Below are positions 1-64,000 of a DNA stretch of 64,000 nucleotides, piece after piece. The stretch is from positions 96,001 through 160,000 of the forward strand of contig CAWBOC010000003.1 of the NCBI GenBank assembly GCA_963790305.1, in the 5' to 3' direction. The notes beneath the pieces were generated by a model. The model did not search any database. It had not been told where the DNA came from and worked only from the letters and a program-made list of their open reading frames with translations. The stretch's first letter is position 1; each line of letters begins with the position of its first letter. A program made the translations under genes and the position numbers. Origin of the DNA: an uncultured Gemmatimonadaceae bacterium. Lineage in GTDB: Bacteria; Gemmatimonadota; Gemmatimonadetes; Gemmatimonadales; Gemmatimonadaceae.

Positions 1-214
1 GCCCACCGAGAAGATCGCAATGGATGTATCCCTCGAGGGTGATCCGCGAGAGCGCGCCCCGCCGCTCGCGCACGCGGACCTCGGTGCCGGCGCGCACGGT
101 CGCGATCGGCGCGCCTCGCGGCGCCGCGCGCACCTCGCTCGGCGCCGTCACCGTTGCCTGTGCGAGCAACGATGATGCGGTGAGAAGGGCGAGGAATACC
201 GGGACGACGTACAT
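1..214 (-). CDS. Secreted protein with SH3-like N-terminal domain (partial, runs off window)
   Basis: Manual translation from ATG at 214: MYVVPVFLALLTASSLLAQATVTAPSEVRAAPRGAPIATVRAGTEVRVRERRGALSRITLEGYIH. Signal peptide followed by an SH3b-like pattern. Confidence 0.55.
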   Translation of the reverse strand, partial: MYVVPVFLALLTASSLLAQATVTAPSEVRAAPRGAPIATVRAGTEVRVRERRGALSRITLEGYIHCDLLGG

Positions 215-297
215 CGCTGGTTGCCGTGTGGGAGGGCGCGTACATTTCACTGGCGCCCGATGCGCCGAAGTTATCAGTCGTACACCATTCAGCAAAG

Positions 298-1860
298 ATG
301 CCGAATCAACGTCGGCGCCCGGTGGTGCTCGTCGTCCTCGACGGGTGGGGGTATCGCACCGAGCGCGAGGGGAACGCCATCGCGCTCGCGCGCACACCGA
401 CCTGGGAGGCGCTCTGGGCACGCGCACCGCGCGCCCTCATTGAGGCATCGGGCCTCGCCGTTGGACTGCCCGAAGGGCAAATGGGCAACAGTGAGGTCGG
501 CCACCTGAACCTTGGCGCCGGCCGCGTAGTCCCCACCGATCTCGTGCGTATCTCGCTCGCCATCCGGGATGGCTCCCTTTTCGAGAACCCGGTGCTGAAG
601 GCCTTGTGCCGAGAGGTGCGAGAGCGCGGAACGACCTTGCATTTGTGCGGACTCATCGGGAACGGCGGCGTGCACGCCGTCGATGAGCATCTCTTCGGTC
701 TGTTCGACCTCGTGCAACGCGAGCGTCTGCCCAGGGTGGCGCTGCACGCGCTGCTCGACGGCCGTGACACGCTCCCGCGATCGGCGCTGGAGTTCATGCG
801 AGAGACCGTCGAGCGCTCGCGCGGTCGCGCGGAGGTCGCCACGTTCGGCGGGCGCTATTACGGCATGGATCGCGACAAGCGGTGGCCGCGCACCGAGCTA
901 TGGTATCGCGCGATGGTTCGTGGCGAAGGCGCACGCGCCACGGACCCGGTCGAGGCGATTCGTGAGGCGTACGACCGCGGCGAGAGCGATGAGTTCATCA
1001 AGCCGGTGGTCATCGAGCGCGGTGGACAGCCGGTGACGCGCGTCCGTGACGGGGATGGTCTGTTTCTGTTCAACTTTCGCGCAGATCGCATGCGGCAGAT
1101 CGTGCGCGCCTTCATCGAGCACGGCTTCGACGGATTCGATGTCAGCGATCGTCCACGCGTGAGCATCGCCAGCATGACGATGTACGACGAGACGTTCACG
1201 ATCCCCGTCGCCTTTCCGCCATTCGTGCTGTCGCGCATCGTCGCCGAAGTGCTCAGCGAGCATGGCAAGACAATGTTCCGCACCGCGGAGACGGAGAAAT
1301 ACGCGCACGTGACATATTTTTTCAACGGCGGGTTCGAGACGCCATATCCGGGGGAGGAGCGTCTCCTCGTTCCGAGTCAGAAGGTGGCGACCTACGATCT
1401 GGCACCACGGATGAGCGCCCCCGGTGTCACGGACGTGCTCTGTAATGCGATCGAGCAGCGCGAGCACGATTTCATCTTGTGCAACTATGCGAACGGGGAC
1501 ATGGTGGGCCACTCCGGCGTGCTGAGCGCTGGAGTGACGGCGGTGGAAACGGTCAATGAATGCCTCGCGCGTGTACTGGCGTCGGCGGAGCGGGCCGGTG
1601 CGCGCGTCATCGTGACGGCGGACCATGGCAATTGCGAGATGATGATCGACCCCGCGACCGGCGGTCCGCACACGGCGCACACGACGAACCCGGTACCGAT
1701 CGTGATCGTGGATCCCGATGGCGACCGCCCGCTGCGGTCGGGCGGCGCGCTCCAGGACGTTGGGCCAACGGTGCTCGCGATGCTCGACGTCCAGAAGCCG
1801 CCGGAGATGTCGGGTGTCGATCTGCGGGCTGCGTGTGCGGTGACAGTTGGAACTACCTGA
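298..1860 (+). CDS. gpmI: 2,3-bisphosphoglycerate-independent phosphoglycerate mutase
   Basis: VLVVLDGWG, GLPEGQMGNSEVGH, AETEKYAHVT, DMVGH and TADHGN motifs; start placed at MPNQ. Confidence 0.97.
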   Translation: MPNQRRRPVVLVVLDGWGYRTEREGNAIALARTPTWEALWARAPRALIEASGLAVGLPEGQMGNSEVGHLNLGAGRVVPTDLVRISLAIRDGSLFENPVLKALCREVRERGTTLHLCGLIGNGGVHAVDEHLFGLFDLVQRERLPRVALHALLDGRDTLPRSALEFMRETVERSRGRAEVATFGGRYYGMDRDKRWPRTELWYRAMVRGEGARATDPVEAIREAYDRGESDEFIKPVVIERGGQPVTRVRDGDGLFLFNFRADRMRQIVRAFIEHGFDGFDVSDRPRVSIASMTMYDETFTIPVAFPPFVLSRIVAEVLSEHGKTMFRTAETEKYAHVTYFFNGGFETPYPGEERLLVPSQKVATYDLAPRMSAPGVTDVLCNAIEQREHDFILCNYANGDMVGHSGVLSAGVTAVETVNECLARVLASAERAGARVIVTADHGNCEMMIDPATGGPHTAHTTNPVPIVIVDPDGDRPLRSGGALQDVGPTVLAMLDVQKPPEMSGVDLRAACAVTVGTT

Positions 1861-1934
1861 CGAACTGCAATTCGCAGCAGTTGTAGAAACCGGATCACCG
1901 ACTGAGATTCAAGACGTCCTCAAGGAGCCCCGTA

Positions 1935-2618
1935 GTGAATAGATTCGTGCTCGCAATCCTGATGCTCACGCCCGCGGCGATGAACGCGCAGGTGGGGCAT
2001 CTTCCGCAGGAGAGTCCCTTCGAGGACACGCCCTACCGCCAGGAGCTCACTTCCTACTCCGGCTGGTACAGCGGGGCAAAGGGTTCGGCGGGAGTGGGTC
2101 CGCAGGCGGGACCCATCGTCGGGCTGCGCTATGAGATTCGCATTGGCGGACCGGCGTACTTCAGCGTGCATGCCGGTCACGCGTTCTCGAAGCGGGACGT
2201 CATCGACCCGCTCAACCCACCAGCAACGCGCCACCTCGGCACGAAAGACGTGTCGCTCGTGCTCCTCAATGCCGGGCTCACGGTGAATCTCACCGGGCAG
2301 AAGAGCTGGCATGGCCTGATTCCGTTCACGCGCTTCGGCGTTGGGGTTGCCGCGAACGTCGCGAGTCGCACCGATCCCGCGAACTTCACGATCGGCACTC
2401 CCTTTGCACTCGTCCTCGGCACCGGCGTTCGATGGGTGCCGGGCGGGCGCTGGCAGTTTCGGTTCGATGCCGGCGATCACCTTTTCCGCCTGAATTACCC
2501 GTCGACGTATGGGTCGATTCCCCAGGGCGGCGGAGATCCAGTGCTGGCGGGAAAGACCTCGGAATGGAGGCACAACGGCGTGTTCACGCTCGGCGCGTCG
2601 TACGTCATCTCTCGATAG
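1935..2618 (+). CDS. Outer membrane beta-barrel-like secreted protein
   Basis: Signal peptide, alternating amphipathic strands, C-terminal FTLGASYV. Confidence 0.65.
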   Translation: MNRFVLAILMLTPAAMNAQVGHLPQESPFEDTPYRQELTSYSGWYSGAKGSAGVGPQAGPIVGLRYEIRIGGPAYFSVHAGHAFSKRDVIDPLNPPATRHLGTKDVSLVLLNAGLTVNLTGQKSWHGLIPFTRFGVGVAANVASRTDPANFTIGTPFALVLGTGVRWVPGGRWQFRFDAGDHLFRLNYPSTYGSIPQGGGDPVLAGKTSEWRHNGVFTLGASYVISR

Positions 2619-2631
2619 GCAGGAGCGATCC

Positions 2632-3129
2632 ATGGCGCGCGATTTCGAGGACATCTTCCGGCTCGACGACCTCAGCGATGAGGAGCTGCGCGCGCTGGTG
2701 CGGGATCAGCTCGCCGAGTACGAGACGGTCGACGCCGACAACATCCTCGTCACCGCGGCGAATGGCGAAGTCGTGCTGGCGGGCCGCGTCGGAACCGAGG
2801 AAGAGCGCCGTGTCGCCGAGCGAATTCTCGCCGACGTGATCGGGCTGAAGCGCTATCGCAACGATCTCGTCGTCGACGAGATCCGCCGCGATGAGGAGCC
2901 CGAGGCTGTCGACGAGCACCTCGCCAATGTGAGCGAAGGCAGCGGCGAGCCACTCGGCGTGCCTCTGGAGAACGTGGACGATGAGGCCGAGCACCTCGAG
3001 GAGGACCTGAACGCGCGCATGTTCGGGACGCACGACGTGCAGTCGGCCATCGAGCGCGGAACGGCGTGGAACCCGCCTGACGAGCCGACGCCAGAGGGGT
3101 TCGAGCCCGATCAGCGGGGAGAGCTGTAG
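2632..3129 (+). CDS. BON domain protein with acidic tail
   Basis: SDEELRALV...ILVTAANGEVVLAGRV...RNDLVV BON pattern; AGGAG RBS. Confidence 0.8.
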   Translation: MARDFEDIFRLDDLSDEELRALVRDQLAEYETVDADNILVTAANGEVVLAGRVGTEEERRVAERILADVIGLKRYRNDLVVDEIRRDEEPEAVDEHLANVSEGSGEPLGVPLENVDDEAEHLEEDLNARMFGTHDVQSAIERGTAWNPPDEPTPEGFEPDQRGEL

Positions 3130-3136
3130 CACGCTA

Positions 3137-3261
3137 GGGGTCAGGAGTCAGGAGTCAGGGATCAGGGGGGTCAGGGATGAGGTTTCAGGAGACGCGCGAA
3201 GCCTTCTCCTCACACCTTCGCCCCGACACCCCCTGATCCCTGACTCCTGACTCCTGACCCC
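3137..3261. repeat. Palindromic element of heptamer (TCAGGAG/TCAGGG) tandem repeats
   Basis: ggggtcaggagtcaggagtcagggatcaggggg at 3137-3169 is the reverse complement of 3229-3261. Confidence 0.85.
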
Positions 3262-3298
3262 GTGTTGCCCGGCGCTCGCTCTCCATGCACCTTGCAAC

Positions 3299-4018
3299 AT
3301 GACCCTTCCGCAATCTCTCGACGCGGTTGAAGAGTCCCCCGTGTGGCTCGAGGTGAACGGCGCGCCGGCCGTCACCTGGATGTGCACGCCGGCGCAGCTC
3401 GATGAGCTCGTCGTCGGGTGGCTGCATGGCGAAGGATACATCGAGTTGGCGAGCGACCTGATCTCGCTCCGACCGTGTGCGAAAGAGCTGGGTTTTTGGG
3501 CGCAAGTTCCGCCGGAGCGGTACAACGATGTCGAGTCGGCCGACCGACGACGCGTGCTCGCCTCCGGATGCGGAGCGGTCACCACCATTCTCGGCTCGCT
3601 CAGCTCCCTGCCCCGCCGCACCGTCACGGCTCCCGACCTCGATCTCGCGCGCACGCGCGCGCTCTTCAAGGAGCTGTTCGCGCGCGGCGAGCGCTACAAG
3701 GATACCGGTGGCATCCACGCCGCGGCGCTCACCAATGGCGAGCAGCTCCTCCACCACGCGGAAGACATCGGGCGGCACAATGCGGTCGACAAGGTGATTG
3801 GAGCAGCGCTCCTCGACGCGCGGACGCTCGAAGGTCTTACGCTGCTCGTGACCGGACGCATCTCCGGCGAGCTCGCGTTCAAGGCGGCGCGGGCGCGGCT
3901 GGGCGCGGTCGCGACCCCGTCGGTGCCATCGACGCTGGCGGTCGACATCGCACGCAGCGCCGGAACGCTTCTCATCGGGCGGGCGGTGAGTGGACAGCCG
4001 CAATTCCATCGGCCGTGA
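3299..4018 (+). CDS. fdhD: Formate dehydrogenase accessory sulfurtransferase FdhD
   Basis: SGCG, TGGIHAAA, EDIGRHNAVDKVIG and TGRISGE motifs. Confidence 0.93.
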   Translation: MTLPQSLDAVEESPVWLEVNGAPAVTWMCTPAQLDELVVGWLHGEGYIELASDLISLRPCAKELGFWAQVPPERYNDVESADRRRVLASGCGAVTTILGSLSSLPRRTVTAPDLDLARTRALFKELFARGERYKDTGGIHAAALTNGEQLLHHAEDIGRHNAVDKVIGAALLDARTLEGLTLLVTGRISGELAFKAARARLGAVATPSVPSTLAVDIARSAGTLLIGRAVSGQPQFHRP

Positions 4019-4638
4019 TCGGATGCACCGGCGTCATCCTCGCCGGGGGAGCGGCGTCGCGGTACGGGGGACGTCCCAAGGGGCTCGAGAGGGTCGGCGG
4101 ATTGAGAGTGATCGATCGGGTGGCGGAGTCCCTCCGCGGAGCAGCCGACACGTTACTCCTGATCGCCAACGATCCAGCCGCGCGCGACTGGCTCCCCAAT
4201 GTCCCGATCGCCGCCAATGTGCGGACGAATTGCGGCAGCCTCGGAGGTATCCACGCCGCGATCGTCCACGCCGGACAACCGGTGCTCGTCGTCGCCTGGG
4301 ACATGCCGTTTGTTCCGGCACCGCTCCTGCGAGCGCTGCGCGACGCCGGCGCTCGCGCGGATGCGGCCCTTCCCGAGAGCGGCTCGCGGCGCGGCGTCGA
4401 GCCGTTATGCGCATACTACGCACCGACGTGTGTCCCGGCGATCGAGCGCAGGCTGGACGCGAAGGACATGCGCGTCATCTCCTTCTTCGAGGATGTGCGC
4501 GTCGAGCGGCTGCCCGAGCAGGAAGTTCGACGGTTCGGCGATCCGGCGGTCCTCTTCATGAACGTGAACACACCCAATGACCTCGCCCTCGCCGAACGGC
4601 ACGCCGCCAATGGTCTCCATCGTCGGGCGGAAGCATAG
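4015..4638 (+). CDS. mobA: Molybdenum cofactor guanylyltransferase
   Basis: GVILAGGAASRYGGRPKG, VAWDMPF, EPLCAYY and FMNVNTP motifs; GTG start overlaps the fdhD stop. Confidence 0.92.
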   Translation: MIGCTGVILAGGAASRYGGRPKGLERVGGLRVIDRVAESLRGAADTLLLIANDPAARDWLPNVPIAANVRTNCGSLGGIHAAIVHAGQPVLVVAWDMPFVPAPLLRALRDAGARADAALPESGSRRGVEPLCAYYAPTCVPAIERRLDAKDMRVISFFEDVRVERLPEQEVRRFGDPAVLFMNVNTPNDLALAERHAANGLHRRAEA

Positions 4639-5125
4639 CGGAAAGACGACGCTCGTCGTCCGGCTGGTGGCCGAGCTCGTCAGGCGCGGCCACCGCGTGA
4701 TGACGATCAAGCATGGCTCGCATACCTTCAATCTCGATCCGGCGGCGACCGATACCTACCGGCACTATCACGAGGGGAATGCCGAGAAGGTCGCGATGAT
4801 CTCGCCGGACAAGTTCGCGCTCGTTGAGCGCTGGAGCGACGAGCTGAGCCCTCAGGAGGTGGCGACTCGGCACATGGCCGACGCCGATGTCGTCATCTGC
4901 GAGGGGTTCACGCGGTTGGCGCTGCCCAAGATCGAGATCTTCCGCCGCGCGGCTCATGCGCAGCCACTGTGGGGCCCCGCGTCCGACGGCGCCGCGACCT
5001 GGCGGGCCGTCGTCACCGACGCCGATGACTTCCGCGCGCCCGTGCCTATCTTTCAGCTGAGCAATGCGCGGTGGCTCGAGGAGCTCGCCACCTTCGTCGA
5101 ACGTGAGCTGATGAATCGCCCATGA
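4577..5125 (+). CDS. mobB: Molybdopterin-guanine dinucleotide biosynthesis protein B
   Basis: GRKHSGKTTL P-loop, IKHGSH, VICEGF; start may be 4610. Confidence 0.92.
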   Translation: MTSPSPNGTPPMVSIVGRKHSGKTTLVVRLVAELVRRGHRVMTIKHGSHTFNLDPAATDTYRHYHEGNAEKVAMISPDKFALVERWSDELSPQEVATRHMADADVVICEGFTRLALPKIEIFRRAAHAQPLWGPASDGAATWRAVVTDADDFRAPVPIFQLSNARWLEELATFVERELMNRP

Positions 5126-6630
5126 CCAGAGCCGTCATTCTTGCCGCCGCGGTACTCGCGGCGTGCGCGCCGACCGTGCCCCTCACCATTACACCGACTC
5201 CCGCGCGACAGCGTGCGGCCTTGCGATGGTGGCTCGACTCGGCCGTCGCCGCACCGGAGTTCCGCAGCGCGACCTGGGGCATCCTGGTCGTGGATCCGGA
5301 GCGTGGCGACACGGTCGTCAGCTACAACCCGGCCAAGCTCTTCATGCCGGCGTCCAACATGAAGATCATCACTGGCGCGGTCGCGTTGGCGCAGCTTGGT
5401 CCCGATTACCGATTCCGCACGACGCTCCTTGCGACCGGGCCGATCGTCGGCGGCAAGCTTCGCGGTGATCTCGTGATCGTCGGCCGCGGGGATCCCACCG
5501 CGAGCGACCACATGCGGGGCGACGCGATGCTCGCCATGCTCGAGCTCGCCGACTCCATCGCGGCCCGGGGTATCCTGCGGATCGAAGGACGTATCCGCGC
5601 CGAGGGCGACGCCTTCCCCGGCGCGATCTACGGCTATGGGTGGTCGTGGGACGAGGTCGACGAGCCGTATTCCGCCGGCGTCGATGAGCTGTACTTCAAC
5701 GAGGGATTTTCGCGCATCGTCATCCGCGGAGGAGCGTTCCCGGGTGAGCCGGTCACCGCCGCTGTGCTTCCGTCACGCGGCTACCCGCGCGTGCGTATCG
5801 ATGCTCGGACGGTTCCCGAGCCCGATTCCGGATTGACGGCAGGCGATGCGCTCGTCACTCCGCTGTCCATTCGTGTCGAGCGCGACTCCGCGCCGGGCAC
5901 GATCGTCGTTCGCGGCACGATCGCTCCGCACGACAGCCAAATGGTTCGTTTCGCGCATGCCGCGCCGCCGACCGCGTACATCACGGCCCTCAAGGAGGCG
6001 CTCGAAGCGCGAGGACTCTCGGTCGCGGAAAGTGATTCCGCATCGAACGGTACTCCAGGAGCCACGCTCGACACCATCGCGGTCGTTCTGTCTCCGCCGT
6101 TGCGCGAGATCATGCCGGTATTCGAGAAGCCGTCGCAGAATCAGATCGGGGAGATCCTGCTGCGAACGCTGGGGCTCGAGCGCACCGGCGTGGGCAGTCC
6201 GGACAGCGGGCGGGCCGTCATCGAGCGACAGCTTCTCGAGTGGGGCGCGACCCGCGACGGATTCATCGTGCGCGACGGTAGCGGGCTCTCGCGATACAAC
6301 TATCTGTCGCCGGAGACGATCGTGCGGGTGCTCGACGTCATGCGACGAGATACGGTGTTCCAGGTGTTCTACGACGCGCTGCCGATCGCCGGCGTCGATG
6401 GAACGCTGGCCAACCGCATGAAGGGGACTTACGCGGAGGCGAACGCGCGAGGGAAGACTGGATTCGTCGCCCAGGCTCGCTCGCTCTCCGGGTACGTGAC
6501 GTCGGCCGACGGCCGCCTGCTGATCTACAGCGTGCTGTGCAACAACTGGACGGTCCCTGTGCGCACGGTCGAGCGCATGCAGGACAGCCTCGTAGCCAGA
6601 CTGGCGGGCATGACGGCCGGCGCGCGTTAG
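5122..6630 (+). CDS. dacB: D-Ala-D-Ala carboxypeptidase/endopeptidase (PBP4, peptidase S13), lipoprotein
   Basis: PASNMK, SQN, DGSGLSR and GKTG motifs; LAAC lipobox. Confidence 0.93.
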   Translation: MTRAVILAAAVLAACAPTVPLTITPTPARQRAALRWWLDSAVAAPEFRSATWGILVVDPERGDTVVSYNPAKLFMPASNMKIITGAVALAQLGPDYRFRTTLLATGPIVGGKLRGDLVIVGRGDPTASDHMRGDAMLAMLELADSIAARGILRIEGRIRAEGDAFPGAIYGYGWSWDEVDEPYSAGVDELYFNEGFSRIVIRGGAFPGEPVTAAVLPSRGYPRVRIDARTVPEPDSGLTAGDALVTPLSIRVERDSAPGTIVVRGTIAPHDSQMVRFAHAAPPTAYITALKEALEARGLSVAESDSASNGTPGATLDTIAVVLSPPLREIMPVFEKPSQNQIGEILLRTLGLERTGVGSPDSGRAVIERQLLEWGATRDGFIVRDGSGLSRYNYLSPETIVRVLDVMRRDTVFQVFYDALPIAGVDGTLANRMKGTYAEANARGKTGFVAQARSLSGYVTSADGRLLIYSVLCNNWTVPVRTVERMQDSLVARLAGMTAGAR

Positions 6631-7881
6631 GTGCTGACGGTCGCGGAGGCGGTCGAGCGCATCCTCGCCGACGTCGTCCGCGGCCCGGTCGAGCCGGTAG
6701 CGCTCCCTGAGGCGGTGGGACGCGTGCTTGCGTCTCCGGCAATCTCGCCGATCACGATTCCCGCGTGGGACAACTCGGCCATGGATGGCTACGCCGTACA
6801 CGCGGCTGATGTCGAGCGCGCCACGGCGGACGCGCCGGTGACACTCCCGGTTCTCGAGACGATTGCGGCCGGTGGCTTCCCGAGTCGGCCGCTGCCACCG
6901 GGATCCGCCACGCGCATCATGACCGGCGCGCCCCTGCCAGAAGGAGCGGATACCGTCGTGCGCGTGGAGGACACCGACGCCGGTACGACGACCGTCAGCA
7001 TCCGCAATGCGCGCGATGCGCGCAAGAACATTCGCTACCGCGGCGAGGACATTCATGAGGGCGCGCGCGTCATGGAGCCGGGAACGGCCGTGCACGCGGC
7101 GCAGGTCGGCGTCCTCGCGTCCATCGGCCGCGCACAGGTCGACGTATACGCGCGACCACGGGTCGCGATCATGACGTCGGGGGACGAGCTCGTCGATCTC
7201 GATCAGTTCGACGAGGTGCGCGCCGGACGAAAGATCGTCAGCTCGAACAGCTACACCCTCGAGGCGCTCGTTCGAGCCGCGGGTGGGCTGCCCGTGTCAG
7301 TCGGAACTGCGCGCGATGACCCCGACGACATCCGCGCGCGACTCGATCGAGCCGCGGCGTGCGATCTCATCGTCACCTCGGCCGGCATCTCCGTGGGCGA
7401 GTTCGATCACCTGCGGCGGGTGCTCGATGGGATGGGCCTCGAGCTCAAGTTCTGGCGCGTCCGCATGCGTCCTGGGGCCCCGCTCGGGTTCGGTCTACTT
7501 CGCGGCAAGCCGTGGATTGGACTGCCGGGCAATCCGGTCTCGACGATGGTGACGTTCGATCTCTTCGTTCGCCCCGCCATTCGGAAGATGCTGGGCCACG
7601 AGCGGCTGTTTCGCCGGCCGGTCCGCGTCACGCTCGAGGAACCGGTCTCGATCGGTGCGCGGCTCACGCATTTTCTGCGCGCAACGGTGCGACCAGGAGC
7701 TGACGGCCAGCTCCTCGCGCGCCTAACGGGGCCGCAGGGGTCGGGCATCCTCACGTCAATGTCGAGGGCGGAAGCGTTGCTCATCATCCCCGAGGAGCGC
7801 TCCCGCGTCGAGGCGGGTGAGATCGTGCATGCCTTTCTGCTCACGGAGGACACGCAGCTCGCGGGCGCGTTCTCGATGTGA
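6631..7881 (+). CDS. moeA: Molybdopterin molybdotransferase
   Basis: DNSAMDGYAV, RIMTGAPLPEGAD, SGDEL and GLPGNPVS motifs. Confidence 0.96.
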   Translation: MLTVAEAVERILADVVRGPVEPVALPEAVGRVLASPAISPITIPAWDNSAMDGYAVHAADVERATADAPVTLPVLETIAAGGFPSRPLPPGSATRIMTGAPLPEGADTVVRVEDTDAGTTTVSIRNARDARKNIRYRGEDIHEGARVMEPGTAVHAAQVGVLASIGRAQVDVYARPRVAIMTSGDELVDLDQFDEVRAGRKIVSSNSYTLEALVRAAGGLPVSVGTARDDPDDIRARLDRAAACDLIVTSAGISVGEFDHLRRVLDGMGLELKFWRVRMRPGAPLGFGLLRGKPWIGLPGNPVSTMVTFDLFVRPAIRKMLGHERLFRRPVRVTLEEPVSIGARLTHFLRATVRPGADGQLLARLTGPQGSGILTSMSRAEALLIIPEERSRVEAGEIVHAFLLTEDTQLAGAFSM

Positions 7882-8549
7882 AGGGCGCCGGCCTGGTCCG
7901 CGATCTCGAGACCCGCTTCGTCACGACGACGGTGGACGTGGACATCGCGAACGCATCGCTCTCGATTCTCAAGCCGCGCAACTCGGACGACCTCATCACC
8001 GAGGCCGACTACGTTCGGGACGAGCGGCTCCCCTACTGGGCGGATGTGTGGCCCTCCTCGCTGATTCTGGCCAAGCGCCTCGCGGATGAAACGGGCCGCC
8101 GCCGCTCGCTGCTCGAGCTGGGCTGCGGGCTCGGAATTGCCTCCATCACCGCGATGCGCTCGGGGTTTACGGTGATGGCAAGCGACTACTACGAGGACGC
8201 GCTCCATTTCACGCGCGCGAACGCGTGGCGGAACCTCCGTCGCGAGCCGGCGGCTCGAATGATCGACTGGCGGGCGCTCCCCAGCGACCTCGGCACGTAC
8301 GACATGATCGTCGCGGCGGACGTGCTCTACGAGATGACCTACGCCCAGCTCGTGGCCGACGCGCTGTCCACCGCGCTCGCGCCTGGGGGCACCGCGATCA
8401 TCGCCGATCCGGGGCGGGTCGCCGTGGACCAGTTCGTGGAAGCCTGTGAGTCGCGCGGCCTCACGAGGATCGAGCGCAACACCCGTCCCTTCGTCGAAGG
8501 TGCGATTCGCCAGAAGATCACGCTGTTCTCCATCCAGCGCGCCCGATAG
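7878..8549 (+). CDS. Class I SAM-dependent methyltransferase (METTL21/nicotinamide N-methylase-like)
   Basis: PYWADVWPS, LLELGCGLG and AADVLYE motifs. Confidence 0.85.
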   Translation: MKGAGLVRDLETRFVTTTVDVDIANASLSILKPRNSDDLITEADYVRDERLPYWADVWPSSLILAKRLADETGRRRSLLELGCGLGIASITAMRSGFTVMASDYYEDALHFTRANAWRNLRREPAARMIDWRALPSDLGTYDMIVAADVLYEMTYAQLVADALSTALAPGGTAIIADPGRVAVDQFVEACESRGLTRIERNTRPFVEGAIRQKITLFSIQRAR

Positions 8550-8690
8550 GCCATCAGCATTTCAATCGGAATCCGAACACCGTCATGACAACCGCGGCAC
8601 GAATACCGGGGTAAACAGGGAACATCCTGCTCGTTCCCTTGCGTTCCGGTACGAACGAATAATCGAGCACAGCCTCAGCGGAGATCTGGA

Positions 8691-9227
8691 ATGTCGTTCC
8701 TTTCACGGGCGCTCGTCATCACGACGCTCGCTTTGATGCCCGGCATCGCGCTCGCACAGGAGAGCACGCCGCGCATTCTGTCGCCTCGCGATACCACCTC
8801 GCAGACCATTGGGTCGGCTCAGCTCGTGGTGGACTACGGTCGGCCATCGAAGCGTCGTCGACAGATCTTCGGCAGCCTCGTCCCATATGACGCACTCTGG
8901 CGGACGGGCGCGAACGAGGCGACGCACCTGCGCACCGATCGTGATCTTGTCATTGGCACCCTTCGCGTCCCGCGCGGGACGTACACGCTCTGGACCATCC
9001 CCGCCCGCGACGGCTGGACACTGATCGTGAACCGTCAGACCGGCCAATGGGGAACGGACTACGACAAGACCCAGGACGTCGGTCGCACGCAAATGAAGGT
9101 CGCGACGCTGCGCGAACCGGTTGAGCGGTTCACGATCGCGATCGAGCCGACGCGAAACGGCGCCGGCGTGCTCGTCATGCGCTGGGATACGACGCAGGCG
9201 ACCGTTCCGATTCAGGTCGAGAAGTGA
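8691..9227 (+). CDS. DUF2911 family secreted protein
   Basis: SPRD, VDYGRPS, WRTGANEAT and QWGTDYD motifs. Confidence 0.88.
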   Translation: MSFLSRALVITTLALMPGIALAQESTPRILSPRDTTSQTIGSAQLVVDYGRPSKRRRQIFGSLVPYDALWRTGANEATHLRTDRDLVIGTLRVPRGTYTLWTIPARDGWTLIVNRQTGQWGTDYDKTQDVGRTQMKVATLREPVERFTIAIEPTRNGAGVLVMRWDTTQATVPIQVEK

Positions 9228-9265
9228 TGCCGTGACGGCGCCCGCGGCGCCGTCGTCACCTCGGC

Positions 9266-9742
9266 GTGACCTTCAGCCCGAAGTACCTCGCCGAGGCAAT
9301 CGTACTCCTGGGCATCGCGTGGGCGGTGATCCGGTGGATCGGGCGTTCGCTGCTCGATATCTCCGGCGGGTCGCGCGACGCCGAGGGCCGTCGCTTTCTC
9401 GAGAGCGTGTGGCGACCACCGGCGACGAGCTCGGAGCAGTCGCTGTTCGCGCGCTCCGCGTCACGAGAGACCGCCGCGGCCGGGCGAGATGATCCGCGAT
9501 ACACCGACCGGCGGCGGGTTCTCGAGGTGACGTTTCGCGAGCTGCGCGCCGATGGTCCCATTGCCGAGCGAGCTACCGCCATGAGCGACGCCGAGCGTCA
9601 GGCGATCTACGATGATCTCGTGGCGCGCCTCGATGCGGGGGATGTCTCCGATGCGGAGCGCGCGTTTGCGTTGGCGGTGGCGATGAAGAGGCTAGGATTG
9701 CGGGGAGGCAAGGCGGCGGCCGAGGTGGTGAAAAAGCTCTGA
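9266..9742 (+). CDS. Hypothetical protein with N-terminal TM segment
   Basis: 157-158 aa ORF fills the intergenic space; no recognisable motif. Confidence 0.5.
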   Translation: MTFSPKYLAEAIVLLGIAWAVIRWIGRSLLDISGGSRDAEGRRFLESVWRPPATSSEQSLFARSASRETAAAGRDDPRYTDRRRVLEVTFRELRADGPIAERATAMSDAERQAIYDDLVARLDAGDVSDAERAFALAVAMKRLGLRGGKAAAEVVKKL

Positions 9743-9754
9743 TGCGCCAGGGTA

Positions 9755-9853
9755 GACGGCATAACCACAGAGGCACAGAGGGCACGGAGAACGGCGAACT
9801 GCTGTTGAGCAGTCGCCGTTCTCCGTGCCCTCTGTGCCTCTGTGGTTATGCCG
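9755..9853. repeat. Palindromic element (ATAACCACAGAGGCACAGAG family)
   Basis: acggcataaccacagaggcacagagggcacggagaacggcga pairs with tcgccgttctccgtgccctctgtgcctctgtggttatgccgt. Confidence 0.9.
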
Positions 9854-11936
9854 TTTGTGCCGTGCGAGCGACAAGTCTGGACGCGACAACCTCAGCGATA
9901 TCGTATACGGGCGTGGACGCCTCCTTCGCCTTCGCCCCATCGGAGATCATCGTCATGCAGAACGGGCAGGCCGTCGCGATCGCCTCGGCTCCCGTGGCGA
10001 GCAGCTCTTCGGTGCGCTCGATGTTGATCCGCTTTCCCTCGCGCTCCTCCATCCACATCCGCCCGCCGCCCGCTCCGCAGCAGAGACCGCGCGAGCGCGT
10101 GCGCTTCGGCTCGGCCAGCGTCAGTACGGGAAGGGCCTTGCGAAGCGCCTCACGCGGGGCGTCGTAGACATCGTTGTAGCGCCCGAGGTAGCAGGAGTCG
10201 TGGTACACGATGCTCCGCGCGTCTCCATTGCCCTCGGCGAGCGGGATACGTCCCTCGTCGAGCAGCCGCTCAATGAACGTCGAGTGATGGATGACCTCGT
10301 AATCGCCACCAAGCTGCGGATACTCGTTGCCGATCTGGTGAAAGCAGTGCGGACAGATCGTCACCACTGTCCGCACCTGATAGCGATCCATCGTCTCGAT
10401 GTTGGCCTTTGCGAGCGTTTGCCACAGATACTCGTTGCCCATGCGACGCGCGGGATCTCCGTTGCACTGCTCTTCCTGACCCAGGATCGCGAACCTGATT
10501 CGCGCAGCCTGCATGATGCGCGCGAAAGCGACCGTGATGCGCTTGGCGCGATCGTCGAACGAGCCCATGCATCCCACCCAGAACAGCACGTCCGGCGCTT
10601 CGCCACGCTCCGTCATCTCGGCCATCGTCGGGATGTCGAGCCCATCGGCCCAGCGGGCGCGGTCGCCGGGGCTGAACGCCCACGGAGATCCCTGCCGCTC
10701 CATCGATTCGAACGCCGGTTGCACTTCAGCCGGGAACCGCGACTCCATGAGCACGAGATTGCGCCGAAGGTCGATGATCGTATCGAGGTGCTCGATGCCC
10801 ACCGGACACTCCTGAACGCACGCGCGACAGGTCGTGCACTGCCAGAGCTCCTCCTCCGTGATGTAGTGATCGAGGAGCCGGTGATCCATGATCTCGGTGA
10901 CCGTCCGCGCGCCGGCGTCATCCCCTTCCCCGTGCACCAGCCTCGGTTGCTCGACTTCGCGTACGTCACCAACCAGCACCGGCGCCTTTTCCATCAGCCG
11001 TTGCCGTGCGTTGATGATGATCTTGCGGGGACTCAAGACCTTCCCGGTGATGTTCGCCGGACAGGCCGCCGTGCATCGGCCGCATTCAGTGCACGAATAC
11101 CCGTCCAGAAGCTGCTTCCACGTCAGGTGCTCGACGTCCGATGCCCCGAACTGCTCCGCCCCTTCGGCTTCGAGGTCGAGGTGGGGGATCGCGCCCTTCG
11201 ATCCCATGCCCTGCGCGTTCGAGAAGTAGACGTTGGGAATGGAGCTGACAATGTGGAGGTGCTTCGAGTACGGCAGGTAATTGAGGAAGGCGAGGATGAG
11301 AATCGCGTGCGTCCACCAGCTCACATCATGTGCGAGGGCGGCCGACGACGGGCTCATGCCCGCGAGACCATTGGCGAGCGTGTGGGAGACGAACTTCTCG
11401 CCCACGACGGACGTGGGCTCGTTGACGAGCAGGAAGGCGTTGGTGAGAAACATCGTCACCATCAGCCCCGCGATCGCGCTCAGGATCAGTATCGCGTCGG
11501 CCTGTTCGAGCCCGTCACCGCGAAGCCGGCGTGGTCGCAGCACGAGCCGGCGAAAGAGCGCAAACGCGACCGCGAGCAACACCAGGACACCGAACACGTC
11601 CTGCGACACGGAGTAGACGCGGTACGCCCACGTCGGAAGAAAGCCGTACGAGAAGGGCGGGTAGACTCCCTGGGCGATCAGCTCGACGGTTCCGAGGGTC
11701 AGTACGATGAAGCCCCAGAAGATCATCGCGTGCATGATTCCAGGGCCGGGGTCGCGCATGAGCTTCGACTGGCCGAGCGCGACGACGAGGACGTTGCGGA
11801 GCCTCCTCGCCGGATGATCGCTGCGGTCGACCGCGCGACCAATGCGGAGATACCGAACCAGTCGCTCGACGTTGAGGGCGAAGAAGCCGCCCGCTGCCGC
11901 CACGAGCAGCAGGAATAGGACGTTCTGGGTCGTCAT
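9846..11936 (-). CDS. Membrane Fe-S oxidoreductase with CCG domains (FadF/ETF:menaquinone oxidoreductase-like)
   Basis: N-terminal TM region, [12 protein letters not shown] and [15 protein letters not shown] domains ([20 protein letters not shown]). Confidence 0.9.
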
Positions 11937-11986
11937 CCGCGGAAGGTAGCAAACAAGAACGGGCCGCCGTAAGGCGACCCGGACTC

Positions 11987-12060
11987 AAATGCTGAATGCG
12001 TAACACGGAACGCGGAAGCCGATCGGCTGGCCCTTATTCGACTTCCGCGTTCCGCATTCG
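11987..12060. repeat. GAATGCG-type heptamer palindromic repeat
   Basis: aatgctgaatgcg..ggaacgcggaag pairs with cttccgcgttccgcattcg. Confidence 0.6.
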
Positions 12061-12080
12061 TCGTTCTTCCTACACTCGCA

Positions 12081-12725
12081 CTAGAAGCCGAGCTTGAGAC
12101 CCAGCGTGAACGCGAAGTTGTGCGACGTTCCCGCGTCCTGCAGATCGTTCGGATCGTTCGCGTTGCGGAACTCATCCCACTTGAACGACGAGATGTAGTC
12201 CTTCGCCATCAGACGCAGGCCAAGGGCGCCCACGTTGAAGTCCGCGCCGAGTCCGGCGTTGAAGGCCACGTTGGTGGTGCCGTCCGCCTGGAAGTCATTG
12301 CGGTCGGCGGTGAACTTGATCGCGCCGACACCGGCCTGGGCGAAGGGCGAGAAAACACCCGCGCCTGCCGCGATCGGGAACTTGAGCTGCAGGTTGCCGT
12401 CGTACAGCCACACGCCTACGTCACCGGCGAAGCTCTCGCCCGGACCGGCGAACTCGAACTCCCAGTTGGTGCGCGAGTAGCCGAAGTTGCCGACGAGGGC
12501 GAGGTTCGGCGTCATGTCGATCCCCAGCTGCACGCCGTAGATCGCGCCGTTGTCGTTCGTGAACTCGGCGCCATTGGCGGTTTCGAAGTGGTCGCCGTAA
12601 GCGACGTAGCCCACATAGGGGGTCAGGCTGAAGACGCTGGGCTGTCCCGTCACCACGGACGACTGCGCGGCGAGCGGAGCCGCAATCGCGGCCACAAGCG
12701 CTGCGCTGACAAGGAACTTTTTCAT
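12081..12725 (-). CDS. Outer membrane beta-barrel protein
   Basis: Signal peptide, amphipathic strands, C-terminal GLKLGF. Confidence 0.85.
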   Translation of the reverse strand: MKKFLVSAALVAAIAAPLAAQSSVVTGQPSVFSLTPYVGYVAYGDHFETANGAEFTNDNGAIYGVQLGIDMTPNLALVGNFGYSRTNWEFEFAGPGESFAGDVGVWLYDGNLQLKFPIAAGAGVFSPFAQAGVGAIKFTADRNDFQADGTTNVAFNAGLGADFNVGALGLRLMAKDYISSFKWDEFRNANDPNDLQDAGTSHNFAFTLGLKLGF

Positions 12726-12831
12726 ACGACCTCACTGCTGGTGGTTGACCGATCGGCCAGCACGGAATCGCGGCCGTCAGGTACCCCCTGCAAACGCACG
12801 CTCCATGCCCGAAACCGTGAAAAATGCGAAG

Positions 12832-12855
12832 CGGGCGGGGTAATTTCCCCGCCCG
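12832..12855 (-). terminator. Hairpin downstream of etfA (possible terminator)
   Basis: cgggcgggg-taattt-ccccgcccg, a perfect 9-bp stem. Confidence 0.5.
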
Positions 12856-12889
12856 TTGACGATTGCGTAACTTGTTAATAAATAGTGAG

Positions 12890-13876
12890 TTAGTGGCCCT
12901 TCTTGGCCTCACGAACCGCTGCCGTCAACGCCGGCACGATCTCCAGGGCATCGCCGACGATTCCGTAGTCGGCGACCTTGAAAATGGGGGCCTCTTTGTC
13001 GCGGTTGATGGCTACGATGGTCTTGGCCGTTCGCATTCCGGCGAGGTGCTGAATTGCCCCGGAAATTCCCACCGCGACGTACAGCTGCGGACTGACCGTG
13101 CGGCCAGTCTGGCCAATCTGATCGCTCTGCGGGCGCCAGCCGTCGTCGGCCACGGCTCGCGTGCACCCCACGGCCGCGTTGCCGAAGGCGTCAGCAAGCT
13201 CCTCCACCAGGCGGAAGTTCTCGGCCGCCCGGAGCCCCCGGCCCCCACTCACGATCACCGGCGCCTCCCCGAGGTCGGGCTTTCCGCTCCGCCCCTGCAC
13301 CATTTCCTTGACGACGACCCGGGCCGTCGCCGGGTCCATCGCAGGAGCAAGGGACTCGACGCGCCCCGGCTTGGCGTTGGCCACCGGGGTGAACGCGCCC
13401 GGCCGGATCGATACGATCGCCGGTTTGGCGCTCAACGTCAGCGTTTGCACGACCTTGCTGGCGTAGCCAGCATGCTTCGCGCTGATGCTCTCCCCCGACT
13501 TCTCCAGCGACAGGACGTCGGCCGCCATGGGCACCCCGAGCTTGGCGGCAACGCGAGGTGCCAAGTCCTTCCCCTGCGCCGACGCGCTGAAAACAACCGC
13601 CGAGTAGCCACCCTCCTTCGCGCGAGCGGCGGCCGTCGCAGCCGCAACCTCGGCGCTATGATTGGCCAATGCCGGATGCTCGACGACGAGGACGACATCG
13701 GCACCGTGACGACCCAGCTGGTCCACCTTCGAGGCCAGCCCCGGGGCCCCAAGCAGCAATGCGTGAACCTCGCCGCCGTCGCCGTCCGCCAGCGCGCGTG
13801 CCGCGGTAACGGCTTCCAGGGCGACTTTGCGCAGCTCGCCGCCGCGCGTCTCGGCGAATGCCAGTACGTTGGCCAT
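12890..13876 (-). CDS. etfA: Electron transfer flavoprotein alpha subunit
   Basis: IVSGGRG, QIGQTG and GISGAIQHLAGM motifs. Confidence 0.96.
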   Translation of the reverse strand: MANVLAFAETRGGELRKVALEAVTAARALADGDGGEVHALLLGAPGLASKVDQLGRHGADVVLVVEHPALANHSAEVAAATAAARAKEGGYSAVVFSASAQGKDLAPRVAAKLGVPMAADVLSLEKSGESISAKHAGYASKVVQTLTLSAKPAIVSIRPGAFTPVANAKPGRVESLAPAMDPATARVVVKEMVQGRSGKPDLGEAPVIVSGGRGLRAAENFRLVEELADAFGNAAVGCTRAVADDGWRPQSDQIGQTGRTVSPQLYVAVGISGAIQHLAGMRTAKTIVAINRDKEAPIFKVADYGIVGDALEIVPALTAAVREAKKGH

Positions 13877-14628
13877 CAGAGAACCTTTGCCTCGGTTTGC
13901 AGCAGCCTCACGAGCTCCGGCACTGCCGCCGCCCCTTCCCCGATGATCCGTCCTCCCTGGCGATCGGGGGGAAGCTCCGTCTTCGTCACCTCGAGCCGTG
14001 TCGCCTCGAGCTGCGCCGGCTTCGACTCGAGCGGCTTCTTCTTCGCCGCCATGATTCCCTTGAGCGAGGGATATCTCGGACGCGCGATCCCCTCGTCGAT
14101 GCTCACGACGGCGGGTAGGGGAAACTCCACGATCTCCGCCGCGCCCTCGAGCTCGCGCCGCGCCGTGCCCTTCCCCGGCTCGACATCCAGCTTCGATACC
14201 GCCGAAACGTTAGGCAGCCCCAGCAGCTCTGCGGTCATGGGTCCGACGACGCCGCTCATCGTGTCCATGGCGTGCTTGCCGAACATGATGAGGTCGAAGC
14301 CGCCCGACTTGAGCTCGACGGCGAGCGCGCGCGCGACCGCGAAGCCGTCGGACGGCACACGATCGGCTTTCAGGTGGATCGCGCGCGCCGCGCCCATGCT
14401 CAGCGCCTTGCGCAACGCTTCCTGCACGGCGTCCGGTCCGAGCGAGACCACGACGACCTCGCCCTGCCCGAGCTTCTCGGTGATCTGAAGAGCGACCTCG
14501 ACCGCGTATCCGTCGAAGTCGCTCATGTCGAACTTGAGACCGGTCTCGTCGACGATCTTTCCGTCACCGCTGATCCGGAAGCGTGATTCCATGTCGGGCA
14601 CGCGCTTGATGCACACGGCGATCTTCAC
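13876..14628 (-). CDS. etfB: Electron transfer flavoprotein beta subunit
   Basis: MKIAVCIKRVPD, ALSMGA and PRYPSLKGIMAAKKK motifs. Confidence 0.96.
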   Translation of the reverse strand: MKIAVCIKRVPDMESRFRISGDGKIVDETGLKFDMSDFDGYAVEVALQITEKLGQGEVVVVSLGPDAVQEALRKALSMGAARAIHLKADRVPSDGFAVARALAVELKSGGFDLIMFGKHAMDTMSGVVGPMTAELLGLPNVSAVSKLDVEPGKGTARRELEGAAEIVEFPLPAVVSIDEGIARPRYPSLKGIMAAKKKPLESKPAQLEATRLEVTKTELPPDRQGGRIIGEGAAAVPELVRLLQTEAKVL

Positions 14629-14629
14629 A

Positions 14630-15805
14630 TCACGCTCCGAACGCGTTGAGTCCCGTCACCGCCTGGCCAAGTACCAGCGTGTGCACATCGTGCGTGCCCT
14701 CGTACGTGTACACGCTCTCGAGGTTCGCCATGTGGCGCATGGCCGAGTACTCGGCGAGGATCCCGTTCGCTCCAAGCAGACGTCGTGCCTCGCGGGCGAT
14801 ATCGGTGGCGATGTGCACGTTGTTCCGCTTGGCGAGCGAGACCTGCTGCGGAGTGAAGTCCCCGCGATCCTTGAGGCGCCCGAGCTGCACGCACAGCAGC
14901 TGGCCTTTCACGATCTCGGTGAGCATCTCGGCCAAACGCAGCTGCTGCAGCTGAAAGCCGCCGATGGGACGGTCGAACATGATGCGGGTCTTCGAGTACG
15001 AGGCGGCTTCCTCGAAGCAGGCGATGGCGGCGCCCAGCGCGCCCCACGAGATCCCGTAGCGAGCCTGTGTGAGGCACATCAGCGGGCTCTTGAGCCCGCC
15101 CGACTTCGGAAGCAGCGCATCCTTGGGGACGCGAACGTCCTCGAGCACGAGCTCGCTCGTATCGGAGGCGCGTAAGGAGAGCTTCCCCTTCTGGTCTTTC
15201 GCGCGAAAGCCTTTCGTGTTCGTCGGGACGATGAAGCCGCGGATCGAGCGCTGATCCTTGTCGTCGTTCGTCTTGGCCCAGACGACCGCCGCATGCGCGG
15301 TGGATCCGTTGGTGATCCACATCTTGGCGCCGTTGATCACCCAGGAGCCGTCACTCTGCTCGCGAGCCATGGTGATCATCCCGGCCGGGTTGGAGCCGAA
15401 GTCAGGCTCGGTAAGGCCGAAGCATCCGATGATCTCGCCCGACGCCATCTTTGGCAGGTAGTGCCGCTTCTGCTCCTCGCTGCCGAACGCGTAGATCGGG
15501 TACATGACGAGCGCGCCCTGAACCAATGCGAACGAGCGCACACCGGAATCGCCGCGTTCGAGCTCCTGCATGATGAGCCCGTAGGCGACGTTGTTGAGCC
15601 CCGCGCATCCGTACTCCTCGGGCAGATTGGCTCCGAAGACGCCGAGCTCGGCAAGTCCGGGAACGATCTCCTTCGGGAATCGGCCTTCGACATAGCACTC
15701 CCCGATGATCGGCAGCACGTTGTCGTCGACGAACCGGCGAACGGAGTCGCGAACTGCTATCTCCTCTTCGCTGAGCAGCGAATCGATATTGTAGAAATCT
15801 TGCAT
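14630..15805 (-). CDS. Acyl-CoA dehydrogenase (glutaryl-CoA dehydrogenase-like)
   Basis: GCFGLTEPDFGS, NGAKMWITN and NLESVYTYEGTHDVH motifs; start at MQDFY. Confidence 0.92.
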   Translation of the reverse strand: MQDFYNIDSLLSEEEIAVRDSVRRFVDDNVLPIIGECYVEGRFPKEIVPGLAELGVFGANLPEEYGCAGLNNVAYGLIMQELERGDSGVRSFALVQGALVMYPIYAFGSEEQKRHYLPKMASGEIIGCFGLTEPDFGSNPAGMITMAREQSDGSWVINGAKMWITNGSTAHAAVVWAKTNDDKDQRSIRGFIVPTNTKGFRAKDQKGKLSLRASDTSELVLEDVRVPKDALLPKSGGLKSPLMCLTQARYGISWGALGAAIACFEEAASYSKTRIMFDRPIGGFQLQQLRLAEMLTEIVKGQLLCVQLGRLKDRGDFTPQQVSLAKRNNVHIATDIAREARRLLGANGILAEYSAMRHMANLESVYTYEGTHDVHTLVLGQAVTGLNAFGA

Positions 15806-15890
15806 GGGCCGGATGATAGCCGACTGCGGCGATAAGAGGGAGTCGAGTGCGTGAACTTCGAGCCAGCCGGATGAGCGCGGGACTGAAGGC

Positions 15891-16775
15891 ATGAGAGCGA
15901 CCAAACGCACCGGTATCCAGCTTCTCCTGGGCGTGGCGGGGATCGCCGTCATCAGGCTGTATCTGCGCCTTTTCGGCCGAACGGTTCGGAAGGCCAATGT
16001 ACCCTGGCTGCTCGGACCGACCGGCCACGAGGGCGAGATCGGTGAACGCCCCTACCAGCTAGTCGCGGAGCGCGAAGGGCTCACCATCGAACGCGATGCC
16101 GTCGACGCCGGACTCATCCCGGACTTCAGCCTGCTCACCGGTCCAGGGTTCGACCCATCAAAGACGGCTCCCGCGGTGCGGCATTTCTACGAGCATACGG
16201 CACGATACGATCTCGACGTTTGGTCGGAGACTCGGTTTCCTGGGCGGCTATTCCTTTGGCTGATCGTTTCGACGGTGAGCCGGCACATGAATCAGCTGAA
16301 CTTTCCGGTTCTCGGGCTGGAGACGAGTCGCGGGATGACCAGCGAGGTCCTTCCCCTGCGCGACAAGACTGGTCGCGCGGTTCACACCGGCTGGCAGAGA
16401 CGACTACTGGAGAGCGGCCGGATCATCTACAGCGGCTTCTACACGACGGTGCAGCCGCCGCGTAGCACGTCCCCCTGTGTGAAGGTCGTTTTCCCGGTTC
16501 CGCGGGGAAACGCGACGGTGCTCCTGCGGCCCGAGTACGACAAGGCGGGACGCTTCCGGTTGGTGTCCGCGGGCTCGGGTTTCGGCGACGCGGGCTTCTA
16601 CCGCGTGCTGGAACTGGACACCGAACGATTGAAGGTTCGGTACCTGAAGACGCTGCGGGAGCGCTTCGAGGTCTATACGGACGAGCATGATGTTCTACGA
16701 TGTGATCACGAGGTCCGTTTCCTAGGAATCACGATGCTGCGGCTGCACTATCGCATGCGTCCACGTGCGAGCTGA
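15891..16775 (+). CDS. Hypothetical protein (YndJ-like)
   Basis: 294-aa ORF with VRHFYEHT and VVFPVPRGN motifs. Confidence 0.6.
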   Translation: MRATKRTGIQLLLGVAGIAVIRLYLRLFGRTVRKANVPWLLGPTGHEGEIGERPYQLVAEREGLTIERDAVDAGLIPDFSLLTGPGFDPSKTAPAVRHFYEHTARYDLDVWSETRFPGRLFLWLIVSTVSRHMNQLNFPVLGLETSRGMTSEVLPLRDKTGRAVHTGWQRRLLESGRIIYSGFYTTVQPPRSTSPCVKVVFPVPRGNATVLLRPEYDKAGRFRLVSAGSGFGDAGFYRVLELDTERLKVRYLKTLRERFEVYTDEHDVLRCDHEVRFLGITMLRLHYRMRPRAS

Positions 16776-16809
16776 TTCCTGTACACCGTCTCCAAACTGC
16801 GAGAGTCGA

Positions 16810-17210
16810 ATGAAGTTCATGCTTCTGGTCTACAACGATGACACACTGGTCGATACGCTGCCCCACGGGCACGCCGACGCGATGATGCGCGACTGCCTGT
16901 CGCATGCCGACGAGCTGCGTCGGGAGGGGCGGCTGATCGAATCGCAAATGCTGGAAAGCGCGTCGTCCGCGAAGTCGGTACGGATTCGCAACGGACAGGT
17001 GAAAGCGATCGACGGTCCCTTCGCCGAGACGAAGGAAGTGCTGGGCGGCTTCAATCTCATCGAGGCAAAGGACATGGACGAGGCGGTCGAGATTGCGGCC
17101 CAATTCCCGTGGGCTCGAACGGGCTGCGTCGAGATTCGCCCGGTGCGGGACATCGGAGCCGTCCGCCAGCGCGTCGGCGCGAGTCGCGACGCGGCGCCGG
17201 TGACGGATTA
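16810..17210 (+). CDS. YciI/DGPF-family protein
   Basis: MKFMLL...DGPFAETKEVLGGF...VEIRP. Confidence 0.9.
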
Positions 17211-17215
17211 GCTCC

Positions 17216-17944
17216 TCAGGCCTGCTTTCGTACCTCGTCGCGCAGCACCACGCGTCGCGCGGTCGGCTCGACCCCCACCTCGCGAGCTTTCCGCCGAAAC
17301 TCCCGCCCGTGATCGATGGGCATCCCGTTCTCCGCCTGCCACTGATGCACCATCTCGTGCAACAGGGTGTGCAGGGCTTCTTCCCACCCGTGTCGTCGGA
17401 TGTGCCGGCGGCTGATCGTGATCTCCGCGGGGCGGCCGTTAGCGCAGGACGCGCTGTACTGCCCGAGGCGGTTCCGCATGCGGCCGGAGATGCGGATCGC
17501 GATGCGGGAGAGCCGTCCACCGAAGAGCATCGCGTTGTAGTGCTCGTGCGACCGCGCGAGCTCCTCGATGAGCGGAATGTCCGAGGGACGAGGATGCGGC
17601 GTGTGCTCGCGCCGCGCCCGCATGGCGTGAACGGGAATGGGATGCTCGAGGATGACCCGTTGCGCGGCACTCCGCGCGCGTCGCGTGCGCCCGCTGACGA
17701 ACGCGACGATCGCGCAGTGCACCTCGTGTGGCGCGTCGAGGTAGCCGCGATTCAGCCGCAGGACGCCACCGCGAAATGAGATCATGACCGAGCGGTTGTG
17801 CGTCAGCATGCACCGGTCGATCCCGTTCAGCCCCAGCCGGCGCAGCCGGACGAGCAGCTCGTCGGCCGACGCTGGCGGGCGGTCGAGCTCGAGCGGCAGC
17901 TGCTCGGTTACGAGGGACAACATCCGCCGCATCAGACCGCTCAT
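17216..17944 (-). CDS. SprT-like zinc metalloprotease
   Basis: TLLHEMVHQW and HGREF motifs. Confidence 0.85.
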   Translation of the reverse strand: MSGLMRRMLSLVTEQLPLELDRPPASADELLVRLRRLGLNGIDRCMLTHNRSVMISFRGGVLRLNRGYLDAPHEVHCAIVAFVSGRTRRARSAAQRVILEHPIPVHAMRARREHTPHPRPSDIPLIEELARSHEHYNAMLFGGRLSRIAIRISGRMRNRLGQYSASCANGRPAEITISRRHIRRHGWEEALHTLLHEMVHQWQAENGMPIDHGREFRRKAREVGVEPTARRVVLRDEVRKQA

Positions 17945-18762
17945 GCCGCGAAGCTCCGCTCGGGCCCGGCGACAAACGCGCTCTTGTCCCGCGACCAAAT
18001 GAGGGTCGCGACGTGAATCTTTTGCTCGCTGAGCTCGATGACGTTGATACTCGACGGCCTGCCGCCGCGCGAACGGTTCGAGACCGTACCGGCGGTCGAG
18101 ATGACGGTGCCCCGTTTCGTGTGCTCGATGTAGTGCACCGCCTCCTGATGGTCGTGGCCGCACAGCACCACGTGGACGCCGAGATCGGCGAACGCGCCGA
18201 GGATGCGCGGTGTGTTGCGCAGGCCGTGCCGCTGCGAGAGCTCGCCCTTCACGGGATTGTGATGCATGACGATGACGCGCCAGTCGTCAGGCGGAGACGT
18301 GGCAAATTCCTTCTCGGCGCGCTCGAGCTGGGATTTCTTGAGGGCCCCGATAATGCCAATGTCGCGCAGGTTCCAGGTGAGCGTATGACGCGACACGCCC
18401 TGCGCGGTCAGAAGCCCGACGAAGGTGGCGCCGGGAACGCGCAGCACCGGCTCCAGCTCCTTGTCGATGTACGCCATGTAGTTCGCGTACATGGCGTCAC
18501 TCGAGCCGATCGCCATGGGGGCGCGCCACCACTTCACGTCGTGGTTCCCGGGCACGACGATCGTCTTGCTGACCCGCTGCGCGTGGCGGATGAACGCGCG
18601 GGCGCGCTGGAACTCGCCCGAGCGCGCCCGCTGTGACAGGTCGCCGGAAATGGCGACGACGTCGAATTTCTCCTCCTGAATGACCGCCTCGATCGCCTCG
18701 ATCTGCTCAGGGACGGCGGGCTTCCCGAAGTGCAGGTCGGAGGCGTGGAGGACTCGGGTCAT
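17941..18762 (-). CDS. Metallophosphoesterase (CpdA-like)
   Basis: SDLH, SGD, PGNHD, HH and CGHDH motifs. Confidence 0.88.
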   Translation of the reverse strand: MTRVLHASDLHFGKPAVPEQIEAIEAVIQEEKFDVVAISGDLSQRARSGEFQRARAFIRHAQRVSKTIVVPGNHDVKWWRAPMAIGSSDAMYANYMAYIDKELEPVLRVPGATFVGLLTAQGVSRHTLTWNLRDIGIIGALKKSQLERAEKEFATSPPDDWRVIVMHHNPVKGELSQRHGLRNTPRILGAFADLGVHVVLCGHDHQEAVHYIEHTKRGTVISTAGTVSNRSRGGRPSSINVIELSEQKIHVATLIWSRDKSAFVAGPERSFAA

Positions 18763-19779
18763 CGCAACCTCGCGATGATCGCGCTGGTGAACTCGTCGGT
18801 GGTTGCCGTCCCCCCGAGATCGCCGGTCAGCGTCTTTCCCTCCCGGATCGTGGCGTAGAGCGCGTCGCGAATCCGCGTCGCGCGCGCGTGGTCTCCCACA
18901 TGATCGAGCATCATGCATGCCGCGAGCAAGAGTGCGCCGGGATTGGCGACGCCCTTGGTCGCGATGTCGGGCGCTGTCCCGTGCACTGCCTCGAAGATCG
19001 CCGCCTTCGCGCCAATGTTCGCGCCTGGCGCGAGTCCCAGGCCACCGACCAGCCCCGAGATCTGATCGGACAGGATGTCACCGAACAGGTTCGTCGTCAC
19101 GATGACATCGAACGCCTCGGGGCGCATTACGAGACTCATTGCCATCGCATCGACGATCTTCTCCTCGACCTCGATGCGTCCATCATACTGTTTCGCGATT
19201 TCACGCCCCACGTCGAGGAACAGCCCCTGTGAGAACTTGAGGATGTTGGCCTTGTGGACGATGGTCACCTTCCGGCGCCCATGCTTCACCGCGTACTCGA
19301 ACGCGTACCGGTGAATGCGCTCCGATCCTGCCCTCGTGATGATCGCCACCGATTCCGCGGCGGCATGAGGATCGTCTCCGATCTTGATGTAGTGCTCGAC
19401 GCCGACGTAGAGTCCCTCGGTGTTCTCCCGCACGAGCACGAGGTCGACGTTGTCGTAGCGCCGGCGTCCCGGCGTCACCGACTTCGCGGGGCGAACGTTG
19501 GCGTAGAGATCGAACTCCTTTCGCAGGGCGACGTTCACCGAGCGGTAGCCCGAGCCGACGGGCGTCTCGAGCGGACCCTTGAGCGCCAGGTGCGTCCGCG
19601 AGATCGACGCGAGCGTCTCGTCAGGCATCGGATCGTCGTGGCTCGGCGACGGCGGCCATGCCGGCGAGCTTTCGATCCCATGCGATGTCGGCGCCGGCCG
19701 CCTCGACGATGCGAACGGTCGCCTCGGTGATGCCGGGGCCGATGCCGTCGCCGGGAATGAGCGTTATCGGGATGGGCAT
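18759..19779 (-). CDS. Isocitrate/isopropylmalate dehydrogenase family protein (frameshifted near 19630)
   Basis: N-terminus MPIPITLIPGDGIGP lies in another frame; RENTEG, VHKANI, NLFGDILSD and FEAVHGTAPDIA motifs. Confidence 0.9.
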
Positions 19780-19855
19780 GAAAGCTGGCTTAGCGCGCGG
19801 GAGTCATTGATTCGCGGAGAACTGCGAGCTGCGAACTGCGAACTGCGCAGTCGTT

Positions 19856-20500
19856 CTATGGTGCCGCCACCTGGTCGGCCAGACTGTTGGCGACGCTTGC
19901 GATGACACCGCGACCGTAGGTCGACGCCGTATCTCCCCGCACATCGCCACCCCACGTCGCGCGCGAGAGACGCGCGTCGAGCAAGAGCACGTGCAGGACC
20001 GCGCGGCCCGCGCCGCCGACTCTTCTCGAACCGCAGCTCGACGGGGAACAGCGCGTAGCGCGCGCCATGCAGCGCAACGAGCGACGCGCAGCTGCGAGGC
20101 CAGGGGCTCGCCAAGCTGGCCGTCGGACCGGCGTCGCGCGAGTGGACGCAGCCCTTCGGCCGCCAATGCCCGGGGATCCGGCGAGTGGGCCGCATTGCGC
20201 TGCGCCGAGCGGACGAGCTGCTCGGGAAAACCCACTTCGTGCGGAAGCCGCGCTCGCCGAGCGCGAAGGCGATCTCATCATCGACGTCGCTCGAGCAGCT
20301 GACGCGGCCGCTCGACCGCCTCGGCCCAACCAAGACTGTCGCCGGGTCGCAGGTAGTGCGTGGGGATGACGATGACCTGTTGTCCCGCGAGCCCGGCGAG
20401 CGGGCGATTTGGCAGCGGGGCGACCTGTGCGTTTGGATCGGGGCCGCGTGAGCAGGCGGCAACGAGGGCGAGGCTGGCAAGTGAGAGCGAGGCGCTTCAC
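19856..20500 (-). CDS. Hypothetical secreted/lipoprotein (multiple frameshifts)
   Basis: Fragments MKRLAL.., VDDEIAFALGERG..KWVFP, RYALFPVELRFE and RAVLHVLLLDAR..WGGDV in successive frames. Confidence 0.5.
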   Translation of the reverse strand: MKRLALTCQPRPRCRLLTRPRSKRTGRPAAKSPARRARGTTGHRHPHALPATRRQSWLGRGGRAAASAARATSMMRSPSRSASAASARSGFSRAARPLGAAQCGPLAGSPGIGGRRAASTRATPVRRPAWRAPGLAAARRSLRCMARATRCSPSSCGSRRVGGAGRAVLHVLLLDARLSRATWGGDVRGDTASTYGRGVIASVANSLADQVAAP

Positions 20501-20764
20501 GAGGGTCCAGGTTTGGTCGAGCGAAAAGCTAACTGGAGAAACGGCAAAGATGACAGAGCATTCAGAATGCTGAGGTAACTCGAGGAATCGAGTGACACGA
20601 GGCGCGACGGCCGTCCCGTCGCGCACGTCGTAGCGTCTTGATCCGCATTCGAGCATTCCTGAACGTCTCGTCATCTTTGCCGTCTCACGAACTCAACGGG
20701 TTTGACCAGCGACGCGTGCCACGCGCAATTTACCGCGCGCCAATACCCCAAGAGCCTCGTACCC

Positions 20765-22831
20765 ATGCGGAAGCCGCTGTCGATCCTCGGGTGGACCGCC
20801 GTTTCGTTGCTCGGCGCGGGCGCGTTCGCGTGGCTCGCGCTCTCGCGTGGCGAGACGGTGAGCGCCGCGTGGCTCCTCATCGCCGCGCTGTGCACGTACG
20901 CGGTCGCCTACCGGTTCTACAGCCGGATCATCGCCGCGAAAGTCTTCGCCCTCGACGCGCGGCGCCCAACACCATCGCAGCGACTCGAGGATGGGTGCGA
21001 CTACGTTCCCACCAATCGGTGGATCGTCTTCGGACATCACTTCGCCGCGATCGCGGGACCTGGGCCCGCTCGTCGGACCAACCCTGGCGGCGCAGTTCGG
21101 CTTCCTCCCCGGCGCACTCTGGATCATCGTCGGCGTCGCGCTCGGCGGCGCCGTGCAGGATTTCGTCATCCTCGCCTCGTCCGTTCGGCGCAACGGGAAA
21201 TCGCTCGGGCAAATGGCGAAGGACGAGATTGGTCCGGTCGCAGGTTTCACCGCGCTCGTCGCCGTCCTGGGCATCATGATCGTGCTCATCTCCGTGCTGG
21301 CGCTCGTGGTGGTGAACGCACTGCGCGCGAGCCCGTGGGGAACCGTGACGATCGCGCTGACCATTCCGATCGCGATGCTGCTCGGCGTCTACCTCCGCTG
21401 GATTCGTCCCGGGAAAGTACTCGAGGCGTCGGCGATCGGGGCTCGTGCTGCTGGTATTGTCCGTGTACGCCGGACAGTGGGTGGCGGCCCGGCCCGCGCT
21501 CGCCGAGGTGTTCACGCTCGAGGGAACGACGCTGGCGTGGTGGATCATGGCGTACGGGTTCGCCGCCTCGGTGCTGCCGGTGTGGCTGCTGCTCGCGCCG
21601 CGCGATTACCTGTCGGCGTTCGTGAAGATCGGTGTGGTCGTCGCGCTTGGCGTTAGGCATCATGATCTCGCTTCCCCCGCTCCAGATGCCCGCGCTCACC
21701 CAGTTCGTCGATGGCACGGGGCCGATTTTCGCCGGCAAGGTGTTCCCCTTCGCGTTCATTACCATTGCGTGCGGCGCCATCTCGGGGTTCCACGCGCTCG
21801 TGGCCTCGGGAACCACCCCGAAGATGCTGGAGAACGAGACCGACGCACGCCCCATCGGCTACGGCGCAATGCTGATGGAATCGCTGGTGGCCGTGATGGC
21901 ACTGATCGCAGCGTGCGTCCTCACGCCGGGACTGTACTTCGCGATCAATGCGCCGGTGGCTGCGCTGGGAACAACGGCGGAATCCGCGGCGACCGCGATC
22001 GCTCAATGGGGATTCGCGATCACGCCGGCCGAGATTCACGCCGTCGCCGCGCAGGTGGGTGAGGAGACGATGCTCTCGCGTACCGGCGGAGCGCCAAGCC
22101 TCGCTGTCGGAATGGCCAACATCTTCTCGCAGGTCCTCGGCGGGAGCGGCGCGATGGCGCTCTGGTACCACTTCGCCATCATGTTCGAGGCGCTGTTCAT
22201 CCTGACCACCCTCGACGCGGGCACGCGCGTGGGCCGCTTCATGCTTCAGGATCTCGGCCGTCACGTGTGGGAGCCGTTCGGCCGCGTCTCATGGTATCCG
22301 GCCATCGTGCTGTCGAGCGCGATCTTCGTCGCGATGTGGGGCCACTTTCTCTATCAGGGCGTCACCGATCCCCTGGGCGGCATCAACTCGCTCTGGCCGC
22401 TCTTCGGCATCGCGAACCAGCTGCTCGCGGCGGTCGCGCTGTGCGTGGGAACGACGGTCATCATCAAGATGGGGAAGGGTCGTTATGCGCCGATCACCCT
22501 GCTCCCACTCGCCTGGCTGGTGGTGGTGACGATGGTCGGCGGATGGGCGAAGATCTTCTCCGACGACCCGCGGCTGGGCTTTCTTGCCCACGCGCGCCTG
22601 CTGGCGGATCAGCTCGCATCAGGCGTCCTGCCGCGCGGGGCAGCCGACGCCGCGGCGGCCGCGCGCATGATCTTCAACGATCGCCTCGACGCCGCGGTCG
22701 CCGCGTTCTTCATGATCGCCGTCTTGGTGATTCTCGCCGACTCGGCGAAGGAGTGGGTGGCCGTCCTTCGAGGGCGGAAGCCGGCGCGAAGCACGGAAGT
22801 GCCTTTCGAGGCTGGTTTGCTCGCTGACTAG
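20765..22831 (+). CDS. cstA: Carbon starvation CstA family peptide/pyruvate transporter (frameshifted)
   Basis: FGHHFAAIAG, LLLAPRDYLS, ACGAISGFH, SRTGGAPSLAVG and WPLFGIANQLLA across four frames. Confidence 0.93.
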
Positions 22832-22895
22832 AACGCGGAATGCGGAATGCGGATAGGAATTGAAACCCTTCTTCCGCGTTCCGCATTCCGAATTC
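22831..22895. repeat. GAATGCG-type heptamer palindromic repeat
   Basis: gaacgcggaatgcggaatgcgga pairs with ttccgcgttccgcattccgaattc. Confidence 0.75.
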
Positions 22896-22904
22896 GACCG
22901 CCGT

Positions 22905-23454
22905 CTAGTGCGCTACGGCGTACGTCGAGAGGTGCGTCGTCAGGAACCCCAGGGTCGCGTTTCGCCGGTCGTGCACTGTCGGCATCCGCTCCAACGAGGG
23001 CGTCGGTAGCGTCGTCGACGTGCCAGACGGTCACGGTTCCGCGCAGAAACTCCTGGCGCGAGCAGTGGGCATACCCTATCATGACCGCGATAGGGCGGGC
23101 AAAGCCGAAGCGCTCGCTGCCCCGGGCGGTGATGCGCACGCGAAGCGTGCGGCCGGCAAGGGGCTGAATCGTGAAGCGGGTGGGGGTGCGAACGGCTTCG
23201 GGAGGGATGAAGACCACGGCCGAGCCGGCGGAGAGAACGCCTCCCTCGGGGCCGATGGTGGTCGAAGCAGTGGCGGAGATGTCGGATCCGCACGGCGCCA
23301 GCCAGGTATCAGGCCGGGCGGCCGTCCGCGCGGAGAGGGAGGGCTGAGGCGCGAGGGAGCTCGTTGGCTCCATGTCGCCGCAGCCGGCGCCAAGCGCCAG
23401 CAGTAGCGCAGGCATGGCCACGGTTAGGCCCGAGGGGCGGTTCGATGAGGACAT
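22905..23454 (-). CDS. Lipoprotein with ZU5-like beta-sandwich ending TTHLSTYAVAH (frameshift near 22995)
   Basis: LGAGC lipobox; IGPEGGVL..VFIPPEAV; C-terminus LERMPTVHDRRNATLGFLTTHLSTYAVAH* read manually in the adjacent frame. Confidence 0.65.
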
Positions 23455-23598
23455 CTCGTGCTCCTGTAGGGTCTACAGGAGCGACGCGAGGCAGGAGCAG
23501 GGAGCAACCGGTCAGTCTGTCGCGGGGAGTATTCGGTGTCGAAGTCTCGTGCGGCGAATTGCCGGGGCGCGTACGCGTCCACTTGACAGGGGGCAGAC

Positions 23599-24570
23599 GT
23601 GATTGCGTCGGAGCGCGAGCAGCTCGAGGAAGGGCTGCGTCTGCAGAAGGCGGGACTGCTCGAGGAAGCGTTGCAGCTCTACGACGCCGCCTCGCGCAGT
23701 GGGGACGGGACCATCCGCGCGTTGGCCCTCTGCCGCAAGGCCGACCTGTATCGCGTGTGGTCGCGCTGGGAGCAGGCGGCCGATTCCGCCCGCGAGGGCG
23801 CCGCCGTCGCTCGCAAGGCGGGTGAGTACTCGATCTACGCCGAGGCGATCAACGCCGAGGCGAACGTCTATCACCAGCGTGGCGAGTTCGACGCGGCCCT
23901 GCCGCTGTACGAACGTGTTCTCGAGCTTCCGGTCGATGACCGCATTCGCGGGCTTGCGCTCCAGAACATGGGCTCGATTGCCGCGCAGCGCGACGACCTC
24001 GACGCCGCCGAACGCTTCTTTCTCGATTCGTATTGGCACTTCCGGCGCGCGGGATACGATTGGGGCGTCGCGTTCGTGCTCAACAACCAGGCGGCGGCCG
24101 CGCTCGATCGCGGACGCTATTCGAGCGCCGCGACCATCGCTCGCCAGGCGATGGAGGCCGCGCGCCAAGTCGATGACTTCGAGCTGCTGGGCATCGCGAC
24201 GTTGAATTACGCGGAGGCTCTCGCCGCGCAGGATGATCTTCCGCACGCCGAATCGCTCGCCGCTGGCGCGCTTGGCTTCTTCGTGCTGGCAAAAAGCGAC
24301 GTCCATCGCGCCCAGTGTCTACGGGTATTGGGCGACATCTACGTGCGCCGCGGAGAGACCTCGCGCGCCCGCGCCTGCTACATGCAGGGACTCGAGGTCG
24401 CAGTGCCGCTCGGATCGCGCTTCGACACCGACAAGTTGCGGGGGCGGCTGGCGCGGCTTGGCTCCAGCGACGTGGCGGCCGATCTTAGCGTCGCCGACGA
24501 GCGCCGACCCGACGTGCGCCGGCCGGGTGAGCACCCCAACGACGAGGCGACGCAGTCGCCGCCGGCATGA
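23599..24570 (+). CDS. Tetratricopeptide repeat protein
   Basis: Repeated helical pairs (ANVYHQRGEFDAALPLYERVL, NMGSIAAQRDDLDAAERFF, LGDIYVRRGETSRARACY). Confidence 0.85.
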   Translation: MIASEREQLEEGLRLQKAGLLEEALQLYDAASRSGDGTIRALALCRKADLYRVWSRWEQAADSAREGAAVARKAGEYSIYAEAINAEANVYHQRGEFDAALPLYERVLELPVDDRIRGLALQNMGSIAAQRDDLDAAERFFLDSYWHFRRAGYDWGVAFVLNNQAAAALDRGRYSSAATIARQAMEAARQVDDFELLGIATLNYAEALAAQDDLPHAESLAAGALGFFVLAKSDVHRAQCLRVLGDIYVRRGETSRARACYMQGLEVAVPLGSRFDTDKLRGRLARLGSSDVAADLSVADERRPDVRRPGEHPNDEATQSPPA

Positions 24571-24749
24571 AGAGCGTGCTGGCAGTGATCGCGCACGCAC
24601 TGCGCGTCGTCGCCGGTGCACCGCGATACGACGCGTACCGCGCACACATCGCGCGACACCATCCGCAGCGCGAGCCAATGTCGCGCGCCGAGTTCGAGCG
24701 CGCGCGGCTCGACGATCGATATTCGAAACCGGGGGCGAAATGCTGTTAA
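24567..24749 (+). CDS. YbdD/YjiX (DUF466) CstA-associated small protein
   Basis: G.P.YDAY.AH..RHHP..EPMSR.EF.R.R...RY.....CC signature. Confidence 0.9.
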   Translation: MKSVLAVIAHALRVVAGAPRYDAYRAHIARHHPQREPMSRAEFERARLDDRYSKPGAKCC

Positions 24750-25363
24750 GGATTGCGGAATGCGGATTGCGGGTTTCATGCGTGCTGGTCCTGTGGGCAC
24801 TCACCCTTCCCGCGCAAGAAGCGACCACGACTCCCACGGCCCCGAGCCTGACCGTCGAGCAGCAGATCACGGTCGCGGTGCTTCCGCTTCCCAACGACTT
24901 GCGCGCTGGCGCCACGGTGCTCGGCTACGGAACGGACGGAAAGCTCGCCCCGCTGCGCAAGGGAACGGGGGACATGACGTGCCTGGCGCCCAACAAGACC
25001 GCGTCGCGCTTTCACGTCGCCTGCTACCACAACTCGCTCGAGCCGTTCATGGCGCGTGGGCGTGCACTTCGCACGAGCGGTGTGAATGGAGACGCGGTCG
25101 ACAGCGCGCGTTTCCGTGAGATCAAGGCGGGGCAGCTCGCGGTTCCCAAGGGCCCGGCGTCGCTTTATTCGCTCACCGGTGATTGGAGCACCCTCGACGC
25201 GACGGCGCTGACCGCCAATGGCGCGCGCAGGCTGTTCGTCGTCTACATCCCGTTCGCGACATCGCAAACGACGGGACTCTCCGACAAGCCCGCGCGCGGA
25301 ACACCCTGGATCATGGGCGCCGGGACACCCAAGGCGCACATCATGTTCGTGCCGGAGATGTAG
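24740..25363 (+). CDS. Secreted hypothetical protein
   Basis: Signal-like N-terminus; RAGATVLGY, FHVACYH and WIMGAGTPKAHIM motifs. Confidence 0.7.
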   Translation: MLLRIAECGLRVSCVLVLWALTLPAQEATTTPTAPSLTVEQQITVAVLPLPNDLRAGATVLGYGTDGKLAPLRKGTGDMTCLAPNKTASRFHVACYHNSLEPFMARGRALRTSGVNGDAVDSARFREIKAGQLAVPKGPASLYSLTGDWSTLDATALTANGARRLFVVYIPFATSQTTGLSDKPARGTPWIMGAGTPKAHIMFVPEM

Positions 25364-26535
25364 CGCTCGGAACGACGATCCACAGGCCGATACTCGCCAG
25401 CATCGCGGCCGCTGCGCCGACACTGAAGGCGGTGAACGCGCCGAAGCGATCGTACATGGCTCCAAAAATCACCGACGCCGGGAGTGCGCCGAGTCCGATG
25501 GCGAGGTTGTACCAGCCGAAGGCTGCGCCTCGTCGCGAGGCGGGCACGATGTCGGCGACGAGCGCACGCTCGACGCCCTCGGTGAGCCCGAAGTACACTC
25601 CGTAGATCGCGAACAGCACCCAGATGTGCCACGCGTCGGTGGCATGACCGAACATCAGGTAGACGAGAGCATAGACCATCCACCCGGCGACGATCACCGG
25701 CTTGCGTCCGCGCCGGTCGGAGAGAATGCCGCCGGGAGTACTCGAGAGCGATTTCACGAGATGCAGCATCGCCCAGAGTACCGGCAAAAGCGCGGCGCCC
25801 ACCCCGAGCTCAGTCGCGCGGAGCAGGAGGAAGGCGTCGGTCGAGTTGCCTAACGTGAAGAGCAGCAGCACCGCGAGGTAGGCGAAGAAGCGACGACCCA
25901 AAGGTGCTGAGAGGCGCTGGAGGCGCTAGAGGCGCTAGAGGCGCTGGAGGCGCTGGAGGCGCTGGGCGGGGCTCACGAACACCGAGGATCAGCGTGATCA
26001 CGGCGACCGCGGCGGGGATCGCGGCCAGCCAGAAGATCGTGCGGACGCCCACCCCCATCCGCGACATCAGGATGTACACGATGAGTGGACCGATCACTGC
26101 GCCGGCGTGGTCTGCGGCGCGGTGAAACCCGAACGCCCGTCCCCGCAGTGCGGGATCGACCGAATCGGCGATGAGCGCATCGCGCGGCGCCCCGCGAATC
26201 CCCTTCCCCACGCGATCCGTCACTCGAATGAGGAGCACGTGCGCCCCGGTCTGCGCGATCGCCACGAGCGGGCGAACGGCCGACGCGAGCGCATATCCGG
26301 CGACGACCAGCGGCTTGCGTCGCCGGGTGCGATCGGACAGCCACCCGCTCGCCAGCTTGAGCAGTGCGGAAACGGAGTCCGCGGCTCCCTCGATAGCCCC
26401 GACGAAGGCGGCGCTCGCGCCGAGCGTCGCCGTCAGGAACAGCGGGAGGAGCGGATAGATCATCTCGCTCGACGCGTCGGTGAAGAAGCTCACCGCGGCC
26501 AGGGCGAGGACGTTTCGACCGAGCGCGGGCCTCAC
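25341..26535 (-). CDS. MFS transporter (frameshift near 25900)
   Basis: SFFTDASSEMIYP, GWLSDRTRRRK, DRVGKGIRGAPRDAL and LSDRRGRK motifs. Confidence 0.9.
25910..25964. repeat. 9-mer tandem repeat (AGAGGCGCT/GGAGGCGCT) inside the MFS gene
   Basis: About six copies, encoding PAPPAPPAPLAPLAPPAPL. Confidence 0.85.
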
Positions 26536-26549
26536 ACGTCAAGGTGCGT

Positions 26550-28137
26550 TCACGCCAGCCCCATCCCCCACCGCGCCAGGGGCGTCGGCAGCGCGCCGTA
26601 CGACAGCAGCTCATCGTGGAAGGCGCGCAGGGAGAACATCGCGCCGCGCGCCTCGCGCGCGTCGTCGCGCAGGCGCAGGATCTCACGACGGCCGACCGCG
26701 TAGCAGAGCTGATAGGTGGGAAACGCGCAGTAGCGAACGGCCTCCGCGCGTGCGGCGCCCTCCTCGAGGCCGAGCTCGTCACGCAGGATCGCCGAGGCGG
26801 TGTCGACCGTCATGCCCTTCGTGTGCAGCGACACGTCGAGAATCACCCGCAGGGCGCGCCACAGCAGGTGGTGCACCTGGAAGAAGCGGGCGGCGGGATC
26901 GCTGATGAAGCCCTGCTCGGCCATGAGGTTCTCGCAGTACAGCGCCCAGCCCTCCTGCGACGCCGGACTCGCCAGGACGCGTCGCACCGGCCGCGGCAGC
27001 GTACACGCCGTCACGATCTGGAGATGGTGGCCGGGAATACCCTCGTGCAGCGCCGTGCTGGGCAGCTCGGCGCGGCAGTGCAGCCGCCATGGCTCGTTAG
27101 GCTGCGGCAGGGTGACGAAGAAGGTACCACGCGCATCGCCGTCGAAGGCGGCCGGTCCCTGGTAGGCGGCGAACGGGATGAGGGCGCGAAGGAAGTCGGG
27201 CGTCGGCGCGACGACGAGCTCTCCCTCGGGGACGGTGACCAGCCCACGCTCGGCGGTGAAGTCGAGCGCCGCCCGCATCGCGCTTCGATACTCGTCCACG
27301 GCCGTGTCACGGGTCGGCGTGTCCTCGCGCAGGACGCGCACGACGTCGCGCCACGGCGTATTCGGGACGAAGCTCGGCCGCGAGACGCTCGAGCTCGGCA
27401 ATCGCTTCGGCGCGCAATCGCTCGCCGAAGCGCAGGAGCTCGTCGGCGTTCTCACGGATCATGTGCGCGGTGTGGAGCTTGAGGTCGAACAGCTCACGCC
27501 CCAACCCGAAGTTCCCTTCCTCGGTCGGCTCCAGGAGCGCAAGCGCATCTCCAAAACGGTGAAGCGCATCCACCGCCGTGTCGCGCGCTTCGGCGAGCGC
27601 AATTGGATCGACGGGAAGATTGACCTTCCCGAGCCCATCGCGAAGCAGCGAGACCCCGCCCGCGATCATGGCTCGCGCCGTATCGAGAAACACGGTCAGC
27701 GGCTCGGTCAGCGCCGCGGCGGCCTCGTCGAGAAAACGCGGCATGGCCTGCACCCGCGCCAGGAGCGCCGCCCCGCGACGCGCCGGATCGCCAGACTGCC
27801 GCGCGAGGAGCAGATGGATGCCGTTCAGTGCATAGAGGAGCGCATGCGTCGGATTGCGTGCGTGCGGCCTCTCGCGCTCGAGGATCAGCAGGTCATGACG
27901 CGCCGCGTGCAGCGTCGCGGTCCGGTCGATCTCGTCGTCGAGGGAGGCGGCCTCGACCTCCTCGAGACTCGCCGTGTACGACCGCAGCGCAGCGGCGTAC
28001 TCGCGCAGCGATGCGGGGTCGAAGCGCGGGAGCTCGGGGTCGAATTCCTGCCGGCCGACGTACGTGCCCTCGACCGGGTTGATACGCCAACGGAGATCGA
28101 GGTACCCCTCGAGAACGTCGGCGAGTGGCTCGCTCAC
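26550..28137 (-). CDS. DUF885 family protein (frameshift near 27400)
   Basis: HEGIPGHHLQ, EGWALYCE, DVSLH and PTYQLCY motifs. Confidence 0.88.
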
Positions 28138-29384
28138 GCCCGCGCGGGCTGCCGTTTTTGTTCGCCGATCATCGCGTGCAGCTCGTCATCGCGGATCACG
28201 CGATTCATCCGCTTGGCCGCATCGAAGAGCAGTTGGCAGAGGGCATCGTCGGCGGGATCGTAGCCGTGCTCTTCGAGCCAGCACTTCACGTTCGAGAGCC
28301 CCGAGACGGGCGAGATCTCGATGCGCTGCGCAAGGCCGAAATCCCCGGCGGGCACTCCGGAGTAAATGCGATCAGCGAGCCAGGCGTGCCCTTTCTTTCG
28401 TGCCTTGATGATCGCGGCGGCGTGCACCCCAGTTCCGGTGCGAAAGGCGTCGTCGCCGAGCACGGGGTAGCTGGGCGGAATCGGGACGCCGCAAGCGCTC
28501 GACGCGAGATGCGAGTACTCGGGGAGCTTGCTGAGGTCGTGCCGGTGCGCGCCGAGCAGCTTGAGATTGATCAGCAGGAGATCCATCTCGGCATTGCCGA
28601 CACGCTCGCCGATGCCTAACGCGGTCCCATGCACGCGGTCGACCCCCTCCTCGATCGCCGCCAGACAGTTGGCGAGCCCGAGTCCGCGGTCGCGGTGGCC
28701 GTGCCAGTCGAGCTTCACGTCCTCGCCGCTGGGGTCGATGATCTCATCGCGTACGAACCGGACGAGTCGACGCACGCCATCGGGCGTCGCGTGCCCAACC
28801 GTATCGGCGAGACAGAGCCGCCGGGCGCCCCACCGAATCGCGTTGCCGTAGAGCGCCTTCAGCGTGTCGGGCGCGGCGCGCGTCGTATCCTCGGTGACGA
28901 ACATGACCGGCAGCCCCTCACCCACGGCGAACGTCACCGCCTCCTCGCTCACGCGCAACATCTTCTCCAGCGTCCAGTCCTCGGCGTACTGGCGAATCGG
29001 CGAGGAGCCGATGAAGGTCGCCGCCTCGATGGGAATGCCGGCCTCCTGCGAGATGCGCGCAACCGGCTCGACGTCGGAGATGACCGTTCGGGCCGCACAG
29101 TTCGCCTCGAGGTCGAGGCCGGCGGCGGCGATCTCCTTGGCGAGCGCCAGCGTATCGGCGCGGGCGCGTGGTCCGGCGCCGGGGAGACCGATGTCAGCGG
29201 ACGCGATCCCGAGGTCGACCATCAGGTGGAGCAGGCGCTTCTTGTCGTCGATGACCGGGTCGGTCACCGACGGGCATTGCAGCCCGTCTCGCAGCGTCTC
29301 GTCGTTGAGCTCGACGTGGCAAGCTCCCCAGTCGAACGGGGCGCCCTGCTGGTTCCAATCGTGGATCAGGTCCTGTTCGCGCAT
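28134..29384 (-). CDS. 2-isopropylmalate synthase/homocitrate synthase family (DRE-TIM) protein
   Basis: DETLRDGLQ, ADTVG, HGHRDRGL, GIGERVGNA and GVHA motifs. Confidence 0.88.
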   Translation of the reverse strand: MREQDLIHDWNQQGAPFDWGACHVELNDETLRDGLQCPSVTDPVIDDKKRLLHLMVDLGIASADIGLPGAGPRARADTLALAKEIAAAGLDLEANCAARTVISDVEPVARISQEAGIPIEAATFIGSSPIRQYAEDWTLEKMLRVSEEAVTFAVGEGLPVMFVTEDTTRAAPDTLKALYGNAIRWGARRLCLADTVGHATPDGVRRLVRFVRDEIIDPSGEDVKLDWHGHRDRGLGLANCLAAIEEGVDRVHGTALGIGERVGNAEMDLLLINLKLLGAHRHDLSKLPEYSHLASSACGVPIPPSYPVLGDDAFRTGTGVHAAAIIKARKKGHAWLADRIYSGVPAGDFGLAQRIEISPVSGLSNVKCWLEEHGYDPADDALCQLLFDAAKRMNRVIRDDELHAMIGEQKRQPARA

Positions 29385-29402
29385 GGAGAGAATCTAGAAG
29401 GC

Positions 29403-29512
29403 GGGCGCTAGAGGCGCTAAGGGCGCTAGAGGGCGCTAGAGGCGCTGCGTCAGGCTTGCAGCGCCCTAGCGCCCCTAGCGCCTCTAGCGCCTCTAGCGCC
29501 CCTAGCGCCTAG
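29403..29512. repeat. Palindrome of 9-mer tandem repeats (AGAGGCGCT)n...(AGCGCCTCT)n
   Basis: 4-5 degenerate copies per arm, between divergent genes. Confidence 0.88.
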
Positions 29513-29521
29513 ATTCACTCC

Positions 29522-30711
29522 ATGCTCCGGCAGCTCTGGCACCACCCCGCCCTTCGGCAGGCGCGGCTACAGCTCGCGTCACGCGACCAGGACATCGTGC
29601 TCGAGCAGATCGCGGTGTCGGAAATCGCCGCGCCCACGGGCGAAGAAAATGAGCGGGCGCAGTGGGTGGCCCAGCGGTTCGAAGCGCTGAAGCTGAGCGA
29701 CGTACGCATCGACCAAGCGGGCAATGTGATCGGACGACGGCGCGGGAGGACGGATGGCCCCGCGGTGCTCGTATGCGCACATCTCGACACTGTCTTCCCG
29801 CGTCAGACGCGCGTCAGCGTGGCGCGACTCGGGAACCGCCTCGCTGGACCCGGCATCGGCGACAATGGGCGCGGCGTGGCGGCAATGCTGGCCCTCGCTA
29901 CCGCGCTCGACGGCGCGACATTGGTCGACCGAGCGTCCCGTCGATTTCATTGGCACGACCGGTGAGGAAGGCGCCGGCGATCTCCGCGGCGCGAAGCACC
30001 TGTTCGCGCACGAGGGACGCGATGCGGCGGCGGCGGTCATCCTCGACGGCGCGGGGGACGAGCGCATCGTTCATCGTGCTCTCGCGTCTCGCCGCTACCG
30101 ACTGACCTTCGAGGGACCGGGCGGGCACAGCTGGACGGCGTTCGGAGTGCCTAACGCCGTGCACGCCGCGGCGGTCGCGACGGCGCGGCTCGCGCGACTC
30201 GTCCTTCCGACGACGCCGCGCACGACGCTGTCGGTCGGACGCATCGGAGGCGGCATCTCCGTGAACTCCATCCCCGACCGCGCGTGGCTCGAGGTGGACG
30301 CGCGGTCAGCGTCAGCCGGCGATGATCTCGCGCCTCGATCGCGACGTGCGTGAAGCCGCCGCAGCGGGCGCCATGGAGGAAAACGCGCGGCGGGCCGTGG
30401 GCGCGATACCGTTGACGTACACCGTGGAGGTAATCGGCGAGCGACCGGGTGGCGAAACGCCGGTCGATCACCCGCTCGTGCTCGCCGCCATGGAGGCGAC
30501 GCGCCTCATCGGTCGGAACCCCGAGCTCGCGATCGCCTCGACCGACGCCAACATCCCGATCAGCCTCGGCATCCCCGCCGTAGCGATCGGTGCGGGCGGA
30601 CGTGGCGGGGATGCGCACACGCCCGGGGAGTGGTTCGAGAACACCGAGGGCACTCTTGGGTTGAGTCGGGCGCTGGGTGTGGTGGTGAATGCGGCAGGGC
30701 TGGTCGTGTAG
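29522..30711 (+). CDS. M20/M25/M40 family metallo-hydrolase (frameshifted)
   Basis: AHLDTVFP, PGIGDN, GEEG.GDL.G, GPGGHSW, STDAN and AHTPGEW motifs. Confidence 0.9.
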
Positions 30712-30718
30712 GGGCGCA

Positions 30719-30827
30719 AGAGCATAACCACAGAGGCACAGAGGACACAGAGGAAAACCCGCACTGCAAAGCGCTTTGCAGTGCGGGTCTTCCTCTGTGT
30801 CCTCTGTGCCTCTGTGGTTACGCTCTT
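30719..30827. repeat. Palindromic element (ATAACCACAGAGGCACAGAG family), second copy
   Basis: aagagcataaccacagaggcacagaggacacagaggaa pairs with ttcctctgtgtcctctgtgcctctgtggttacgctctt; inner hairpin cccgcactgcaaagcgctttgcagtgcggg. Confidence 0.9.
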
Positions 30828-31814
30828 TGGGCCCCGCGCACCTCGGAGTGATCCCCGACGGTGACCTCACCTTGCACACCCTCGACGTGCACCTCGTCGC
30901 CGACCAGCGAATTCCGCAGCACGGAACGGATGATCTTCGACTTCTGTCCAACGAGTGTGTCGCTTGAGCTCCGAGTCCTCGACGACGGAGCCCGCGCCTA
31001 ACGTGACATTGGGCCCGATCTTCGACCGTCGGAGCGTGACACCCTCCTCGATGTAGACGGGATCGACGATCGTACACCCGTCGGTCGCATCCGGACGCTG
31101 CGCCCTTCCCTTCTCCAGCATCGCGCGGTTCGTCTCGAGCAGCGTGTCGATCTTGCCGGCGTCGTACCAGCCCTCGACGTCGATCACCCGGATCTTCGCG
31201 CCCTTGTCGATCATGTACTGGAACGCATCGGTGAGATAGTACTCGCCCTTGTTCTTGGGCTGCTTGAGCACCCACTCGATGCCTTCGTAGAGCAGCTTCC
31301 AGTTCTTGATGTAGTACAGCCCGATGTTGGCGCGCTTCGAGATCGGCGTCGTCGGCTTCTCGACGATCTTCGTCATGTTGCCTTGCGTGTCGGTGACGAC
31401 GACGCCGAAGCGCTGGTAGTCCTCGACCTCCTTCACCCAGATGATGCCGTCGGCGTCGGTCGTCTTGATGACCGAGAGGTCGGCGTCGAAGATCGTGTCG
31501 ACGAAGATGATCGAGCACCGGCTGGTCGACGTGGCCGCGCGCGAGCGCGACGGCGCCGGCGGTGCCATCCTGCACCTTCTGCTCGATGAATACGGCGGGG
31601 AAGTCGAACTCCGCGCGCGACGTACTCCTCGACCTTCTCCTTGAGATGGCCGGTGATGTAGATGATCTGCTCGACGTTGCCGAGCTTCTCGAGATCGTCG
31701 AGGATGTACGCCATCACCGGCTTGCCGGCGACCTTGAGCATCGGCTTCGGCGTGATGTGCGTGTGCGGGCCGAAGGCGCGTGCCCTTCCCCGCCAGCGGA
31801 ATGATCACTTTCAT
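30818..31814 (-). CDS. Sugar-phosphate nucleotidyltransferase (frameshifted)
   Basis: MKVIIPLAGKGTRLRP, FGVVV, IVEKP, GEYYLTDA and WYDAG motifs, C-terminal left-handed beta-helix. Confidence 0.88.
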
Positions 31815-32183
31815 GGCGCGCTCGTCCCCTCGCGTCCGTAGCGGTCCTGGAGTCGCACGACGTCGTCGAGCTCGGGCGTCGACGCCTCGAGGATGTCGCA
31901 GTCGGTGATCGCTTCCATGTAGTGCACGGTGCCGGGTGTGATGCGGAACGCGTCGCCCTCGCGCAAGCGAACATCCTCGAGCTCGTCGCCGGAGCTTGAC
32001 CCAGTAGTTCATCTCGCCCTTGAGCAGGTAGACGGTTTCGTCCTTCTGGTTGTGATACTGCACCGAGAGCGCATGCCCGGCCTTGATGTGGAGCACCTTG
32101 CCGACGTAGCGGTCGGTGTGCGCCCAGATGATCTCGTAACCCCAAGGCTTCAAGACGCGCTTCACCGGGGATGTGCCGCTCAA
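31811..32183 (-). CDS. Cupin domain protein (mannose-6-phosphate isomerase-like), frameshifted
   Basis: KPWGYE, LSVQYH..KDET and STPELDDVVR motifs; GAGGAG RBS before TTG. Confidence 0.85.
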
Positions 32184-32206
32184 ATCTGAACTCCTCTTGG
32201 CGGGCG

Positions 32207-32333
32207 AGATCAACGTCCGCCGACGTCAGGATCAGACGTCAGGGTATTGCGCGATCGAAGTTTCTGACCACTGACCCCTGACGTCTGATCCCTGACGTCT
32301 GCGGACGTTGATCTTCTGCTTCTGACGTCTGCA
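32207..32333. repeat. Palindrome of GACGTCAG-type repeats
   Basis: gatcaacgtccgc..gacgtcaggatcagacgtcaggg pairs with ccctgacgtctgatccctgacgtctgcggacgttgatc. Confidence 0.8.
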
Positions 32334-32410
32334 GTTGGCGCGGTGCTCGGGAATATCACGGGGCTCAGCATGCAGGCGCAACCGGAACGAAATATGCTTT
32401 CCCCGCCGTC

Positions 32411-34214
32411 ATGCTCCTGTCCCCCCGCTATCTACCGCGCCTCGCCGCGACGGTCGGCCTGTTCACGCGCTACGGCCTGAAAGACTTCGCCAAACGACAA
32501 GGGATCGAAGGGCTTGCGGCGGAGGAAGCCGAGGCAGCAGCCGTCGGGGAATGGTGACGGCGTCATCGAGCGTGCTCGCGCATTCCGCAAGCGCCTCGTC
32601 GAGCTCGGTCCGGCGTACATCAAGCTCGGACAGGTGCTGTCCACCCGCCCCGACCTTCTCCCCGAACCGTACATCCGGGAGCTCGAGCACCTTCAGGACG
32701 ATGTCGATCCGCTCCCCTTTTCGGTGGTCGAGGAGACCGTCGAGAAGGAGCTCGGCGCCCGCATCAGCAAGCTGTTCGGTGAGTTCAACCCCGAGCCGCT
32801 GGGGAGCGCCAGCCTCGGTCAGGTGCACGAAGCAACGCTGCGAGACGGGCGGGCCGTCGTCGTCAAGTCGCAGCGTCCTGGCATTCGCGAGTCGCTCGCC
32901 GACGACATCGAGTTTTTCCGTGAGTTCGCGCGCTTCCTCGCCGATCACACGCGCGCTGGCCAGCGCATCGACCTCGTCGGCATCATTCAGCAGCTCGAGA
33001 TGGCGCTTCTCGACGAGCTCGATTACCGGGTCGAGGCACGGAACGCGGCGGCATTTCGCCGGGAGCTCGCCGGGTATCCCGCGGCTGCTCATCCCGCGAG
33101 TCATCGAAGCGTACACCTCGGAGAAGGTGCTCACGATGGAGCGCATTCGTGGCATCAAGATCGACGACATTCCGAAGCTGTCGCGCGTCGAGCACGACTT
33201 CGGCGCGCTGGCCGAAGAGTTCGCCAAGGGCTACCTGAAGCAGATCACCATCGACGGCCACTTCCACGCCGACCCGCATCCCGGGAACGTCTTCGTCGTA
33301 ATGCCGGGCAGCGACAACCCGTGGACACCGGCCGAGGTGGTTGCCGGCGAACCGGCGCGCCGAGCCGCGTCCAGCTGTCACGCCGCTCTCGAAGATGGAG
33401 CAGGAGGCGCGTAAGGAGGCGAAGGACGAGGCGCCGGCAATCCCGTCACCCGACGAGCCGAAGCTCGCCATGATCGACTTCGGCATGACCGCGCGCCTGT
33501 CGACGACGATGCGCGACCAGATCGTCCGGCTGCTGCTCGACATCGCCGAGAACAAGGGAGACGACGCCGCCGAGACGCTGATCGAGATCGGGCACGTGAG
33601 CGAGCGCTTCGACCGTCAGGAGTTCGTGCGCGGCAGTCGCATCGCTCGTCGGCCGGAACTACGATCTCGACATCGGCGAGATCGAGGCCGGCACGCTGCT
33701 GTACGAGATGCTCAACATCTCCTTCGCGCACGGCCTCATGCTGCCCGCCGAGCTCACGCTGCTCGCCAAGGCGCTGTTCAACCTCGACGCGGTCACGCGC
33801 TCGCTCGACCCCACGTTCTCGCCGATCTCGACGATCCGCGAGTTCTCGTCACGCATCGCGAACGAGCGGGCGAAGCGGGAGATGTCGCTCAGTCGAGTCT
33901 TTCAGGTCGCAACGCAGACGTCAGACTTGATCAGCGCGCTCCCCCATCGTCTCGACCTGCTGACGCAGAAGCTCGCGGCCAACGAGTTCGCCATCAAGCT
34001 GGAGTCCCCGCAGGTTCATCTCCTGCTGCGCGGGATGCAGAAGATCGCCAACCGCGTGTTCTCGGGCCTCGTCCTGGGCGGCGTCGTCGTCGCGAGCGCG
34101 ATGCTGCTTCCCCATCGCAGAACTTTGGGGACCATGGGGTTCATCATCGCTGCCCTAATCGGGCTGTATATGGTCGTCGCGATCCTCGTGCAGGATCGAG
34201 CGGAGCGACGATAA
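32411..34214 (+). CDS. ABC1/UbiB (AarF) family kinase (frameshifted)
   Basis: LGPAYIKLGQVLSTRPD, SASLGQVH, ELDYRVE, FHADPHPGN and IDFGM motifs. Confidence 0.9.
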
Positions 34215-34216
34215 TC

Positions 34217-34273
34217 GAATGCAGAATGCGGGATGCGGATACGTCATCCTTCCGCATTCCGAATTCCGCATTC
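34217..34273. repeat. GAATGCG-type heptamer palindrome between convergent genes
   Basis: gaatgcagaatgcgggatgcgga pairs with tccgcattccgaattccgcattc. Confidence 0.75.
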
Positions 34274-34275
34274 GG

Positions 34276-34818
34276 TCAGGTTCCCGCCATCATCTTCTGC
34301 CGCAGCCTCCGCAGCTTCCGCCTCACCGACCCGTCCATCACGGTGTCCCCAATGCGGATGATCGTGCCGCCGAGGATGCTCTCGTCGACGCTGAAATGCG
34401 GCACGACGGATTTGCCGAGGACTTTCGACAGCCGGTCGATCACGGTCTTCTCGAGCTTGGCGTTGGGCTCGCGCGAAACCGTGACCTGCGCGTGCACGCG
34501 GCCCTCGATCTCATCCACCAGCGCGTGGTACTGAATCGCAATCTCGGGAATGAGCGCCTGACGGCGATGGCGAATCACCGACTGCAGGAAGCGCACGAAG
34601 AGACGTGGCATCCGATCCTGGAACGCCTTGGCGATGACGTCGTTCTTCTGATCGACGGAGACGCGCGGGGACTCCAGGAAGAGACGCAGCCGATCGTCGC
34701 GCGTGATCGCGTCGGCGACGTCGGAGATCATCGTCCCCCACCCCGTCAGATCCTTGGCTTTGGTGGCCAGGGACAGCAGCGCTTCGCCGTAGCTGCGCGC
34801 GATCGTCGAGTCGCGCAT
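34276..34818 (-). CDS. atpH: ATP synthase F1 delta subunit
   Basis: IARSYGEALL, LESP and ILGGTIIRIGDTVMDGSV motifs. Confidence 0.95.
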   Translation of the reverse strand: MRDSTIARSYGEALLSLATKAKDLTGWGTMISDVADAITRDDRLRLFLESPRVSVDQKNDVIAKAFQDRMPRLFVRFLQSVIRHRRQALIPEIAIQYHALVDEIEGRVHAQVTVSREPNAKLEKTVIDRLSKVLGKSVVPHFSVDESILGGTIIRIGDTVMDGSVRRKLRRLRQKMMAGT

Positions 34819-35396
34819 CAGCGCTCCGACTTCTGAAGGTCGCCGAGGAACTGCTCGACGATCTTGCGGTTGGTCTCGTCGTCGAGGTTGCGCTCGATGA
34901 CCTTGCTCGCGCCCCTGATCGCCAGATCCACAGCCTCACGACGCAGCTCCGCGATCGCGCGATCCCGCTCGGCGCCGATCTCCTGGCGGGCGCGGTCGAG
35001 GATCTCCTGCTGCTGGTGGCGCGCTTCCTCGACCATCTCGGTGCGGATCTTCTCGCCCGCCTTCGCCCCCTCGGCGATGAGCCGCTGGGCGTCGGCGCGG
35101 GCGGCGTCGATCTGACGGCGGTGCTCCTCGAGTAACTTCGCCGCTTCCTCACGGTCGCGCTTCGCCGACGCGATCGCCTCCTCGAGCGCTTTCTCGCGCG
35201 CCTCGACCGCGGCGAAGATCGCCGGGAAGGCGTACTTCCGCAGCAGCAGCCAGAGGGCGACGAAGATGAGCAGCGTCCAGAACATCAGCCCGGCGTGCGG
35301 GTCGAGCAGCCCGCGCGGCTTCTCCTGTGCCGCTTCCTGCGCAGCGGCGGGAAGCGCGGCGAACGTCAGCGTCAGGATCGAGAACAACCGCAGCAT
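34818..35396 (-). CDS. atpF: ATP synthase F0 subunit b
   Basis: GLMFWTLLIF..LRKYAFPAI followed by a coiled coil; start MLRLF. Confidence 0.93.
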   Translation of the reverse strand: MLRLFSILTLTFAALPAAAQEAAQEKPRGLLDPHAGLMFWTLLIFVALWLLLRKYAFPAIFAAVEAREKALEEAIASAKRDREEAAKLLEEHRRQIDAARADAQRLIAEGAKAGEKIRTEMVEEARHQQQEILDRARQEIGAERDRAIAELRREAVDLAIRGASKVIERNLDDETNRKIVEQFLGDLQKSER

Positions 35397-35458
35397 GACA
35401 GTACCCATGAGAGTAGGGAGAGCACCGGCGCGGCCCGGGCCGCGTCGGCGCCTGTGCC

Positions 35459-35746
35459 TTACGAGCCGAAAACGAACTTGCCCTGAATCAGGAATGCGAC
35501 GACGATCGCGAAGAGCGTCGCGCCTTCGATGAGCGCCGCGAGAATCAGCGCGGCCGTCTGGATGCGACCGGCCATCTCGGGCTGACGCGCCATGCCCTCG
35601 GTGGCCGAGCCGCCAATGCGGCCGATACCGATGCCCGCGCCGATGACGGCGAGTCCCGCCCCGACGGCGGCGCCGAACATCGCCCACGCGCCGCTGTACT
35701 CGACCGAGTACGTGGTCGCGGCCTGCAACATTGCGAAGACTTGCAT
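35459..35746 (-). CDS. atpE: ATP synthase F0 subunit c
   Basis: GAGIGIG, ARQPE and ALIEG motifs. Confidence 0.96.
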   Translation of the reverse strand: MQVFAMLQAATTYSVEYSGAWAMFGAAVGAGLAVIGAGIGIGRIGGSATEGMARQPEMAGRIQTAALILAALIEGATLFAIVVAFLIQGKFVFGS

Positions 35747-35912
35747 CTCGTGCTCCGGGAAAACTCGTTATGTGTCAGCGCTCCGCGCCGATCCCACCAG
35801 CGCTGCCCGTCAGCGAGACCCGGGTCTCAACGGGCTTCCGCGACCGTTCGGCCGCGTACACGACGCGAGGGGTGGAGCGTGCGTCCCTCGTGCTGTTCAT
35901 TCAAGCTCTACC

Positions 35913-36095
35913 CGCCAGGGGTTATGGAACCGCAGATGGCCGCAGAAGGCCGCAAATGGCCCCGGGCGTACGAACCTGATTTTCGCGTAGGTGTAACCAA
36001 AGAACTTCGGGAACTTTACCTCGCATGGACCTGTCCCGGGCGCAGCGAAGCATTTGCGGCTTTCTGCGGCTATCTGCGGTTCCATAACCCTGGCG
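35913..36095. repeat. Palindrome of 10-mer repeats (CCGCAGATGG-like) between atpB and atpE
   Basis: ccagggGttatggaaccgcagatggccgcagaaggccgcaaatg pairs with catttgcggctttctgcggctatctgcggttccataaccctgg. Confidence 0.88.
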
Positions 36096-36104
36096 AAACC
36101 CAAC

Positions 36105-37127
36105 TCAATGCGCCCCTTCGCGGATCTGTCCAATGAACACGCTCGTCAGCACGGCGAAAATGAACGCCTGCAAGAATGCCACGAACAGCTCGAGCATCAT
36201 GATCGCGAGCGCCATCACGAACGGGCCGCCTGCGACCCACCAGCTACCGAAGGTGAAAATGAGGCCCACCAGCGCAAGCACGACCACGTGACCCGCGGTC
36301 ATGTTCGCGAAGAGACGAATCGCCAGCGCAAAGGGCTTGGTGAACTTTCCGATGATCTCGACCGGGGTCATGATCAGCGTCATCGGCAGCTTCATTCCCA
36401 GCGGCATGTCGTGCGGCCAGTAGACGATCGTGTTGATGTACCCCCTGCCTAACGTCCGGATGCCTGCCCACTCGACCATCAAGAACGAGAGGATGGCGAG
36501 CGTCGCCGTCACCGAGATGTTGCCCGTCGCCGTCGAGCCGTACGGGACGAGGCCGAGCATGTTGGCGAACAGGATGAAGTAGAAGAGCGTCAGGATGAAC
36601 GGGACATACCGCTCGCCGTGGTGGCCGACGTTCGGCATGATCACCTCGTTCCGCATGTAGAGCGACACGGCCTCGATCGCGTTCGGAAAACCCTTCGGCG
36701 CCCGGCCCGCTGCCTGGTACCGACGTGCACCGCGACCGGCGAAGAAAAGGGCCACGAAGGTGAGGATCGCGGCGAGCCAGAGCATGACGACGTGCTTGGT
36801 CGGCGAGAGGTCGAGCGTCGAAGCTCGCCAATGTGGATCGGCTCCCACTCCGGCAGGTGGCACTCGCGCGCCTGCCAGATCTTCCACGACGCCGGGCACT
36901 CCATGTGGTGCGAGTCGCTGATGTGCGGCGTGATGATGTCGACGTTATGCGACGCCTCCGACTCGCCTGCGTGCTGCTCCTCGGGCGCGTGCCCCTGAAT
37001 CTCCTGGGCGACCTTGGCCGAGACCATCGAATCGACGTCCGGCCGCGCCTGAGCTTCGTGCTCCTGCGCGAGCAGTGAGCGAGGCGCTCAGGAGGAGCGC
37101 GGCGGCCAGGGAGAGTCCGAATCTCAT
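36105..37127 (-). CDS. atpB: ATP synthase F0 subunit a with N-terminal extension (frameshifted)
   Basis: SPTKHVV, STATGNI, PFALAIRLFANMTAGH and ELFVAFLQAFIF motifs; N-terminal parts in other frames. Confidence 0.93.
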
Positions 37128-37471
37128 CGAGCGAGCAGGAGGGGTTCTACGAGCGTCGAGAGGAAGAAGAACATCGCCAGACTGACGAGCGCCGCTGTCG
37201 CCGGAAGGCCGAGCGGGCCCACGAACACGAGCGCGTAGAGCGAGAGGGTCACGAGCCGCATGAGGGCGCCGAGTCCCCAGCCGACCATCACCTGGTCGCG
37301 CCTGACGAGGGTCGCGACGCCGAACGCGAGCATCTGCACGACGAAGGCAATGGCGGCGCTGAGCCAGATCGCGCGCTCCTCAGCCGGCGTCGACCAGACG
37401 ATGGTCATGATCGCGGCGGTGCTGGCAGTGAGGGCGGCGGCGAGGGCCGCAAAGGCGAGCACACGTTTCAT
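37124..37471 (-). CDS. ATP synthase accessory membrane protein (AtpI-like)
   Basis: Four TM helices, directly upstream of atpB. Confidence 0.7.
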   Translation of the reverse strand: MKRVLAFAALAAALTASTAAIMTIVWSTPAEERAIWLSAAIAFVVQMLAFGVATLVRRDQVMVGWGLGALMRLVTLSLYALVFVGPLGLPATAALVSLAMFFFLSTLVEPLLLAR

Positions 37472-37737
37472 TGGCGTTTGCGGGCTTCGTCTTCCCGCTT
37501 CTGGTCAGCCATGAGTCGTCGATAAATGCTGTAGAAGCTGGCGCCGGCGCCGAGGAAGACACCGGCCATGAGGAGCCACGGGGTGGTGCCGAACCGCTCG
37601 TCGAGCCACTTGCCCAGGAACAGGAAGAGGAGGATCGCGACGACGAACTGCATCCCGAGCCCGGCCACGGCGGCGCCGGAGGTGCCGCCGTGAGGCGGCG
37701 AGCGCTTGGGGTCGTGGTGCTCGCGCTCCTCGTTCAT
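37468..37737 (-). CDS. AtpZ/AtpI family protein
   Basis: LGMQFVVAILLFLFLGKWLDERFGTTPW motif. Confidence 0.88.
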   Translation of the reverse strand: MNEEREHHDPKRSPPHGGTSGAAVAGLGMQFVVAILLFLFLGKWLDERFGTTPWLLMAGVFLGAGASFYSIYRRLMADQKREDEARKRQ

Positions 37738-37754
37738 GGCGAGAAAGCTAGTGC

Positions 37755-37772
37755 TTGTGAAATTTTTCGCAA
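37755..37772. promoter_or_regulatory. Rex-like operator upstream of the atp operon
   Basis: TTGTGAA-ATTT-TTCGCAA, one mismatch from TTGTGAA-N4-TTCACAA. Confidence 0.65.
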
Positions 37773-37963
37773 GCTCATTAGAAATCCAAACCGAACAGAC
37801 ACCGCAGATTTGTGACCTCTCACCAAGTTTCGGTGACATTTACACTTACGCGTTACCCCAGGGTTGAAGTATCGTCCTGGTGTTGATAAGTTTGCCGGCT
37901 CTTCCGCCACCGACGCGACCGGTGGCCACCGACCCGGCCCTCTTCTGTCCCCGTCCGTTGACA

Positions 37964-38422
37964 ATGCGTTCCCGCCTTCTCGTCCTGCTGCTTTGCGCCG
38001 GCGCCCTCGTCCTGGCCTGCGGCCCTCGCGCCCACTCGAACGAAACCTCTGCTACTACGTCGCACGCGTCGGACAACACCGGGAAGGTGCTCGCGACATC
38101 GCTCAACGTGTCGGTCGAGCGCGGCGTTCAATTCGCGTTCCACGTCACGAACAACAGCGAGAAAGGGATCGAGCTGCGCTTTCCGAGCTCGCAGACGCAC
38201 GACTTCGTCGTGATCGATTCGACCGGACGCGAAGTGTGGCGCTGGGCCGGCGAGCGGATGTTCACGTCGGCGATGCAAACGAAGATGCTCGGCGCGCGCG
38301 AGACGATGAAGGTGGAAGAAGATTGGGATCCGGCCGGCAAGAAGGGAAAGTTCACCGTCGTCGCGAAGCTGACGAGCCGGAGCCACCCGCTGGAAGAGAA
38401 AGCCGAGTTCGCGCTGCCCTGA
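37964..38422 (+). CDS. Lipoprotein with BsuPI-like (intracellular proteinase inhibitor) domain
   Basis: VLAC lipobox; LRFPSSQTHDFVV...EVWRWAGERMFT. Confidence 0.8.
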   Translation: MRSRLLVLLLCAGALVLACGPRAHSNETSATTSHASDNTGKVLATSLNVSVERGVQFAFHVTNNSEKGIELRFPSSQTHDFVVIDSTGREVWRWAGERMFTSAMQTKMLGARETMKVEEDWDPAGKKGKFTVVAKLTSRSHPLEEKAEFALP

Positions 38423-38446
38423 CGCGCGTAAGGCGATTGAAAGAAT

Positions 38447-38474
38447 GAAGGCCGCCCAGTGAGAGGCGGCCTTC
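38447..38474. terminator. Hairpin, probable terminator
   Basis: gaaggccgcc-cagtgaga-ggcggccttc. Confidence 0.55.
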
Positions 38475-38551
38475 GTCGTCTTCCCCCCGCGCGATCGCGG
38501 CGGTAACGTGGTCGCCGTCGTGCAGCGCAAACCTCCTCCGGGACCGACGAC

Positions 38552-39784
38552 ATGACGACTCCCCCCGCCGTTGCGTCGGGCAGCGCCGCATTCAACGCCG
38601 ACGTATCACCGCGTTCAACGAGTGCTCGCGCCACCGAACGGATCGCGTCGGTCGACGTGCTTCGTGGAATCGCCGTCGTCCTCATGGCGATCGATCACGT
38701 GCGCGTGTACGCCGGGGTCCCTGCTGGCGGTCCCACGCCCGGTCTCTTCTTCACCCGATGGATCACGCATTTCGTCGCACCGGTATTCGTCTTTCTCGCC
38801 GGTACGGCGGCCTTTCTGCACGGCCGGAAGCTGGGAAGCAAGCCAGCGTTGGCAAAATTCCTCCTCGCGCGCGGCGTGTTCCTCATCGCGCTCGAGCTCA
38901 CCGTCATTCGGTTCGCCTGGACGTTCAACTTCGACTTCGCGAACTACATCCTGCTGGGTGTGATCTGGGTGATCGGATGGAGCATGATCGCGCTCGCGGC
39001 GCTCGTGTTCCTGCCGACGGTGGTCGTCGGTGCGTTCGGCCTCGTTATGATCTTCGGACACAACCTGGCCGACTCTTTCATCCGTCCGAACCTCGAGTCG
39101 CTTCAGGGAAGCATACCGTGGGCGATTGGCTACTTCGCGTTCGAGATCGGCGACACCGGCCCGCTGGCAGTCCTCTACTCGCTCGTTCCCTGGATTGGTG
39201 TCATGGCGGCGGGTTACGCGTTCGGCGCCGTGCTCGCGCTCGATGCCGAGCGGCGCAGACGCGTCTGTCTCCAGATCGGCGCGGCGGCGATTGCGTCGTT
39301 CATAGTGCTGAGAGCGCTGAACGCGTACGGCGATCCTCGGCCGTGGGATGGCAATGCGGCCGAGGGGTGGTGGCCTGTGCTGCGGTCCTTTCTCAACACG
39401 TCGAAGTATCCCGCGTCGCTGCTCTTCCTTCTGATGACGTTGGGTCCCGCGATCGTGTTGCTGCCATTTCTCGACAGGCCGCGTAATCGCGTGACGCGTG
39501 CGCTCCAGACATTTGGCCGCGTGCCCATGTTCTACTACCTGCTCCACATCCCGCTGATTCACCTCCTCGCGATCGGCGTATCACTCGCGAGAACGGGCGC
39601 TGTGGAGCCGTGGCTTTTCGAGAATCATCCCATGTGGATGAGCCCGGCGCCCGCCGGATATCAGTGGAGCCTATGGCTGCTGTATCTGGTCACGGCGGTC
39701 GCGGTCGGCCTTCTGTACCTCGCCTGCCGCTGGTACGCACGCGTGAAGCGCGAGTCGCGCAACCCCCTGCTACGCTACCTGTGA
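38552..39784 (+). CDS. DUF1624 / HGSNAT-like membrane acyltransferase
   Basis: RIASVDVLRGIA..MAIDH, FFTRWITHF.AP.F, KYPASL and FYYLLH motifs. Confidence 0.88.
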   Translation: MTTPPAVASGSAAFNADVSPRSTSARATERIASVDVLRGIAVVLMAIDHVRVYAGVPAGGPTPGLFFTRWITHFVAPVFVFLAGTAAFLHGRKLGSKPALAKFLLARGVFLIALELTVIRFAWTFNFDFANYILLGVIWVIGWSMIALAALVFLPTVVVGAFGLVMIFGHNLADSFIRPNLESLQGSIPWAIGYFAFEIGDTGPLAVLYSLVPWIGVMAAGYAFGAVLALDAERRRRVCLQIGAAAIASFIVLRALNAYGDPRPWDGNAAEGWWPVLRSFLNTSKYPASLLFLLMTLGPAIVLLPFLDRPRNRVTRALQTFGRVPMFYYLLHIPLIHLLAIGVSLARTGAVEPWLFENHPMWMSPAPAGYQWSLWLLYLVTAVAVGLLYLACRWYARVKRESRNPLLRYL

Positions 39785-39873
39785 CGTTCAGTTCGCAGTC
39801 GCTTCCAGTGACTTGACGAGCCGATAGGCGGGTCCAAATGTCAGCGACAGCCTCCTCGGAGATCCCCATGCTC

Positions 39874-40650
39874 ATGCGTCGTCGGCTCGCCCCCATCATC
39901 CTTGGCACGCTGGTCATCGCCTGCGGCGACGGCTCGACCGGCCCAGGCGCAGTCGACCTTCGACTCGCCGCAAGCAGCTTCAATGACCTCGGCCTTTCGC
40001 GAAGGCGCGCCGGTGACGGCAGCGGCGCGGGCGCATCGCAGGCGGCGGCGCTGGCGTTGCGAGCCGGAGTTCGGCCGGCGCGGGTGCGGATCGCCATCGA
40101 CGGGGTAACGGAGGACTACTGGGCGCTCGAGATCGAACGCGGCTTTGCGGGCGGGATCAGAATGTTATCGACCGCGCCTGACCCTCTCGTCGGACGAACC
40201 CTGGTGGCCTGGCGCGGCGGACCGGTTGAGCGCGTCGTCTCGTTCACGATCATGAGCGACACCGGCACTTTCTCGCTCATGCGGTACTACGGGCTGGGTG
40301 CGCTCCCCCCGGATCGTATTCTTTTCGATCCTGCCTTCGGTGTCATGTTCGAGCGGGGGGGACCGGCACATCTCTCGGTCGATGGTGGCGCACGCAGCAC
40401 GCGCGAATCGCTCGGCTCGGAGTGCGAGGCGCCGCAGAGATCCATTCTGAACATGCTGTCGTCGTTCTATCTGCCCGAGACGTGTCAGCGCGCGGTCTTC
40501 TTCACCCGCTTCAACATGCGGGTGCAAGAATGGACGTCCGCCGGGCTGGACGCGGCGCGATCACGCGTCGTGGAGATGGCGGGTCACGAGGTCCCGGGCA
40601 TTCGGCTCGAGTATCAACCGATCGAGCGGCCGTGTCCGGTGTGTGACTAG
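39874..40650 (+). CDS. Hypothetical lipoprotein
   Basis: MRRRLAPIILGTLVIAC lipobox followed by GDGSTGP; start uncertain. Confidence 0.65.
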   Translation: MRRRLAPIILGTLVIACGDGSTGPGAVDLRLAASSFNDLGLSRRRAGDGSGAGASQAAALALRAGVRPARVRIAIDGVTEDYWALEIERGFAGGIRMLSTAPDPLVGRTLVAWRGGPVERVVSFTIMSDTGTFSLMRYYGLGALPPDRILFDPAFGVMFERGGPAHLSVDGGARSTRESLGSECEAPQRSILNMLSSFYLPETCQRAVFFTRFNMRVQEWTSAGLDAARSRVVEMAGHEVPGIRLEYQPIERPCPVCD

Positions 40651-40744
40651 AGGCGCTAGAGGCGCTAGAGGCGCTAGAGGCGCTAGAGGCGCTAGAGGCG
40701 GCTAGCCTCAGCGCCCTTAGCGCCTTTAGCGCCTCTAGCGCCTT
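40648..40744. repeat. Palindrome of 9-mer tandem repeats (TAGAGGCGC)n
   Basis: At least five perfect copies, then inverted degenerate copies. Confidence 0.9.
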
Positions 40745-40823
40745 TCGACACTCTTACCGCCCCTCCCTTAACCTGGCGCGCCTCCCTCGGTAGAATTCGG
40801 GCGACCCAACCTACGGGACGCAC

Positions 40824-41837
40824 GTGGCGCAACCAGCACGGACGACGGCAGGGGCGGAATCGCGGGATGTCGAGCTGCTCCATCAATTGGCGCGCGCCCG
40901 GCGCGCGCTGCTGGATCAGATCGGCCGCCGCATCATCGGGCAGCACGAGGTGGTCGACAACCTCGTCGCCGCGCTCCTGAGCGGCGGGCATGCCCTGCTC
41001 GTCGGCGTGCCGGGCCTCGCGAAGACGCTGCTGGTGAAGACCGTGGCGGAGGCGCTCGATCTGGCCTTTTCACGCGTGCAGTTCACGCCTGACCTGATGC
41101 CGAGCGACATCACCGGGACGGAGCTGCTCGAGGAGGAGCACGCGACTGGGCGCCGCATCTTCAAATTTGTGCGCGGGCCGATTTTCGGGAACGTGATTCT
41201 CGCCGACGAGATCAATCGCGCCCCACCGAAGACGCAGGCGGCGCTTCTCCAGGCGATGCAGGAGCACGCGGTGACGGCGAGCGGCCAGACGTTCTCGCTG
41301 CCCGAGCCGTTCTTCGTGCTGGCAACGCAGAACCCGATCGAGCAGGAAGGGACGTACCCGCTCCCGGAGGCGCAGCTCGACCGGTTCATGTTCGAGCTCC
41401 GGGTGGGATACCCCTCGCGCGAGGAGGAGGAGCGCATCGTCACCACCACGACGGGCGACGTCGAGGCCACGGTGTCACCCGTTCTGACGGCGGCGCAGCT
41501 CACCGAGCTGCAGCATCTCGTCAGGCGGCTCCCCGCTCCGCCGACGGTCGTGCAATATGCCGTGCGCGTGGCGCGCTCTACCCGCCCCGACGCGCCCGAG
41601 GCGACGCCCGACGTCAAGAAGTACGTGAGCTGGGGCGCGGGGCCCCGCGCGTCCCAATACCTCATCCTCGGCGCCAAGGCGAAGGCCGCAATGGATGGGC
41701 GGTCGGTGCCCGACATCGACGACGTGCGCGGCGTGGCACTGTCGGTGCTGCGCCACCGCGTCGTGGTGAACTTCCAGGCCGAGGCCGAGGGTATCGGCGT
41801 GGAGCGACTTCTCTCGCTCGAAGAAAAGGCCCGCTGA
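40824..41837 (+). CDS. MoxR family AAA+ ATPase
   Basis: [39 protein letters not shown] and [22 protein letters not shown] motifs. Confidence 0.95.
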
Positions 41838-42393
41838 TTGGAGACCACGCTCGGTACCGCGTACCTGACGCATCTCCAACGCACGTACCGGATGTACAAG
41901 GAGCTGGGCGAGCGCGCGATCGCGCAGGTGGAATCTGACGCGGATCTTCACCGCCAGCTCGATCCCGATTCCAACAGCATCGCCATCATCGTCAAGCACC
42001 TCGCCGGCAACTTGCGGTCGCGCTTTCGCGACTTCCTCACGACGGATGGGGAGAAGCCGGACCGCGATCGCGACAGCGAGTTCGTCGAAGACGATCGCGT
42101 TTCGCGCGCCGAAGTCCTGGGCTGGTGGAACGACGGGTGGGACATGCTGCTGCGCGCGCTCGAGGCGCTGACCGCGGACGACCTCGAGCGCACGGTCCAC
42201 ATTGGTGGCGAGAAATTTCTCGTGGTCGAAGCGCTCAATCGATCTGTGACGCACACCGCGTATCACGTAGGCCAAATCGTGTACGTCGCGCGGCATCTCG
42301 GCGTCCGGGCGGTGGACGTCGCTGAGCATCCCGAAGGCACGGGCGGTCGAGGCCGAAACGGCCACCCACGGCAGCCGACTGCCCAGGAGTTAG
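41838..42393 (+). CDS. DUF1572/DinB-like protein (frameshift near 42300)
   Basis: SNSIAIIVKHLAGN.RSR, DGEKPDRDRDSEF and YHVGQIV motifs; WTSLSIP in the shifted frame. Confidence 0.85.
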
Positions 42394-42527
42394 GCGTTCC
42401 CGCGGGGTCGGGCAAGACGACCTAACGCGTTACGAGGTTGCACGTCGAGACGTCGACAAGGTAGCGCCGGAGGGTGTTCCACACCGGCGTTCCTACCTAC
42501 GGCCCCTTTTCTCGACGTGAGGCTCCC

Positions 42528-43229
42528 ATGTACGGTCGGCTCTCGATTATAGCGGCGTTCTCGCTGATCGCCGCGCTCCCCGCGCATGCGCAGCTTTGCG
42601 CCGGGACGGCGTCATATACCACCGGCAGAATGCAAGTCGGCGGTCAGTTCCTCTCGAACGACGACTACTCGGCGTACGGCGTCGGTCTGAACGTTGGCAA
42701 TGCGCGCGGCGTGTACGGCGGCGTGCAGGTCGCCAACTACGACTACGATTTCATCAATGAATCGGGTCTGACGATCGGCGTCGGCGGTGGCTATCAGATG
42801 CGCCCCGCGAAGCAGGGCTTCCAGATCTGCCCGGTCGCGGCGCTTGGCATCGGCCTCGGCCCGGATAACATCGCCGGCAGCAACACCGACATGTCGACGT
42901 TCCAGTTCTCGGCCGGCGCGCTGATCGGTCTGGTCGCGCATCGCTCCGGGAACATGCAGATCATCCCGACGGGCGGTCTCTCGATCGTGAACTCGAAGTT
43001 CACGCTGTCCTCGCCGGGCGGCCAAAACGTCGAAGACAGCGAGACCTTCCTCGCCATTGATCTTGGCGCGGGGTTGGTCTTCAACTCGGTGTGGACGATT
43101 CGTCCGATGCTGAGCCTCCCGATGGGCGCCGATAACCGCGAGGAAAGCGTCTCGCTCGGCGTATCGTACAACTTCGGCAAGCGCGCGGCGTCGAAGCCAG
43201 CACGTCAGCCTGCTCGTCGTAGCCGCTAG
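42528..43229 (+). CDS. Outer membrane beta-barrel protein
   Basis: Signal peptide (AHA-QLC), amphipathic strands, GVSYNFG. Confidence 0.75.
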   Translation: MYGRLSIIAAFSLIAALPAHAQLCAGTASYTTGRMQVGGQFLSNDDYSAYGVGLNVGNARGVYGGVQVANYDYDFINESGLTIGVGGGYQMRPAKQGFQICPVAALGIGLGPDNIAGSNTDMSTFQFSAGALIGLVAHRSGNMQIIPTGGLSIVNSKFTLSSPGGQNVEDSETFLAIDLGAGLVFNSVWTIRPMLSLPMGADNREESVSLGVSYNFGKRAASKPARQPARRSR

Positions 43230-43245
43230 TCGCTCTGTTTCACGC

Positions 43246-43287
43246 GATGCCCCCGTCGGCCAGGCCGGCGGGGGCATCGTTTTTTTC
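43246..43287 (+). terminator. Rho-independent terminator
   Basis: gatgcccc..gtcggcc/ggccggc..ggggcatc stem followed by a T-run. Confidence 0.8.
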
Positions 43288-43292
43288 ATGAC

Positions 43293-44565
43293 CTAACGCG
43301 TGAGCGCCGCGAGCATCTTCGGATCGCTACGGATGGTCTCGTCCTCGAGCAGGTCGGGCCGCACCTCCGCGCCGGCGGCAACGAGCATCGCCACGACCTC
43401 ATGGTAGCGTTCGGCGGGGAGCCATCGGCTCCTCGCTCCATGCGTGGAGTGCCCAGACCAGCGGCGGTGTGCCCCAGGTCTCATCCTTCACATTGACGGG
43501 CGCGCCATGGCGCAGCAGGAGCCTAACGAGCTCGACGTGGGCGCCGAACGCGGCGACGTGCAGCCCCGTGTGCCCGCGGCCGAACGCGTCGATGCGAACC
43601 TCGGGCTCGACGCCATTCGCCAGGAAGAATTCCACGACCGCGGCGCGGCCGTAGCCGCATGCCATCGAGAAGGCGGTGCTCACCTGTGCGCTCGTTGTGC
43701 CCGGCTTCGGATTGCCGTCGGCGTCGAAGAATGATCGGACCAGATCGAGCCGGCCAACGCCGGCGGCTTCCACGAGATCGAGCCGTGCCACCCGGTCGGC
43801 GAGGTACGCGGCGGCCTCGGGTTGACCGTTGGCCAGGCACGCATTCACGGCTCCGGCGTCGAGACGAGCGCCGCGACGCAGGAGTATCTCCATGAGCTCC
43901 TGCTGGACGCCGGCTCGCTGCGGATGGACGCTCGTCGCGACGAGGCCGAGCGTCGTCGCCCCGCCGCCGTACATGTCGGCCTCTGCGTCGACCTCCGCGC
44001 CAGCATCGAGGAGCGTGGTCGCGACCGCGACCGCGTTGGTGGGGGTTCGCTGCCGGTAGTTCTCGACGCCATTGGCGCTAACGTAGTGCAGCAGCGTCGC
44101 CCGATGCTCGCGCGTAGACCGAGCGCGGATCAGGTCCGGGTCGTCGCGCAGCAGCCGGGCGAGCGTATCCAGATTGCCGGCGACGATAGCGTCCGCCGCG
44201 GCCTCATAGCTCGCGACCATCGAGCTCGTCGTCGCGAGCGCGTCGAGATGCTTCGCGAGCTTTGGCCAGCTCTCGAACCCGTGGGCGCGCGCAATGATGA
44301 ACTGCGCGTTCGCGAGCTGGCCACCCCGCGATAGCGTGTCGCGAGCGAACTGCTCGAGCTGGTCCGCATAACGAGCGATCCCCCTGCGGCTCTCCGCCCA
44401 CCCGTGGAGGCGGGCGATGGCTTCGATCCACTGCGCCGCCCAGGCGCGAAGCGCGCCCGAATCACCGGATTTGTGGGCTCGTACCAGGTCCTTCGCGCGC
44501 TTGCGGTACTGCTCGAGGCTGGGACGCGGCGGAAGGGGCAGGACATCCTGCGGGTTGGGATACAT
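43293..44565 (-). CDS. Ankyrin repeat protein with N-terminal LP.RPSLEQ..K.AK domain (frameshift near 43420)
   Basis: ATLLHYV, TGLHVAAFGAH and GTPPLVWA ankyrin repeats; AQFIIARAHGFESWPKL. Confidence 0.88.
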
Positions 44566-44768
44566 ACGAATCTCCTTTCAATGCGCGCCTGGAGTCCGCT
44601 GAGATCAGGCTGAAAGAAGGTTCGTTATGTTGGACGAGCTGTGGGTGGGCACTGCCCTTTCCGCGGACTGGATGCGCCCCTCGCGCTGCCGTCCAGTCTA
44701 CAGGGCGCCGGTCCCGGCCGGAAGCACTATCTTTGCCCGAATCGGGCAGCGCACAGGACCCGTAGGGA

Positions 44769-45467
44769 ATGAGACCTTCATCAGGCGGAGACGAGCCCAT
44801 GCTCGACGCGAGTCCACAGCGGCGAGGAAGACAGGAAGCCCCCACTCCCCCTGCTCCTCCTCAGGTGCCGGGAGACCAGCACGAGATTCACACCCTGGTG
44901 GGGCGGAGGCAGGAGATCGCGGCGCAGCTCGAGGCGCTGACGGAACGCCGCGAGGAAGTCGCCGACCAGCTTCACGGCGCCGAGGCGGCGGCTCGCCCTG
45001 GCCTCCTCGCGCGCCTGGGTGCGCTCGACGAGCGCATCGTCAAGCTCGAGCAGGAGATCCTGCAAGCGGACGATGCCATCGCGGCAGCCGTCTCGGCTGG
45101 CGTCGTTGCCCCGCCCTCGCCGGACGTGCTGATCGAGACGTCCGAGCAGCCGTGGGACATGTCCACGTTCAGCGAGGAGGCGGTGGCGGTCATCGCGGGC
45201 GAGGCGATTCTGTTCGTGCTGCTCGGGATCATTCTCTACCAGATCGGATGGAGGCGCGCGAGGTCGAGGTTCTCGCGCGGCGGGCCTGAGTCTTCGGGGC
45301 GAATCGACCAGCTGCAGAATTCCGTCGATGCGATCGCCGTCGAGGTCGAGCGGATCTCCGAAGGGCAGAGGTACGTGTCGAAGCTGCTGAACGAGGGCAC
45401 CCAGCCGGACGTCGTCGCGACAGGGGGGCAGGAAGAAGCTATTCCGGTGAGGCGCAAGGCGACCTGA
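44769..45467 (+). CDS. Hypothetical coiled-coil membrane protein
   Basis: Coiled coil, one TM helix, C-terminal VDAIAVEVERISEGQRYVSKLL; start uncertain. Confidence 0.7.
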   Translation: MRPSSGGDEPMLDASPQRRGRQEAPTPPAPPQVPGDQHEIHTLVGRRQEIAAQLEALTERREEVADQLHGAEAAARPGLLARLGALDERIVKLEQEILQADDAIAAAVSAGVVAPPSPDVLIETSEQPWDMSTFSEEAVAVIAGEAILFVLLGIILYQIGWRRARSRFSRGGPESSGRIDQLQNSVDAIAVEVERISEGQRYVSKLLNEGTQPDVVATGGQEEAIPVRRKAT

Positions 45468-45542
45468 GCGCCGTCGGTTGATCGGTGTTCGAGTTTGGTA
45501 ACGTCTCTTGCCTGCCCGCCTGACCAGGCGAGGATTGTCGGC

Positions 45543-46358
45543 ATGAGACCTCGCCTTCGTCTTCTCCCAGGCATAGGGGCGATTGCAGCGGCAATGTCTG
45601 CGTTCGCTCTGCCCGCGCAACGCGAGGGGGTTTCGATGACGTTCCTCGCCAACGAGGGCGTCATGCTCTCGGCTGGCGGCAAGAAAGTTCTCATCGATGC
45701 GCTCTTTCTGAAGTACGAGCGCGGCTACGCCGTTCCGGCTGACTCGACGCTCGCAGCGCTGCGGCGCGCGCGTCCCCCATTCGATTCGGTGGACCTGGTG
45801 CTCGTGACGCACCGGCACGGGGACCACTTTCACCCGGCGCCGGTCGCGGCGCATCTGAACGCCAATCCTCGTGCGACGCTCGTCTCCTCGCAGCAAGTGA
45901 TCGACAGTCTGCGCGGCTACGCTCCGGCCCGCGCCCTACCCGCCGAGCGACTCCTGGCGAGAACGATGAAAGCCGGCGCGAGGCGGCGCGATGTTTTGTC
46001 CGGAATCACCGTCGAGCTGCTCGGGCTTCCACACGGCGGCCATCCGCGCGTCGAGCACGTCGGCTACATTGTCGAGCTGGGAGGGCGACGCGTCCTCCAC
46101 GTGGGGGACGCCGACATCAGCGAGCAGACGTTCGCTCCTTTCCGCCTCGATACCGCCCGCATCGACGTGGCACTCCTGCCATCCTGGGCTGTGCTGAGCC
46201 GAGACGATCGCCGCGTGATCGAGCGCTGGATCCGTCCGCGCCAGGTCGTAGCATTTCATCTGGGAGAACGCGACGGCGGGAGAACCGAGCGTGCGGTCCG
46301 AGCCGCAATGCCAGGCGCCATCACCCTCGTACGCTCCCTCGAAACGCGAACGTGGTAG
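45543..46358 (+). CDS. MBL-fold metallo-hydrolase, secreted
   Basis: FLANEG, THRHGDH and LHVGD motifs. Confidence 0.87.
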   Translation: MRPRLRLLPGIGAIAAAMSAFALPAQREGVSMTFLANEGVMLSAGGKKVLIDALFLKYERGYAVPADSTLAALRRARPPFDSVDLVLVTHRHGDHFHPAPVAAHLNANPRATLVSSQQVIDSLRGYAPARALPAERLLARTMKAGARRRDVLSGITVELLGLPHGGHPRVEHVGYIVELGGRRVLHVGDADISEQTFAPFRLDTARIDVALLPSWAVLSRDDRRVIERWIRPRQVVAFHLGERDGGRTERAVRAAMPGAITLVRSLETRTW

Positions 46359-47186
46359 ATGCAAATATCTTCACGAAAGGAGACCGTCCTCATGCAGCGT
46401 CCGTGGTATACGACATTCGTGCTCGTCGCGGTCGCGGCGTTTCCAGCGGCTGCGCAAACCGCGTCCCATGCCGACACCCTCCGGCTGGAGGTGGGCTCCC
46501 CGCAGGTGAATGGGACGATCTACGCCCCACACGCTGCGCGGGTGCGGGTCCGCGTCGGCGAGGGCGATGGCCACCTAACGGCCGAGTGGACGAATGAGCT
46601 CACGCATGGCGATTCGGCGGGGCGCGCGGTGCATCGCTGGGTCACGAAAGGAACGCGGTTTCTGCCCAGTGGGGATACGGTGAGGTGGGAGATTCTCCAG
46701 ACGTATGACGCGCGCACGCTCGCGCCCCTCGCCTACACGGCGCGCTCGAGCGCAGGGACGTTCACGCGGCTGACGATGGATGGGCGTCGCGTGCGGGGGA
46801 CGCGGAAGGTATCGCCCGACTCGGCGGAGCGTGCCGTCGATCTCGTCGTCGACCGGCCCGGCTTCATTGCCTCGGCGTCCGACCTCATCCCACTTGCCGC
46901 GGGCGTCAAGGAAGGCGCGGTGATGACGGCGCCCATGTGGGGGCCCAACATGGCCGCTTCAGAGCTTCGCGTCTTCAGCGTGCTCGGCAGAGTTCCGGTG
47001 GATGTCGAGGGAACGCGGGTGACGGCGTGGAAGATCAACGAGCACCGGCACGCCGATCGCAAGCTGCTCGCGACCTGGTATATGACCGAAGACTCCCCCT
47101 ACATGGTCTACGGCGAGGTCGTACTGCCTAACGGGCAGCTCCAGCGGATGACGGAGGTCGCGATCCCAATGTCGGGAGCGCGCTAG
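46359..47186 (+). CDS. Secreted hypothetical protein
   Basis: Signal peptide after M at 46392; beta-rich sequence. Confidence 0.65.
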   Translation: MQISSRKETVLMQRPWYTTFVLVAVAAFPAAAQTASHADTLRLEVGSPQVNGTIYAPHAARVRVRVGEGDGHLTAEWTNELTHGDSAGRAVHRWVTKGTRFLPSGDTVRWEILQTYDARTLAPLAYTARSSAGTFTRLTMDGRRVRGTRKVSPDSAERAVDLVVDRPGFIASASDLIPLAAGVKEGAVMTAPMWGPNMAASELRVFSVLGRVPVDVEGTRVTAWKINEHRHADRKLLATWYMTEDSPYMVYGEVVLPNGQLQRMTEVAIPMSGAR

Positions 47187-47213
47187 GGCCACCAGAAGCT
47201 CGCGTTCCGCGTA

Positions 47214-47262
47214 ATACCTTGACATCCGACAACACAATTCATATTGTCGGATGACAAGGTAT
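47214..47262 (+). promoter_or_regulatory. Sigma70-type promoter within an inverted repeat (probable PadR operator)
   Basis: ATACCTTG.CATCCGACAA-N11-TTGTCGGATG.CAAGGTAT; TTGACA at 47219, 17 bp spacer, TATTGT. Confidence 0.7.
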
Positions 47263-47278
47263 CCACCGGAGCGTATTC

Positions 47279-47608
47279 ATGCCCAGCCGTGCCGACCTCC
47301 TCCAGGGAACCCTGGACCTCCTGATCCTCAAGGCGCTCGTCCTCGGCCCGCTCCACGGCTGGGGGATCTCGAAGCGCCTTCGTCAGATCTCGGGCAATGT
47401 GCTCGAGGTCGGCCAGGGTTCGCTCTACCCGGCTTTGTACCGACTCGAAGATCGGGGCTGGGTGACCGCGGAGTGGGGAACGAGCGACGAAGGACGCCGC
47501 GCGAAGGTGTATACCCTCACCCCCAATGGACGGCGCCAGCTCGCTGTCGAGCGGTCGTACTGGCGCCGCTTCTCCGCCGCCGTCGACGAAGTTCTGGCGG
47601 CAACGTAG
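47279..47608 (+). CDS. PadR family transcriptional regulator
   Basis: LLQGTLDLLILKAL, HGWGI, GSLYPALYRLE and RRAKVYTLT motifs. Confidence 0.93.
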   Translation: MPSRADLLQGTLDLLILKALVLGPLHGWGISKRLRQISGNVLEVGQGSLYPALYRLEDRGWVTAEWGTSDEGRRAKVYTLTPNGRRQLAVERSYWRRFSAAVDEVLAAT

Positions 47609-47614
47609 GCGGCG

Positions 47615-50215
47615 ATGAACTGGACGCGGCGCCTGGGGCGCCGACTCGACGCGTTGACGCGGGGCGACGACATCGACCGGGACGTCGACGAGGAGATGCG
47701 CCTCCACGTGGAGATGGAAGCCGCGGAGATCGCGCGGCTCGAGGGCGTGTCGCCGGACGAGGCGCGCCGGCGCGCCCTCGTCGCCTTCGGGGGCCTGACG
47801 CGGTACCAGGAAGAACACCGCAATGCCCGCGGAGTCGGGTTTGTCGAGCACACGGTCAGAGAGCTGCGGCAGGCCGTGCGCGGCCTCGCGCGCAGCCCCG
47901 CATTCACGCTCGCGGCGGTTGGCGTGCTGGCGCTGGGTATCGGGTCGACGACGGCGGTGTTCAGCGCCGTGAATGCCGTGCTCCGCAATCCCAATCACGA
48001 CGACCTCACCATCATCTTCTACCGCGGATTTCCCTCACTGTCCACGGTCGACTACCGCGCAATCGAGGAACAGCAGCGAAGCTTCTCCGCCGTCGGCGCG
48101 ATGCGACGCGGTGAGGCCGCCTTCCGTGCTCGCGGCGATCCGGAGCGCGTCCAGGTCGGCCGAGTGACGGCCGGGTTTTTCCGCGCGGTTGGCGTGCGCC
48201 CCGCCGCGGGTCGCCTGATCGAGGCGCGTGATGAGCCCGTGGGTGCCGACCGCGTCGCCGTGGTGAGCCACGCTCTCGCCGAGCGCGCGCTTGGCAACGC
48301 GGCGGCCGCGATCGGGCAGCAGGTCAGCCTCGACGGGTTCGCCCACACGGTCATTGGAGTGCTGCCGCCGAGTGACGAGCTCCTCCTACGGGCGGACATC
48401 TTCCCCGCCCTTCAGCTCGCGACGCCGGCGCGTCGCGGGCCATTCGGCATGTTGGTCGTCGCCCGCCTAACGCCTGGCACGACCTTCGAGTCCTCGACGC
48501 GCGACGTCAGCGCGATCAGCGACCGCGTCTTCCCACTGTGGTCGCCCGCGGGGGACCGGATGGCGCGCTACGAGGCCGTCCCCATCCGCACCGCCGCGCT
48601 CGCCACGCAGTCGCGCATGCTTCGCATCTTTGGCGCGGCAGTCGCGCTGGTGCTGCTCATCGGCGTCGCGAACGTCGCGAGCCTCATGCTGGTGCGAGCC
48701 ATCGGGCGCTCGCGCGAGGTGTCGCTGCGAGCAGTGCTCGGCGCCAGCCCCCTCCAGCTCGTGCGAATGTTCGTGACGGAGAGCGCCCTGCTCTGCCTGG
48801 CTGGTGCCGTCGTCGGCATCGCCGTGGGGTACTTCGCCCTTCGCGCGCTGGTCGAGGTCGGGCCGGCAATGCCGGGCCTCGCAGCGTCGAGCCTCGACGC
48901 CCGCGCCATGCTCTTCGCCGCGGCGGTCGCCGTCCTGGCGGGCATCGTGGTCGGTACCTACCCCGCGATCATGCTGCTGAGAAAGGGACATATCGGGCTG
49001 TCCGTCGGAGACCGCGCGATCGGAGGCGGGCGCGGCACGCGTATGCTTCGCAGCGGATTCGTCGTCGCCCAGTTCGCCCTGGCCCTGCCGCTTCTCGCCA
49101 TTTCGGGACTGCTGCTCTTGAGCTTCGTCCGGATGCAGCGGGTCGATCCCGGATTTGATCCCGGCAATCTCCTCACGGTCCGCGTCTCCCTTCCCACCGG
49201 GCAGTACGGCGACAGTACGGCCATCGCGGGGTACTGGGCGCGCGCATTGCCACGCGTCCGCGTGCTGGGGGGCGTCCGCGCGGTGGGGCTCGGCTCATCG
49301 ACGCCACCCGACGATTTCGGATCCAGCAACGACAACTTCAATCTCATCGACCGGCCAGCGGCGCCGGGCACGGCCGAGCCTAACGGCCCCTGGCCATTCG
49401 CCGACGCCGGGTACTTCGCGACCCTCGGCGTGCGGCTGCTCGAGGGCCGCATGTTCGCGCCGGGCGATACCGGCGTGGCGCCGGTGGCGCTGGTCAGCCG
49501 GTCGTGGGTTCGCAAGTACTACCCGCGCGAATCCGCGCTCGGGAAGACAATGGTGCGAGGCGGATGCACCGAGTGTCCGCTGACCACGGTCGTGGGCGTG
49601 GTCGATGACGTGCGCTACTCCGGACCCGCCGGACCGCTGGACGCAATGTACTCGCCCGTCTCGGAGAACGCACCGCGCACGCTCTTTCTGTACGTGAGGA
49701 CGGCAACGGCGCCTGACGAGCTCATCGGGCCGGTGCGGGAGGCATTGCGGTCGGTCGACCCCTCCGTGCCGCTGGATGATGCGATGTCGATGGACGACCG
49801 CCTCTACGCGTACGTGGCCCAGCCACGGCAGTGGGCGACCCTGCTCGGCACGTTCGCGGCGGCAGCGTTAGGTCTCGCCGCGGTGGGGGTATTCGGAATG
49901 CTCTCGTACATGGTGAGCACGCGGCGGCGCGAGATCGGCGTGCGAATGGCGATCGGCGCCGACCCTCGCCGGATCGTGCGCCTGGTCGTGAGCAGCGGGC
50001 TCGCGCACGCCGTCATCGGCTCGGCACTGGGGCTGGCGGCGGCGCTCATCGGCACCCGTGCCCTAACGAGCGTCCTGTACGATGTCAGCCCGGGTGATCC
50101 GTTCACAATGGGGCTGGCGACGCTCGCCCTGCTGGTCGTTGCCCTCTTTGCCTGCTGGCTGCCGGCGCGGCGCGCGGCCGCTATCGACCCGCTCGAGGCG
50201 ATTCGGCACGAATAG
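47615..50215 (+). CDS. ADOP-type duplicated ABC permease (MacB/FtsX domains)
   Basis: EEMRLHVEM prefix, LALGIG.TTAVFS, ANVASLML, RRREIGVRMAIGA and PARRAAAIDP motifs. Confidence 0.92.
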   Translation: MNWTRRLGRRLDALTRGDDIDRDVDEEMRLHVEMEAAEIARLEGVSPDEARRRALVAFGGLTRYQEEHRNARGVGFVEHTVRELRQAVRGLARSPAFTLAAVGVLALGIGSTTAVFSAVNAVLRNPNHDDLTIIFYRGFPSLSTVDYRAIEEQQRSFSAVGAMRRGEAAFRARGDPERVQVGRVTAGFFRAVGVRPAAGRLIEARDEPVGADRVAVVSHALAERALGNAAAAIGQQVSLDGFAHTVIGVLPPSDELLLRADIFPALQLATPARRGPFGMLVVARLTPGTTFESSTRDVSAISDRVFPLWSPAGDRMARYEAVPIRTAALATQSRMLRIFGAAVALVLLIGVANVASLMLVRAIGRSREVSLRAVLGASPLQLVRMFVTESALLCLAGAVVGIAVGYFALRALVEVGPAMPGLAASSLDARAMLFAAAVAVLAGIVVGTYPAIMLLRKGHIGLSVGDRAIGGGRGTRMLRSGFVVAQFALALPLLAISGLLLLSFVRMQRVDPGFDPGNLLTVRVSLPTGQYGDSTAIAGYWARALPRVRVLGGVRAVGLGSSTPPDDFGSSNDNFNLIDRPAAPGTAEPNGPWPFADAGYFATLGVRLLEGRMFAPGDTGVAPVALVSRSWVRKYYPRESALGKTMVRGGCTECPLTTVVGVVDDVRYSGPAGPLDAMYSPVSENAPRTLFLYVRTATAPDELIGPVREALRSVDPSVPLDDAMSMDDRLYAYVAQPRQWATLLGTFAAAALGLAAVGVFGMLSYMVSTRRREIGVRMAIGADPRRIVRLVVSSGLAHAVIGSALGLAAALIGTRALTSVLYDVSPGDPFTMGLATLALLVVALFACWLPARRAAAIDPLEAIRHE

Positions 50216-50313
50216 GCCGCTCCACGGCTCGGCGTGGCGCCCGCGGGTGCAAGGGGTCAGCTTTACGTTCGGCTACTCCGTCAGCCCACGCTCACCGGCA
50301 GGAGAGATCCCGC

Positions 50314-51774
50314 ATGCGGGAGCACTTCCCCGCTCACATTATCGGCGTCATGTGCGTCGCCACCGCGCTCGCATTCCCCGAGCGCGCGGGCGCGCAGACG
50401 CGCGACCTCGTCGACTACGTGGGGACGTACGAGTACCACGGAAGGACCACGCTCGAGGTTGTGGCGGCGCCAACCGCGACGGGCTCGCGGCTCGTCGCGG
50501 TGATCAAGGAAGCGAAGTATCCGCTCCAATTCCTGGGCGACGACCGGTTTCTCAATGGGGTGGGCGACACGATTCCCTTCGAGCGCGACGCGGAGGGATG
50601 GGTGCTCGCCTTTCGCGAGCGCGGGATCCGCTTCAGCCGGCTCGAGGACACGGTCACCAGATTCACGGCGGCGTCAGTCGTTCCGCGCCTGCCCGGGCGC
50701 GATGGGCGCGTCCCGCCGTATGCATACCGTCGGCCGGCCGACATGAGCGATGGGCTCGCTGTTGGCGACATTGCCGACGCAGGACTCACTCGTGCGCTGG
50801 CCGAGTCGCTGGGCGCGCGCATTCTCGACGGGAGGTACCCCGACGTCGACGCAGTGCTCGTGTATCGACGTGGGCGCCTGGTGCTCGAGGAATACTTCTA
50901 CGGCTACGACCACACGCGCCCACACCAGATGCGGTCGGCCACGAAGAGCGTCGTTTCCGCGCTCGTCGGGATCACGGTGGACCAGAAGAAGCTCGCGGGC
51001 GCGCGCGAGCGCGTGCTGCCGAGGCTGCCGTACGGCCCCGTGGCGGCCTACGCGCATCCCGATCCGCGGAAGGGAACGCTCACGTTAGGCGATCTCCTCA
51101 CGATGCGCTCGGGGCTCGCGTGCGACGACTGGGACGGAGGCTCGCCGGGCAACGAGAGCCGCGTGATCGAGCACGCAGACTGGGTGAAGGCCGTGATGGA
51201 CCTGCCCATGGCGGCCGAGCCGGGCAGCGTCGCGCGGTACTGCTCGGGTGGGGTCTTCGTGGCTGGGAGGATGGTCGAACGCGCAGTTAGTCAGCCGCTC
51301 CCGGTCTTCGCGCAACGATACCTCTTCGGCCCGCTCGGCATCCGCTCCACGGACGTGCGCTGGCCGTTCGTGCTCGACTCGTCGAACGTGGGGACATTCG
51401 CTCAACTGTCCATGCGGCCGCGCGACATGCTGAAGCTCGGCGTGCTCTTCCGCGATGGAGGGCGGTGGAAGGGCAAGCAAATCGTCTCACGCGACTGGGT
51501 GCAGCGATCCACCGCGGCGGCGACGCGAATGGGGAGCCGTGGGTACGGGTATTTCTGGTGGCGTCAGCCGTTCGATGTCGCGACATCCACGGGCACCCGG
51601 CGCATCGACGCGCTCAACGCGAGCGGGAACGGGGGGCAGAAGATCTACATCCTGCCTGAGCTGGACGCGGTGATCGTATTCACCGGCAGCGCGTACAACA
51701 ACGAGCACACGCCGCCCAACACGATCATGGAAGAATTGCTGTTGCCGGCACTCGTCAGGGGCCGTAACGAGTAG
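50314..51774 (+). CDS. Serine hydrolase (beta-lactamase family)
   Basis: SATKS (SxxK), LLTMRSG, YCS and GNGGQ motifs. Confidence 0.9.
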   Translation: MREHFPAHIIGVMCVATALAFPERAGAQTRDLVDYVGTYEYHGRTTLEVVAAPTATGSRLVAVIKEAKYPLQFLGDDRFLNGVGDTIPFERDAEGWVLAFRERGIRFSRLEDTVTRFTAASVVPRLPGRDGRVPPYAYRRPADMSDGLAVGDIADAGLTRALAESLGARILDGRYPDVDAVLVYRRGRLVLEEYFYGYDHTRPHQMRSATKSVVSALVGITVDQKKLAGARERVLPRLPYGPVAAYAHPDPRKGTLTLGDLLTMRSGLACDDWDGGSPGNESRVIEHADWVKAVMDLPMAAEPGSVARYCSGGVFVAGRMVERAVSQPLPVFAQRYLFGPLGIRSTDVRWPFVLDSSNVGTFAQLSMRPRDMLKLGVLFRDGGRWKGKQIVSRDWVQRSTAAATRMGSRGYGYFWWRQPFDVATSTGTRRIDALNASGNGGQKIYILPELDAVIVFTGSAYNNEHTPPNTIMEELLLPALVRGRNE

Positions 51775-51805
51775 GTGCTTCTCCTTCTGCCGCGATCGTC
51801 ACCGA

Positions 51806-52285
51806 TCAGGCGGTCCGCCCTAACGATTGGAACGGCGCGACAGTCAGTCGCGCGCGCCGCCTGATGATCGGCGCGCCGATCGCGAACACGGCCAGCGATG
51901 CGAGGGCCACCGTCCACCAGAAATTGATTCCGGGAACGCGGGTGGTGACCTCGGCGACGGCGGCGGCGATGAGGCCGAGGTACGAGTACGTCATCCACCA
52001 GTAGTGGCGTTCGACCCAGGTGGTGGCGGGCCGGCGCCTAACGGCCGGGATGACGCCGGCGGTGACGCTGGCAAGGCTCAGGATCGCGGCGATGTGGAAG
52101 GGTCCGAAGCTGCCGGTGAGCCGGTAGATCGCGAGCGCCGTCACGTTGAGCAGCACCATGCCGACGAAGTACGCCCAGCCGAGCTGGCGGTGGCTGCGTG
52201 TGCCCTTGGCGCGAAGGAGGATGGCGGCGCCAAGCGCGAGTGAGGCGACGGCGGCCACGGTGTGAACCCAGCCCAGAGTGTTCAT
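51806..52285 (-). CDS. DUF2306-like membrane protein
   Basis: KGTRSHRQLGWAY, FGPFH and H..WM..SYLGL motifs. Confidence 0.8.
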   Translation of the reverse strand: MNTLGWVHTVAAVASLALGAAILLRAKGTRSHRQLGWAYFVGMVLLNVTALAIYRLTGSFGPFHIAAILSLASVTAGVIPAVRRRPATTWVERHYWWMTYSYLGLIAAAVAEVTTRVPGINFWWTVALASLAVFAIGAPIIRRRARLTVAPFQSLGRTA

Positions 52286-52368
52286 GGGTAACAATACGAT
52301 GCTGACGCCCGAGAAGGGAAAGCGGCCTTCAGGCAAAGCGACAATTCTGGAGCTTCGAGCGTGACCCG

Positions 52369-52614
52369 TTAGGCCGGGATCGCGAGATGGCCGTTCAGCC
52401 GTTCCTCGCAGCTCCGATCGACGCGATCGTGGCGTGCGTGCTTCGCTTCGATTTCGGCGAAGCGCCCTTGCATCGAGGCCATGTCGGCAGCGAGCGTGTT
52501 GAGGTCGTCGTCTCCCATGTGCCGGCAGACGGGGCGAAGACGGCTCGCGATGTCGGCGGCGCGTGATTCTATCGATCTGCCGTGCGGGCTGGCGCGGCGG
52601 TCGGTGCGGGACAT
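52369..52614 (-). CDS. Small hypothetical protein
   Basis: AADIASRLRPVCRHM...L..DMA motif in an 81-aa ORF. Confidence 0.55.
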   Translation of the reverse strand: MSRTDRRASPHGRSIESRAADIASRLRPVCRHMGDDDLNTLAADMASMQGRFAEIEAKHARHDRVDRSCEERLNGHLAIPA

Positions 52615-52735
52615 TGGTAACGGCGTGAGCGACGGTTGGACAGCGGTTCGACAGCTCGCGGATGCGCAGGGTCCATGCCTCAGGCCACCCCTATCGTCAC
52701 TTAACCTCGTTGCGTACAAGGCGTTCGCTTTTCCG

Positions 52736-52999
52736 CTATCCCGGGAAGCGAGGCCACATGCCACTCTCTCCACGCTCGCGGACGAACAGCGCCTGTCGAC
52801 AGAGCTTGTGCAGTGCCTCGGCGGGGAGCTCCAGCCAATCTGGAGGGATGGGCGCGAGACGCCGTTTCTCCCAGGATGACTCGAACGCCAACCAGCCCTC
52901 AGCGAGCTCCGGCAGGACGGGACGCGTTCCGACTCGCGGATACACCTCCCACACCGCCCACCGTCGGCCCTGCAGATCGGTGAATTCCCTGTGCGCCAC
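52736..52999 (-). CDS. Small hypothetical protein (EFTD..G..W / GWL.FES..EKRRLAP family), copy 1
   Basis: GTG start with GAGGAG RBS; paralog of 53142-53420. Confidence 0.8.
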   Translation of the reverse strand: MAHREFTDLQGRRWAVWEVYPRVGTRPVLPELAEGWLAFESSWEKRRLAPIPPDWLELPAEALHKLCRQALFVRERGESGMWPRFPG

Positions 53000-53053
53000 G
53001 GCCTGGGCTCCTCGTGAGATCACCGAGCGAGGAAAACTGCACAATGGGTGCCT

Positions 53054-53075
53054 ATATGTGATGTAGATCACATTT
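53054..53075. promoter_or_regulatory. CRP/FNR-family binding site
   Basis: ATATGTGATGTAGATCACATTT, 20/22 identical to the CRP consensus AAATGTGATCTAGATCACATTT. Confidence 0.8.
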
Positions 53076-53141
53076 TGGCCGTGAGGGATAGGACGCGATT
53101 CGAGTGATGAGGCGCGTCGCTTGCGGACCCAGCGGCCCCCT

Positions 53142-53420
53142 ATGGCCTATGCGGAGTTCACGGATCGAGTGGGAAAACAGTGGCGAGTGTGGCACACGCG
53201 CCCGCTGTCCGCGGCGCTCACGACCCTTCCGGAGGCCTGGAAGGAGGGCTGGCTCACCTTCGAGTCGGGGGACGAAAAACGACGGCTCGCGCCCGTTCCC
53301 GCGGGATGGGAACACCTGACTCCAGAGCAACTCGAGATGCTATGCCAGGTGGCGGAGCCGACCGCCCTCTCTCCGCGCGCGCACGATCCGCTGCGGCGCG
53401 ACGAGCGGAGCGCGGAATAG
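53142..53420 (+). CDS. Small hypothetical protein (same family), copy 2
   Basis: MAYAEFTDRVGKQWRVW...EGWLTFESGDEKRRLAPVPAGW. Confidence 0.8.
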   Translation: MAYAEFTDRVGKQWRVWHTRPLSAALTTLPEAWKEGWLTFESGDEKRRLAPVPAGWEHLTPEQLEMLCQVAEPTALSPRAHDPLRRDERSAE

Positions 53421-53738
53421 ATGCGCGAGCACGAGAAGCCGGATCGGAGGAACTCTCCGCTCATTCTCATCTTCGAGCACCGCGTCTACTTCCGGGATCA
53501 CGCGGGCGAGCACTGGCGCGTGTACGACATCTTCGTCGCGCCTGACGAGCGCGGCCGTGAGCGGCGCTTCCCCGTGATGCCGCCGGACAAGCGCGCGGTG
53601 CATCGCGAGTTCATCGCGCGGTCGGGAGAGCGACGCGAGTACACGTTCCTCGCTGACTCCCTGCGGGGGATGCCGCTCTTCGTTCACCAGCTTGCTCGCC
53701 AACTGGGCCTCGCGAAGATCGTCCACGAGAAGAAATAG
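53421..53738 (+). CDS. Small hypothetical protein
   Basis: Abuts the upstream stop; FRDHAGEHWRVYD motif. Confidence 0.65.
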   Translation: MREHEKPDRRNSPLILIFEHRVYFRDHAGEHWRVYDIFVAPDERGRERRFPVMPPDKRAVHREFIARSGERREYTFLADSLRGMPLFVHQLARQLGLAKIVHEKK

Positions 53739-53814
53739 CGTCGGACTTAGCGGGACCACGCATCTCGAGTCGCGGTCGTCCAGCGCGCGTATCCAGCGCG
53801 TTTCAAGGGCCAGT

Positions 53815-54210
53815 CTAGTCTATTCCCACCTCGCGCTGCGCCCATCGCACGTAGGCGATGATCTTTCGCAGGGCGGCGGAGTCGACCTGCGGCTGCGGCG
53901 GCATGTCGCCGAACCGCCAGTGGTGCGCGGCGACGCCCCGCTGCGCGGCAAGGACGAACGACGCGTCAGAGTGGTGGCTCGGCTCGTAGATGATGTGAAG
54001 GAGCGGCGGGCCCAGATCAGAGCCCCGCGCCGATTGGCCGTGGCAGCTGGCGCAGTTGGCGGTGAACAGTGAGTCGCCTGCGCGGTGTTCGGCGGGGGTC
54101 GGCGGCAGCTCGATCCGGGCGAGCACTTCCCGCTCTCGCTCGCCACCGCGGCACGCCACGGTGATTACCGCGAGGGATACCGTTAGGCAACGCGCTCGGT
54201 TCGGCCTCAT
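53815..54210 (-). CDS. c-type cytochrome lipoprotein
   Basis: TVAC lipobox, CASCH heme motif, distal Met in GDMPP. Confidence 0.88.
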   Translation of the reverse strand: MRPNRARCLTVSLAVITVACRGGEREREVLARIELPPTPAEHRAGDSLFTANCASCHGQSARGSDLGPPLLHIIYEPSHHSDASFVLAAQRGVAAHHWRFGDMPPQPQVDSAALRKIIAYVRWAQREVGID

Positions 54211-54710
54211 GCGTCATCCCCCGAGACGATCTTCGCCGTCGTGATGGCCTGGCCGACGTGGCGGGTAGTGTGCTCGGCGGCGTGGAAGAGGAGGCCGAGG
54301 ACGGTTGACGGAAGTGCTTTGCGCCCGACAGCGCGCGGTTCGAGGAGCTCCTCCCGGCGTGTGGCGCGGATCTGGGCGAGCGCAGCATCAATCGCGCTGC
54401 GTGCCTGGTCGACCAGCTTGGAGATGTCGTCTGGCGGGTTGCCCGGTTCTGCTTCGATCTTCAGCGCGGCCTGTTGCCGATCGTCGAGCTGCGCGCCACG
54501 TGCGTACGTCAGCAACCGGTCGAGGCTCCCGGCCAGATGCCGCAAGTGATAGCCGAGACTCGCGGCACCGCTCGGTCGCACCCACAGTTGGTCGCGCAAC
54601 ACGCTCGCCGCCACGGCGATGTCCTCTCTGGCCTGCACGAGCGCGTGTGCCGCAGGCTGCAGGTACGCGTCGACCCCGTCTATTGGGCCACGAAGCCAGG
54701 CTTCGGGCAT
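54207..54710 (-). CDS. DinB family protein
   Basis: PEAWLRGP, YHLRHLAGSLDRL and HAAEHTTRHVGQ motifs. Confidence 0.88.
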   Translation of the reverse strand: MPEAWLRGPIDGVDAYLQPAAHALVQAREDIAVAASVLRDQLWVRPSGAASLGYHLRHLAGSLDRLLTYARGAQLDDRQQAALKIEAEPGNPPDDISKLVDQARSAIDAALAQIRATRREELLEPRAVGRKALPSTVLGLLFHAAEHTTRHVGQAITTAKIVSGDDA

Positions 54711-54851
54711 GTCTAGCCTCCACGGCTGGTTGCCCCTACTCTAGGAGGCGCGCCTGCGACGCCGCAAGCGCCCTCCGACACCTGCGCTGACGCTTCGCTG
54801 ACGCGACCGATGCTTCATGCGCGGCATGACGCCCCACCGGAGCATGGCGCG

Positions 54852-57800
54852 ATGATACGCGTGCGAACGTTGGGTCACAGCGTGATCCAGATCGACTCGA
54901 CGCCGGTCGGTCCTGACGCCGAGATCGTCTTCGCCGCACTCCTGCTGCTGACCGTCGAGCCGGGCAAGCGCCTCGGACGCGGCGAGCTGTTAGGCATCCT
55001 GTGGCCGGAGGCGACGGGATCCCGCGCTGCCCATTGTCTCCGCCAGACGATCTACCGGTTGCGCACGCTCGGCGTGCCGCTGGAGGTGAGTCGCACCCAT
55101 CTCAGCGTCTCGTCGGAGGTAGTGGATTGCGATGTCGATGCGATCCTTCGACATTCGACGGGTGGAGGATGTCGAACGCATTGCTGACGACATCGATGGA
55201 CCGTTTCTCCCTGGCTACTGGCCGAGTTTCTCGGAGCGACTTCAAGAATGGGTGGAGCGTCATCGCGACCTCGTCACGGCGAGCGCGCGACGCGTGTTGG
55301 TCAGCGCGATCGCGACCCGCAAGGCTCGCGCGGAATGGAGTGAGGTCGAGCGCCTGGCGCATCGCTGCCTCGCCATCGATCCATTGAACGAGGACGCCAC
55401 CCTGGCGCTGGCGGAGGCGGCGGCGCTTCACGGGGGGAAGGTCGAAGCGATTGGCATCCTCGATCGATATCTGCACGAGATGGGGCCGACGGCGCGTGAG
55501 CTGCGCCTCCCTGCGATGGCGCTCCGCCGGCGGATCGCCGAGCCCGAGCTGGAGTTCCCGCTCGCTCCGCCGCTCCATGTGCCGTTCGTGGGTCGCAGCG
55601 CCGAGATGGGCATACTGACCGGCGCGCTTCGCAGCGCGCGGGGGGGCGCCGGGAGCGTCCACTTCATTCACGGGGAGCCTGGGATCGGCAAGACCAGACT
55701 CCTCACCGAGTTCTCGCGTGCGGCGTCGCTCGAGGGTGCGCGCATTGCTGCCGCGCTATGTCAGTCCAGCGACGCGCGACGCCCGCTGTCCGCGTTCGTC
55801 GATCTGGTGCCGAGGCTCATGACGATGCCGGGCGCGCTAGGGTGTAGTCCGCAATCGCACAGGTATCTCCGGCGCTTCATCGAACACCATTCCGGTGGCT
55901 CGCCTCCCACGCCGGATGTGCCGAAGCTGCCTTTCTCTATACGAACGTGCGCGGTCGCTCTTCGATCTGTTCGATGCAATCGCTTCCGAAACTGTTCTGG
56001 TCGTGTCGATTGAAGATGTTCAGTGGCTCGACGCGGCATCGTGGGAGATAATCGGTGAAACCGGCTCTTGGCTCCAGACGCGGCGCACTCTCCTCCTGCT
56101 AACATCGCGTGAACGAGAACCACAGGCATCGGAATCACGGGCCTTCTGCAGTCGCAACGTCTCTTCCCTATGGCTCGCACCGTTCGCTCGGCCAGAAAGT
56201 GAGCGTCTCTTCGCAGCAACCCTAGGCGAAGAGACGCAGAAAGTCTCCGCTTCCTTCCGCGATTGGTGCGTCACTATGAGCGGCGGGAATCCTTACTACC
56301 TCTCGGAGCTCGCCCTGCACAGCCCCAAGCGCCGAGGTGAGTTTGTGGTCCCTCCAGTTTGTCGGCTTTAGTGGCAGAAAGGGTAGCGCGTCTTCGACCG
56401 GTATCATGTCGAGTTCTACAGGCGTGTGCGATACTCGGTAGAGATGCCACAGTTGATCGAGTCGAAAGCATGCTCGCGCAACGACGCATTGACCTACTTG
56501 ACGCACTTGATGAGCTTGACGAACACGCACTTATCGCCTGGAACGGGTCCCAGATCGTTAGTCGCCATGACCTCCTTTCCCAAGCTGCGATCGCTCGACT
56601 CTCTCCGCTATCCCGAAAATTGCTGCACCAGCATGCCGCATTGGTCCTCGAAGGCGAAGTATCGTCGGGTAGCACACCCGCCGTGGTTTGGTCTTCTGCT
56701 GAGCACTGGGCGGAGGCCGGTCTCCCTGAGCGAGGGATTGCGCTGGTGTGCAAGTGCGCGCGTCAGGCTATTGAGCTTGGCCAGCCCCAAGAAGCTGTTG
56801 AGCTACTCCGCCGCACAAAGGACCTACCGTTAGCTGATCGGGAACGCCTCAGCGTTCTTACAGAGTTGATTTACGCATACAGGGCGGCTGACCGGTGGCA
56901 GGACGCCACGAGGGAGTTTGCTGACCTTCGCTCCCTGCGTCGTCGTGTTTGTGCAGGAGAATCCGGTGTTCACGACGACATCGAATTGATTGGGATCGAA
57001 TCTCAGTGGCTCGGAGGGTTCAGCCCTGAAACGATCATCGCTCAGTTACTCCAATGTTGTCGGTCAAGTGAGACGACATTCGAGCCACCGAATAGCCGCC
57101 GCCAAACTTTGTCTTATTATCTCAGACAACGTGCGTGATTGCGCAACTGCGATAGAGGCATTCGAACTTGTAAGGCACGATCTGCAAATTGAAGCTATCC
57201 CGACAGTGGAAGGCATCGAGGCCCGTCTGATCTTTGAGACCTCGTTTGGGGATCGTGCGGCAGCGAAGAGCACCGTCGACAGGCTTCTGCAGGCCGATTG
57301 GCAGTCGTCTCGAAGACAGGCCTTTAGCCTAATCCTCGCGGCACACGCATGCGAGCGATTAGGAATGCCGGGGCGCGTGACACAGGTCGCGACCGAAGCA
57401 TATCGACTTGGAGTTGAGTCCTCCTGCGCGACCGCCGCAGCCGCTGCCGCACGAAAACTCGCGTGGGCTTATTTGGACGAGGGAGACCAAGAGCAGGCTG
57501 AGCATTGGTATAAACTTGCCCTGGGTTGGGTACAAAAGGGGCAACTCTCCAGCTTTACCGCAGATTTGCTTGGGCTTCACGCAGAACTACTGATTGGCCG
57601 TGAAGACTACGCCGGCGCCAGCGAAGCGTTAGAGAAGTCGCAAGAGGCTTGGCACCGAACCGTTCACGCCAGGTGGAAACTGAGCGTTCTTTCGGCGCGT
57701 TCCGCGATTTGGCTCGCCACCGGCGCGCGAAGCAGCTGTGAAGTCGCGGCGAGTGAGTACGGAGAGTTACTGAGCCGACTGCATCACGAGGAGGGGAACG

Positions 57801-58033
57801 ACCTATTTGCGGCGCGATACTTCCTGCTACTCGCCGGCATTGGTCGACGCTATGAAGCAGAGGTGGAAATGCGGAAATACCTCGCGTCACGGACTAAATC
57901 GCCCGTTCAGTACAGCCCGACTCTGAAGGCGGTCATACGACAGTTTTCGCCGAGCGGCACGGAGGATCCTGCGACTAGCGGCTACCTACTTTCCGAAGTC
58001 GACCTGACGTCGCCATCACCACCCGTGAGCTGA
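54852..58033 (+). CDS. Transcriptional regulator: wHTH/BTAD + STAND-type NTPase + TPR (about four frameshifts)
   Basis: MIRVRTLG, LLGILWPE..LRQTIYRLR, AIDPLNEDA (BTAD), PFVGR, GEPGIGKTRL (Walker A), IEDVQWLD (Walker B), GGNPYYL, RHDLL, helical repeats. Confidence 0.85.
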
Positions 58034-59327
58034 TGGGCGTCGGTTCCCTCTGTTCTGGCACAAAGAGGAGTGACCAGAGTGGGCTCGCCAATAACCGATC
58101 GCAAATCATGGGATCAAACTGGCGGGCCCGTTGCCGAATGAACTCGGACCGCACCTCCGGCTCGCCTCTGGCTTGACGGTATGGTCGATCCGTTGTCATC
58201 GCGTCTATAGTATCCGCGAACATGATGATTCGAGACTCAAGCGGTATATCCTCTCCCGCCAGACCGTCCGGGTAGCCCGATACCGTCCCAATTCTCGTGA
58301 TGGTGGCGCAACGGAGCGACCAAGTCGCGCAGATTGCTCACGGTCGCCACGAACTCCGCACTCCGAATGGGATGGGTCTGCATGATGGCCCATTCGTCAG
58401 GCGTAAGCTTATCCGGCTTGCTCAGAATCGGCGCGTACATTTCGTGAATCTTGCCGACATCGTGCAGTAGAGCAGCCGTTCCAACGCGCTCGATCCGTCG
58501 TGTCGTAAGCCCGATGGCGCGCGCAATAATCTTCGAGTAGTGCGCGACCCGCATCGAGTGACCGGAGGTGTACGGATCCCGCGCCTCGATTGCCTTAACC
58601 ATCAATTGCAGCAGTTCTTGGTTCACCTGTTCAAGTTTTGCTGTCGTACTGTAAAGCTGTCGGACGCCTAATAGCGGGATCGCTAGGCAGACTGCTCCGA
58701 GCGGGCCAGTGCGAGCAAAAGCCCAGGCAAGCAGCAGAACCACAGGCGCTGCTAGGACGTCGTAGACAAGGGAGTGAAGAGTATTCTTGCGCCAGACACG
58801 CAGAATGCGACTTGCCTTCACTTACTGCGATCGCGCCGCTTACCGACAACGTATTCACAGCAAAGAAGACGACCGTGAGCAGGAGGAACGGAATCCCGAA
58901 TCCCGACGCATCGTACGCAAGCTCTTCTAAGGGCGCTCGCAGAATCGATTCACCACCGAATGCCAAATAGCACAGTGTACCAAGGGCGGTCGCCAAGGAC
59001 ATTTGCGCAACGTTGAAGACGCGCCTTGAGCAAGGGGCGCTGGCTGAGTACCTCGGCGATGACGTACGCGAGGGCCACCGATACGGCGCTCGTCCAGTGG
59101 GGAGCGACGAGAACCAAGCGCCAAGAAAGGAATAAATGCGATCGTCCCTCCCGCGCCCTGCGGAAGGGAGAAGAGCATCATTTGCGCCAGAATTCCCAGC
59201 CCGGATAGCCAAAGCGCGGCGCCGACGTGCGCAAACGACATTCCGGCCGATACGCGTAGAGCGCAACGACCGCGAGCGACTGCCAGCAGACAATTGATAC
59301 CGACGTACTGCTGTATTCTGATCGCAT
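57975..59327 (-). CDS. Membrane-sensor HD-GYP cyclic-dinucleotide phosphodiesterase (frameshifted)
   Basis: Multi-TM N-terminus (FNVAQ, FFAVNT); EARDPYTSGHS, LHDVGK, HP and HHHENWDG; GYPDGL after a one-base correction; DAMTTDRPYR. Confidence 0.9.
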
Positions 59328-59354
59328 AGAAGCTGGGACCCCCGTCCCCGACTG

Positions 59355-59429
59355 CTAGATCCACATCTGCGAGCCACCGGAAAACACAAACTTCATCAAA
59401 CCACTCACGAGCCCGGCCAAGAACTCCAT
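59355..59429 (-). CDS. 24-aa peptide MEFLAGLVSGLMKFVFSGGSQMWI (putative signal peptide/ligand)
   Basis: Manual translation ATG(59429)..TAG(59355); GGAGGTGA RBS 6 nt upstream; stop 27 nt before the HD-GYP start. Confidence 0.75.
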   Translation of the reverse strand: MEFLAGLVSGLMKFVFSGGSQMWI

Positions 59430-59780
59430 GGTGCGTCACCTCCCTCAGGATAAGTCGCACCGGCATCCGCCGAATGCGCTCCAAAAGGTTGGCTCCGCTC
59501 GTACTACCTGGCCTGCCCGCTCAGCTTCGCTCAGCCGAGGAACGGGGGTTTTTGTGGGTTCCTAGTTGGTTGGTCCTTGGGTTCGACTACCTCCGAGAAC
59601 ACCAGCGCTCCCGGGTTCCGCCTCCCCGGGCGACATCGCCCGGCCATCTCACCCGCGCTGCCCTCCCACCACGGACGGCGTGCTACGCAACCTGAAGAAA
59701 GAACACTGCGAAGAAAAAACTGCGAGGATTCACACGCCACGATCGGCGCGCGGAATGGCCTGCCGAGCTACCTCACACGC

Positions 59781-60506
59781 CTAACGGGCGTGCCCGATCC
59801 ACCGATTCGTCGCATCCAGCACCGCCAGCACGCTCGCCGTCTCGGGACTGTCCTTGATCTCGCACGTGCCGCTCAAGAAGGCGCTCTCGCGCCCCCATCG
59901 CGCCGTGAGACCCACGATCACGAACTCCCGGTCGAACGCATCGATGAGCTTGCAGCCATCCAGCGCCAGCTGGCGCGACTCGCCTTCCGCCTGGCCGATG
60001 GCGAGAACCGCCGCACGCGCCGCCAGTTCCGCGCGCGAACGCTCGGTCTCCGCTCCCTCGGCCTCTCCTATGTACGACGCATCACCTTTTCTGAGCGTCA
60101 CCCGGCACGTCACGCCCTTCGTGCGCGAGCGCCGCACCTCCACATCCTCGAAATAGACGCGGCGTTTGTTCGCTGCCTCCTCGAGAATCGCGGCCTCCGC
60201 CGCACGCACTTCGGGCGCCGGCTTCGGCGTCTCGACGGTCGTCGCCACCGAAATCTTTCGATGATCCACGCGCATGCTCAGGTGCGCGATCAGCGCGCTC
60301 TCGATGTTGCGCACCGTCTGCTTCGGCGGCACCTCCGCCGTCGTCAGCACATGGATCTCATCCACCGCACCGTTGTCGCTCGCGACGATGCGCACCGACA
60401 CCACGCCCGGCAGCGTCGCGAGCAACTCCTCCGCGCGCTTGATGGGGAGCACGCTGCCAGCGATTGGGCTGGCAATCGTCGGATGCGGGGCAGGAGTCGC
60501 GGCCAT
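59781..60506 (-). CDS. Conserved hypothetical protein
   Basis: 241-aa ORF: LPGVVSVRIV..EIHVLT..PKQTVRNIESAL..DHRKISVA, C-terminal LAVLDATNR. Confidence 0.85.
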   Translation of the reverse strand: MAATPAPHPTIASPIAGSVLPIKRAEELLATLPGVVSVRIVASDNGAVDEIHVLTTAEVPPKQTVRNIESALIAHLSMRVDHRKISVATTVETPKPAPEVRAAEAAILEEAANKRRVYFEDVEVRRSRTKGVTCRVTLRKGDASYIGEAEGAETERSRAELAARAAVLAIGQAEGESRQLALDGCKLIDAFDREFVIVGLTARWGRESAFLSGTCEIKDSPETASVLAVLDATNRWIGHAR

Positions 60507-60533
60507 TGCGGCTTCGAAGTGAGACTGCGCGGA

Positions 60534-62203
60534 CTACAGGAGGGACGACAAGGCGGGAGCGGCGCGAAGCCGCCGAGTCAGCAGAACCGGTTCACGCTCG
60601 GGACGACGGGCGTTTTCGGCACGGGCCAATATGAGATACAAGGCTCGCGAAATCAAGGAACTACGTTCCTCCGGCACATTATACTCTCTCAACTTTCTGT
60701 AGAGCGTGCGCTCGCCGATCGCCAGCATCTCTGCGGCCTTTCTTCGGTTTCCACGCGCACGCCGCCAGCGCCTGCCTGATCGCGGCACTGCTCGATCTCT
60801 TCCATCGTCATCCCCGGCGCGATCTGGATGACGTCCGAGGGCTGCTCGCGGTGCCTCGATGGCGTGCTGAGCTGCCGAGCTGCGAACTGCGGAGCTTTGT
60901 ACGTCACCGATCCACTGCACCGTCCGGTTGGCGCACCTCGTCCAACCTTCTCCGCAGCTCCTCCACCTGGAGCTTCAGCTCCACCATGCTGCGGACGATG
61001 AACTCCAGCTCGCGCCCGGCTACGCCCTCGGTCGCGCGCAGCACCGGACCCACGTGCACCGGCAACAGACGCGGGGCTCCGCCGTCGCGGATCTCGCGCG
61101 GGATGTCCTCGGCCCCGATCTCGCGGCCGGGCGACAGCACCACCATGCTCTCCACCAGGTTGCGCAGCTCGCGCACGTTCCCCGGCCACGGAGTAGCTCG
61201 ACAGGATCTGCATCGCCTCGGCCGAGATGCCCTTGAACTCCCGGCCGTGCGCCTGGGAGAACTCGCGGACGAACTTCCGCACCAGGAGCGGGATGTCCTC
61301 CGGCCGCTGGCGCAGCGGCGGCAGGTAGATGTGGAGAACGTTGAGCCGGTAGTAGAGGTCGGGACGGAAGCTTCCCTCCTCCACGTGCTCGCGCAGCGGA
61401 CGGTTCGTCGCCGCCACCACCCGCACGTCCACGCGAATCGGTGAGACGCCGCCGAGGCGCATGATCTCGCGCTCCTCGAGCGCGCGGAGGAGCTTCACCT
61501 GCGTCGGTGGCGGCGCCTCGCCGATCTCGTCGAGAAAGAGCGTCCCCGTGTGCGCCAGCTCGAACCGCCCGAGCCGTCCGCTCGGCGGCTCCGGTAAACG
61601 CGCCCTTCTCGTGGCCGAACAGCTCGCTCTCGAGCAGCGTCTCGGGGAGCGCGCCGATGTTCACCGGGATGAACGGCTTCGCGCGGCGCGGGCTCAGCTG
61701 GTGGATGGCGCGCGCGACGAGCTCCTTGCCCGTCCCGCTCTCCCCCTCGATGAGCACGGTGCTCGACACCGGCGCCATCTGCTCGATCTTGACCAGCACT
61801 TCGCGGATCGCGTCGCTCTCCCCGATCAGCCCGGTGATCTCGGCGAGACGCGCGCCGCTCGAGGATGCGCTGGATGCCGTCGAACACCTCGTTCACGTCC
61901 ACCGGCTTCGTCCAGATCTCGACGTAGCCGAGCGCGCGGAGGCGATCGCGAAGCGTGGGATCGTCGAGGTCGGAGAGGCCGACGACGGCCGTCCCCTCCC
62001 ACAGCTGCCGCTTCACGAGCTGCACGTTCGGCTGGTCGACGAGACCGCCGGTGAGCACGATGACGTCGGGCTTCTGCTTCTCGACGGCGGTGCGCAGGTC
62101 GTCGTACGGCGACACGACCTCGGTCTCGACGCCGGCGCGCTCGAAGCAGATTCTTGAGGCGGACCGCCGGCTCGACGTCGGTGAGGGTGATCAGGACCTT
62201 CAT
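60534..62203 (-). CDS. Sigma54-dependent Fis-family activator with receiver-like N-terminus (frameshifted; 3' end uncertain)
   Basis: [43 protein letters not shown] and [21 protein letters not shown] motifs. Confidence 0.92.
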
Positions 62204-62253
62204 CGATTGCGCGCTGCCCGGAGGGCGCGCGGATTGCGGATTGCGCATCAGCC

Positions 62254-62752
62254 TCATCGCGCGGTCCCCGTTTCGTGATCGGTTGCGTTCGCCGCGCAGG
62301 ATCTGGATCGCGTGGTCGATGATCGGCTCCAGCGCGGCGAGGCCGTCGCGCACGCCGCCGGGTGAGCCAGGAAGGTTGACGATGAGCGTGCGCGCGCGTA
62401 CTCCGGAAATCCCGCGCGACAGCGCCGCCCTCGGGAACGACGACATGCACGCCACGCGCAGCCGCTCGGCGATTCCCGGCGCGTCGCGCTCGATCACCGC
62501 CCGCGTCGCCTCCGGGGTGACGTCGCGCGGGGAAAGGCCGGTGCCGCCCGTCGTGAGAATGACGTCGGCCACGTCGTCGTCGGCCCACTTCGTCAGCGAG
62601 CGCACGATCGCGACGGTGTCGTCAGCCACGAGATCGCGCGCCACCACCTCGCTTCCGCGCGCCTTTGCCCAGGCGACGATGGCGTCGCCCGAGGTGTCGG
62701 CCCGTTCGCCGCGAGAACCCGCATCGGAGGTCGTGAGGAGGGCGATTCTCAT
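62254..62752 (-). CDS. mogA: MogA/MoaB molybdopterin adenylyltransferase
   Basis: ILTTGGTGLSPRDVTPEAT, LSRG and IVNLPGSP motifs; frameshift near the 3' end. Confidence 0.9.
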
Positions 62753-62756
62753 AGGT

Positions 62757-62845
62757 GATCGAGGGTGCTCCAGGGCGCCGAGGGCGATCGAGGTGACGTC
62801 GTTGCCTCGATCACCGCGGCGTCCTCGACGACCTCGATCGCCTCT
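62757..62845. repeat. Degenerate 9-mer palindromic repeat
   Basis: gatcgagggtgctccagggcgccgagggcgatcgagg pairs with cctcgatcaccgcggcgtcctcgacgacctcgatc. Confidence 0.6.
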
Positions 62846-63960
62846 ATTTATGCGCCCCTTCCTCTTGTAGAACGGCGTCTTCACCACCTCCGCCGGGACG
62901 CGCTTGCCGCGGATCTCGATCTCGATCGCCGTGCCTTCCTTCGCGGCGGCGGGCGGGAGATAGCAGGTGCCGATGGCGATGCCTAACGTCGGGCTCACGG
63001 TCCCGCTGCGGACGAGGCCGTGCGGCTTGCCGTCGTGGAGCACCGGGTAGCCGTGGCGCGGGAAGGCCTTGTCGCGCATGACGAAGCCCGACGAGCTTGC
63101 GCTCGAGGCCCTTCTCCTTCTGCCTGACGAGCGCCTCGCGTCCGACGAAGTCCCCCTTCTGCAGCTTCACCAGCCAGGCGAGGCCCGCCCTCGAGCGGCG
63201 TCGTCGTCGAATCGATGTCGTTGCCGTAGAGCGCGAATCCCATCTCGAGGCGCAGCGTGTCGCGCGCGCCGAGGCCGGCGGGCGTGACGTCGGTGTTCTC
63301 GGTGAGCGCGTCCCACATGCTCGCGGCGTACTCCGGGCGGAAGTAGAGCTCGAAGCCGTCTTCGCCGGTGTAGCCGGTGCGCGAGATGACGGTGGGCATC
63401 CCGGCCACCTCGCCTTCATCGAAGTGGTAGTAGGCGATGTCGCCGAGCTTCGTCTCGGTGAGCCGCGCCAGAATCTGCTCGGCCTTGGGACCCTGAAGCG
63501 CGAGGAGCGCGACGTCGTCGCTGAAATCCTCGAGCGTTACCTCGAAGCGCGACGCGTAGCGCGAGATATGCTCGAAGTCCTTTTCGCGGTTCGACGCGTT
63601 GACGACCATCATGATGCGGTCGGCGAAGCGATAGACGAGGCAGTCGTCCTCGATCGTGCCGCCCTCGTTGAGAATCGTGGAGTACTGCACCTGGCCGACC
63701 GCGAGGGCGGCGACGTCGTTCGAGGTCACGTAGTTGGTGAACGCCACCGCGTCCTTGCCCCGGACCATGAACTCGCCCATGTGGCTCACGTCGAACAGCC
63801 CGCAGCTCTCGCGCACCGCCTTATGCTCGGCGGTAATCCCGGCCGGGTATTGCACGGGCATCTCGTAGCCGGCGAAGGGCACGAGCTTGGCGCCCAGCGC
63901 GGCGTGGATGTCGTGGAACGGGGTGTAGCGGAGGTTCTGGGAGGCAGCTGAGAGCGACAT
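62844..63960 (-). CDS. gcvT: Glycine cleavage system aminomethyltransferase (frameshifted)
   Basis: FAGYEMPVQY, FDVSHMGE, ALQGP, SRTGYTGEDGFE, GLGARDTLRLE and KTPFY motifs. Confidence 0.95.
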
Positions 63961-64000
63961 AGGAGCTCCGGAGCTCGGGATCGGTCGGCGGAATATGCCC

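Follow-up and report, generated by a model that had tools for sequence, protein, structure and literature searches.

A conserved structured RNA leader with an embedded micro-ORF precedes a MASE9-HD-GYP phosphodiesterase gene in soil Gemmatimonadota

In the 64,000-nt stretch of DNA analysed here (the window), a micro-ORF is embedded in a conserved RNA of about 215 nt (59338-59554, minus strand) upstream of a MASE9-HD-GYP phosphodiesterase gene. This unit of leader and HD-GYP gene recurs, together with three neighbouring regulator genes, across soil Gemmatimonadota. We suggest, with somewhat better than even confidence, that the leader acts in cis and, through its translated micro-ORF, gates the expression of the MASE9-HD-GYP gene. 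All of the elements named in an earlier note on this DNA are present where it had placed them, with the signalling genes and the peptide ORF on the minus strand. The features of the locus are as follows.

54810..58033, plus strand: convergent STAND-type regulator (AAA_16-TPR), Pfam AAA_16 and TPR pieces, in about 5 frames here
57975..59327, minus strand: MASE9-HD-GYP phosphodiesterase gene, HD_5 and HD matching the 58237-58821 piece
59338..59354, minus strand: 3' strand of helix P0 (CAGUCGGGGACGGGGGU), from the single-sequence fold and duplex analysis of 50 loci
59355..59429, minus strand: micro-ORF of 24 codons (MEFLAGLVSGLMKFVFSGGSQMWI), kept in 19 of 20 order-wide loci
59433..59444, minus strand: invariant box GGGAGGUGACGC, the micro-ORF Shine-Dalgarno and 3' strand of predicted helix P2
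59452..59481, minus strand: hairpin P3 at the tip of P2, from covariation in 33 leaders
59491..59500, minus strand: invariant block GAGCGGAGCC, 5' strand of predicted P2
59515..59543, minus strand: hairpin P1 with GAGCGAAG loop, weaker support
59531..59550, minus strand: 5' strand of P0 (AACCCCCGUUCCUCGGCUGA), from duplex analysis and compensatory variants
59555..59780, minus strand: upstream spacer, presumed promoter region, conserved within the genus only
59781..60506, minus strand: ORF of a 241-aa protein, with syntenic homologues
60534..62115, minus strand: sigma-54 enhancer-binding protein (bEBP), Sigma54_activat, AAA_lid_14 and HTH_8 pieces, in about 5 frames here

The genes of the described order are thus all there, but the bEBP, HD-GYP and STAND genes are not single ORFs, each being divided among 2-5 frames. 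Compared with the intact 449-aa ortholog from a same-genus genome (G003), the HD-GYP gene of the window has seven single-base indels, none of them in a homopolymer. Overlapping same-strand ORF chains are found throughout the window, and gcvT is also split, so the indels that break the three genes look like assembly-wide errors rather than decay of the locus. The intact HD-GYP ortholog gives a MASE9 match of 25.7 bits (cut-off 24.3) and an HD_5 match at 2.2e-33 and carries the motif HHHENWDGSGYP, and the intact bEBP ortholog of the same genome matches Sigma54_activat at 6e-70 and HTH_8.

The peptide ORF is separated from the 241-aa ORF by 351 nt. In the window, a box, GGGAGGTG, ends 7 nt ahead of the micro-ORF ATG, and the HD-GYP start is the next ATG, at 59327, 27 nt past the peptide stop. 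An invariant GGGAGGTGACGC box followed by an ORF of 16-35 codons is found upstream of the orthologous MASE9-HD-GYP gene in the 19 order-wide loci that keep the micro-ORF, and, counting all genomes, about 50 loci have the box and micro-ORF ahead of MASE9-HD-GYP, as do 49 loci from metagenomes. In 45 of 50 loci, an ORF of 432 aa or more comes next, within about 65 nt, and 28 of the 31 metagenome loci with enough downstream room show the G.GYP motif. Micro-ORF, RNA and HD-GYP gene always occur together. The earlier note had expected, ahead of orthologous HD-GYP genes, a small ORF with the ending ...G-x(2-4)-W and had named its absence beforehand as the outcome that would speak against the idea; the ORF is conserved there.

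The distinct genome-derived peptides (n = 54) have a median length of 23 aa. Tryptophan is among the last three residues in 46 of them, and in 43 of 48 metagenome-derived peptides; in the genome-derived set it is last in 15, penultimate in 34 and missing from the last three in 8. The conserved tail is ...G-x-x-x-W, in its fuller form [A/G/S]-[G/D/E]-[G/T]-x-x-W-x. Since the other frames are often stop-free in GC-rich DNA, the open frame by itself is weak evidence of coding; over the length of the micro-ORF, one of the other frames has no stop in 15 of 50 loci and the other has none in 24. These open frames, together with an invariance of the box far beyond what a Shine-Dalgarno sequence needs and the predicted pairing of that box, would fit a micro-ORF that is untranslated, its frame and 'Shine-Dalgarno' box being by-products of a non-coding riboswitch or sRNA. 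We consider this very improbable, because the start codon lies 2-4 nt past the box in every true locus, the ORF changes in length by whole codons only, the amino-acid motif is kept while the nucleotides differ, and the differences between micro-ORF copies (160/112/276 by codon position, over 35 non-independent pairs) show a third-position excess. The codon-position bias and the conserved tail suggest that the peptide itself is also functional.

The earlier note had described a structured spacer of about 350 nt ahead of the peptide ORF. Some 125 nt of it (59430-59554) are conserved and structured, but the remainder, 59555-59780, is conserved within the genus only, and neither a sigma-70-like nor a sigma-54-like consensus was found in that part. 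No Rfam family matched the window RNA at E ≤ 10 or the RNA of four other loci at E ≤ 1. We take the leader to belong to a new, previously undescribed structured-RNA class. The RNA-plus-ORF signature occurs once in the window's own 4.3-Mb genome, and CM R1 matches 78 of 121 same-family genomes and 62 of the 88 high-quality ones, nearly always once per genome; recurrence on this scale, with a single copy in the own genome, exceeds chance.

Among 33 leaders, 83.7% of the cells in paired positions are paired, versus 75.6% in shuffles, and the covariation score is 0.261 versus 0.139; none of 500 shuffles attained the observed value in either case, and slid controls gave scores of at most 0.08. Hairpin P3 has compensatory double changes at all 10 of its pairs in these leaders, and the fold of the window RNA has z = -2.65. 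The GGGAGGUGACGC box is invariant in all 10 same-family leaders (A1) and in all 33 (A3), and 9 of the 10 single-sequence folds pair it with the GAGCGGAGCC block. Thus, the very strong Shine-Dalgarno box of the micro-ORF is predicted to be held in P2 against this block. Five of the 10 pairs of P2 are invariant, and the pairing register is not the same between families; since P2 does not vary within the family, sequestration of the Shine-Dalgarno box comes entirely from folding predictions. The evidence for P1 is weak, with 64-84% of cells paired and double changes at 3 of 11 pairs in the 33 leaders, and P1, whose 5' strand overlaps that of P0, may be an alternative to it. Between the P1-P2 linker and the first ORF codons, another helix was predicted but showed no own-versus-cross advantage (p 0.70). 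About four (G/U)AGCG pentamer repeats, the GAGCGGAGCC block among them, occur at fixed positions, with a mean of 3.96 per leader compared with 0.53 in shuffles. The repeats suggest that a protein-binding RNA is at least as likely as a metabolite aptamer.

P0, the outer helix, is formed by the 5' end of the RNA and the 17-20 nt running from the micro-ORF stop to about 10 nt before the HD-GYP start. In the window, its 3' strand begins directly past the peptide stop and ends 10 nt before the HD-GYP ATG, and in all listed loci it begins 0-3 nt past the stop codon. The mean duplex energies over 50 loci are -34.2 kcal/mol for own strands, -27.8 for cross-locus strands and -24.1 for shuffled strands (Wilcoxon p 1.5e-11 against cross-locus and 8.9e-15 against shuffled pairs, n = 50 related loci that are not independent). 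Compensatory variants occur in L041 (GCAGCGGCCCUG/CAGGGCCGCUGC) and in L212 (GAUCCCC/GGGGAUC), and family f2 has a strand-swapped GGGGGCCCC/GGGnCCCCC form. In L035, both strands of P0 have been lost together, with the micro-ORF and the HD-GYP gene kept. A micro-ORF within a covarying RNA, with an outer helix that starts at its stop, points first to control of HD-GYP expression in cis.

In the mechanism that we propose, micro-ORF translation would proceed at a rate set by a trans factor that acts on the P1-P3 domain and its four (G/U)AGCG repeats. Either a small molecule or the 241-aa protein, which is co-conserved, might be this factor. A ribosome arriving at the micro-ORF stop would have to melt P0, and this would free the HD-GYP initiation region, which is without a Shine-Dalgarno sequence; in lineages with a U-tract after P0, its melting would prevent termination instead. 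The peptide, as a putative hydrophobic helix with a W tail, is probably functional, most likely on the same HD-GYP enzyme.

The position of P0 relative to the stop also bears on an arrest peptide, for which TnaC and SpeFL, ligand-sensing arrest peptides of comparable length and properties, are the models. The conserved ...G-x-x-x-W-x tail would then stall the terminating ribosome when a metabolite is present, and the stalled ribosome would hold P0 open and turn the HD-GYP gene on. The 3' strand of P0 lies within the footprint of a ribosome at the stop, the ORF has a median of 23 codons, and conservation is concentrated in the last 7 residues, beside the stop. However, the tail is variable in the placement of its tryptophan, neither Pro nor another known arrest signature marks the peptides, Pro being wholly missing from 51 of 53, and such a stall would leave both the hydrophobic N-terminal part and the P1-P3 RNA domain unexplained. 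We therefore regard an arrest peptide as unlikely.

Gating of HD-GYP expression by the leader leaves the peptide itself unexplained, since a purely mechanical 'opener' ORF needs no conserved peptide sequence. The peptide may, as the earlier note proposed, be a cognate ligand or partner of the membrane sensor, as a small subunit of the MASE9 domain for instance, and directly tune HD-GYP activity, with the RNA merely co-regulating the two. Its gene is strictly linked to MASE9-HD-GYP in about 100 loci, its sequence is under coding-type constraint, and the peptide is hydrophobic over its N-terminal two-thirds, with a best 15-residue Kyte-Doolittle window of at least 1.6 in 33 of 53 cases. MgrB-PhoQ, KdpF-KdpABC and AcrZ-AcrB are similar in that the gene of a hydrophobic micro-protein lies beside, or is co-regulated with, that of a polytopic membrane protein. 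Those micro-proteins have 29-49 aa, a clear transmembrane helix and demonstrated binding, whereas the putative partner peptides here have 16-35 aa and are often too short or too charged to span the membrane. Peptides of 16-20 residues fall short of it, and many, one of them strongly acidic (MFDVWTDFIDDFLDWIAETILWT), carry 1-5 charged residues within the putative helix and would be poor transmembrane segments. Galperin and Chou (bioRxiv 10.1101/2021.11.05.467447, excerpt) argue that the ligand of MASE9 is bound inside the membrane and that the hydrophobic core of the domain contains charged residues. The elaborate RNA would be left without an explanation, and we hold this reading to be possible but doubtful. 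It is compatible with the gating that we prefer.

The bEBP, the 241-aa protein and the convergent AAA_16-TPR regulator form one conserved cassette with the leader and the HD-GYP gene. The bEBP is syntenic in 20 of 20 order-wide loci; no sigma-54 promoter was found ahead of the leader or of the 241-aa gene. Loss of synteny of the 241-aa gene would have spoken against the earlier proposal, but the gene is syntenic in three families of the order and also in another order of the class, where a 265-aa homolog, RNA, micro-ORF and HD-GYP gene stand in the same order. The protein is from an unnamed family, known chiefly in Gemmatimonadota. A variable linker joins its N-terminal alpha-beta-beta-alpha-beta domain to a C-terminal domain of two beta-beta-beta-alpha repeats, the latter similar to a regulatory domain that binds amino acids. 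The convergent STAND regulator is retained downstream of HD-GYP, in all 12 further same-family loci and, with weaker AAA_16 matches, in 5 of 6 loci of families f2 and f3. Its N-terminal region is winged-helix-like, and the protein further has an AAA_16 NTPase and TPR repeats. The BTAD label that it had been given has to be dropped: Pfam gives no BTAD or Trans_reg_C match at E ≤ 0.01, even in two intact orthologs of 1043 and 1107 aa (L248:1351-4479 and L249:2449-5769), which match AAA_16 and TPR_19 or TPR_12.

The conservation of this regulator raises the question of whether the peptide is a signal for its TPR sensor domain, with the HD-GYP gene simply co-transcribed. The signal could act in the cytoplasm or could be exported, processed and re-imported, like the short hydrophobic peptides (SHP) and ComS that act with RRNPP regulators. 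SHP and ComS precursors are short hydrophobic peptides whose C-terminal tail is aromatic. The peptides here share these properties, some with a WW end, and lie, like the agr/com and SHP/ComS precursors, beside signalling genes, with a TPR regulator nearby. Family f2 and metagenome variants have an A-x-A-like site ahead of a conserved K-L-F-F-A-[D/E]-G-x-x-x-W tail. However, the conserved cassette contains no transporter, protease or oligopeptide permease, and no export or processing genes of the agr/com type (AgrB, ComAB, PptAB) or histidine-kinase gene. The peptides have neither a double-glycine nor a Lys-rich leader, their mean net charge is -0.6, most are without a positively charged N-terminus, and the host is a diderm. 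Furthermore, TPR repeats are common and not specific to peptide binding. A signal to the STAND regulator is thus quite improbable.

Soil metatranscriptome contigs hint at expression: in four of four runs (four studies) they span 59382-59555, three of the runs having 0-2 mismatches over 119-156 nt. Word depth in the best run peaks at 67 on the leader, versus 2-8 on the flanks. Contigs of RNA libraries may include DNA and are biased towards the most conserved stretch, since relatives also map to it, and transcript ends cannot be read from them.

Gating of HD-GYP expression by the leader has several parallels. The leader ORFs of erm and cat bring about the same kind of uORF-dependent unmasking as mgtQ, with an antibiotic or Mg2+ link that is not known for the leader here. 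The mgtQ uORF unmasks mgtB in Salmonella (PMC8092293, excerpt). The mgtQ system and the leader here both have a very short ORF directly upstream of a membrane-protein gene, RNA helices that overlap or abut the ORF, and an ORF whose translation is expected to set the accessibility of the downstream start. In contrast to mgtQ, the helix here spans a long range of about 200 nt, enclosing a whole structured domain as well as the ORF, the Shine-Dalgarno box of the ORF is itself also predicted to be sequestered, and the C-terminal motif of the peptide is conserved across a bacterial class; the leader here is known from sequence alone. Atypical B12 riboswitches of M. tuberculosis involve uORF translation (PMC11260477, excerpt), and the SAM-II riboswitch of S. 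meliloti controls translation at a distance (PMC9373788, excerpt). As far as these excerpts go, the shared route is from a structured sensor RNA through translation of a small upstream ORF to expression of the main gene; unlike these riboswitches, the leader has no Rfam match, and its repeats point at least as strongly to a protein-binding RNA. In Clostridioides difficile, small membrane proteins encoded by stand-alone genes behind a class-I c-di-GMP riboswitch act on sporulation (PMC13724677, excerpt). There, too, by that excerpt, the expression of a very small hydrophobic protein in a c-di-GMP network is driven by a structured RNA leader, but the RNA described here is unclassified, and its micro-ORF is arranged as in an operon with the gene of a c-di-GMP-degrading enzyme.

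Given that the unit recurs so widely in soil Gemmatimonadota, its RNA and peptide probably switch the HD-GYP enzyme of these bacteria and may also partner it.

ORF calls and Pfam searches at the locus bore out the elements and the order that the earlier note had read from the DNA: a sigma-54 activator (bEBP), a gene for a 241-aa protein, a spacer, a micro-ORF and a membrane HD-GYP gene, converging on a STAND regulator gene. The domains of the bEBP were confirmed by Pfam.

Elements of the locus, in window coordinates (f1 is the family of the window; f2 and f3 are two other families of the order)
54810-58033, plus strand: convergent regulator gene, in AAA_16 and TPR pieces
ATG at 59327, minus strand: multi-TM HD-GYP gene, starting 27 nt past the micro-ORF stop
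59355-59429, minus strand: 24-codon micro-ORF MEFLAGLVSGLMKFVFSGGSQMWI, preceded by GGGAGGTG
59452-59543: region bearing (G/U)AGCG pentamers, here and in all orthologous leaders
351 nt, minus strand: spacer from the 241-aa ORF to the micro-ORF
59781-60506, minus strand: 241-aa ORF, intact, without a Pfam match
60534-62115, minus strand: pieces of the sigma-54 activator (Sigma54_activat, AAA_lid_14, HTH_8)
62116-62760, minus strand: MoCF_biosynth (MogA/MoaB-like) gene; in most of the f1 and f3 loci examined, it lies 5' of the bEBP

Three genes of the locus (activator, HD-GYP and convergent regulator) are each broken over several frames in this assembly. Compared with an intact 449-aa ortholog from a genome of the same genus (G003), the HD-GYP gene of the window has seven single-base indels, all outside homopolymers, and seven indels in 1.35 kb suggest a single-base indel rate of about 0.5% assembly-wide. 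Since gcvT is broken into three frames and many other window genes likewise, we read the breaks at the locus as probable assembly-wide indel errors. Chains of overlapping same-strand ORFs in differing frames occur over the whole window, for example at 16729-19628 (-), 23599-25363 (+), 30151-32213 (-), 50082-51774 (+) and 62844-63960 (-). For this reason, intact orthologs were used for every protein statement, and any gene call in this genome needs to be checked against orthologs. The organism belongs to the Gemmatimonadota, and the source names of homologs point to soil-type samples. The G+C content is 0.56-0.60 over window 56000-59500, which holds the 3' half of the STAND gene and the HD-GYP gene, compared to 0.65-0.71 on either side. 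Most genomes of the same genus lack the cassette.

The G003 ortholog has 89% identity to the window's product over the HD piece and matches HD_5 (PF13487) at 2.2e-33. It bears LHDVGK and HHHENWDGSGYP, with the HHExxDGxGYP motif intact. The HD_5 match of the window is at 1.1e-15, and its GYP motif is interrupted by a 1-base insertion. By domain and motifs, the gene product can be assigned to the HD-GYP phosphodiesterase family, with c-di-GMP or cGAMP as the presumptive substrate. At the multi-TM N-terminus, residues 64-199 of the G003 ortholog give a marginal match to MASE9 (PF20972), 25.7 bits against a cut-off of 24.3; there is no MASE9 match in the window's own genome, where the HD-GYP gene is frame-broken. 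MASE9 also occurs in Thermotoga and Thermus. To our knowledge, the input signal is known neither for MASE-type membrane sensors nor for most HD-GYP enzymes. The accessible text of one preprint argues that MASE9 binds a ligand within the membrane and counts just one MASE9 protein studied so far (Galperin and Chou, bioRxiv 10.1101/2021.11.05.467447).

Twenty orthologous loci were collected from three families of the order, and ORFs were counted over 20 entries, the window and 19 of these loci. A micro-ORF of 16-31 codons lies 5' of the HD-GYP gene, 2-4 nt past an invariant GGGAGGTGACGC box, in 19 of the 20, and the remaining entry is another frame-broken assembly. Thus, the small ORF upstream of orthologous HD-GYP genes, on which the earlier note had staked its idea that the peptide is a ligand or partner of the sensor, is indeed kept. 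A covariance model of the leader (R1) matches 78 of 121 family genomes (62 of the 88 high-quality ones), nearly always once per genome, and the window's own genome has the leader signature just once. Apparent second RNA copies in some genomes turned out to be contig-end fragments or ordinary loci, and in all of them a micro-ORF and then an HD-GYP gene come next. In 45 of 50 genome loci, an ORF of 432 aa or more begins within about 65 nt downstream. Two of these 50 loci, and one or two rows of our alignments (A1-A4), come from unpublished genomes (G015, G429); no claim depends on these alone. The elements are arranged alike in a second order of the class.

A separate metagenome scan gave 49 further loci with a micro-ORF, encoding 48 distinct peptides, and a G.GYP motif is found downstream in 28 of the 31 metagenome loci having enough room. 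Another 31 of the 80 loci in the scan have no micro-ORF, many of them sharing an identical match length of 76 nt. We read these as false positives, a candidate unrelated conserved coding sequence that resembles a recurrent false positive of the phylum tally. The loose pattern AGCGGAGCN{44,72}GGTGACGC, run over genome contigs, matched at least 120 stretches, nearly all of them chance matches in unrelated phyla. R1 was run on 48 of 80 loci taken from the loose-pattern scan, loci of cultured, clearly unrelated genera being left out, and matched only L073, a Gemmatimonadaceae locus, a result that is uninformative on range beyond the phylum. Within the phylum, the loose pattern matched 241 of 401 genomes. 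A reversed-pattern control gave about 0.2-0.3 matches per genome, so the low rates in families f6 (10/30), f7 (20/70) and f10-f12 (1/19) may be due to chance.

Within the window's genus, the locus is accessory: an ortholog of the 241-aa protein is found in only two of eight other genomes, and R1 has no match in G008, a genome of the same genus. The cassette may be an accessory, horizontally moving unit. At one locus (L032, G020:C5:18000-24600), the leader and HD-GYP gene are inverted and hence convergent with the 241-aa gene; the RNA there gives only a weak R1 match (1624-1757).

The spacer had been taken for a structured stretch ahead of the peptide ORF. It is structured, but it is not just a spacer: about 125 nt of it, the ORF, and 17-20 nt 3' of the ORF form one conserved RNA. 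Rfam 15, including the c-di-GMP-I and c-di-GMP-II riboswitches, gave no minus-strand match at E<=10 in window 59200-59900, and no relevant match at E<=1 on four orthologous loci (L025, L036, L039 and L041). For a covariation test, 33 family leaders were aligned to the model and compared with 500 shuffles and with a slid-partner control. Paired cells made up 83.7% in the leaders and 75.6% in the shuffles (0/500), and the covariation score was 0.261, compared to 0.139 in the shuffles (0/500) and at most 0.08 with slid partners. In the same 33 leaders, the P3 hairpin shows compensatory double changes at all 10 of its pairs. In helix P2, an invariant GAGCGGAGCC block pairs with the Shine-Dalgarno box in 9 of 10 single-sequence folds; because the sequence does not vary at all, this pairing remains a prediction. 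The fold of the window RNA has z = -2.65. A fourth helix seen in that fold, between the P1-P2 linker and micro-ORF codons 3-9, was rejected, as own-locus pairing (-27.75) was no better than cross-locus pairing (-27.9, p 0.70).

The outer helix, P0, pairs the C-rich 5' end with a G-rich segment starting 0-3 nt past the micro-ORF stop. Its 3' strand ends about 10-14 nt short of the HD-GYP start and spans roughly -28 to -11 of that start. Over 50 loci, the mean duplex energy is -34.2 kcal/mol for own-locus strands, -27.8 for cross-locus strands (p 1.5e-11) and -24.1 for shuffled strands (p 8.9e-15), the loci being related. Some lineages have wholly different yet complementary strands, or swapped polarity, and at one locus both strands have been lost together. 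By consensus scan, the stretch from the micro-ORF to the HD-GYP gene has no local intrinsic terminator. At some loci (for example L030, L037, L167, L199 and L206), a run of 5-7 U lies just past the 3' strand of P0, which is G-rich (C-rich in f2), and this run therefore has no local hairpin. P0 may be a long-range terminator stem in the U-run lineages.

The 5' domain of the leader carries about four (G/U)AGCG pentamers (mean 3.96 per leader, compared to 0.53 in shuffles), placed at -100, -90 and -68 from the end of the Shine-Dalgarno box, and also in the P3 loop in f2 and f3. The f2 pentamers are arranged as tandem 5-nt repeats. What might read these repeats? An RNA-binding protein that forms oligomers might dock on them, or, in the DNA, the winged-helix regulator encoded next door might recognise them as direct repeats. 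The operators of SARPs consist of TCGAGCG-like repeats, and the N-terminus of the AAA_16-TPR regulator may resemble that of SARPs. Two intact regulator orthologs have AAA_16 and TPR domains and gave no BTAD or Trans_reg_C match at E<=0.01, and no PDB sequence match. The regulator is convergent in 12 of 12 further family loci, with weaker matches in five of six loci of two other families.

No sigma-70-like promoter came out of the consensus scans. The sigma-54 -24/-12 promoter (TGGCAC-N5-TTGCW) was sought on the minus strand of 59430-60700 with up to three mismatches, and none precedes the leader or the 241-aa gene; over the whole window, the consensus has 78 matches, compared to 94 expected. 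Soil metatranscriptome contigs fall on 59382-59555 in four of four runs, from four studies, with 0-2 mismatches over 119-156 nt of leader in three of them. In the best run, word depth reaches up to 67 on the leader, compared to 2-8 on the flanks. This is only a hint that the leader is expressed, as the contigs have no transcript ends, DNA carry-over is possible and a conserved stretch draws relatives. The RNA-library contigs give zero cover at 58900-59350, in the body of the HD-GYP gene, which is uninformative on expression given contigs and cross-mapping relatives.

The genome loci encode 54 distinct peptides, 16-35 aa long with a median of 23 aa. The first two-thirds are hydrophobic or amphipathic, and the C-terminal motif is [A/G/S]-[G/D/E]-[G/T]-x-x-W-x, with Trp among the last three residues in 46 of these 54 and in 43 of the 48 metagenome-derived peptides. 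The mean net charge is -0.6, with about two charged residues on average, and 51 of 53 peptides have no Pro. The open frame is weak evidence of coding, because across the ORF span the other two frames lack stops as well, in 15 and 24 of 50 loci. The differences at codon positions 1/2/3, counted over 35 non-independent equal-length pairs of at least 70% nucleotide identity, are 160/112/276, which as a sequence signature is the pattern of translated, constrained sequence. From this bias and the strong Shine-Dalgarno box, we infer that the micro-ORF is translated. Metagenome loci L288, L303, L326, L337, L291 and L321 have longer micro-ORFs of 29-34 codons, with a Lys-bearing N-terminus and an A-x-A-like site ahead of the conserved tail. 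By sequence, these variants come closer than the 23-aa forms to small precursors with a signal peptide.

The conserved neighbours are the MoCF-type gene, the bEBP, the 241-aa protein, the HD-GYP gene and the AAA_16-TPR regulator, with no transporter, protease or kinase among them, f2 additions included. In f2, a 4Fe-4S/Fe-hydrogenase-like sensor-GGDEF fusion lies between the bEBP and the 241-aa gene (L036 745-2454 (+); likewise L037, L038), so that, by domain, a maker and a breaker of c-di-GMP share one cassette. Some f2 genera also have an HTH_17-REC response regulator between the 241-aa gene and the leader (L036 3308-3907 (+); likewise L037, L038). The C-terminal domain of the 241-aa protein also has a free-standing 154-aa paralog outside the window (G000:C1:147662-148126 (-), ending ...AVLNATNRVLG), which adjoins a 489-aa ORF. 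Comparable paralogs occur in most relatives, so the C-domain is a family of its own. We compared it with the LeuA/citramalate-synthase regulatory domain, which is 2x(beta-beta-beta-alpha) and has an amino-acid effector.

A leader in which translation of the micro-ORF would gate the enzyme gene best fits this anatomy. The switch logic that we infer from the observed helices, linkage and coding signature would be as follows. The HD-GYP start has no Shine-Dalgarno box of its own, and the 3' strand of P0 would lie over its upstream region; with a ribosome at the micro-ORF stop, P0 would necessarily be melted. The micro-ORF initiation site is itself predicted to be locked in P2, inside the highly conserved P1-P3 domain, which would be the natural site of action for a ligand or protein, the 241-aa protein being the obvious candidate. 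The likeness to mgtQ/erm-type leader-ORF gating lies in a putative helix over the downstream initiation region that abuts the leader ORF, with complementarity co-varying between lineages. As far as the accessible parts of these papers describe them, the closest mechanisms are the unmasking of mgtB by the mgtQ leader ORF (PMC8092293) and riboswitch-plus-uORF arrangements (PMC11260477, PMC9373788), and the closest thematic parallel is a set of small membrane proteins encoded downstream of c-di-GMP riboswitches in C. difficile (PMC13724677, likewise in part).

Gating leaves the conservation of the peptide sequence unexplained, and a second role for the peptide is therefore likely. It could be a partner of MASE9, as the earlier note proposed. 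The comparison here is with small transmembrane modulators of the MgrB/KdpF type and their membrane-spanning hydrophobic segment; in the membrane-span length check, the best 15-residue Kyte-Doolittle window is at least 1.6 in 33 of 53 peptides, at lengths of 16-35 aa. It could also be an arrest peptide acting at the stop codon, next to which P0 begins, or a ligand of the TPR regulator. Unlike the peptide quorum-sensing systems (agr, com, RRNPP), the cassette has no export or processing genes and no histidine kinase, and the TPR regulator is its sole receptor-like element.

A fuller proposal, which we put forward tentatively and consider rather unlikely as a whole, is a self-contained Gemmatimonadota cassette. 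In it, an unclassified sensor RNA would time production of the ~23-aa Trp-tailed peptide, the peptide would act as cognate ligand, either for the intramembrane MASE9 sensor on the co-transcribed HD-GYP enzyme or for the STAND TPR sensor, and the 241-aa protein would be a TRAP- or HutP-like RNA-binding regulator, activated by a ligand, that reads the (G/U)AGCG repeats. If true, peptide signalling would be wired straight to second-messenger breakdown and not to a histidine kinase, and the peptide would be the first ligand for any MASE9 domain.

Our literature searches turned up neither this RNA nor this peptide. Rfam lacks the leader, a sizeable RNA whose structure is supported by covariation and which combines pentamer repeats with a coding frame inside it. 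It may represent a new class of riboswitch or of protein-binding RNA, from a soil phylum that has been little studied. The cassette of bEBP, 241-aa protein, peptide-bearing RNA, HD-GYP enzyme and STAND-TPR regulator is kept across at least two orders, and this conservation argues for five genes that form one functional system. RNA, micropeptide and enzyme, strictly linked throughout the class, form a trio that offers a concrete candidate input path for one HD-GYP enzyme.

Follow-up and report, generated by a model that had tools for sequence, protein, structure and literature searches.

A hydrophobic micro-gene within a covarying RNA element upstream of MASE9-HD-GYP phosphodiesterase genes in Gemmatimonadota: a candidate peptide partner of the membrane sensor

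Small membrane proteins are known to modulate membrane sensors, as MgrB and SafA do with PhoQ. Variable peptide-receptor cassettes form a second group of systems, exemplified by Bacillus comQXP with its Trp-modified ComX, staphylococcal agr and streptococcal comC/SHP; in a ComX-type system the peptide gene is adjacent to genes for the ComQ prenyltransferase and the ComP kinase. Peptides of the double-glycine class carry a leader ending in GG, GA or GS, with hydrophobic residues at -4 and -7 and an acidic residue at -8/-9. Finally, leader-peptide attenuators and type I toxin mRNAs combine a short ORF in a structured leader with sequestration of the Shine-Dalgarno (SD) sequence and long-range pairing.

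Here we analyse an unannotated micro-gene in a stretch of 64,000 nucleotides from an uncultured Gemmatimonadaceae bacterium, referred to throughout as the window (Table 1). Like MgrB and SafA, its predicted product is shorter than 50 aa, hydrophobic and expected to act on a membrane signalling protein, and its family carries the marks of selection at the protein level. Unlike MgrB and SafA, to which it has no sequence similarity, its target would be the sensor of a c-di-GMP phosphodiesterase (PDE) with a predicted S-component fold, and its gene is cis-linked, hypervariable, co-diverging with the sensor and located inside a conserved RNA element. The locus shares with comQXP, agr and comC/SHP a peptide gene beside a candidate receptor, joint hypervariability between conserved flanks, a lower GC content and a near-terminal Trp; it differs from them in having no adjacent prenyltransferase, AgrB-like or C39 gene, a PDE rather than a kinase as output, a diderm host and a predicted pocket that faces inwards. 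In contrast to attenuators and toxin mRNAs, the peptide is under purifying selection and the leader has no Rfam match.

The downstream gene is a member of the MASE9-HD-GYP family (Pfam PF20972), together with Thermotoga TM1467 and Streptomyces HdgA. MASE9 is an orphan sensor that ranges from Thermotoga and Streptomyces to Gemmatimonadota; we found matches to it in 14 of 41 relatives and, in a sample of 301 genomes of the phylum, in 132. In its accessible text, the paper describing MASE9 names no ligand, proposes binding within the membrane and contains neither the word "peptide" nor "small protein" (bioRxiv 10.1101/2021.11.05.467447), and the accessible text of the HdgA paper does not mention an upstream micro-gene (PMC6205966). 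The open main texts of the literature that we searched describe neither the peptide nor the RNA element nor an S-component fold of MASE9, although supplements, or Figure S5 of the MASE9 preprint, could hold one.

The explanation to which we give about an even chance is that the micro-gene encodes a cognate, membrane-bound peptide partner of MASE9 that tunes c-di-GMP hydrolysis. The original prediction had offered two options, a leader plus mature pheromone cleaved after a Gly-Gly, or a small membrane regulator of the adjacent PDE, and it is the second that we consider the best explanation, with the same evenly balanced confidence. That prediction had recognised neither that the PDE is a MASE9-HD-GYP protein nor that the micro-gene lies inside a conserved RNA element.

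Table 1 Features of the locus; positions refer to the window, except for the MASE9 reference domain, which is given on its own locus.
Feature	Position	Strand	Remarks
BTAD-AAA-TPR (STAND-type) regulator gene	54810..58033	plus	convergent; frameshifted
MASE9-HD-GYP membrane phosphodiesterase gene	57975..59327	minus	frameshifted; Pfam on fragments, intact orthologues MASE9 + HD_5
P1 3' arm, G-rich	59337..59355	minus	directly 3' of the stop, just 5' of the MASE9 start
Unannotated 24-aa micro-gene	59355..59429	minus	ATG at 59429, stop ends at 59355; hydrophobic amphipathic helix, penultimate Trp
Extended Shine-Dalgarno GGAGGTGA	59436..59443	minus	6 nt 5' of the micro-gene ATG
Inner hairpin between box and SD	59454..59479	minus	5/6 pairs with double-sided changes (alignment A5)
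Three GAGCG repeats ending in conserved box GAGCGGAGCCAACC	59487..59532	minus	box at 59500-59487
P1 5' arm, C-rich, of long-range stem	59531..59550	minus	duplex of -33.6 kcal/mol with the 3' arm; covariation
UP, conserved 241-aa protein of no known family	59781..60506	minus	upstream of the leader
MASE9 domain reference	L090:5872-6528		alignment A3

The 24-aa ORF, which had been proposed without a strand, exists on the minus strand. Its SD duplex of -16.3 kcal/mol ranks first among the 4,662 ATG, GTG and TTG positions on both strands of the window, bearing out the earlier claim of a top-class SD match, and motif counts place a CGC after the extended SD in most homologues. In a chance control on the organism's own genome, 272 sites had a comparable SD and start codon; 65 of these lead into ORFs of 14-35 aa, five of which have a Trp within the last three residues, and only the window ORF additionally has a GRAVY above 0.5. 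The hydrophobic and amphipathic character first noticed is reflected in a GRAVY of 1.02 and an amphipathic moment of 0.43; because this moment is accompanied by a best 19-residue hydropathy of 1.22, the peptide as predicted is amphipathic rather than a classic transmembrane helix. Neither a second copy of the peptide in the own genome nor a sigma-70 promoter or terminator at the window locus was found.

A micro-ORF is present at 41 of the 42 places listed as MASE9 loci, 37 times by a strict SD pattern and four more times by eye, the 42nd having only 6 nt of flank. An independent scan, limited to the best 80 of 374 loci, found it in 77; two contigs start inside the micro-ORF and the remaining locus (L131) offers only an IS-like candidate. 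Eight UP-anchored loci, the window's own included, were added and four duplicates removed, giving 121 distinct Gemmatimonadota-type ORFs. Left out were the IS-like L131, the contig-end loci L111, L112, L022, L005 and L054, and the four duplicate ORFs; start codons were set by hand for L077, L096, L144, L150, L024, L027, L030 and L067. One row, L049, comes from a genome flagged as unpublished (G015), and no claim depends on it alone.

These homologues are 14-35 aa long (median 23) and all have a GRAVY above 0, with only six Pro in 2,664 residues and an amphipathic moment of 0.40 compared to 0.28 after shuffling (reached by 0 of 300 shuffles). Trp occurs within the last three residues in 108 of the 121 and is absent there in 13, and some homologues end in Phe or Tyr. 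Relative to the conserved Trp, position -5 is mostly A, G or S and position -4 is D, G or E; the tails are net acidic (140 D/E vs 76 K/R). Pfam and NCBIfam contain no family for the 30 of 34 aligned peptides that were scanned, the other four being shorter than 20 aa and outside the scan.

Over 24 disjoint pairs of equal length, the micro-ORF shows a dN/dS of 0.33 with no in-frame stops; the other two sense frames of the same pairs give 1.10 and 2.08 with 32 and 21 stops, respectively, and one reverse-strand frame gives 0.43 yet contains nine stops. Third positions account for 160 of the 316 changes in the equal-length pairs. Judged from these substitutions, the micro-gene is under purifying selection at the protein level. 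A chance ORF in a structured untranslated region would accommodate the low identity between distant copies (mean 21-29%), but it is refuted by the codon-level selection and the fixed architecture, and with the first-ranked SD and the unique hit in the own-genome control it is hardly credible. The proposed check for codon-level conservation with an invariant GG and Trp therefore gave a divided answer: the dN/dS of 0.33 and the near-terminal Trp (108/121) agree with it, while the GG does not (17/121). The SQMWI tail highlighted at the outset is not a conserved unit, since only the Trp and the residues five and four positions before it are kept.

Cleavage after the Gly-Gly had to be abandoned because the GG is not conserved (those 17 of 121 homologues have it within the last 10 residues), the double-glycine leader pattern occurs in 0 of 121 and C39 peptidases do not follow the cassette. 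C39 peptidase exporters are found in 15 of 41 related genomes, among them all eight same-genus relatives, including five with no detected cassette, and most cassette carriers have none. The absent pattern and this distribution rule out a double-glycine leader peptide of the ComC or bacteriocin type. The organism's own C39 peptidase ABC exporter lies on another contig (C5:456653-457048, L211) and is common to all nine genomes of the genus searched. The statement that no processing enzyme or exporter is visible nearby holds for the window micro-gene, and ComQ- or ComP-like genes are likewise missing at the locus, where the neighbours are UP, MASE9-HD-GYP and BTAD-AAA-TPR. We also rejected a Trp attenuator leader peptide: tandem Trp occurs in only six of 121 homologues, 13 have no terminal Trp and the gene downstream encodes a PDE, not Trp biosynthesis.

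The suggested tie of the micro-gene to the adjacent PDE is supported by its fixed place before MASE9-HD-GYP, their joint movement and their joint loss. Among the loci with enough flank, UP lies upstream in 53 of 53 and the convergent BTAD-AAA-TPR gene is present in 44 of 48. One genome, G020, carries two rearranged copies: in the first (L159, contig C5) the MASE9-HD-GYP gene is inverted and faces UP, with a transposase upstream, and in the second (L160, contig C26) there is no UP nearby; both have kept the leader and the micro-ORF. Its micro-ORFs encode 24 aa ending in Trp-Val and 16 aa ending in Phe-Tyr, with about 370 nt between the shorter one and the MASE9 start. Searches of five same-genus genomes (81-100% complete) detected neither the UP orthologue nor the MASE9 gene nor the RNA element. 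As to other arrangements, the transposase of L159 sits between the BTAD gene and the leader, the stand-alone copy L160 adjoins two-component-type and transporter-like ORFs, and in three genomes (L062, L063 and L068) UP and the leader are separated by an inserted gene of helix-turn-helix plus receiver-like type.

In the window, between 54800 and 63960, the coding sequences of gcvT, a sigma-54 activator, BTAD-AAA-TPR and MASE9-HD-GYP each spread across several frames. Because the neighbouring genes are broken as well and the same-genus orthologue of MASE9-HD-GYP in G003 is unbroken and carries every HD-GYP motif, its HD-GYP part being 85-88% identical, these frameshifts are probably indel errors of assembly or sequencing. 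The MASE9 fragments of the window alone reach only E 0.025, under the cut-off; intact orthologues match Pfam MASE9 and HD_5 above it and carry the HD, HHExxDGxGYP and terminal D/RPY motifs (motifs in G003).

We compared the divergence of the peptide with that of its neighbours. Over 75 loci, peptide identity follows MASE9 identity after removal of UP and HD-GYP (partial r 0.35, 0 of 1000 permutations), with a partial r of 0.03 for UP and -0.01 for HD-GYP; 37 disjoint pairs give partial Spearman coefficients of 0.47 for MASE9 (p 0.004), 0.13 for UP and -0.05 for HD-GYP. The first run, on 10 complete loci only, showed no signal. This co-divergence supports a peptide-MASE9 pairing but is not proof of it, because physical linkage and similar evolutionary rates can produce such a correlation. 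At 38 loci that include the TPR segment, the values are 0.23 for MASE9 and 0.00 for TPR, with a residual of 0.165 for UP (2 of 1000). The latter comparison bears on the idea that the peptide is a ligand of the TPR domain of the BTAD-AAA-TPR regulator, in the manner of SHP/Rgg or RRNPP systems, or of UP. The regulator's presence at 44 of 48 loci speaks for this, as does its TPR part, the most variable piece, which falls within the low-GC stretch; however, with MASE9 controlled for, the divergence of the peptide shows no relation to that of TPR, no gene of this type was seen beside the Bacillota and Actinomycetota loci described below, and in G020 the micro-ORF stays with MASE9, so we regard a TPR or UP ligand as quite improbable.

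We next describe the sensor itself. An AF2 model of MASE9, built from 73 sequences (pLDDT 93.7), was compared with 48,161 chains: the 14 best matches are all ECF S-components (Z 14.5-10.3; next unrelated chain 8.4), headed by RibU with a Z of 14.5 and an rmsd of 2.8 Å over 160 residues of the predicted model. The S-component matches span 154-189 residues and belong to one family, although helical bundles can score high in general. Foldseek returned the same ranking, but with E above 0.001, and no sequence-level support for the fold was found in the PDB. MASE9 is thus predicted to adopt an ECF S-component fold, with a six-helix core and an L1 hairpin. Beside this match to the S-component group (RibU, FolT, NikM/CbiM, BioY and ThiT; Z 10.3-14.5 for the model), the differences are an identity of only 6-13%, extra helices at both ends, a predicted inverted topology and the fusion to HD-GYP, and no transport is implied.

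The accessible text of a study on FolT describes a pocket close to the outer side, with loops L1 and L3 as its cap (PMC4820897). In MASE9, K/R residues per sequence number 1.4 in L1, 3.2 in L3 and 2.6 in L5, with the termini alike and the other loops at 0.0-0.9. By the positive-inside rule, this distribution predicts that the pocket loops face the cytoplasm, a topology inverted with respect to S-components. Judged from the alignment, the near-invariant N105, Q108, N150 and D181 (L090 numbering) probably lie in helices that would line the pocket.

Our preferred reading, that of a membrane-bound partner, would then work as follows. The selected, membrane-seeking peptide would stay with the producing cell, in or on its membrane, and bind the MASE9 domain of the PDE that the neighbouring gene encodes. 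Its terminal Trp may dock into the predicted S-component-type pocket, and docking would switch the breakdown of c-di-GMP by the PDE up or down; the pairing of peptide and sensor may be allele-specific. The 13 of 121 homologues that have no Trp among their last three residues speak against this reading. The RNA element would gate translation of both, with the micro-ORF SD in a stem and the P1 3' arm over the region upstream of MASE9, and UP could possibly read this element. We infer translation of the peptide, direct binding to MASE9 and an effect on the PDE. A co-diverging cis-encoded peptide and a ligand-pocket fold make the MASE9 input directly testable. If true, peptide control of a c-di-GMP PDE, possibly allele-specific, would tie micro-proteins or kin signals to biofilm-type decisions, and would do so in a soil phylum that is abundant but little studied.

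The variability of the locus between strains fits kin signalling better than it fits a private subunit. In close pairs, the peptide and MASE9 vary fast within near-identical flanks (for example, UP 0.98, HD-GYP 0.97 and MASE9 0.68). Compared with G003, the window has a near-identical leader and near-identical codons 1-9, and the C-terminal half of the peptide diverges. Over positions 56000-59500 of the window the GC content drops from ~68% to ~57%, and, of 33 contigs that start nearby, 13 do so no more than 170 nt upstream of the micro-ORF start, where about one is expected, as though co-occurring strains branch there. All four observations speak for an exported, kin-specific signal, whole or cut by a general peptidase, that is sensed by the MASE9 of the same allele with c-di-GMP as output. 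The contig breaks suggest either strain-level alleles or sequencing dropout, and they may reflect loss of coverage at GC-rich inverted repeats. In the loci of the independent scan and in G005, G013 and G016, the leader is a preferred place for metagenome contigs to break, and several have a further break within the HD-GYP part or shortly past it.

Homologues beyond Gemmatimonadota bear on the same question. They resemble signal peptides, with a basic start, a hydrophobic core, a small-residue motif and a short Trp tail, which an exported signal explains better than a membrane-bound partner does; such a peptide would put the Trp on the opposite side of the membrane from a cytoplasmic pocket, and this weakens our preferred reading. 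Within Gemmatimonadota, an AxA-like motif precedes the tail in 52 of 121 peptides, again in keeping with export, but K/R occurs within the first five residues in only 13 of 121, so most of these peptides, by their sequence, have no Sec n-region. Together with the lack of a dedicated protease or exporter at the locus, the poor fit of GG and C39 and the predicted cytoplasmic loops of the MASE9 pocket, this makes an exported signal rather doubtful.

In Natranaerobius (Bacillota), an unannotated 28-aa ORF lies ahead of MASE9-HD-GYP, accompanied by a UP homologue (E 2e-17), repeats and a P1-like stem, and in Nonomuraea (Actinomycetota) the corresponding ORF has 34 aa and ends in Trp-Thr. The Bacillota locus (L163 3990-4497) continues with a DUF5317 gene, a family for which we found no mention in the literature searched, and the Actinomycetota locus (L164 from ~4146) has another membrane gene of HD type, an arrangement like that of hdgA-hdgB. 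In a Chloroflexota-centred sample (phylum of G322), a hydrophobic Trp-ended sORF is present at 11 of 21 MASE9 loci compared to 0 of 21 on the opposite strand. In an Acidobacteriota-centred sample (phylum of G323), where MASE9 heads long fusions, the counts are 2 of 24 and 1 of 24, which is background. From these counts, MASE9 can function without a cis-encoded peptide, which speaks against our preferred reading, and the peptide accompanies a subset of MASE9 proteins, mainly the short MASE9-HD-GYP forms. A self-recognition system spanning several phyla, in which a repurposed, inverted S-component receptor would sense a Trp-tipped, allele-specific peptide and turn kin identity into a c-di-GMP level, the peptide being made from a discrete, end-paired mini-mRNA of ~245 nt gated by a new, UP-read RNA motif, is a tentative idea that we consider improbable, but not remote.

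The micro-gene is enclosed by an RNA element with covarying stems. Two alignments, with 24 and 35 rows, have 84% of their cells paired and show double-sided changes at 19 of 38 pairs and at 13 of 19 pairs. These counts exceed all 500 shuffles and all slid registers, although the helices were picked on those same two alignments and relatedness inflates the shuffle test. Cognate P1 arms pair at -33.9 kcal/mol vs -25.3 kcal/mol for swapped arms, with the cognate arm first in 16 of 47 (0 of 20,000 permutations). Because G-U mismatches in P1 exceed their DNA-mirror A-C mismatches (81 vs 40, p 2e-4; 186 vs 154 in swapped controls), the data favour P1 acting as a sense-strand RNA. In the first alignment the SD lies within a stem, and a 7-bp helix connects the box with the nucleotides that follow the SD; this helix is invariant and therefore shows no covariation. 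Folding the whole window element by minimum free energy was not better than shuffles (z -0.25), so the support for the RNA comes from covariation and not from stability.

The box-like 9-mer is present in 103 of 108 leaders, compared to 0.006 per 100 nt of genome. Searched with a covariance model, 21 of 41 genomes contain the element, each in one copy and invariably at the cassette; the two hits in G016 are on split contigs. Rfam gave 0 matches at the gathering threshold in 14 loci, with only a chance hit (E 2.7) for the window stretch, and the motif does not appear in the main text of three ncRNA surveys, whose supplements could list it (PMC11109978, PMC8632094 and PMC6429828). The leader is a candidate new cis-regulatory RNA absent from Rfam. 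The spacings of the repeats, considered with DNA sites of the convergent SARP-like regulator in mind, peak at 10 (58) and 22 (32), and also at 15 (25) and 5 (14); the repeats lie inside the RNA stem. At L165, a consensus sigma-70 promoter (TTGACA, 18 nt, TG-extended TATAAT) is located ~90-60 nt upstream of the sORF start, just before the box, with one repeat copy in the promoter spacer and another in a hairpin loop past the sORF stop.

This architecture raises the possibility that the micro-gene is a regulatory uORF only, whose translation or stalling, for example at a Trp codon, would melt P1 and license MASE9-HD-GYP, the peptide itself having no target. P1 closes directly past the stop, where in 98 of 121 homologues a G-run follows at a median distance of 10 nt, independent of ORF length; its 3' arm lies over the sequence preceding the MASE9 start, where another SD is mostly lacking, and the SD of the micro-ORF lies within predicted stems. 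A uORF alone would leave the purifying selection on amino acids and the amphipathicity of the helix unexplained, however, and it is at odds with the rarity of WW (6/121), the Phe or Tyr ends of some peptides, downstream genes that are not for Trp biosynthesis, a distance of ~370 nt between sORF and MASE9 start in L157, the persistence of the peptide in Chloroflexota-centred loci that have no repeat leader, and the fact that TRAP was not found in the own genome. We consider the peptide-less version unlikely; translational coupling may well exist in addition to a peptide function.

Transcript data touch on the extent of this RNA. For the G161 organism, two studies provide RNA contigs that reach from UP to HD-GYP, with the parts not ranked. 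In a freshwater metatranscriptome, the only contig on a 2.7-kb stretch is 248 nt long and matches the P1-closed element (L162 6037-6281) with no loose ends, a weak hint of a discrete RNA of ~245 nt from one contig of one study at depth 4. Such an RNA would also suit a type I toxin-like gene, in which a membrane-damaging peptide is silenced through 5'-3' pairing of its mRNA and adjacency to the PDE is coincidental. The small hydrophobic peptide, the long-range stem and the sequestered SD resemble features of toxin mRNAs. The gene is nevertheless single-copy, always at MASE9-HD-GYP and co-diverging with MASE9, and its tails are net acidic and match no family, which makes a toxin very improbable.

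In a spot check of five genomes, UP was present only in the genome whose leader has repeats, a weak pointer to UP as a candidate RNA-binding protein that might read them. Two other conceivable readers of the repeats, CsrA and TRAP, were rejected since neither gene was found in the own genome (94% complete). UP belongs to no Pfam or NCBIfam family, and its Atlas matches are unnamed Gemmatimonadota clusters. Residues 16-90, the only part searched by fold, match a generic alpha/beta fold with Z up to 8.7. A comparison of the C-terminus with the LeuA allosteric domain yielded no PDB or Pfam profile match, and the single-sequence model is unreliable past residue 183. A paralogue of the UP C-terminal domain, 32% identical, lies in the own genome at C1:147680-148063 and is present in most relatives. 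Elsewhere in the window, three adjacent ORFs of ~100-110 aa each lie at 52736-53071 (minus), 53121-53420 (plus) and 53421-53738 (plus), and the first two are divergent look-alikes with common Trp-rich motifs.
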